Shown one piece after another: positions 1 to 29,590 of a stretch of DNA of 29,590 bases. Below the pieces are notes generated by a model. That model did no database searches and was not told where the DNA came from. It worked only from the letters and a program-made list of their open reading frames with translations. The stretch lies in contig JAEOUE010000149.1 of the NCBI GenBank assembly GCA_016839515.1, positions 1 to 29,590 on the forward strand. Direction: 5' to 3'. A program made the position numbers and the translations under genes. This DNA is from Candidatus Hodarchaeum mangrovi. GTDB lineage: Archaea > Asgardarchaeota > Heimdallarchaeia > Hodarchaeales > Hodarchaeaceae. Every line of letters begins with the position of its first letter. Position 1 is the stretch's first letter.

Positions 1-412
1 CTAATTCTAAAGGCTGAGGTTCTAGTGTTTTTTGTTCTTCTTGTAATTTGACCATTACTGTTTGAAGAGAATCGATACTTCTCTTCTTTTCTTGTTCATC
101 AATAAGACCAATCTCAACTTTTTTATCCAATTCATCAATTTCATTTAACAGCTGTTTAAGCTCTGATTTTATCTGTTTCTTTCTTTTTCGAGCATATAAA
201 CTATTAAGAATTGCTTCTGGTATATTTTCCGCTTCTTCTCTCGTAGGTGGACTGAATGTAATGGGTGTGGATGAAGCTTCACGTTGTGGAGTTAACTCTG
301 TAGGAGATGAATAGCTTTGAGTCTTCCTTGCAGGAGTTCCACAAAAACGACAAAAGCGAGCTGTTGCAGTAATTTCTTTTCCACAATTTGTGCAATAAGT
401 GGTTTGAGACAT
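1..412 (-). CDS. Zinc-ribbon + coiled-coil protein (5' part; runs off the window edge)
   Basis: Not in the ORF track; translated by hand from ATG at 412: MSQTTYCTNCGKEITATARFCRFCGTP (CxxC-x10-CxxC ribbon), a Ser/Pro/Thr linker, then a charged helical region (KQIKSELKQLLNEIDELDKKVEIGLIDEQEKK). Open to position 1. Confidence 0.85.
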   Translation of the reverse strand, partial: MSQTTYCTNCGKEITATARFCRFCGTPARKTQSYSSPTELTPQREASSTPITFSPPTREEAENIPEAILNSLYARKRKKQIKSELKQLLNEIDELDKKVEIGLIDEQEKKRSIDSLQTVMVKLQEEQKTLEPQPLEL

Positions 413-610
413 TCTGGAATCCTTCTTTAATTTGGTTACATCTAATTAGAAGTTGTTTTTTAAAGACTTCATTCAGGTATAATTCCTTTTAAAAGAGTCA
501 CTTAAACAATATAAAAGAAAGAAAAATAATATCATTTTTGTAAATAATTAATTTTGTTTAATAAATTTGTAGATATTATTCATATTATAAAATTTGTTAA
601 AAACAAAGAG

Positions 611-685
611 TGGACCGAGTGGGATTTGAACCCACGACCTCCTCCATGCCAAGGAGGCGCTACTACCAAGCTGAGCTATCGGCCC
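611..685 (-). tRNA. tRNA-Ala(GGC)
   Basis: Minus strand GGGCCGA...TCGGTCC-A acceptor stem with the G3:U70 Ala identity pair; anticodon arm CCTCC-TTGGCAT-GGAGG; T arm GTGGG-TTCAAAT-CCCAC. No intron; CCA not encoded. Confidence 0.97.
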
Positions 686-925
686 GATGGAAATAATACC
701 TATTGAGATGATTAATAGATGATATTTTATTCTTTTTGATTTAATTTTCCTTTTTATTACGTTACAAAAATCTATACTGATGATCTATCAATACCCCCCC
801 AAAAACCTTTATGATATGTACGATTATTTTGACTCAGTTTTTCTTATGACAAGTCAAAGCCGTAGAAAAATAGAATTATCAATGATTGTTTTCCTAAGTT
901 TATCAAAACTGGATGGAATATCATT

Positions 926-1492
926 ATGATGACTGAAATTCGGATTGTGAGCAGGGGAGGTCAAGGTGGGGTTACTGGTGCCAAAATTCTCGCGTATGCG
1001 GGGCATATTGATGGTAAATTCGTTCAAGCAATACCTAAATACGGAGCAGAACGAAAAGGGGCCCCAATTTACGCGGATGTTAGAATAGCAGATGAACATG
1101 TCAAAACTCATGCACCTGTTATTGCATCCAATACGCACAGTTGGATAGTCCTTGAACCATCATTGATTGGGTCTCTTCCCTTTAATCAGCTTAGAGAAGG
1201 TACAATCATAATTATTAATGCACAAGAGGTACCTCCAGCTTTAAGAAATCGCCCTAATCTTAAAATTGGACTAGTAGATGCAATGAAAATTGCAGAGGAA
1301 TGTGGATTAGTGAAGTCTGGTACTTTTCTAGTGAGTACAACTATGCTGGGTGCATGGATTAAAGCTACTAAATTAATTACTCTTGATGCCTTAAAAAAAG
1401 CCATTAAACATCAATTTGGGGAGGGCGGGCTAACAGAGGCAAATATCAAATCTATTGAGTTAGCTTATGATCAATTTGAATATAAAAATTAA
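926..1492 (+). CDS. porC: 2-oxoacid (pyruvate/2-ketoisovalerate):ferredoxin oxidoreductase gamma subunit
   Basis: EIRIVSRGGQGGVT and PKYGAERKGAP motifs; first gene of a gamma-delta-alpha-beta operon. Confidence 0.93.
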   Translation: MMTEIRIVSRGGQGGVTGAKILAYAGHIDGKFVQAIPKYGAERKGAPIYADVRIADEHVKTHAPVIASNTHSWIVLEPSLIGSLPFNQLREGTIIIINAQEVPPALRNRPNLKIGLVDAMKIAEECGLVKSGTFLVSTTMLGAWIKATKLITLDALKKAIKHQFGEGGLTEANIKSIELAYDQFEYKN

Positions 1493-1507
1493 GAAGGTGT
1501 CAATTCG

Positions 1508-1783
1508 ATGGATGAAGAAACAAGCCTTAAAGATCCTGTACTCCCTTTAGGTAGACCAATAATTGGATCAGCTGGAGAAACAGGTGATTGGAGAACCAAA
1601 AAGCCAGTTCTTATTGAAGAAAAATGCATTAAATGTTATCAATGTTGGATATCTTGTCCAGAAGGAACAATTCGGGTGGATGGAAAGGATCAATATCCCT
1701 ATGTTGATTACGTTTATTGTAAAGGGTGTGGAATTTGTGTTCATGTCTGTCCAAAGGATGCATTAAACATGGAACCAGAATAG
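1508..1783 (+). CDS. porD: 2-oxoacid:ferredoxin oxidoreductase delta subunit (2x[4Fe-4S])
   Basis: TGDWRT.KP motif; CIKCYQCWISCP and DYVYCKGCGICVHVCP ferredoxin motifs. Confidence 0.95.
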   Translation: MDEETSLKDPVLPLGRPIIGSAGETGDWRTKKPVLIEEKCIKCYQCWISCPEGTIRVDGKDQYPYVDYVYCKGCGICVHVCPKDALNMEPE

Positions 1784-1793
1784 GTGAGGAAGA

Positions 1794-2936
1794 ATGGTAC
1801 AAACATATAAAAAATCAGATATAGAATTATTAACAGGAAATAAGGCGGTTGCCACTGCTGTAAAACTAGCTCGTCCACAGGTGATAGCTGCTTATCCCAT
1901 AACACCTCAAACTGAGATTGTTGAAAGCCTTTCCTCAATGGTTGCGAGGGGAGAATTAGATGCGGAGTTCATTGCGGTTGAAAGTGAACATAGTGCGATG
2001 GGAGCAGCTATTGGAGCTTCACTGGGAGGAGTTCGGACTTTCACAGCCACCAGTTCCCATGGGTTACTGTATATGGGAGAACTTGTATTTTGGGCTGGAA
2101 TGACACGGGTCCCAATCGTAATGCCCGTTGTGAATCGATCACTCAACCCTTGGAATATTTGGCCAGATCATCAAGATTCAATGGCCTTTAGGGATGCTGG
2201 TTGGATTCAATTCTATGCTAAAAATAATCAAGAAGTCCTAGATTTAACTCTGTGTGCCTTTAAAATTGCAGAACATCACAAAATTTGGATGCCTGTAATG
2301 GTGTGTCTAGATGGATTCATTCTCAGTCATACTTCAGCTCAAGTTAAAGTTCCAGATCAATCAGAGGTTGATAAGTTTCTTCCCAAGTTCAACCCATTAA
2401 TAATGTTAGATCCCGATGATCCTTTTGCTCATGGTTCTCTTACTGATTCTAAAGGAATATGGGAACAAAGAATGTCATTAATTGATGGATTTAATAATGC
2501 AAGAGTAATTATTCCCAAAGTCTTTCGTGAATTTACAGAAATGTTTGGACGTCTTGGGGATTATATGATAGAGGTAACTGGAGATCTTAACAAGGCTGAT
2601 ATCGCTGTTTTTGCTTTAGGAACAATGGGTGAAGAAGCAGAAATGTCATTGGATATCCTAGGAGAAAAAGGAATAAGGAGTGTAATAGTAAGACCCCGTG
2701 TTTTTCGTCCATTTCCACGTGAGGAATTAATTCAAATCTTGAAAAAAGTGTCCAAAGTTCTTGTTATCGACAGATCAGTATCTTTTGGAAATGCAGGACC
2801 ACTAGCTATTGAGATACAAGCAGAGTTATTTGCAAATAAATTAGATATTGAATTTCATCAAAAAATTATGGGTCTTGGTGGAATGGATGTCACATATGTC
2901 AATATTGCAGAAGAAGTAGAAAAAATTATGAAATAG
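1794..2936 (+). CDS. porA: 2-oxoacid:ferredoxin oxidoreductase alpha subunit
   Basis: AYPITPQT, ESEHSA, FTATSS and DGFILSH motifs; SD-like GTGAGG upstream. Confidence 0.95.
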   Translation: MVQTYKKSDIELLTGNKAVATAVKLARPQVIAAYPITPQTEIVESLSSMVARGELDAEFIAVESEHSAMGAAIGASLGGVRTFTATSSHGLLYMGELVFWAGMTRVPIVMPVVNRSLNPWNIWPDHQDSMAFRDAGWIQFYAKNNQEVLDLTLCAFKIAEHHKIWMPVMVCLDGFILSHTSAQVKVPDQSEVDKFLPKFNPLIMLDPDDPFAHGSLTDSKGIWEQRMSLIDGFNNARVIIPKVFREFTEMFGRLGDYMIEVTGDLNKADIAVFALGTMGEEAEMSLDILGEKGIRSVIVRPRVFRPFPREELIQILKKVSKVLVIDRSVSFGNAGPLAIEIQAELFANKLDIEFHQKIMGLGGMDVTYVNIAEEVEKIMK

Positions 2937-2950
2937 AGGAGAATGATAAA

Positions 2951-3838
2951 ATGAGTATTAAAATTGAAGATATGCTTGACCGTCCTGATGTTTTACTCAG
3001 AGGAAATTTCGCCTGTGCAGGATGTGGTTTATCGATTGCTTATAGATCCGTTATTTCTGCATTAGAACGACCAATTGTTGTCATTCCTGCTTGTTGTGCC
3101 TCCGTAATTCAAAGTCTTCATCCTAATGTTACTTATAATGTTCCAACACTAAATATTGCATTTGCTGCTCATGCTAGTGCTGCCTCTGGGATTTCGCGAG
3201 CAAAGAAAAAAAGAAATGAAAAAGTAACAACTGTTGTTTGGTCAGGTGATGGGGGAACTTATGATATTGGACTTGCTACATGGTCTGGTGCTGCTGAAAG
3301 GAATGAAAATATCCTGCATTGTTGTTATGATAATGGTTTTTACTCAAATACAGGTGCTCAACGAAGTGGAGCGACTCCTCGCGGAGCAGTTACAACAACT
3401 ACACCTTTCGGTAAACAAGAAAAACGTAAAAGTGTTGCAAGGATTATGGCTGCTCATGATATTCCTTATATCGCTACAGCTTCAGTTGGTTATCTAAGAG
3501 ACTTATATACCAAAGCTCAAAAAGCAAGCCAGATTAGGGGTTACCGGTTCATTCTGATTGATGCCCCATGTCCAACTGGGTGGAATTCAGATCCTGCTAT
3601 TACACCTGAACTTGGAGAATTGGCTGTTAAAACGGGATATTTTCCCCTTTATGAAATTGAAAATGGGAAATTAACTTTCAGTAAACGAGGAGAAAAATAT
3701 CGTGATCCCAATAAGAGGATTCCAATTGATGAATATCTGAAAAGACAAGGTCGATTCAAAAGCATGTCTCCCCAACAGATTGACACTTTAAAAAGTGATA
3801 TTCAATATGAATGGGAAAGATTAAGTCGATTGGAATAA
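2951..3838 (+). CDS. porB: 2-oxoacid:ferredoxin oxidoreductase beta subunit (TPP-binding)
   Basis: ACAGCG; GDGG..DIG...DNG.YSNTGAQRS TPP-binding motif; PCPTGW. Confidence 0.95.
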   Translation: MSIKIEDMLDRPDVLLRGNFACAGCGLSIAYRSVISALERPIVVIPACCASVIQSLHPNVTYNVPTLNIAFAAHASAASGISRAKKKRNEKVTTVVWSGDGGTYDIGLATWSGAAERNENILHCCYDNGFYSNTGAQRSGATPRGAVTTTTPFGKQEKRKSVARIMAAHDIPYIATASVGYLRDLYTKAQKASQIRGYRFILIDAPCPTGWNSDPAITPELGELAVKTGYFPLYEIENGKLTFSKRGEKYRDPNKRIPIDEYLKRQGRFKSMSPQQIDTLKSDIQYEWERLSRLE

Positions 3839-3927
3839 TAAAAATCCTCTTTCAGGAAAAAAATGTGTAATATCATATTTGATATTTATTCAACATAAAA
3901 ATACCTTATTTAAGGTGAACTAATAAA

Positions 3928-5541
3928 TTATAATATGTTTTTAGCCATATATGGATTCCTGAAAACATACCCGAACTTTCGATAATAATCTCGAACTCCT
4001 AATCCTGAGGTAACAAAAATTCTAGAATAACCATTCTCTCTTGTTATTTCTTCTGCTAATTCAATCAATTTTTTTCCAATTCCACGGTGTTGCCATTCAA
4101 ATCGTTTTGGTAATTTTCCCAACTTAACGAGTTTTCCATATACATGTAACTCCCGAATAATTGTTGAAGGCTTTTCTTTAAGAATTGGATGAAAAAGTTT
4201 AGAAGAAGGTTCTCTTAATCGAAGAAAACCAAAAATTGTCATTCGATCTTCGGTTTCAAAGGAAATAAAATGTTCAATGCCTTCTGAAGCGGGATAGCTT
4301 TCAATATAATAATTCAAATCTTGTTGAACCCAAGAATTATCTTTTAAGTTTATTTTATGTCCTATTTCTCTGCATCGAATACATTTACACGTTTTATTTT
4401 GAGCATGGAGTCTTTCTTTTGCTAATTCTCTTAAATTTCCTGAATTTATTCCGTCAATTATTAGATAAGCAGGAATATCTCGTTGAACACGTTGGATTCT
4501 GATAAATGGAGGTGTAATAGCTTTGATTTGTGCGATAACCTCGATAACTTCCTCTGAGCTGTATGGTTGATACTCTTTGCTTTTCCACATATTAAAAAGG
4601 GGTGTATTTGGTAAAACAAGTGTTGGATAAATTTTTAATGCATCTGGAACGAATTTAGGATTGGTAAAGAGGGTTTTGAACATTCTTATATCATCATTTG
4701 GGGTTTGAAATAAATTGGGCATCATATGTACCGTAACCTTGAGTCCCCCATCCCTTGAATATCGAATAGCATTAATGACATCATCAATTGAATGATGTCT
4801 TTGAACTCTTTTTAGAACACTTTCTGATAGAGTTTGAACTCCAATCTCAACCCAAGTACCTCCATATTCTAGTATTTGATTAACATGTGCCTCTTTACAA
4901 TAATCAGGACGAGTTTCAAAAGTAATTCCAACATTTCTATTCAAACTTGCTTGAGCATAGATTTTTGCTTCATTTAGATTTGGCGATTTTTGGCCGGTTA
5001 CTCCATCCAAGCATTCTTTTATGAAATATTCTTGATAATCTTTCGTATTAGCAAGAAATGTTCCTCCCATAATAACAAGATGAATTTTGTCAATTGGATG
5101 ACCTATACTACTCAATTGCTCCAAACGGGCAACAACTTGACTTTTTGGATCAAATTGGTTTTGAAGCCCTCTCATTGCAGCAGGTTCCCGTCCTGTGTAA
5201 GATTTGGGAGCCCCAATCACATCAGGACAATAAATACATTTTCCTGGACAAGGAGAAGGTTTAGTCATTACTGCAACTACAGCAATTCCACTTAAAGTCC
5301 TAACTCGACGAACTTGAAGAAATTGGATAAGAAATTCTCTGTCACCTTCCGATAATTCATTAGATGAAGTTAAAAATTCAAGAATTTCAGAATTTCTTAC
5401 AAATCTATTTAACTGATATTTTTTAGCTATTTCTCTTTTTAATGTTTCAAGTTTTGATCGTGAAATTTGAGTTTCACCTAAAATTATATGAACTATTTCA
5501 CCTAGTGCTTGATTTAGTGGTTTATTAATGGGATTTTCCAC
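3928..5541 (-). CDS. elp3: Elp3 tRNA U34 carboxymethylation enzyme (radical SAM + GNAT)
   Basis: RTLSGIAVVAVMTKP.PCPGKCIYCP, PKSYTGREPAAMRG, MGGTF, ETRPD, CKCIRCREIG, IRELHVYG, QHRGIG; GTG start. Confidence 0.97.
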   Translation of the reverse strand: MENPINKPLNQALGEIVHIILGETQISRSKLETLKREIAKKYQLNRFVRNSEILEFLTSSNELSEGDREFLIQFLQVRRVRTLSGIAVVAVMTKPSPCPGKCIYCPDVIGAPKSYTGREPAAMRGLQNQFDPKSQVVARLEQLSSIGHPIDKIHLVIMGGTFLANTKDYQEYFIKECLDGVTGQKSPNLNEAKIYAQASLNRNVGITFETRPDYCKEAHVNQILEYGGTWVEIGVQTLSESVLKRVQRHHSIDDVINAIRYSRDGGLKVTVHMMPNLFQTPNDDIRMFKTLFTNPKFVPDALKIYPTLVLPNTPLFNMWKSKEYQPYSSEEVIEVIAQIKAITPPFIRIQRVQRDIPAYLIIDGINSGNLRELAKERLHAQNKTCKCIRCREIGHKINLKDNSWVQQDLNYYIESYPASEGIEHFISFETEDRMTIFGFLRLREPSSKLFHPILKEKPSTIIRELHVYGKLVKLGKLPKRFEWQHRGIGKKLIELAEEITRENGYSRIFVTSGLGVRDYYRKFGYVFRNPYMAKNIL

Positions 5542-5559
5542 TCTAAAGAACTCCGACGA

Positions 5560-6594
5560 TCAAATTCCAGAAAAGAATGGTATTGAGAATAATAATACAA
5601 TTATAGCAATCAATGTATGGATTAATAGAATAATCAAAACATTTTGTTTTTCAGTTACTCTTCTAAAATAAGGAATGAACCAATAAACTGTATAAGGGCA
5701 TGGTGCTAGAATATATCCATCCTGATCAACACTAGCAATTTTCACAGTTTGATGGGTATATAAATAGAGTAAAAATAGCATAAAGTTAATAAAATGAATC
5801 CCAAACAGGCCTATAGCTAAACGATCCATGTTTCCAATTATAAGAGCTGTTATGATTCCTGTTCCTAATGTTAAAGTTCCTGTATCTCCAATAAGGATTT
5901 TAGCAGGATACCAATTATATTTAAGGAGAATTAAAGATCCTCCAAGAAGTGATGTTACAAATAAGGTAATTATTCCACTCGTATCAATAAAAAGTGACAG
6001 TAAAAGGATAATACTTAATGATATAACACCATTCCCTGCTTCTAACCCATTAAACCCTGCTAGCATATTAAAGGAATTAAAAGCAAAATTAATAGCTAGG
6101 GGAATAATAACTAACGAATAAAGATTAATGTAACCAATTATTGGTAATTCTATTAGATGTCCAAGATCAAGTACTCCTAAAATACCCAGATCAATGTTAC
6201 TCTTTCCTACTTTTAGTGCCATTAGTGGAATTGCAGGAAGAAAACCTAATAGAATTTTATCTCTCCAACGAATTTTGAACACATCATCAAGAAATCCAAT
6301 TAATCCTGCAATAACAATACTAAGTAATCCTGCAAGAAGCGTTTCAAAATCCTGTGTATTAGGATTGGTTAGTTCCCATATAAATATTATAATCAGAATG
6401 GTAAATATAAAACTAATAAGACTTGCTAAGCCTCCAGGTTCAGCTATTCTAGGTTTATCTGGTTTATGTGCATCAATTGTTGTTATTCCGCTCCTTAATG
6501 ATGATCTAATAACCCAAGGCATTAATGAACGAGTAATAATCGCTGAAATACTTAAAGCAAGAAACCCAATTAACAGGATTTGAATGGAAACCAT
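5560..6594 (-). CDS. aglH: UDP-GlcNAc:dolichyl-phosphate GlcNAc-1-phosphotransferase (AglH/Alg7/DPAGT1-like, MraY superfamily)
   Basis: Polytopic membrane protein with GFLDD, NSFNMLAGFNGLEAG and YNWYPAKILIGDTG motifs typical of the GPT/AglH branch. Confidence 0.85.
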   Translation of the reverse strand: MVSIQILLIGFLALSISAIITRSLMPWVIRSSLRSGITTIDAHKPDKPRIAEPGGLASLISFIFTILIIIFIWELTNPNTQDFETLLAGLLSIVIAGLIGFLDDVFKIRWRDKILLGFLPAIPLMALKVGKSNIDLGILGVLDLGHLIELPIIGYINLYSLVIIPLAINFAFNSFNMLAGFNGLEAGNGVISLSIILLLSLFIDTSGIITLFVTSLLGGSLILLKYNWYPAKILIGDTGTLTLGTGIITALIIGNMDRLAIGLFGIHFINFMLFLLYLYTHQTVKIASVDQDGYILAPCPYTVYWFIPYFRRVTEKQNVLIILLIHTLIAIIVLLFSIPFFSGI

Positions 6595-6728
6595 TAATTT
6601 TACACCAAACTATAGATCTACTGTCTATTTTCACAAAATTGAAAATGCATTTTAAGCATATAACTAATGTCCAAACAATAATTTTCATTCTATTAACATG
6701 AGCTATTAATTCTCGTGGAGTTAATTTT

Positions 6729-7742
6729 ATGCGTTGTATAATTCCTGCAGCTGGAAAAGGAACTAGGTTACGTCCTCACACCCATACAAAACCTAAAGCA
6801 CTTCTTTCTCTATCTAATAAACCGCTTATCTCACATATTCTAGATAGTGTTATAGAAGCTGGTATAACTGAGATTATAATAATAGTTGGATATGAAAAAG
6901 AGAAATTAATGGAATATATTAAATTGCATCATAGCCAAGGTTGTGATCTTGTTTTTATAGAACAAAAAGAAAGGAAGGGGCTAGGACACGCAATTTACAC
7001 AGCTTTAGAGTATCTTGATGGGGAACCTATCTTAATTGCTTTAGGTGATAGTTTATATGAGAATTCATTTAGTCAAATGATCCAAGAATTTAATAAATAT
7101 CCAAAATGGGATGGAGCAATAACCATTAAAGAGGTAAATAATCCACAATCTTATGGTAATGTCATTACTGAAGAAGATTCAATGATAATAAAGGAGCTAG
7201 AAGAAAAACCAAAGAATCCCAGATCTTTAAAAGCCATCACAGGTATTTATATAATCAGAAACTCTTTAAAATTAAATTATGCTTTATCAGAGCTAGTAAA
7301 ACGTAACCAATTAGGTTCAGGTGGTGAAATTCAACTCACTGATGCCTTGCAATTGATTATTGAAGAGGGTGGTGTTTTAGGAACCATTGACTCAGGAAAA
7401 TGGTTCGATTGTGGAAAAAAAGCAGCTCTCCTCTTAGCTAATGAATATGTTTTAAGTAAAAAAGACCAACCAAGTATAAAATCCAAGCTAAATAATAGTA
7501 TAATTATTCCTCCTGTAGCAATAGCAGAAAATTGCATTATTTTAAATTCTATAATTGGTCCTTACGTCAGTATAGACAAGGGTACTCATATCGAAAGATC
7601 TATAATTTCCTCCTCAATTATTGGGGCTCATACGGTAATTAAAAATGCTAGCATACACGAATCCCTTATCGGAGATGAAGTTGAATTGAAAGGTGGATTT
7701 AGTGATTTAGATATCGGGGATCATTCTAAAATTCAAACTTGA
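6729..7742 (+). CDS. Sugar-1-phosphate nucleotidyltransferase (glucose-1-phosphate thymidylyltransferase-like, with C-terminal beta-helix)
   Basis: IIPAAGKGTRLRPHT..KPK, GLGHA, LGD, EEKP, GEIQLTDA, WFDCG; hexapeptide-like C-terminus. Confidence 0.9.
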   Translation: MRCIIPAAGKGTRLRPHTHTKPKALLSLSNKPLISHILDSVIEAGITEIIIIVGYEKEKLMEYIKLHHSQGCDLVFIEQKERKGLGHAIYTALEYLDGEPILIALGDSLYENSFSQMIQEFNKYPKWDGAITIKEVNNPQSYGNVITEEDSMIIKELEEKPKNPRSLKAITGIYIIRNSLKLNYALSELVKRNQLGSGGEIQLTDALQLIIEEGGVLGTIDSGKWFDCGKKAALLLANEYVLSKKDQPSIKSKLNNSIIIPPVAIAENCIILNSIIGPYVSIDKGTHIERSIISSSIIGAHTVIKNASIHESLIGDEVELKGGFSDLDIGDHSKIQT

Positions 7743-7764
7743 TGATATAATAGTGATGATTTAG

Positions 7765-8064
7765 ATGGAAAATTCAGATATTAAGAGATTTCAACAGTTA
7801 ATGGAAGAACTATATGGTATTCGTGATAAAAGAAGGGGTATTGAAAAAACCTTATTATGGCTTTTAACAGAGGTTGGGGAGCTTATGAAAGCCTATTTAA
7901 AAGATGATATTACAGAAATGAAAGGAGAAGTAGCAGATATTTTTGCTTGGTTAAGTTCTACCTGCAATTTATTAAAAATCGATCTTGCAGAAGTTTCTTG
8001 GGAAAAATATCCATTAAATTGCCCCAAATGTTGTAATAATCCTTGTAATTGTCCTGAATTATAA
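7765..8064 (+). CDS. MazG-like nucleotide pyrophosphohydrolase
   Basis: EVGEL...EVADIFAWL motif; C-terminal KYP..CPKC...PCNC. Confidence 0.88.
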   Translation: MENSDIKRFQQLMEELYGIRDKRRGIEKTLLWLLTEVGELMKAYLKDDITEMKGEVADIFAWLSSTCNLLKIDLAEVSWEKYPLNCPKCCNNPCNCPEL

Positions 8065-8075
8065 TTTTTATTGGA

Positions 8076-8798
8076 TTATTTTTCATACTCTTTTTTCTTT
8101 ATATCATAATCTATTCTTCTCATAAAAATTTTTGCTGGAGACCCCTTTATCACAACATTGTCAGGAACATCAGTTGTCACCAAGCTTCCTGCTGCGATTA
8201 TTGATCCAGTTCCTATAGTAATACCAGGTAATATAATAGATCCTATTCCAATTATAACATTATCTTTGACTTTAACTCCAGTTAATTTACTACTAACGGG
8301 GTAAGTATCATTTGCAAATCGAACACTTGGTCCTAGGAATACATTATCACCAATCTCAATTTTAGGTGGAATGAAATTCAGAGATTGAATTCTAGCTTTT
8401 TTTCCAATTCTTACACCTCCGTCGAGGACTGAACCACTTCCGATTATGCTCCCTTCTCCAATAACACAGTCTTCTCTTATTATGACATTGGTACCTGTTT
8501 CAACATTATTTTCAAGAATCGTACGTTCGTATATCGTGGTATATGGACGTATATGATTATAATCGCCGAGAGAAGAACCTGAAGAAATACTATCAAAATC
8601 CTCTTCTAGCTTTTTTTGATTTTTATTTTTAACCATAATCTCCTTTGTTTTTGATCGTACGGGATACCCAATAATACTATAGGAATCTATAATTGAATTA
8701 GTACCTATATAGCTATTACCATAAATTAATGTATTTAAAGCTATTTTTGAGCTTTTTATATCTGCTTTCTTTGAAATAAAACCAGGTTTAATCATCAA
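8076..8798 (-). CDS. Hexapeptide-repeat (left-handed beta-helix) acyltransferase, probable sugar N-acetyltransferase
   Basis: Repeated [IV]G..S.[IV] hexapeptides; VFLGPSVRFANDTYP; ILPGITIG..SIIAAGSLVTTDVP...GSPA. Confidence 0.88.
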   Translation of the reverse strand: MMIKPGFISKKADIKSSKIALNTLIYGNSYIGTNSIIDSYSIIGYPVRSKTKEIMVKNKNQKKLEEDFDSISSGSSLGDYNHIRPYTTIYERTILENNVETGTNVIIREDCVIGEGSIIGSGSVLDGGVRIGKKARIQSLNFIPPKIEIGDNVFLGPSVRFANDTYPVSSKLTGVKVKDNVIIGIGSIILPGITIGTGSIIAAGSLVTTDVPDNVVIKGSPAKIFMRRIDYDIKKKEYEK

Positions 8799-8819
8799 AA
8801 ATATCTCCTAATGATTTGA

Positions 8820-9035
8820 TTAGTTTAAAGATGTTTCTATAGTATCAGAGGGCAAATATAGGGAAACAATAAATGTTATTATACAAATTAGAAGGTAAAT
8901 AAGTAGTTCATTTCCCTGAAGTAAATTTATAGGTAACAATGGTGAGAATATGAGCAAAACAAAAAAAATTAAGAAAGCTGCCAGAACCGAAATTATCACA
9001 TTACGGATTATCATTTTTAAATTCATATAAATCAC
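8820..9035 (-). CDS. Small membrane protein (two TM helices), hypothetical
   Basis: Two hydrophobic stretches; fills the gap between nadC and the acyltransferase on the same strand. Confidence 0.6.
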   Translation of the reverse strand: MIYMNLKMIIRNVIISVLAAFLIFFVLLIFSPLLPINLLQGNELLIYLLICIITFIVSLYLPSDTIETSLN

Positions 9036-9054
9036 TTTTTTTTATGTATAATAT

Positions 9055-9915
9055 CTATTCAGGAATAATTTTCAAAGAAAAATCAATTGACTTTACAGAA
9101 TGAGTTAATGAACCAATAGAAATTATGTCTATCCCATTAATTAAGTAGTTTTTAAGATTTTTATCTGAAATTCCTCCGCTTACTTCAATTAGAGGACGAG
9201 ACTCTATTGAAAGTTTTTCTAAACTTTTTAAGGCTTTCTGGATCATTTCAATAGAAAAATCATCAAGCATGATAATATCTGGCTTATAAGCCAATGCAAT
9301 TTGAAATTCTTTGAGATTTTCAACTTCAATTTCAATTTTTTTTGAAAAAGAGGTTTTTTCAAAAGCTATACGTAAAATATTATCAATATTTACATCTTTT
9401 GAAATCTTTAAATGATTTTCTTTGATCAAAACAGTATCAGAAAGATTCATTCGGTGAGTATCACCTCCTCCTATTTCCACGGCATATTTTTCAAAAAATC
9501 TAAAACCAGGAGTGGTTTTTCGTGTTGCCGCAATTTTAATGTTCAACCCTGCATCTTTAACCAACTTCACAAGGCTTTGTGTATAAGTTGTTATCCCTGA
9601 TAATCTCATTAGTAGATTTAATGCTGTTCGTTCGATTAAAAGGATATCACGACTTAACCCTCTCATTTCTAAAACTGTATCACCTTTATTAATTGGTGTT
9701 CCATCTAAATATTTTGAATGAGTTTGAATATGAAATAGCTGACAAAGTATTTCACAAAATTCAATACCAGAGAGAATAGCTGCCTCTTTTGCAGTAATAT
9801 GAGCTTTAATATGTTTATTTGGAATTAGATGACTAGTAACATCTCCAAAAGCCGCATCTTCTTCAATTAAAGCGATTAATTTCTTTTCTAATAGTTTTTG
9901 TGGCAAATAGCCCAT
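9055..9915 (-). CDS. nadC: Quinolinate phosphoribosyltransferase (nicotinate-nucleotide pyrophosphorylase)
   Basis: GDVTS, ERTALN, TRKTTPG, HRMNLSD..LIKENH, IEIEVE, IMLD, EVSGGI, SIGSLTHS. Confidence 0.97.
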   Translation of the reverse strand: MGYLPQKLLEKKLIALIEEDAAFGDVTSHLIPNKHIKAHITAKEAAILSGIEFCEILCQLFHIQTHSKYLDGTPINKGDTVLEMRGLSRDILLIERTALNLLMRLSGITTYTQSLVKLVKDAGLNIKIAATRKTTPGFRFFEKYAVEIGGGDTHRMNLSDTVLIKENHLKISKDVNIDNILRIAFEKTSFSKKIEIEVENLKEFQIALAYKPDIIMLDDFSIEMIQKALKSLEKLSIESRPLIEVSGGISDKNLKNYLINGIDIISIGSLTHSVKSIDFSLKIIPE

Positions 9916-9936
9916 TTAAAATCCACTCTTAGCTTT

Positions 9937-10851
9937 TTAGGATAGCTGAAACATTCTTTCAATACATCTTCGTGAATGATTTGATATTTCACTTGGAATT
10001 TGAATTTGGTATCTTTCATATAAAAGTGAAAGATAAAGATTGTACAAAGTGATTTTCTTTTGTTGAATACAAATTGCTTCATTTAATAAGGGAATGAATT
10101 TTTTGTCTGGATATTCCTTTCTTAATCGATCTAAAAGACCGAGTTCTGTACCAATAATAAATTCTTTAGATTTAGAATGAGAGACCTCGATTATCATTCC
10201 TGCAGTAGAGGTAACTTTATCTGCTAGATCTTGAACTGCAGGTTCAGTTTCAGGATGTACGATTACTTCAGCATGAGGATATAGTTCTTTCTTCCTTCTA
10301 ACGTCTGAAGGTTGAAATTTCTGATGGACGTAACAATATCCATTATCAGGAATTGGAATGATCTTTTTATCAGGAACTTTTTGTTGTATGTAATATGCAA
10401 GATTTTTATCAGGACCAATTAATATCTCTCTTTCTTTGATTGAAGAAATAACTTTTACAGCGTTTCCTGAAGTGATGCAAATATCTGCAAATGCTCTTGA
10501 TTCAGCTGTTGAATTTATATATAAAACAACAATTGCATTGGGATACTTCGTTTTATATTCGGTTATGATTTTTGGAGAAAGCATATAAGCCATCGGACAT
10601 TTTACCATGGTAGAAGGTATTATAACTTTTTTAGACGGATTTAAAATTGCAGCTGTTTCAGCCATAAACTCTGCTCCTGCAAATACAATTAGATTAGCCT
10701 TTATTTTACTAACTTTATGTGCTAATTCTAAGCTATCTCCAGTAAAATCTGCTAAATCTTGAATAATGGGAGCTTGATAGTTATGAGCCAGTAAAATTGC
10801 GTTCTTTTGCTTTTTTAACACCATTATCTCATTTATCAAATCTTGTGACAA
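9937..10851 (-). CDS. nadA: Quinolinate synthase A
   Basis: ILLAHNYQ, GDSLEL, FMAETA, CPMA, YINS, CYVH, HPE and GTE motifs; TTG start; adjacent to nadC. Confidence 0.96.
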   Translation of the reverse strand: MSQDLINEIMVLKKQKNAILLAHNYQAPIIQDLADFTGDSLELAHKVSKIKANLIVFAGAEFMAETAAILNPSKKVIIPSTMVKCPMAYMLSPKIITEYKTKYPNAIVVLYINSTAESRAFADICITSGNAVKVISSIKEREILIGPDKNLAYYIQQKVPDKKIIPIPDNGYCYVHQKFQPSDVRRKKELYPHAEVIVHPETEPAVQDLADKVTSTAGMIIEVSHSKSKEFIIGTELGLLDRLRKEYPDKKFIPLLNEAICIQQKKITLYNLYLSLLYERYQIQIPSEISNHSRRCIERMFQLS

Positions 10852-10992
10852 TTCATTACTCTCAAGGTTTATTTTTCAATTCCCACAATGAGTTATTGAA
10901 TGAAAAACAAAGTAGCTATTTTTTGGGTCAATTAATAGATCTTTAAGATGAGAAGATATAAATTTCCAAACAAACAACATTCCCTCAAATAA

Positions 10993-11697
10993 GTGGTGTT
11001 ATTTATTCAGGTTACATGTCTTGTTTCAGGTGGAAAAGATTCTGTTTTAGCACTCTGGGTAGCTTTACATAAATATGAGGTACAATCAATTGTCACGATT
11101 CAAACAGAAAAATCTGATAGTTATCTATTTCATATTCCCAATAGTAGACATGTAGGATTAATCGCTACTATGCTCAAAATTCCTCATTTAACAGCGTACT
11201 CTAATGATAATAATCCAAATCGTGAATTAATGGTGTTAAAAGATATTTTGGAAGAAACCAAAGCAGAAGCTGTTATTACAGGAGGCATAAGATCTGATTT
11301 TCAGCGTTACAAGTTTAATCGTGCTGCTAAATTGGCAGGGATGAAATGTTTTAATCCTTTATGGAGATTAAAACCTGAAAAACTCATTTCAGAGTTTCTT
11401 ACAAATAATTTTAATGTGATTTTTGTTGCGGTGGCTTCCATGGGATTTAGTAAAGATTTATTAGGAAAAAAGATTACCTTTGAAACATTAGAGAGAATAA
11501 GAAAAAATATGCCTGGAACGGATTTATCTTTAACAGGAGAGGGTGGGGAATATGAATCTTTTGTTCTAGATGCACCATTTTTTCCATCAGAAATCAAAAT
11601 TCTCAGATCCAAAGTACACTGGGATGAAACAAGAGAAGAAGGATCATATGAAATTCTAGAGGCTAAACTTATTGAAAAAGACTCATATTTCGAATAA
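10993..11697 (+). CDS. dph6: Diphthine--ammonia ligase family PP-loop ATPase
   Basis: SGGKDS PP-loop, SYLFH.PN, PLW and GEGGEYESFVLDAPFF motifs. Confidence 0.9.
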   Translation: MVLFIQVTCLVSGGKDSVLALWVALHKYEVQSIVTIQTEKSDSYLFHIPNSRHVGLIATMLKIPHLTAYSNDNNPNRELMVLKDILEETKAEAVITGGIRSDFQRYKFNRAAKLAGMKCFNPLWRLKPEKLISEFLTNNFNVIFVAVASMGFSKDLLGKKITFETLERIRKNMPGTDLSLTGEGGEYESFVLDAPFFPSEIKILRSKVHWDETREEGSYEILEAKLIEKDSYFE

Positions 11698-11730
11698 CAA
11701 TGATCCGTTGAAATTGAGAATTGAATTTTT

Positions 11731-12594
11731 TTATCCTTCATATGTGAGAATAAAGTTGGCTGTCGCTAATAATCTATTATCAACAGTATTCCATAAAAAA
11801 AGCAGTACCAAATAGTTTTCAGACACGGCTACTTGTGAAGTTGGACGAATTGTAAAATTAGCACTTGGAAAATTGGTATTCTCAAACTTTAATAATGAGA
11901 AAAAGTAGCTTGATGTATTAACATTATCAAGTTCAAAATAAATTTTTGACGATGAGTCTGTTGTGAATTCTAGCTTTAACTCAAGGTCTAAACTGCCATA
12001 ATTTTGAATTGTAATGGGTACATTCAATCCTCCAACAGGAAGTGTAGGATCAATTGGAGGAGATATAGTTACTGGCCCATAAGTATCTCCAATCTTTAAA
12101 ATTTCTGATTTAAATTTCTTTGCTGAACGTGGATTATCTGATCCCTCTGGATAGATGGTAACTTCCAAATAAATTGTATCATTTTGGGGTGTTAATTCTG
12201 ATGGATTATTCTCTGGTTCACAAGAAATAGGGAAGGTTTGAATACTCAAAGCAGGAAGAATTATCTCATTAACATCTAGGTTTAAAGTCCACCCCTCAAT
12301 AGTTGTAAGGTTAAACCAGCTTAAAGTAAAGCTATCAGAAAAGATTCTGACATTAGATCTTTCGATATTCTGAATTGTTACCTCAAATTGATCAATGTAT
12401 ATATCATCGTCAGTTGTTTTAAATTCTGAAATTGAAATGATGTCTATTTTTAAGGGAGTAGGAGCAGTAAACGTACCAAACATTACTATAGCAACTCCTA
12501 TACCAGCTACGACAACAAGACCTATTAACAAGACAGTAGCGATAACAGGAGAAACTCCACGCGATTTTCTTTGAAATTTCTTGAAATAATTCAT
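11731..12594 (-). CDS. Archaeal type IV pilin/archaellin-like protein (class III signal peptide)
   Basis: From ATG at 12594 (track starts at 12627): MNYFKKFQRKSRG|VSPVIATVLLIGLVVVAGIGVAIVM, a PibD/FlaK-type cleavage site plus hydrophobic helix; beta-rich remainder. Confidence 0.88.
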   Translation of the reverse strand: MNYFKKFQRKSRGVSPVIATVLLIGLVVVAGIGVAIVMFGTFTAPTPLKIDIISISEFKTTDDDIYIDQFEVTIQNIERSNVRIFSDSFTLSWFNLTTIEGWTLNLDVNEIILPALSIQTFPISCEPENNPSELTPQNDTIYLEVTIYPEGSDNPRSAKKFKSEILKIGDTYGPVTISPPIDPTLPVGGLNVPITIQNYGSLDLELKLEFTTDSSSKIYFELDNVNTSSYFFSLLKFENTNFPSANFTIRPTSQVAVSENYLVLLFLWNTVDNRLLATANFILTYEG

Positions 12595-12864
12595 TTTACC
12601 TATACTCCACGCATGAATTTCAAACAATCAGAATATTTGTCTTCTTCTTTGCATTTCCTAGATGAAAAGAACATGAATTACTAATTTAAAAACTCACTTT
12701 TTTACAAGAAATTCTTGTCATTTATCATTTTATGAAGTTTTTTCTAACATTCGATTTCCAAAACCTATAATTGAGATTTTAACTTTTTATTTCCATTGCA
12801 CCTAAATAAGGGGAAATAGATGGAAAATAAGTTTGACTGGAATAAGAACAAAGATATCAGCCAT

Positions 12865-12954
12865 AGCTTTTCTGCTATTCCGGACGGAAATCAACATCAT
12901 CGCAACGGGTATGCCTCTGTTGTCCGATACAATAGCAGACTTTGCCTTAAAGCT
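12865..12954 (-). ncRNA. Candidate structured RNA with nested stems and a K-turn-like motif
   Basis: Complementary pairs 12865-70/12949-54, 12871-79/12931-39, 12881-85/12922-26, 12893-96/12918-21; richer in GC than the adjacent AT-rich spacer. Strand chosen only because the GA/GA tandem reads on minus. Confidence 0.4.
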
Positions 12955-12968
12955 CCATTAGTCCAAAT

Positions 12969-14834
12969 TTACCATCTAGAGAAACCAATTCCACAAATTT
13001 CTGAAATCAATAGTAAAAAGAGGGCAATTTCCTCCATTTCTTTATTTGAATCACTTGTTACAAAAACTACTCCTTCTCCTTTTTTCAATGGCTCTAAAAT
13101 AGTTGATAATATAGTGTCTTGAGTTTTTGCGAGGGTCCAAAGTGCTTCTTGTTCTAATGCTTTGCGCATATCTGCTTCTTCTATGAATTTAGTAAATTTC
13201 GAGGGAATTTTTTCTTTCACGTAATCTCGATAGGGTGGAATAATAAGAATTGACCCATCTCGTGGGATTTTAAAGCGAGGAGAAAGATCATATCGTTTTA
13301 ATTGGGTTTGAGATAAATACTCAACAATACTTAACCATAGAAGTGCTCTTAATGCAATCTGGATTTTATCAATAAGTCCTTCAATTAAGATATGGTTATG
13401 TTGAAGCTGTATTTCTCCTCCAATCCTGACAGATAAATCTTCAAGAGTGTCCTTAAAAGCTGATAATCGGTCTTCAGGTATACATACGTGAATGGCGAAA
13501 TGATTGTCAACTCCTTGGAAAATTCGAATTTCAATATTCTTTCCATCATAATCTAATACTTGGGATTCGGTGATACTAATTGCATAAGGTGCAGTATCGA
13601 GAATAATAGGTAAACCATCAAAATTATAGGCAAGACCACTTTTTCTTGCGTTATCTAATCTTGCTAGCACTTCTGTGCTTACTTTTTGCGAAGGAATTGG
13701 TCTGATAGTCGTTGGTTTGACTTCTGCTTCAGTTTTTATATTAGGTTCTGGATATAATCGATCAGGTATAATTGGGATAGAATCAGGTTCTGCAGATATC
13801 ACAATCTCTGGTTTCACTTTTGGTATGGAAGATAATTGAACTTCAGCAGCTTTAGAAGGATGTGATTCAACAGTTAAACCTGAAAGGTCTGGAATTAGGT
13901 CTTCTTTTCTTTTCGGTGTAGAAATAGAGAGTTCACGGAGTTTTTGCATTAGTTGGGTTGACATTGTTACTACAATATCTTTTCCAGGTTGTAAAACTGT
14001 ATTTAGTAGAATTTCATTACGGATGAAAACATCCTCTCTTCTTGGGAGTAAAGCTATGGATTGAGCAATTTCATATGCATCTGCATTTGAAATAAAATTT
14101 CTCATTTTAGCTGCATTAGACTGATCCCCAAATAACCTAGCAATAACATCATAAACTTCTTCACTCGGTTCTGCGGAGAAATATTGGCGTAGAGGAGATT
14201 TTTGTCCTAGGACTAGAATGTTATCATTCTCTTCAATGCTAGGTAAAGGAGTAAATGATAGAATTTTCATCCGTTCAGATTTCAAAACGTTTTCTCTAAG
14301 CTCTGTTTGATTGTTTGGATCCACAAAATGGATATTGGAGGTTAATTGCTCTATTCCAAATTGTAAATCATGTGCAAAAGCAGTTAAAATTACTAGTGCA
14401 CCTAATATACCGCTTGGAGTTCTTGGAATAAGAAATACTGAATCATATGGTGCAGCTAATATCTGATAGAAACAATCAAGATGTTTGTTTTGTGCATCTA
14501 ATATATTTCCAGCTAAAAACTCTTCAAGAAGCTTAAGAATTATTCCCATCGCTGGAATTACTTGTTTTGCACTTTTTTCTAGTGGGATCAGAACAATTCC
14601 AACTAAAGAGTCATTCTGGTTTAGCTGAGAGGTTAAAAATATCATCCGATGATTTTCAAAACGAATAAAATGGATCTGTTCTCCATCTACTATTTTTTCA
14701 GAAAAAAGATTAATTACCTGGGTTACGCTTGCAGCGGTCTTCGAGTGTTTGGTGAGAGGTCCATAACCAGAGCTAAAGATTATTCTGTTTTGGTGAATCA
14801 CAAGGATGTCACTAGTTGATTCAGGGGTACTCAT
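12969..14834 (-). CDS. Hypothetical protein with N-terminal longin-like domain (possibly DENN-like), Pro-rich linker and C-terminal alpha/beta domain
   Basis: 621-aa ORF; N-terminal pattern ILVIH / RIIFS / helix / IHFIRF / RMIFL / LVGIVLI / helix matches longin topology; Pro/Glu/Ser-rich centre. Confidence 0.6.
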   Translation of the reverse strand: MSTPESTSDILVIHQNRIIFSSGYGPLTKHSKTAASVTQVINLFSEKIVDGEQIHFIRFENHRMIFLTSQLNQNDSLVGIVLIPLEKSAKQVIPAMGIILKLLEEFLAGNILDAQNKHLDCFYQILAAPYDSVFLIPRTPSGILGALVILTAFAHDLQFGIEQLTSNIHFVDPNNQTELRENVLKSERMKILSFTPLPSIEENDNILVLGQKSPLRQYFSAEPSEEVYDVIARLFGDQSNAAKMRNFISNADAYEIAQSIALLPRREDVFIRNEILLNTVLQPGKDIVVTMSTQLMQKLRELSISTPKRKEDLIPDLSGLTVESHPSKAAEVQLSSIPKVKPEIVISAEPDSIPIIPDRLYPEPNIKTEAEVKPTTIRPIPSQKVSTEVLARLDNARKSGLAYNFDGLPIILDTAPYAISITESQVLDYDGKNIEIRIFQGVDNHFAIHVCIPEDRLSAFKDTLEDLSVRIGGEIQLQHNHILIEGLIDKIQIALRALLWLSIVEYLSQTQLKRYDLSPRFKIPRDGSILIIPPYRDYVKEKIPSKFTKFIEEADMRKALEQEALWTLAKTQDTILSTILEPLKKGEGVVFVTSDSNKEMEEIALFLLLISEICGIGFSRW

Positions 14835-14882
14835 GCTTGTTCAATCGCTTGTACTCCAAACTTGATTTTTAAACTTTGATAT

Positions 14883-15515
14883 TCAAATTATTTGCTTCCA
14901 CAATAGTTTAAAATTTACTTTACCTTCTCTCAGAATAATTGGATTAGAATAATCGGTAAAATCAACAACAGTAGAGGGAGGATTTAGGGGTAAGGTCCCC
15001 TCATCAATCCATAAATCCACATCTTTGAATTTATGCTCATTTATCAAATTATCTATATTATAAACTGGATTATCTCCAGAAATATTGGCTGATGTTCCAA
15101 TAATAGGAATTCCTAACTTTTTAATAATACTTAATAACATTTTATGATCTGGAACTCGGAACGCAATCTTTTGAAAATTACTTACATTAAGAAATGAAGA
15201 GAGTTCATCTTGAGGGGTTCTTATAAAGAAAATACCCGTAAAGCTCCCAGGCCAGACTTCAGCTAACAATCTTTTTATATTCTCTGGGATTTCCAAATAT
15301 CTATTAATCATTTCTTCAGATATTAGTAAGCTTAATGGCTTGTTTATTGAACGTTCTTTGATTCGATAAATTTTCAAGATGTTTTTATCATTCCATTTCA
15401 GTCCAATGGTACCGAGCCCATAACAGGTATCAGTAGGGTAAACAACAATCCTTCCTCTCTGAAAATAATCAATAGCAATTGAAATGCAATCTAAATCTTT
15501 AATATTAAGAATCAT
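14883..15515 (-). CDS. sua5: L-threonylcarbamoyladenylate synthase (Sua5/TsaC/YrdC, short form)
   Basis: VVYPTDTCYGL, IKERS.NKPL, WPGSFT, AFRVPDH, GTSANISG, PSTVVD. Confidence 0.95.
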   Translation of the reverse strand: MILNIKDLDCISIAIDYFQRGRIVVYPTDTCYGLGTIGLKWNDKNILKIYRIKERSINKPLSLLISEEMINRYLEIPENIKRLLAEVWPGSFTGIFFIRTPQDELSSFLNVSNFQKIAFRVPDHKMLLSIIKKLGIPIIGTSANISGDNPVYNIDNLINEHKFKDVDLWIDEGTLPLNPPSTVVDFTDYSNPIILREGKVNFKLLWKQII

Positions 15516-15568
15516 ATGGGGTTCTGCTCTTCAAATTTTACGAGAGAAAAAAATTATTATTTACATGT

Positions 15569-16321
15569 TTATTGCTGTTGTTTCATCATTTGGATAATAA
15601 TTTCTCGAATCAAGCTTTCCACTGGTTTAATAACTCGATTTACACTTTGGGGTCTAAATTCCTTCTTTAATTTACCTGAATTGTCCACGATTTCAGTTCT
15701 ATTACCTTTAGAAAGAAGGTTTTTCAAATCATCTCGTGCATCAAGGCATGAGACTTCAATAATTCTAACTGCAGCATCTCTTAGATTAGCAGTGGTACCT
15801 GATTCACTTAATAGTTTCCCAACTTCTATTGAGCTTATACGGGATTCAATAGGAAGGTCCATTTTATTTAACATGATAAAATAGGGTAATGCACCACTCG
15901 CAAGTTTATCTCCAGCAAGATGATTAATCTCAATAAGAGAGTTTTTATTTTCTTCCCAACGCGATTTCTCTGAGTCAACAACAACAATTAAACCATGAGC
16001 TCCTCTTAAGACTACTTTTCGTTGTCCTGCATGACGTTCTTGTCCAGGTACAGTGAAAAGATGATATTTTAAAATTGGAAGGCCAGCTGTTGTTTTTCCA
16101 ATACCGAAAATCCCTTGATCAAAAAACAATGTTCTTCCTGTGGGATCTTCAAGTTTTAGGAATTTGTAAACATTCTCTGGATCCTCAAGACTCTTCAATA
16201 CTTTCGTGATGGTTAACGCTGTAGTCTTTCCTGCAAGAGTAGGACCCCAGAATACAATTTTAACAACAGGAACACCTTGATGATCCCTTTTAATGACTTC
16301 AAAGCTTGCATCTGCTTGCAT
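15569..16321 (-). CDS. MglA-like small GTPase
   Basis: KIVFWGPTLAGKTT (G1), GRTLFFD (switch I with Arg), HLFTVPGQ (G3 lacking Asp), NKMD (G4): the MglA-family signature. Confidence 0.88.
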   Translation of the reverse strand: MQADASFEVIKRDHQGVPVVKIVFWGPTLAGKTTALTITKVLKSLEDPENVYKFLKLEDPTGRTLFFDQGIFGIGKTTAGLPILKYHLFTVPGQERHAGQRKVVLRGAHGLIVVVDSEKSRWEENKNSLIEINHLAGDKLASGALPYFIMLNKMDLPIESRISSIEVGKLLSESGTTANLRDAAVRIIEVSCLDARDDLKNLLSKGNRTEIVDNSGKLKKEFRPQSVNRVIKPVESLIREIIIQMMKQQQ

Positions 16322-16347
16322 TGTTCTTCCCTAGTTTGAATAATGAA

Positions 16348-16896
16348 TTAAATTCTATTTTGTAATGTGAGAAATCGCTTTGCAAGATCTGAAAAGATTC
16401 GATCGATTTCTGGGCCACCATTTTTTGCAGAAGTTTCATAATAAACCATATCATACGATTTGGCTAATTCTTTAGCCTCTTCATAAGGAATTTTTCTTTC
16501 AAGTTCTTTATCTTTTTTATTCCCTGCGAGAGCAAGCGGAATGTCCTTGGAAGACATATATTTACGAAATTCCGTAATCCAATCTGGAACTGACACAAAT
16601 GATTTTTCATCATCCAAGGCAAACATAATCAAACAGGCATAAGCTCCTCGATAATAACTTGGACGTAATTTTCCGAAAAATTCCTGACCAGCAGTATCTA
16701 CAAGGATCAATTTAATATTATTGTTACCAACCCTGATTTTCTTCGTAGTTATATCTACTCCTAGAGTAGGCAGATAATTCTTGTCAAATTTGTTCTCAGC
16801 ATATCTTCTGATTAAAGAGGTTTTCCCTACTCCTCCTGAGCCAATAGCACATATTTTAAATAGATATTCATTACTAGACACTATAGATTCTTCCAA
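16348..16896 (-). CDS. Rab-like Ras-superfamily small GTPase
   Basis: YLFKICAIGSGGVGKTS, PTLGVD, DTAGQE, YYRGA, GNKKD, ETSAK; TTG start. Confidence 0.95.
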   Translation of the reverse strand: MEESIVSSNEYLFKICAIGSGGVGKTSLIRRYAENKFDKNYLPTLGVDITTKKIRVGNNNIKLILVDTAGQEFFGKLRPSYYRGAYACLIMFALDDEKSFVSVPDWITEFRKYMSSKDIPLALAGNKKDKELERKIPYEEAKELAKSYDMVYYETSAKNGGPEIDRIFSDLAKRFLTLQNRI

Positions 16897-16905
16897 GGAA
16901 TGAGA

Positions 16906-17853
16906 CTAAATACCTAATTTTGATAGATCTTGTAAAGATTTTCTCATATCTTCTATGAATTCATCCCGTTCAGAGCGAGTTTTTTCTCTAAGAAGTTCAA
17001 TAAACATAACTCTACCATTTTCTATGAATAATCGAACCTGATAATGTGAAGCAGGAAATATTCCTGATGGAAGATCATCCATAGGTTCTAATTTTACAAC
17101 ATCTTTTGAGAAAATAGCGACATGTTCTCGAATGGCAGAAAATACCGAATTACCAATAATAATAATCTCACGTTCTAATTCAGATGGGATATCAAGTTCT
17201 TTTAACTTATTTGTGACTTCATTAATGGATACATCCGCCTTCAGTTTCACAGGGGCTGTAACCACAACTTCTGTTTCCTTTACGATTCGAGTTGCTGGTC
17301 TCACTGGGGAGATAGTTGAGGTTGTTGTTTGAGTAGATGACGTTGGTTGTTTAACAGAAATATCAGGAGTTTTAGTTATGGGTGTAGGTTTTGGTGTTTG
17401 AGTAGGGGTTGGTACAGTTGATGGGACTGGACGTGAAGTTGATGCGGGTGCAGGACGAGGAGTTACAGAAGCAGAAGGGGCTGGAGTCGGTTTAGGCTGT
17501 GTAATGGGTGTTTCTGAAATAATTTGCTGTGGTTCTTCAGCTGGAACTTCACCGAACAGTGTAAGAAACTCTCTTCCTTCTAAACCAGGATCAAGACTGT
17601 CTATTCTATAAACCATCCCATATTGCTCTTGTCGCATCTGTTGAGCAGCTTTTGCTGAGATAAATTTTCGTCTAACTGGAGCTTTCTCCCCTTTCCAAAT
17701 AAAGATCTTTCTAGAATTTTCATCAACGATTATATATACATTATCATTAGAAAGATCGGATAGAGAGGAAACAGGGACGGGATTTAATTCACCATCATCT
17801 TTTACGGTATATTTTTTTACCAGTTCCGAATCAATCAACGTTAATACACCCAT
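16906..17853 (-). CDS. Gelsolin-domain protein (one gelsolin domain + Pro/Thr linker + C-terminal domain)
   Basis: DLSNDNVYIIVDENSRKIFIWKGEKAPVRRKFISAKAAQQM...DPGLEGREFLTLFG matches the gelsolin repeat consensus. Confidence 0.85.
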   Translation of the reverse strand: MGVLTLIDSELVKKYTVKDDGELNPVPVSSLSDLSNDNVYIIVDENSRKIFIWKGEKAPVRRKFISAKAAQQMRQEQYGMVYRIDSLDPGLEGREFLTLFGEVPAEEPQQIISETPITQPKPTPAPSASVTPRPAPASTSRPVPSTVPTPTQTPKPTPITKTPDISVKQPTSSTQTTTSTISPVRPATRIVKETEVVVTAPVKLKADVSINEVTNKLKELDIPSELEREIIIIGNSVFSAIREHVAIFSKDVVKLEPMDDLPSGIFPASHYQVRLFIENGRVMFIELLREKTRSERDEFIEDMRKSLQDLSKLGI

Positions 17854-18092
17854 TATGACAAGATTTGTTCTCTATTAATAATTTAAATTTATTATGAACA
17901 GATATATTATTAGAAATAATACTTTATTAAAAATTTAGGTTTCACCAATTTAAATTATTACAAATAAACTCACCTTCATATCTTATAGATTTGTATTCAA
18001 ATAATAATTGATTAACTAATAATATGGTTATAATGATATTTAAAAACGATAAAAAAAGTAAATTTTTATGAAGATTATTAGGAGACTAAAAA

Positions 18093-18920
18093 TTGACCTC
18101 AAATTCATGGTTCGATAATGGAATAGCAGCAATTCAGGAAAAGCGTTGGTTTGATGGATATCAAATGCTATTTGGGGCATTAGTAAGAGCATTAAGAGTT
18201 AAAGATTTAAAAACTGTTCATAAAATAATGATTAACAGTATTCCTCTTTTAGTAGTAGGTAAACAAAACAATTTAGCCTGTAATATAGCTTTATCTTTCA
18301 TTAATAACTTCCCTAAGATTGATGAAAGAGAATTAGAGTGGCTGGATCAAATACATATTTTATTAGATATTTTACACCAGAATAAACTTGAAAATTGTTT
18401 GGTTGAGATAAGAAGAGGAATTATCACAAATAAAAAATTTTCTTCTATAGAATTTATAATTGATTTAACAATACAAACAGAAATCTTAACGAAAAGTCCT
18501 AGAATTCAATATGATGTATTTTATTGCCAGGCTGGGTTATTTGCTTCTCAAAAAGACTATGTTCAGTGTTTTAAAACTCTTGAAACACTAAGTTCAAAAA
18601 CTGAATTAACACCTAGGATGAGAGTGTATCTGACTCTTTCCGAGCTAAATGCCTATGAAGTTGACAGTTGCGGTAGATACATCAAGGAAATGCCGGAAAA
18701 ATTAAGTTTCGAAGACGGGTTATATGTTGAAATTGTGACTCGCGCTTTTAGAGCAGTAGAGGCCTCTGACCAAAGAGATTTTTTCTCTTTGATGAAAGAA
18801 TATGATGATATCATTAATATTAAGGTTGATCCCCTTCTTAAGCTGTTATGTGATGGAATTTTAGAAATATTTCAGGGTTCGAATGGAAAAGGACTACTCT
18901 CATCTTTTTTTAAAAGTTAA
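18093..18920 (+). CDS. All-helical protein, Get4/TRC35-like
   Basis: 275-aa ORF with TTG start and GGAG at 18081; N- and C-terminal segments align by eye with remembered human GET4 (see findings). Confidence 0.6.
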   Translation: MTSNSWFDNGIAAIQEKRWFDGYQMLFGALVRALRVKDLKTVHKIMINSIPLLVVGKQNNLACNIALSFINNFPKIDERELEWLDQIHILLDILHQNKLENCLVEIRRGIITNKKFSSIEFIIDLTIQTEILTKSPRIQYDVFYCQAGLFASQKDYVQCFKTLETLSSKTELTPRMRVYLTLSELNAYEVDSCGRYIKEMPEKLSFEDGLYVEIVTRAFRAVEASDQRDFFSLMKEYDDIINIKVDPLLKLLCDGILEIFQGSNGKGLLSSFFKS

Positions 18921-19451
18921 TTAGGATTCTAATATTTCCAAAGCAAGCTTGATAGCTTCTTTACCGGAGTTTGCTGTCTTGATAATAGAATTAGTCTTTG
19001 AATTATAGAAATCCAGATTAGTACCAATTTCCTGACTCCAACCACCTACTCCCATTATGCAAATTAGGGGTTTCTTATATAACCAGGTATATGAAATCTC
19101 TGAAAGGGTACCCGTTGCGCCTCCACAAGCAATTACGACATCAGAAGCTAAAGGAATAATTGCATTTCGTGCCCAACCTAGCATTGTTGGAATTCGGACG
19201 GTTAAATATGGATTAATTTCAGGATCAGTAAGGTTACTTGGTAAAATTCCTATAGAAATCCCTTTTCCCTGGTATACTCCTTTACTTACTGCCTCCATTA
19301 CTCCCCCTCGTCCTCCACAAATGAGAATCTGTTTATAACGAGCAATTTCTTTTCCAATTTCCAGACATATATCATACTGCTTTTTTGATTGGATTATTGA
19401 ATCTCCAATACAACCAATTTGTAAGCTACGATATTCTTTATCTCTTGACAT
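18921..19451 (-). CDS. LOG/TIGR00725-family Rossmann-fold nucleotide-binding protein
   Basis: ICGGRGGVMEAVSKG, IGILP, ARNAII, GGATGTLSEI, GGWS. Confidence 0.92.
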   Translation of the reverse strand: MSRDKEYRSLQIGCIGDSIIQSKKQYDICLEIGKEIARYKQILICGGRGGVMEAVSKGVYQGKGISIGILPSNLTDPEINPYLTVRIPTMLGWARNAIIPLASDVVIACGGATGTLSEISYTWLYKKPLICIMGVGGWSQEIGTNLDFYNSKTNSIIKTANSGKEAIKLALEILES

Positions 19452-19992
19452 ATCCTTTTTTTCCTTCTATCGATGGTTCAACTACTCGTTTACCTCCAGG
19501 AAACTCAAGCGTAAAAACTTTAGGAATCAAATGTTCAAGAAATATTGCTAGAGCACTTACTTCAGAATGAGGTTGGTTGGTTATAGCAATATTATAGTCT
19601 GCAAGATAAAAAACTTTACCAGGGACTTTTTTCCCTCCTACGATGATAATAACTTCATCCAATAACTTTGGATCTTGTTGAATATTTTGAAACGAAATCG
19701 TGTTTTTAAAATCAGCTAAGTTGATGCCATACATTGTTAGATGAAATAGAATTTTCCCTGTTTCTTTCCAATTAAGAAGTAATGTCTTCCAATTCTCATA
19801 AGGATAAATGTCAATCTTGAAATTTCCACCCCATTCTGTTGTGACATTTTTCACAGTCTCTATAAGTGAAGTGTCATAATCGCCTGTAATAACAATATTT
19901 TTCGCTCCGAATGCTCTTGCGACAAGAACAAGATGAGAGCTAATCCTTTTATCACGATTAATTCTATGGCCTATACGAAGAACAGTAACCAA
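19438..19992 (-). CDS. trm56: tRNA (cytidine(56)-2'-O)-methyltransferase aTrm56 (SPOUT)
   Basis: LRIGHR..RDKRISSH..LVARAFGA, HLTMYG, VGGKKVP, NQPHSEVSALAIFL; archaeal-type enzyme. Confidence 0.95.
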   Translation of the reverse strand: MVTVLRIGHRINRDKRISSHLVLVARAFGAKNIVITGDYDTSLIETVKNVTTEWGGNFKIDIYPYENWKTLLLNWKETGKILFHLTMYGINLADFKNTISFQNIQQDPKLLDEVIIIVGGKKVPGKVFYLADYNIAITNQPHSEVSALAIFLEHLIPKVFTLEFPGGKRVVEPSIEGKKGYVKR

Positions 19993-20016
19993 TGGATACC
20001 ACTTATACCTATCGTC

Positions 20017-20568
20017 TTAGGTTTTTGTGAGAAAATTTCGGATTGTTTTTGCTAATCTAGTGAATGATTCATCAACATTTGCTCCAGTTTTAGCTGAGGT
20101 TTCTAAATAGGGAATCTCAAAGTCTAAGTCTCTTTCTTTTTTAAGATCTGAAATAAAATTATAAACCTCTTCGACTTCTACACAACCTTCTGTTTCATTC
20201 CTTAGATCAACCTTATTACCTAAAACGACTATTGGCATTTTCCCTCTTCCTGAGTTTGAATAAAGTTCATTTATCCAAGCTTTTAAATTTGTAAATGAGT
20301 CCCGTCTTGTAATATCAAAAATCAACAATCCACCATGAGATCCTTTATAGTAGAGTTCTCGAACACTGTTGAATCTTGGTTGCCCAGCTAAATCCCAGAT
20401 TTGAAATTTTACGTCCTTTGGTCCTTCTTCAGTTTCAATGGTAGTTTTTTTTACTGCGAAATCAGCTCCGATAGTCATAACATATCCAGAAGAGAATTGT
20501 TTTCCTAAATATCGTTCACGTAACGCTGTTTTTCCTACCGCACCATCTCCTAGTAAGCATATTTTCAT
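20017..20568 (-). CDS. Rab-like Ras-superfamily small GTPase
   Basis: KICLLGDGAVGKT, TIGADF, FQIWDLAGQ.RF, YYKGS, IFDIT, GNKVD, ETSAKTG.NV. Confidence 0.96.
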   Translation of the reverse strand: MKICLLGDGAVGKTALRERYLGKQFSSGYVMTIGADFAVKKTTIETEEGPKDVKFQIWDLAGQPRFNSVRELYYKGSHGGLLIFDITRRDSFTNLKAWINELYSNSGRGKMPIVVLGNKVDLRNETEGCVEVEEVYNFISDLKKERDLDFEIPYLETSAKTGANVDESFTRLAKTIRNFLTKT

Positions 20569-21082
20569 TAAAAGCGTTAGAGACCTCTCCTATAATCAAA
20601 CTAAATTCTAAATTATTATATATGAATTGTAATCAATTTTAATTACTTATTCAACCCTTATTCCTATCAATTAAATTTTGGAATAGGAAATCTTAATGTA
20701 TTTTTAATGAGAGTTAATTATTTTTGTCTAAGGACTTTCTTTTAAACTATTCTAAACAATAATATGGTTACTCAAGAATACTAATAAATGCTTTATTTGA
20801 TCAGTTTTATATTTACAAGGCTTCACAATGGATTTATAAAATGGTTTAAATAGAATTTAGTTATATAATTATAAAATTAGAGCCCGAAACTAATCTATTA
20901 TAAAGATACGATAGGGTCATGAGATATTTATACTTAAAAGGTCAATTTTTTATGTTTTAATACTAAGTTTAAATATAAATAAAACATCTTCTAGAATTAA
21001 ACCTGAAAATCAAATTAGAACCTTATTACAAAAATCCTTACACAATTAAAATTAACACAGTTAATTAAAGGTCGAAAGAAAT

Positions 21083-23377
21083 ATGGTTGGATTAAAACTC
21101 TCTACAAAAGATCTAGATGAAATTATAAAGATACTTGGGATTGAAGATGATGCTCAAGGAAAAGTCTACTTAAGTTTGCTTTCATTAGGGAATGGAACAC
21201 TTGGCCAAATAAGTATACTCACTGGCCTTGATTACATTCAAACCCAAGAAGCATTGAAGGTTCTAATTGGCAGTAAGTTTGTTAAACGCATCCCAGGAGT
21301 GGTTGGTAGATATATAGCCTTGGAACCCTTTCTCAAATCATTTTTTTTGGGTTATGATCCGATCACTTTAGTCAATATTAGAAAAGAATCTGCTACTATG
21401 TTAAAAAATAATCTTAATAAGATCACAGATGATTTTGATAAAACAACTCAAGTTTTTCAAGAGAATGCTCAGGATCTTGAAAATGATTTTCTAGAAAGTC
21501 TTTCTCCCGTATCAGAGAATTTTAATGACCTAATTAATAATACAAAGCGTATTGTTGAATATTCAAAAACCCATTCAAGTATAAATATCCAAGAGTTCCA
21601 GACAAATATTAATGATGCCTTATTATATTTGGACAAATTAATCTATGACATTAAAACCGATTCTGAGAACAATATTGATCAAATACCCGCAATTTTTCGT
21701 AATTCTTCAAAGGAAATAGATTTACAACTTTCCAAAATTAAACAAGATATAACTGAGATTATTTCTGATTTTAGAGGTAAAAACTTGAATATCCTTGATT
21801 TATTCAAACGAGACTATAGTGAATTTATTACAAGTCAAGTAAATTCTCTAGATGAAGTCATGCATACCTTTAACACTAATCGAAATGCTGAGATTCATTC
21901 ATTTACAGCGAAAAAAAATAATCTAAGTCATTCTATTGAACAGCTACGTCAAAAAACTCAAGAGAAGAAGAATAATTTTGAAAAATTAAAAATAGGTTAT
22001 AATCAAGTCAATAGTTCATTTCTTTCCCTCTTTCCAGAGGTAGACAAAATATTGAAAGAGATGGGTACATTAATTAATGAATCGATCTCAGATATAAGTT
22101 CCAGAAAACTTTTCAAAGGCAAAGAAGAATTTCTTTCAAAACTAGATGAATTAGAAAACAGAAGGAAATCTCTTTTAGATCTGAATACTAGAAATGTCCC
22201 TATTTTGGACAAAATTACTCAACTAGAGGGAGTTTTAGCTGAAACTGAAAAGGAAGTAGTTGATGCTTCTGAAAATGGATTCGATCAGACAAAGATACTT
22301 CTTGAGAGCATTTCCAATACATTTACAGGATCTATTGAGGAATTAAAAGATAAAATTGAAGATGAAATAAAAAATTCAACTAAAGCATCTCTTATGTCTA
22401 ATGAAGAAAAAATACACTCACAAATAAATTTGACAAATGAGAAGATAAAAACGCTTTTTGAAAGCGTAAACAATGAAATTTTCAAGATTAATAATGATTT
22501 CTATACCAATTTGGTCAATTTAACTCAAAAAATAGCACAGGATTTTAAAAATCAATTAAATAACTTTTATAATGAATCAGTGAGTAATTTTCGTTCTAAA
22601 AATAATATAACTTCAATAAAGCGAAATATGGATGAATTAATTGCTTTAATTTTCTCAGAATCAAGTTTGGCGTTTACTCAAATTGATAATCTAAATGAAG
22701 CGTTTGAAACATATGTCTCTGGACTAAATGCTTTCACATCAAGCTTTGCCAATACTTTGCATGATGCTTTCTATTCCACTTTGACTGAAAGCAGAGAAAT
22801 AATTGATAATCAGGTTATGGAATTTGATGTTCTATTGGAACAAGAAATTTCGGCATTAATATTTACAATTAAAGAGATGAAGCAAAAATTGTCAAAAATT
22901 TTCGAATTATCACGTGTTTTAGAAACTTCAGATTTTGACTCTTCAATTATTAACAGTGATTTAGTAATCGGGGAATCTTCTATTATTATGTTGCTTCGTG
23001 ATTTGACCTTAAGAGCAAAGTCCTCATTAACCATCTTAATGCCAAGACCTGAATTACAAACGCTGATTGCGGCTTCCAAATTGCCAATGAAAACCCGTGT
23101 CAATATTATTGGAGATTTTAAGAAAGTTCCAGCATCTACATTAAAAAAAGTATTAACTGCCAATAATATTCGATTAAAACAACTAGATGGAATCGAATTT
23201 TGGGGATGCATTCGTGATGCAGAAGAATTACTAATCTGTCCCGAACCTAAAGATCCAGAAAAGGAGGAACTAGTTGGGGTAATTTCTGCAAATGAGAATT
23301 TAGTTGAATTGTTCTCACAAGAACTTATTACATATACCACTCGGAGTAAAGAAATCCTACCTCAAGATCTTGAATGA
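21083..23377 (+). CDS. TrmB-type winged-HTH protein with long coiled-coil and C-terminal PLD-like domain
   Basis: N-terminal KVYLSLLSLG.GTLGQIS..TGL....QEALKVL....V......RYIALEP; about 500 aa of nearly Pro-free amphipathic helix; C-terminal AKSSLTILMP...WGCIRDAEELLICP without an HKD motif. Confidence 0.8.
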   Translation: MVGLKLSTKDLDEIIKILGIEDDAQGKVYLSLLSLGNGTLGQISILTGLDYIQTQEALKVLIGSKFVKRIPGVVGRYIALEPFLKSFFLGYDPITLVNIRKESATMLKNNLNKITDDFDKTTQVFQENAQDLENDFLESLSPVSENFNDLINNTKRIVEYSKTHSSINIQEFQTNINDALLYLDKLIYDIKTDSENNIDQIPAIFRNSSKEIDLQLSKIKQDITEIISDFRGKNLNILDLFKRDYSEFITSQVNSLDEVMHTFNTNRNAEIHSFTAKKNNLSHSIEQLRQKTQEKKNNFEKLKIGYNQVNSSFLSLFPEVDKILKEMGTLINESISDISSRKLFKGKEEFLSKLDELENRRKSLLDLNTRNVPILDKITQLEGVLAETEKEVVDASENGFDQTKILLESISNTFTGSIEELKDKIEDEIKNSTKASLMSNEEKIHSQINLTNEKIKTLFESVNNEIFKINNDFYTNLVNLTQKIAQDFKNQLNNFYNESVSNFRSKNNITSIKRNMDELIALIFSESSLAFTQIDNLNEAFETYVSGLNAFTSSFANTLHDAFYSTLTESREIIDNQVMEFDVLLEQEISALIFTIKEMKQKLSKIFELSRVLETSDFDSSIINSDLVIGESSIIMLLRDLTLRAKSSLTILMPRPELQTLIAASKLPMKTRVNIIGDFKKVPASTLKKVLTANNIRLKQLDGIEFWGCIRDAEELLICPEPKDPEKEELVGVISANENLVELFSQELITYTTRSKEILPQDLE

Positions 23378-23396
23378 TAATTTTTCTGAAATCTCA

Positions 23397-24164
23397 TTAT
23401 TCTTTGTGAGCTACCATAAGAGCCTGTTTCAAGGTTGGGTCATCAAGGCTTACTCGATCAGTTCTAAAAATGTCTATTTTACCATCTTTAATAGTGAAAT
23501 CCACCCTTCCAGCTGAATATTCCACTGAATATTGCGATTTTTCCTTTTTAATATAAACATCACCAAGCTTAACAAGTTCAATAACGAAACGCCCAGCGAT
23601 TATTTCATTATTTAACTGATCAGGATCCTCCAATTTTGCAGATGTTGATGCTGTTTCTACAATATTTACAACCTCAGTTTCTATTTCATCTGAAAGTTTG
23701 CTAATAGTTTTTAAAGCATTGGGTTGATCAACAGCATGTTTCAAAAAACTTGGAACGTATTCCTCTTCTTCTGCTACTGGGAAAATCTTTGAAGGATGTT
23801 TTTCACCCTCTTCTTCGGTTTGTTTTCCTGGGGGGCCGAAAATATCATAACTGTATTTATGTCCCTCTTGAAGAAGAACACTTGGAATGGTATCTTCTTT
23901 TGTTATTTCAATGGTAAAACCTGTGCCGATTCGTATATTTGTTTTAGGAAGAGCAAAACCAGTTTTTGTAATAGAATTGGCTCTTCTCTCAATAATTTTT
24001 TTGGTAACAAGTGAATAATTTGAAGGGATATTTACATTTATTATTTCCTTTTCTTCGTCAATGACGAGACTTGCTTCCTCTCTTGGAGGGGCACTCTGAC
24101 TTTCTGAGACAATAAACTCGTCTGTTTTCCATATACACACGACTCTCAGGTTTTTTCCACTCAT
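23397..24164 (-). CDS. Hypothetical two-domain protein with acidic linker
   Basis: 255-aa ORF, 11 bp downstream of the 296-aa ORF, with GTAGGGGA upstream of the ATG. Confidence 0.8.
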   Translation of the reverse strand: MSGKNLRVVCIWKTDEFIVSESQSAPPREEASLVIDEEKEIINVNIPSNYSLVTKKIIERRANSITKTGFALPKTNIRIGTGFTIEITKEDTIPSVLLQEGHKYSYDIFGPPGKQTEEEGEKHPSKIFPVAEEEEYVPSFLKHAVDQPNALKTISKLSDEIETEVVNIVETASTSAKLEDPDQLNNEIIAGRFVIELVKLGDVYIKKEKSQYSVEYSAGRVDFTIKDGKIDIFRTDRVSLDDPTLKQALMVAHKE

Positions 24165-24175
24165 TGTCCCCTACC

Positions 24176-25066
24176 TCATTCATCATCTTCATCACGAAGG
24201 ATTTTTAATGCTTCACGAAGAGATAGTGAGAGCATATCATCGTCCTCATCACTTTTATCACTGATTTCATCGCTTTTAAGTAGCTTGTCTGCTAATGATG
24301 ATTTTGGGGATTCAGGTTCTTCTAAACTGGCGGATTGGATTTTTTTGTCTAATTCACCGAATTTATCAGGAGCTGGACTAATATCAGGAATTCGTGGCTC
24401 TATCCGACTCACAGGCATTTCTGCTATAACAGGTTCAGGTTTTGGTTTGACTGGTTTTGGAACTGTCTCATTTTTGGGAATTATAGGGCTTGGGATAGGT
24501 TTAGGTTTGGGTACTTCTTGAATTGGGATAGGTTTAGGTTTGGGTACTTCTTGAACTGGGATGGGTTCAGGTTTTGGGGTTATGGGAGTGGGGGAAGGTG
24601 CTGGAGTTGAAGTTGGTTCTGATTGAATCATTTCTTCTAAAGGAGATACTGGTTCTTCTTCTGGAGCTATTGGTTCTTTTTCTTTAAGAATTCCTTCTAA
24701 AGGAGAAACAACATCTTCTTCTAGACCTATTCTTCCTTTTAAGTTATTACCTGTGTTTGATAAAAATGAAGAGAAGGTTTCAGGATTTTTCTTATGGACG
24801 GTCCATTGTTTAATAACTAATCGTGCCATATCCCGAACTCCTTCCCAAAATTTGGGTGACTTGCCTTCACGATCAGCTACAGGTAGATCAATTCCTAGAC
24901 TCTGTCCTAAGGAAGAGGAGACTCTTGCGTCTGCTTTTGCTTCAATTTGAGATAAGAAATCATTTAATTTATTAATCGTTTGTGTTTCTGAAAGATTTTT
25001 CAAAAGACGATGGATTAGATCCAAGGTTTCTATGGCAGCTTTAATATAAGTAGGATCAATACTCAT
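24176..25066 (-). CDS. Hypothetical protein: helical N-terminal domain, Pro-rich repeat linker, acidic amphipathic C-terminal helix
   Basis: 296-aa ORF; PKPEPIPVQEVPKPKPIPIQEVPKPKPIP repeats; ends DDDMLSLSLREALKILRDEDDE. Confidence 0.82.
   Translation of the reverse strand: MSIDPTYIKAAIETLDLIHRLLKNLSETQTINKLNDFLSQIEAKADARVSSSLGQSLGIDLPVADREGKSPKFWEGVRDMARLVIKQWTVHKKNPETFSSFLSNTGNNLKGRIGLEEDVVSPLEGILKEKEPIAPEEEPVSPLEEMIQSEPTSTPAPSPTPITPKPEPIPVQEVPKPKPIPIQEVPKPKPIPSPIIPKNETVPKPVKPKPEPVIAEMPVSRIEPRIPDISPAPDKFGELDKKIQSASLEEPESPKSSLADKLLKSDEISDKSDEDDDMLSLSLREALKILRDEDDE
24490..24555. repeat. Exact 33-bp tandem repeat x2 (plus degenerate third copy), in frame
   Basis: ttgggataggtttaggtttgggtacttcttgaa at 24490-24522 and 24523-24555; encodes (I/V)QEVPKPKPIP. 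Confidence 0.92.
24601..24720. repeat. Degenerate 60-bp tandem duplication, in frame
   Basis: cttctaaaggaga at 24634 and 24694; both units begin ctggag and end tcttctt; encodes EEDVVSPLE / EEEPVSPLE. Confidence 0.7.
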
Positions 25067-25232
25067 TTCTTGCTTCTTCCTCTTAATGAATATTTCAAAT
25101 TTTTAATTAACTGTAAGGTTACAATTTTATTTTTTCTTTTGATTATTATATAAGGTGGTTTATTTAAAAAGCAATTTCTTTAACATTCTCTCTAGATTAC
25201 ATAATGATTATTGGCTAAACGTGATTTAAAGG

Positions 25233-25940
25233 TTAATGATCATCTACATATTCTTTGTTCTCTGTGAAATCCCTAGCATCAATACGGTCAGGGAGATCGT
25301 TTCCCCAAGAACAACGAATGTCTATCTGAATATCAGTTAACACTCCATAGATCGGTATAGTGCCTATATTCTTCATACGAGTGATCAATGCGATAGTTGC
25401 AACGTCTCCTACTTCAACATTATATTCCTCTGCTATTTCCATAGTATAATCAAAAACTGCTTCGAGATTCTCACCTGTTGAAACAATGTCCTCTACAAAC
25501 AAGATCGATACATTATCTTCCATGAAATCGGCAAATTTTTCTTCAAATGCAGGATCATAGTATTCTTGATAGACATCATCATCTTCAAAATCTCTAATTT
25601 CTGTTTTAGGTTTATAATAGGTCCAGGGAAAATCATCAATTTTTCCCTCGATCAAATCGATTAGTTGGAGGCCTCCACGTGCAATATAAATAACAATCCA
25701 TCTCTTTTTCTCGAATTTTGGATATAAAGATGTCCAATCTTGTTCAGCCCAATGTGCAAGGTCAGAAAATGGTAGAATTTGTGTTCCTTCCTCTGGTGGA
25801 TAAGGCCCTGAATCATAAATATAAAGCATCAACGCATCTTCGAGGCCAGCAAGAATCTCATTATAGGCCTTTTTTGCTGAAGGATCCTTTTTAAGAATCT
25901 CTGGTATTTCCAATTCTTTTTGACTTAGGAAAAAAACCAT
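25233..25940 (-). CDS. Type I phosphoribosyltransferase-fold protein, very acidic
   Basis: IVIYIARGGL and ILFVEDIVSTGENL (PRPP-binding loop); GGAGG upstream. Confidence 0.8.
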   Translation of the reverse strand: MVFFLSQKELEIPEILKKDPSAKKAYNEILAGLEDALMLYIYDSGPYPPEEGTQILPFSDLAHWAEQDWTSLYPKFEKKRWIVIYIARGGLQLIDLIEGKIDDFPWTYYKPKTEIRDFEDDDVYQEYYDPAFEEKFADFMEDNVSILFVEDIVSTGENLEAVFDYTMEIAEEYNVEVGDVATIALITRMKNIGTIPIYGVLTDIQIDIRCSWGNDLPDRIDARDFTENKEYVDDH

Positions 25941-26381
25941 TGTGTTTCCTCCGAATTATTATCTAGATTATTTTCATTAATTGCATAGATTAGTTTGTAA
26001 AGTGAATAAACTTTGGGAATAGATAAGAGTATCAAAGATTTGTCAAGTTATCCCAAAACTGTAATATTCTTTTAAAGGTGTGCAAATATTCTCCTAATCT
26101 ACAAAACTGATATTCATATTTTAATGGGAAAAAAATGATTAATCGATTGAAACTAAGAATAAATCCCTCTAATTACCAAACTCATTAAGTAAGGTTATAA
26201 AATGGCATTAAATTCCTATTTTAATTATCTTAAAGATTAACAACATCTGAAAACAAACAATTATAAAGGGAATCATAATCCTAGTTGTGTGATAAATCAT
26301 TATTGTTTACTAAATTAATATTAACAAGCTCAGATTGACTATAATTTTAAATAAAAGAAATTAATAGGATGTAAAAAAATA

Positions 26382-27728
26382 ATGTCGTTTGTTAATGAAT
26401 TGTTTGAGCGCTTAAAGGCCTCTACAACCGCTAATGAGTTACAAGACGCCTTAACAGCTTTAAAATCTCTTCAAAGCTCTGAAGAGCGTCAGAAGGCCTC
26501 AATTGAAACTCTAACTCTTATCCAAAAATTTGCTGCTGAATTAATTGGTAGAGGTCAATATAAAAACGCTGCTTATCAATATTTCTCTGGTTTTCAGGTT
26601 GTTCGCCAATTTTTACCAGATACTGAAAAAGAAAACCAATGGTTAAAGCTTTCAGCAGATGCTTTAGCTAAAGCTTCACATGAACATATTCAATGGGATG
26701 ACTTATTAGGAGGTGCTGCATGTATGTCAATATCTTCCCTTTTGCGCCTCCAAACTGGGGATTGGAATGTAAATCAACACCTAGATCAGTTTGTCAAAAC
26801 CTATGATTTTTCAACAAATCAAGCAGCAGCAGCATGTTTATACATTCCTTATGATTTAGTTGGGGCTATCAATCCTCAAAATCCTAATCCAAGCCTTCTC
26901 CAGCGAGCTTCTAATTATACAGAAAGTTATTTAATGAACACAAAACCTGCAACAATGTTTCAGGATGGCATCAAAAGAGCGATAGAAATTACTCAACAAA
27001 AATTAATGGAATTCGTTAAGTTTCCAAAGATTCGTGCTATTTATGAATTCCATCATGATATAATCTTTGGAGAAAAATTTGATTTTATTGTTAATATTGA
27101 AAATATGGGAGATGGCGGGGCTTCTCAAGTAAACGTGAAAATAAAAATTCCTGATTCAGTTAAAATCGTCTCCGGATCAGAATTTTTAACAGTAGTAAAC
27201 CTTAATCCTAAAGAAAACACTACAACACAATTTTCATTAATCTGCCCCTCTGGAGAAGGAAAAGAAGAAATCACATTAGAAATCCCAGTATTTGTTGAGT
27301 ATCAGGATATACTAATGAACAAAAATTCCCTTTCTTTAGGTTCAGCAGCAATCATTATACGATCAGAGAAGAAAGGAGACAAATTACAATCTCAATTAGA
27401 AGCTGTTACTAATAACATACTTAAAATTCTCTCTACATTGCTGCCAAATCGTTCTCAAGATACTGGTAGAATTATTGATGGTTTTGAGAATATCATAAAA
27501 AATTCCAGAACAACCTCTGCAGATCACCTTGAAAAGGGTGAATTTTCTGCAGGGGAAGCAGGCATCGAACAGCTTTCCAAACTTGAAGGCTTTGCACAGC
27601 CATTAGTCGAATTTCTAAGAGGTTATGATGAAAATTCACAATTAATAAATGAAAATATAAGTATAATTAGGGAAACAGCAAACAATTTGACCAATTCTTT
27701 ACAAAAGATTAATGATAGATTATCTTAA
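26382..27728 (+). CDS. Hypothetical protein: helical-repeat N-terminus + CARDB/Ig-like domain + helical C-terminus
   Basis: TPR/SNAP-like helices (GQYKNAAYQY, DDLLGGAAC); GEKFDFIVNIENMGDGGASQVNVKIKIP...LNPKE....FSL Ig/CARDB pattern; no signal peptide. Confidence 0.7.
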   Translation: MSFVNELFERLKASTTANELQDALTALKSLQSSEERQKASIETLTLIQKFAAELIGRGQYKNAAYQYFSGFQVVRQFLPDTEKENQWLKLSADALAKASHEHIQWDDLLGGAACMSISSLLRLQTGDWNVNQHLDQFVKTYDFSTNQAAAACLYIPYDLVGAINPQNPNPSLLQRASNYTESYLMNTKPATMFQDGIKRAIEITQQKLMEFVKFPKIRAIYEFHHDIIFGEKFDFIVNIENMGDGGASQVNVKIKIPDSVKIVSGSEFLTVVNLNPKENTTTQFSLICPSGEGKEEITLEIPVFVEYQDILMNKNSLSLGSAAIIIRSEKKGDKLQSQLEAVTNNILKILSTLLPNRSQDTGRIIDGFENIIKNSRTTSADHLEKGEFSAGEAGIEQLSKLEGFAQPLVEFLRGYDENSQLINENISIIRETANNLTNSLQKINDRLS

Positions 27729-27735
27729 GGGGAAT

Positions 27736-28995
27736 TTAATCAAAAATTCCCCTCAAAAAACTTTTAAGAAGATAAGGGGAGATTTTTAAACTTTTTTTAA
27801 TTGTAATTGGTTTCAATGAGTACTTTAAGATTTCTTTTCCATGTAGGTCGATATTTGAGACTTTTTGCAAATTTTCTTCTAAATTTGTTTCTCCCGCTAT
27901 CTTGAAGAGCTGTTCTAATACAGGGTCAGAAGTAAAGGAAAGAGTTCTCCTGATTAACTTCATAAGTGTTAGATCTGGTTCAAAATAAGCTCTCCAAGCT
28001 TTTTGATACTCTTGCATTATTGAAGAGGAAGTTTTATTCTGAGTAATTGCTTTAGCTGCAGTTTTTCCAGCTAAGTATCCGCAATAAGATCCAATGTTGA
28101 ACCCACCTCCCGTTGTAGCTTTTGTTTGGCCTGCAGCATCTCCAACAACTAAAAAACCATCCGAAAAAGTTTTATTAATAGGCCCGCTGGCTGGAACAAA
28201 TCCTCCCCATGAATTAAGTACCTTTGCTCGTTTTAATTTAGGGGAAAGGATCGGATGCTTATGAATAAGATAGTTTAATTGCGCACGAGTGTTGTTAGCT
28301 AATAATGGATGAATAGCTAATCCAATCCGAGCTTGGGCGTCATTAATTGGAATAAGCCACGCAAAAAATCCTGGAGCGTATTTTTGTCCCATATATATTT
28401 CTACAGTTGATTGCTCAATGTCATCAATATTACTCATTTCATATTGGAGAGCAGGAAAAAACCAATTTCCTGAGGGTATTGAGAGACCAATTTGTTGAGG
28501 AAGTTTAGGGTGATGACCTTCAGCAGAAATAATAATTTTCGTTTGAATTTTAAAAGAATTAGAATTTTCTATTAAACCAGAAACTATATAACCCTGTTTA
28601 TTTGTTAAGTGTGATATATTTTTAACTTTATGTCTATAAAAAAAAGATGTTCCAAGCTTTTGAGCCTGTTTTGCAAGAAGATAGTCAAGTTTAGGCCTAT
28701 CTACTACAAATAATTCTTTCTTTTTTCTATTAACGATTAATGAGTTCCCTAAAGGAGAAACAAATTCTGCTGCATTTATTCGATTAATATCAGTTTTATT
28801 CTCTAAGGATTTTACTAATCTTAAGTTTGTTAATCCAGATATACCTATTAAGCCAGAACAGTGCGGTGGTGAACCACTCTTCTCTCTTTGTTCTAACAAA
28901 ATTAAATTTGAATTTTTTAAAATACTACCAAGAGAAATACTTGCAAATGATCCACTAGGTCCCCCTCCAACAATTACAACATCAGCTGATTTCAA
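27736..28995 (-). CDS. Geranylgeranyl reductase family FAD-dependent oxidoreductase
   Basis: DVVIVGGGPSGS, CSGL, VDRPKLD, APGFFAWLIP, VGDAAGQTKATTGGG; TTG start. Confidence 0.92.
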   Translation of the reverse strand: MKSADVVIVGGGPSGSFASISLGSILKNSNLILLEQREKSGSPPHCSGLIGISGLTNLRLVKSLENKTDINRINAAEFVSPLGNSLIVNRKKKELFVVDRPKLDYLLAKQAQKLGTSFFYRHKVKNISHLTNKQGYIVSGLIENSNSFKIQTKIIISAEGHHPKLPQQIGLSIPSGNWFFPALQYEMSNIDDIEQSTVEIYMGQKYAPGFFAWLIPINDAQARIGLAIHPLLANNTRAQLNYLIHKHPILSPKLKRAKVLNSWGGFVPASGPINKTFSDGFLVVGDAAGQTKATTGGGFNIGSYCGYLAGKTAAKAITQNKTSSSIMQEYQKAWRAYFEPDLTLMKLIRRTLSFTSDPVLEQLFKIAGETNLEENLQKVSNIDLHGKEILKYSLKPITIKKSLKISPYLLKSFLRGIFD

Positions 28996-29043
28996 AACGA
29001 TTTACCATCAAATAATATTACTCAAAAAAAAGAGAAAAAGAGG

Positions 29044-29590
29044 TTAAATCCTCTTAAGATAGAGTAAAAAGGAGATAAACCTTCTTTGATCGTCTAAGAA
29101 TACGCTGTTTTTGATGAATAGGAATTCATCACTCCTTTTCAATGGATTAATTACTGAGTCTTCACTCGAAATGGAGTCTAAACTTCCTCCTCCACCTCCA
29201 CCGAGTGCTCTTAGTCTAATATTTGTTATTCTACTATTATGAGAATTATCTCCCCAAGAGAATATTCCTCTTGTTCTATCTTGTGGCCATCCTCTGTAAT
29301 CTCTTTCGGTATAATAATTCACTGACCATGAAGTACTAAGGAGTTTTACTGCACCTAGTTGTTCAGTAGAAAATTCAACAGGACCATAAGTTGATGACCC
29401 AATTTGCATATAGACTCTAATGACTAGAGCATCAGTTTCTGCAAGATCGGTTTCTGTAGGTGCCCAAGAGGCAGATTGAATTCCTACTCCATCACTGGAT
29501 CGTTGAACTGTGGCAACTAGTCCAGAAGTTAATTCCGTTTCTGACGAATCAATATGTCTTATCCAAACCCGAATACCCCATGTGACAGTA
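29044..29590 (-). CDS. C-terminal part of a beta-rich, probably surface/extracellular protein (starts outside the window)
   Basis: The frame stays open upstream of the track's Met to the window end: ...TVTWGIRVWIRHIDSSETELTSGLVATVQRSSDGVGIQSASWAPTETDLAETDALVIRVYMQIG...; Ser/Thr/Trp-rich with a GGGGG stretch. Confidence 0.7.
   Translation of the reverse strand, partial: TVTWGIRVWIRHIDSSETELTSGLVATVQRSSDGVGIQSASWAPTETDLAETDALVIRVYMQIGSSTYGPVEFSTEQLGAVKLLSTSWSVNYYTERDYRGWPQDRTRGIFSWGDNSHNSRITNIRLRALGGGGGGSLDSISSEDSVINPLKRSDEFLFIKNSVFLDDQRRFISFLLYLKRI

Follow-up and report, generated by a model that had tools for sequence, protein, structure and literature searches.

A conserved Hodarchaeales gene cluster for a gelsolin-domain protein and two small GTPases, and its possible role in steering actin

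The archaeon Candidatus Hodarchaeum mangrovi is a close relative of the ancestors of complex cells. In its genome, a gene for a protein of the actin-cutting type lies directly before two genes for small molecular switches. These are the first of five minus-strand open reading frames (G1 to G5) that follow one another from position 17853 down to 12969 in the ORF list of the window, by which we mean the whole analyzed stretch of 29,590 nucleotides. The ORF coordinates reproduce the five co-oriented genes and the gaps of 9, 26, 53, and 48 nt (by longest ORF) described in an earlier note on this DNA. A co-oriented five-gene run with short gaps is by itself not unusual. The identities given in that note hold for the gelsolin, Rab-like, MglA-like, and sua5 genes, whereas the designation of the 621-aa protein as a longin has no sequence match behind it and is weakly suggested by a predicted fold and language-model features. 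A sixth minus-strand ORF, encoding a pilin (12627..11731, 298 aa), lies 341 nt beyond G5. The features of the cluster are as follows.

17880..17887, minus strand: TATA-like box TTTAAATT, 27–34 nt upstream of the G1 ATG
16906..17853, minus strand: G1, 315-aa single-gelsolin-domain protein (Pfam, PDB phmmer, AF2, Foldseek)
17560..17820, minus strand: gelsolin domain of G1, residues 12–98
Within G1, minus strand: linker, residues ~105–205, disordered, Pro/Thr/Ala-rich
16909..17241, minus strand: conserved C-terminal “X” domain of G1, residues 205–315
16348..16896, minus strand: G2, small GTPase of Rab-like type, longest ORF 182 aa (Pfam Ras)
15569..16321, minus strand: G3, MglA-family small GTPase, 250 aa (PDB MglA matches)
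15516..15568, minus strand: G3–G4 spacer with a T7 run and an A/T-rich stretch
14883..15515, minus strand: G4 (tsaC), TsaC/YrdC-type L-threonylcarbamoyladenylate synthase, 210 aa (TIGR00057, Pfam)
14865..14877, minus strand: BRE/TATA-like box AAAGTTTAAAAAT, TATA part at −39 to −32 from the G5 ATG
12969..14834, minus strand: G5, 621-aa lineage-restricted protein (AF2, Foldseek, Atlas features)
14514..14807, minus strand: G5 residues 10–107, longin-like strand-strand-helix-strand-strand-strand-helix
13920..14489, minus strand: G5 residues 116–305, alpha/beta and helical bundle
13692..13919, minus strand: G5 residues 306–381, disordered linker
12972..13691, minus strand: G5 residues 382–621, alpha/beta C-terminal half with an invariant ...S-R-W end

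The N-terminal domain of G1 closely resembles actin-bound Asgard gelsolins in both the PDB sequence and the Foldseek comparisons. Residues 23–96 score 23.5 bits against the Pfam Gelsolin model (cut-off 21), phmmer matched the Asgard 2DGel3 in the PDB (4.1e-10), and Foldseek aligned the AF2 model with Thor ProGel at a TM-score (target) of 0.84 and an rmsd of 2.2 Å. Among the Asgard ProGel/1DGelX/2DGel proteins (Akil et al. 2020, PMC7444086), to which this domain corresponds in sequence and predicted fold, 1DGelX is built like G1 from one gelsolin domain and a C-terminal extension. In the available part of that paper, actin is severed and nucleated in vitro by gelsolins of Thor, among them a form that has one domain and a C-terminal extension, the Thor X is predicted to be a coiled coil, and the word “operon” occurs 0 times. 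The X domain of G1 differs in following a Pro-rich linker of ~100 residues and in being modeled as a helix, five strands, and a helix (pLDDT roughly 60–89, as against >90 in the gelsolin part); it has no Pfam or PDB match by sequence and is a new C-terminal domain. The TATA-like box before G1 sits in a 239-nt AT-rich spacer common to a divergent gene at 18093, and a conserved AAGCTTTATA(A/T)AA box stands ~30–45 nt upstream of the G1 start in 8 of the 13 loci examined; the TATA-like box may serve as a promoter element.

G2 matches Pfam Ras at 1.3e-47. Of the 60 top PDB sequences listed for it, 59 carry a Rab or Ypt name, and the strongest match listed is Rab21 (4.7e-39). Its C-terminus, ending in ...LQNRI, has no cysteine. 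The Rab-like gene of 10 loci starts with GTG or TTG 16–25 nt past the G1 stop, suggesting that the true start in the window is probably an in-frame GTG (16881) that follows a GGAAG, which would make the G1–G2 gap 24 nt and not 9. The four best PDB sequences of G3 are all MglA (3.5e-19 to 2.3e-16), followed by an Arf-like protein (2.6e-3), and GKTT, R63-T64, T90-x-P-G-Q94, and NKMD are invariant in 26 homologues. No other protein of the window is as well conserved as G3, whose identity averages 85.8% over 17 loci; next comes the beta subunit of pyruvate:ferredoxin oxidoreductase (PFOR; 80.9%). A conserved AGGGA box stands 8 nt before the G3 ATG.

Compared with the MglA–MglB system of Myxococcus xanthus and Thermus thermophilus, G3 shares TVPGQ (Thr for Asp in the G3 motif of the GTPase), the switch-I arginine, and NKMD. 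It differs in bearing an extra C-terminal extension of ~50 aa, in standing beside Rab-like GTPase and gelsolin genes instead of motility-machinery genes, and in the pilin neighbor of the cluster not being conserved. The MglB Roadblock partner of the known system, which the earlier note had named, is absent here, as 0 of the 30 window proteins match Robl_LC7 (Pfam). MglA genes usually lie within four genes of a Roadblock gene (390 of 449, in the available part of PMC4316618), and since there is none here, a substitute would be expected. G4 has the short TsaC/YrdC form of 210 aa, without the Sua5 C-terminal domain (TIGR00057, 146.3 bits, cut-off 123.2; Pfam Sua5_yciO_yrdC, 3.5e-39), and is probably a housekeeping passenger in the cluster.

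The spacers separate a tight core, G1-G2-G3, from the genes that follow. Within the core, neighboring genes either overlap by 4 nt or are set apart by spacers of at most 78 nt, with Shine-Dalgarno-like boxes, and in this the co-orientation and close spacing claimed for the first three genes stand. G1 and G2 overlap by 4 nt (loci L013 and L014) or are spaced by at most 28 nt, which leaves no room for a promoter, and G2 in most loci has a non-ATG start with a GGAG-type box before it; the G2–G3 spacers measure 24–78 nt in 17 loci. The spacer before tsaC is longer and more variable (40–133 nt in 17 loci), pyrimidine- or T-rich in many loci, and its T7 run in the window is a possible weak archaeal terminator; G4 starts with GTG, TTG, or ATG, in many loci after a GGAG-type box. 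Upstream of G5, the strict motif A[AC][CT]TTAATAA, which is related to the BRE/TATA-like box, occurs within 120 nt in 13 of 20 loci and exactly at −41 in 12 of these 13, with an expectation of ~0.004 per 120-nt stretch; counted over both strands of all loci, the motif occurs 24 times. These spacers and the promoter-like box of G5's own argue against the single five-gene operon of the earlier note, as does the presence of tsaC, a housekeeping tRNA-modification gene; the cluster is conserved in Hodarchaeales but is probably not one operon. We therefore consider it very improbable that the five genes and the pilin form one operon for a polarity system that combines an MglA and a Rab switch, has the longin protein as Rab GEF, and controls pili as well as actin protrusions, although co-orientation, short gaps, gene identities, and the pilin N-terminal domain (TIGR02537, 26.9 bits, cut-off 20) speak for it. 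TsaC is not known to have a place in a two-GTPase polarity system, Roadblock/MglB is missing, and the pilin gene, 341 nt away from G5, occurs in no more than 10 of the 19 informative loci.

Gene order, which would also favor the five-gene operon, is kept from G1 to G5 in 17 of the 17 Hodarchaeales-type loci that are informative in having uninterrupted upstream sequence, all compared loci belonging to one lineage. With G5 identities of only 51–60% across loci, this conservation reaches beyond near-identical genomes. As evidence for a five-gene system, the use that the earlier note had foreseen for it, it is non-specific, because ~24 window genes are collinear in loci reaching that far, housekeeping genes included (PFOR, ELP3, NadC, and Trm56 among them), in a run from the PFOR genes through a 296-aa ORF at 24176–25066. 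A reading nearly as likely as the core module that we put forward below is that the five genes are unrelated neighbors, kept together only by a long collinear chromosome stretch in the lineage: gelsolin would act on actin alone, the GTPases, TsaC (t6A), and G5 would work in separate processes, and G1–G3 may have a common transcript without a common pathway. Besides the collinear run, the tsaC gene inside the cluster, and the promoter-like box of G5, this reading is favored by a second Rab-like GTPase gene in the window, 24 nt upstream of the aTrm56 and SLOG genes, so that a GTPase gene adjoining unrelated genes is normal here. A distance-matrix covariation test (only 8 taxa) likewise found no excess among the G1–G5 pairs, the top pair being G2–SLOG (0.76). 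However, the spacing of G1-G2-G3 is exceptionally tight, 4-nt overlaps included, three signaling or cytoskeletal genes followed by a longin-like one go beyond a random draw from a mostly metabolic region, and G3 is without its usual Roadblock partner.

One library contains 79 relatives of G5, and a set of 1.84 billion proteins contains 31 representatives; the relatives recovered by name are almost all Hodarchaeales-type. The wider family has only 20 invariant residue columns besides the start methionine. The AF2 model has a mean pLDDT of 75.5 (50–79 in the longin-like stretch), and a profile comparison for internal repeats gave 0 of 15 segment pairs above 7% probability. As G5 has no match in Pfam (longin, Mon1, and Fuz models included), NCBIfam, or the PDB sequences, “longin-like” is not confirmed by sequence. 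Two independent leads, fold and language-model features, weakly suggest that its N-terminus lies near the tri-longin Rab GEFs: Foldseek returned MON1A–CCZ1 and Fuzzy–Inturned/CPLANE chains (probability 0.95–0.99, 168–178 columns), and the Atlas features matched Asgard clusters named “first longin domain of FUZ, MON1 and HPS1” at 0.88 and 0.87, with 156 shared features and scores below 0.9, where true family members usually share at least 170.

The best Foldseek matches of G5 are DHH/DHHA1 proteins, not longins. All 11 matches listed at E ≤ 0.001 belong to them, over ~400–575 alignment columns, including PAP phosphatase 8a8k (2.0e-5), PggH, archaeal GAN/RecJ–Cdc45, and Pyrococcus RecJ, and a C-Ala (DHHA1-like) domain is also among the matches. 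G5 could thus descend from a DHH/DHHA1 phosphoesterase (RecJ/Cdc45/NrnA fold) and have lost its catalytic activity; it would then have nothing to do with the GTPases and would be a scaffold for nucleic-acid or nucleotide metabolism, perhaps together with TsaC, whose gene lies next to that of G5. We regard this descent as unlikely: TM-scores are at most 0.24 with an rmsd of 22–26 Å, no DHH/DHHA1 Pfam match appeared at lenient E with 28+18 family members included, the 20 family-wide invariant columns hold no DxD, DHH, or GGGH-type cluster, and the N-terminal 115 residues point to the longin clusters of the Atlas.

In DENN modules, an alpha/beta and a helical part come after a longin-like module, and the N-terminal half of G5 is modeled by AF2 as a longin-like module, then alpha/beta, then helical. 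A Roadblock(LAMTOR1-like)/Rab-like GTPase/DENN operon has been predicted for most Asgard archaea (Liu et al. 2020 preprint, 10.1101/2020.10.19.343400, in its available part), which resembles the present locus as a conserved neighborhood of a Rab-like GTPase and Roadblock/longin-superfamily proteins proposed to form a GEF module. The order X domain, Rab-like, ..., G5 parallels that operon, and the cluster might be its Hodarchaeales elaboration, with X in the Roadblock-superfamily position and G5 as the DENN-type subunit, so that the Rab-like GTPase would have a GEF/GAP module of folliculin-like type. This seems improbable to us, as G1, G5, and 46 relatives of G5 gave no Pfam match to DENN, uDENN, Folliculin, or Robl_LC7, no DENN chain is among the 50 G5 Foldseek matches listed, and the modeled X lacks the central helix of Roadblock; the locus further differs in its gelsolin domain, MglA-family GTPase, and tsaC, and in that the relatives recovered by name are almost exclusively of Hodarchaeales type.

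Our best explanation, held tentatively, is that the core, G1–G3, is a co-expressed module of GTPases and an actin regulator, with G5 as a possible longin-type GTPase regulator; a two-GTPase module steering actin is offered as a hypothesis for G1–G3 and not as a demonstrated five-gene system. G1, G2, and G3 would be made together as a three-cistron unit, and G2 and/or G3 would act as a nucleotide switch that recruits, releases, or gates G1 via its C-terminal domain. In this way, actin would be severed or capped at particular places on the cell body or on protrusions. A cultured Hodarchaeales strain crawls in dependence on actin, by a regulation stated as open (PMC13716822, available part), and G1–G3 are a concrete but unproven candidate for steering the actin skeleton in these archaea. 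Counting against this explanation, the kept gene order lends the core no specific functional signal either, small GTPase genes of the cultured Asgard archaeon MK-D1 generally do not share operons with their regulators (Tran et al., PMC10933270, available part), and here tsaC stands between the GTPase genes and G5, which has a promoter-like box to itself.

A promoter of its own would drive at least part of the transcription of G5, which may be a lineage-specific scaffold with an N-terminus like the first longin domain found in Rab exchange factors of the Fuzzy/Mon1/HPS1 type. Among the local genes it is the best candidate for a GEF- or GAP-like platform of one of the two GTPases, possibly standing in for the missing MglB. 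As in the systems of the tri-longin Rab GEFs (Mon1–Ccz1, Fuzzy–Inturned, and HPS1–HPS4), which its predicted N-terminus resembles, there is a Rab-like GTPase gene, three genes away; unlike them, G5 shows only one longin-like module, the rest being alpha/beta with DHH-like matches, and no second subunit is known. The proposed logic of G1–G3, a switch positioning an actin-remodeling protein, would be analogous to the control of actin-binding proteins by eukaryotic Rho/Rac/Arf, a conceptual comparison only, as the GTPases here are Rab-like and MglA-like and not Rho. Eukaryotic gelsolin is itself regulated by calcium and phosphoinositides.

The five genes singled out in the earlier note are all encoded on the minus strand, and the ORF listing bears out both their common orientation and the gaps of 9, 26, 53, and 48 nt between them, with a sixth ORF following on the same strand:

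17853..16906, minus, G1, gelsolin-domain protein, ORF of 315 aa
16896..16348, minus, G2, Rab-like GTPase, ORF of 182 aa
16321..15569, minus, G3, MglA-family GTPase, ORF of 250 aa
15515..14883, minus, G4, tsaC (TsaC/YrdC-type Sua5), ORF of 210 aa
14834..12969, minus, G5, ORF of 621 aa
12627..11731, minus, sixth co-oriented ORF, pilin-like, 341 nt beyond G5

Upstream of G1, the next ORF, at 18093, is divergent and lies beyond an AT-rich spacer of 239 nt. A genome scan with the G5 alignment recovered 20 loci, all from Asgard MAG records and with G5 identities of 51–60%, in which the spacers could be compared.

Spacers between the five genes across the loci
G1–G2: 4-nt overlap in 2 loci, 16–25 nt in 10, and 18–28 nt in 5 more (longest ORF); GGAG-type box, with a GTG or TTG start of G2 in most loci
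G2–G3: 24–78 nt in 17 loci; conserved AGGGA box ahead of the ATG
G3–G4: 40–133 nt; often T- or pyrimidine-rich, followed by GGAG and a GTG, TTG, or ATG start
G4–G5: 42–156 nt, and 265 nt in locus L008; positioned BRE/TATA-like box

In the window, the G2 start that is homologous to those of the other loci is the GTG at 16881. This comparison speaks against a single five-gene operon, since the G3–G4 spacer is long and variable and a positioned BRE/TATA-like box stands ahead of G5 in many loci. Within 120 nt upstream of G5, 13 of the 20 loci have the strict motif A[AC][CT]TTAATAA, in 12 of these exactly at −41 from G5 and in the thirteenth at −59, as counted from a match starting at residue 7; with 24 occurrences in all loci and on both strands, about 0.004 would be expected per 120-nt stretch. 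The window carries the variant TTTAAAAA at the corresponding place (−39..−32), and a similar conserved box is found upstream of G1 in 8 of 13 loci. Archaeal promoters follow a BRE/TATA consensus, and the conserved box upstream of G5 looks like a promoter of this type. The layout thus suggests a tight G1–G2–G3 unit followed by tsaC and then by G5 with its own putative promoter, although read-through may occur. Runs of T after G3 were considered as terminators and set aside, as at least five consecutive T occur in about 10 of 18 of these spacers but similar runs are present in other spacers. A scan for sigma-70 promoters and hairpin terminators (28 promoter-like sites vs 28.3 expected) is not applicable to archaea and was likewise discarded.

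The sixth ORF encodes an archaeal pilin N-terminal domain (TIGR02537, 26.9 bits vs a cut-off of 20), so that the pilin placed after the five genes in the earlier note stands as to strand and domain, but it lies 341 nt away and is present in only 10 of the 19 informative loci and absent from 9. Between G5 and a diphthamide-synthase-like gene, it forms an insert that varies among the loci. That all five genes and the pilin would form one two-GTPase system steering actin-based polarity or protrusions agrees with the shared strand and the short gaps; given the box ahead of G5 and the patchy occurrence of the pilin gene, we regard it as very unlikely.

The order G1–G2–G3–G4–G5 is kept on one strand in 17 of the 20 loci, and the other three are uninformative. 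Loci L003 and L012, which begin at or just before G5, were left out of the order count, and L008 was rejected as an exception to the gene order because the N runs inside its tsaC, beside an ABC-transporter gene, mark a scaffold join (L008 9100–9735, in a record titled ‘chromosome’). Two clusters of G5-related proteins, P0079 and P0336, combine a piece of G5 with an ABC_tran domain and look like chimeras akin to this join; the ABC_tran match of the chimeric P0336 was dropped as a clue to the G5 family.

Gene order is therefore kept beyond near-identical genomes, as the G5 identities indicate, but the conservation is not specific to the five genes. About 24 genes of the window are collinear, orientation included, wherever the loci reach: on one side the PFOR subunits, ELP3, a GT4 glycosyltransferase, an NTP-transferase, MazG, a hexapeptide transferase, NadC, NadA, and the diphthamide-synthase-like gene, and on the other side a SLOG gene, aTrm56, a second Rab-like GTPase, a 764-aa TrmB-like protein, and two unknown proteins. 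Within this block, variation is confined to the pilin gene, nadA (present in 10 of 17 loci), and nadC, so that the kept order carries nothing specific about G1–G5. It is quite possible, if somewhat doubtful, that the five genes are unrelated and adjoin only through the strong collinearity of this lineage, and should a link between the GTPases and actin not be real, the case would be one of a lineage whose gene order is conserved over tens of kilobases and unusable as functional evidence. The block also holds a local warning that adjacency need not mean common function, namely the second Rab-like gene (20017–20568, minus; Pfam Ras 4.4e-44), which lies beside aTrm56 and SLOG. It is placed 24 nt upstream of aTrm56 (19438–19992, minus), which itself overlaps the SLOG cluster-4 gene (18921–19451) by 14 nt, and the order of the three is kept in 14 loci. 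With G3 next to tsaC, small-GTPase genes thus adjoin tRNA-modification genes twice in the window. Set beside this reading is the G1–G3 arrangement itself, a gelsolin protein co-encoded as a conserved unit with two small GTPases in overlapping or nearly abutting frames.

Rates of divergence differ along the block, with mean identities of 85.8% for G3 (17 loci; the highest value of any window protein), 80.9% for PFOR beta, 68.8% for G2, 56.2% for G1 (six loci with full-length HSPs), 54.6% for G5, and 49.6% for G4. Distance-matrix covariation between 11 genes (55 pairs) covered only 8 taxa, 13 of the 20 loci having been dropped for want of an ORF of at least 60% coverage for one of the genes, and is uninformative on linkage within G1–G5: no excess was seen for these genes (G1–G2 −0.22, G2–G3 −0.41, G3–G5 0.44, G4–G5 0.56), and the top pair was G2–SLOG (0.76).

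The gene labels of the earlier note were upheld by profiles and PDB searches for the gelsolin, Rab-like, MglA-like, and sua5 genes; the longin label of G5 found no sequence match. G1 has a single gelsolin domain (Pfam, 23.5 bits vs a cut-off of 21), with Thor 2DGel3 (4.1e-10) and Heimdall 2DGel (1.7e-8) among its phmmer matches in the PDB. Residues 11–100 are modelled by AF2 with pLDDT >90, and Foldseek aligned the model with Thor ProGel at a TM(target) of 0.84 and an rmsd of 2.2 Å, among 107 PDB matches at E ≤ 0.001. Distant relatives of G1 (P0172–P0189) share 24–45% identity with it. By profile and predicted fold, G1 is a gelsolin/cofilin domain protein for which actin binding or remodelling is predicted. 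The gelsolin domain is followed by some 100 disordered residues rich in Pro, Thr, and Ala, and then by a conserved C-terminal domain, here called X (residues ~205–315), which AF2 models as a helix, five strands, and a helix (pLDDT roughly 60–89). For X, nothing significant was obtained in Pfam or PDB sequence searches, and all 50 Foldseek matches listed for G1 fall on the gelsolin domain and none on X. Comparison of two G1 and four G5 segments with hhalign (15 pairs, at most 6.7% probability) gave no hint of a second gelsolin domain in X. The layout resembles that of Thor 1DGelX, which likewise has one gelsolin domain followed by a C-terminal X and is reported to sever actin (PMC7444086), but the Thor X is described as a predicted coiled coil, in contrast to the helix, strands, and helix modelled here. 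Next to G1, the divergent ORF of 275 aa (18093–18920, plus strand), without a Pfam or NCBIfam match, keeps its position in 14 loci and is the fastest-evolving gene of the block, with a mean identity of only 36%.

G2 matches Pfam Ras (1.3e-47), and 59 of the 60 sequences listed from its PDB search are named Rab or Ypt; on this sequence evidence it is a Ras-fold GTPase with Rabs as its closest relatives. The last 90 residues are free of cysteine, so that a C-terminal prenylation motif is lacking (the protein ends ...AKRFLTLQNRI), and the label ‘Rab-like’ is therefore used, as with other Asgard proteins. G4 is, from an equivalog-level profile match (TIGR00057, 146.3 bits vs a cut-off of 123.2), a predicted TsaC/YrdC-type threonylcarbamoyl-AMP synthase for t6A synthesis.

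For G3, the best four PDB sequences are all MglA (3.5e-19 to 2.3e-16), followed by an Arf-like protein (2.6e-3). The MglA family is distinguished by a threonine that replaces aspartate in the G3 motif (TxxGQ) and by an intrinsic arginine in switch I, according to descriptions in PMC3000849 and PMC4316618. Invariant in 26 homologues of G3 are GKTT, R63-T64, T90-x-PGQ94 (T90, P92, G93, Q94), and NKMD, and R63 is aligned with the MglA arginine in ...RTLFFD; with Thr for Asp in TxxGQ and the switch-I arginine, G3 belongs by its sequence to the MglA family. Public annotation names its homologues ‘ADP-ribosylation factor-like’ or ‘SRP receptor beta’, and paralogues at 45–52% identity are present in the same genomes. 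Across other lineages and such paralogues, relatives of G3 range from 45 to 74% identity. Among Asgard GTPases, MglA1 and MglA2–5 groups are recognised in 10.1101/2024.02.28.582541, and Asgard MglA-like GTPases and Roadblock proteins were already known (PMC10933270). Wuichet and Sogaard-Andersen report that MglA has an MglB (Roadblock/LC7) gene no more than four genes away in 390 of 449 cases (PMC4316618), and for most Asgard archaea Liu et al. predicted an operon of the Roadblock/Rab-like/DENN type (10.1101/2020.10.19.343400), of which the present cluster could be an elaboration, with G2 as its Rab-like member. None of the 30 window proteins matches Robl_LC7, nor do the pieces of G1 and G5 even at E ≤ 10, and we consider such a derivation improbable.

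An NCBI protein under the name Candidatus Hodarchaeum mangrovi matches G5 at 100% identity, and the named relatives of G5 nearly all bear labels of Hodarchaeales, Heimdall-type, or other Asgard archaea, apart from one partial sequence labelled Pacearchaeota. The family is small, with 79 clusters in a library of 5.8 billion proteins, and a search of 1.84 billion proteins gave 31 representatives at E ≤ 0.001. Sequence searches with the whole protein gave no Pfam, NCBIfam, or PDB match, PDB searches by single sequence or 28-sequence profile yielded nothing above noise (best E 1.1), and no Pfam family was found for the 28 aligned relatives, 18 distant relatives, or four domain pieces (E ≤ 10). The Mon1, Fuz, Intu, HPS1, and Longin profiles matched neither G5, the 28 and 18 relatives, nor the N-terminal piece of 115 residues. 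The AF2 model (mean pLDDT 75.5, pTM 0.47) divides the protein as follows:

residues 10–107: strand-strand-helix-strand-strand-strand-helix (longin-like topology), pLDDT 50–79
residues 116–305: alpha/beta and helical part, confidently modelled
residues 306–381: predicted disordered linker
residues 382–621: alpha/beta C-terminal half

The best Foldseek matches of the model in the PDB are DHH/DHHA1 proteins, among them PAP phosphatase (2.0e-5), PggH, and archaeal RecJ/GAN/Cdc45, at a TM of at most 0.24 and an rmsd >22 Å. DHH/DHHA1 enzymes bind metal through a series of acidic/His motifs (DxD, D, DHH, D; GGGH), which are not conserved across the G5 family, and Pfam DHH/DHHA1 matched none of the 28 and 18 relatives; we deem it unlikely that G5 is a dead DHH/DHHA1 scaffold, unconnected to the GTPases. 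Weaker matches point to chains in entries for tri-longin Rab-GEFs. Those with probabilities of 0.95–0.99 (E 5e-3 to 4e-2, rmsd 7.5–8.8 Å) are 9lol_B (0.99, 168 columns), 9rs8_A (0.98), 9l0d_A (0.98), and 7q3d_C (0.95); a further one is 9rs6_A (395 columns). In an Atlas feature search with residues 1–115, Asgard clusters rank first, and a cluster named ‘First Longin domain of FUZ, MON1 and HPS1’ and one with Fuz_longin_1 in 34% of its members score 0.88 and 0.87, which lie below the mark of 0.9 with at most 156 features in common and are leads only; the same search with whole G5 gave no usable match. Longin topology is seen in the AF2 model only in the first ~110 residues and not three times in a row, and the hhalign comparison revealed no repeated longin modules. 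In folliculin/SMCR8-type GAP longins, a GP motif stands just before the second strand, with an arginine finger in the neighbourhood (PMC12290439). In G5, this motif is out of place: the loop ahead of strand 2 reads H-Q-N-R, in an uncertain part of the model, and a G-x-G-(P) stretch comes after strand 2, with a proline that is not conserved. To describe the head of G5 as longin-like is plausible on the strength of the model, short of established.

Residues invariant across the family are G23, G25, L43, F56, R58, F59, F66, P94, G142, and D156, and in the C-terminal part I532, P544, L583, G588, E599, S611, G615, S619, R620, and W621. The extreme C-terminus (window 12972–12992) has the form G-[IV]-[GSA]-[FWY]-S-R-W, kept in full-length members that are only 23–28% identical (distant relatives at this level are P0316–P0330), and this invariant ...SRW end suggests a docking or recognition tail.

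The observation of the earlier note is hence confirmed, and its interpretation is supported in part. The reading that we tentatively favour, as possible rather than probable, is that the gelsolin-X, Rab-like, and MglA-like genes form a co-expressed core in which the GTPases would govern the actin regulator, G5 being a possible regulator of longin type and tsaC a passenger. A stronger version, in which G2 and G3 directly gate G1, as a severing/capping protein, through X as a prokaryotic small-GTPase-to-actin switch and G5, a surviving relative of the ancestor of tri-longin Rab-GEFs (Mon1-Ccz1 and Fuzzy-Inturned type), loads one of the GTPases, strikes us as a long shot; if true, GTPase-steered actin polarity would have an archaeal forerunner in an order with a cultured crawling strain. 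Complex prediction for G1 residues 200–315 with G2 and G3, run with alignments and without controls, gave 0.01 and 0.00 vs a mark of 0.32 and speaks neither for nor against binding.

Asgard archaea use an actin cytoskeleton to crawl and to change shape, and no regulators of it are known so far other than gelsolins and profilins. Small GTPases with neighbouring regulator or effector genes are a known kind of arrangement in Asgard archaea, to which the present cluster adds two uncharacterised protein modules, X of G1 and the G5 family with its longin-like head and invariant ...SRW tail. The titles and abstract openings listed by full-text searches yielded no description of a gelsolin/Rab-like/MglA-like cluster or of the G5 family. 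Small GTPase genes of the cultured strain MK-D1 are reported to lie generally outside operons with regulators (PMC10933270), and most eukaryotic-signature genes are, in the account of Liu et al., not in conserved neighbourhoods (10.1101/2020.10.19.343400). Cell crawling of Asgard archaea, including a cultured strain of the Hodarchaeales, is described as dependent on actin; gelsolins, a profilin, and one ‘ARF-GTPase’ co-precipitated with Lokiactin, and the authors of this 2026 study call the control layer of actin still open (PMC13716822). The cluster provides three or four proteins for a direct test of a small GTPase-to-actin link, in an order that has a cultured member.

Further observations concern the remainder of the block. 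At window 9055–10851, nadA is absent in 7 of the 17 loci reaching that position, with the flanking genes staying in order; nadC is absent in two loci, L015 and L016, and L008 showed no nadC and no gene past nadA. Three more genes with conserved position are located at 21083–25066, encoding the 764-aa protein, which has a weak N-terminal TrmB-type helix-turn-helix (21.4 bits, below the cut-off), and proteins of 255 and 296 aa without known family, the latter Pro-rich in the middle. A tRNA-Ala (GGC) at 610–685 on the minus strand is the sole RNA gene found by ARAGORN and Rfam in the window.
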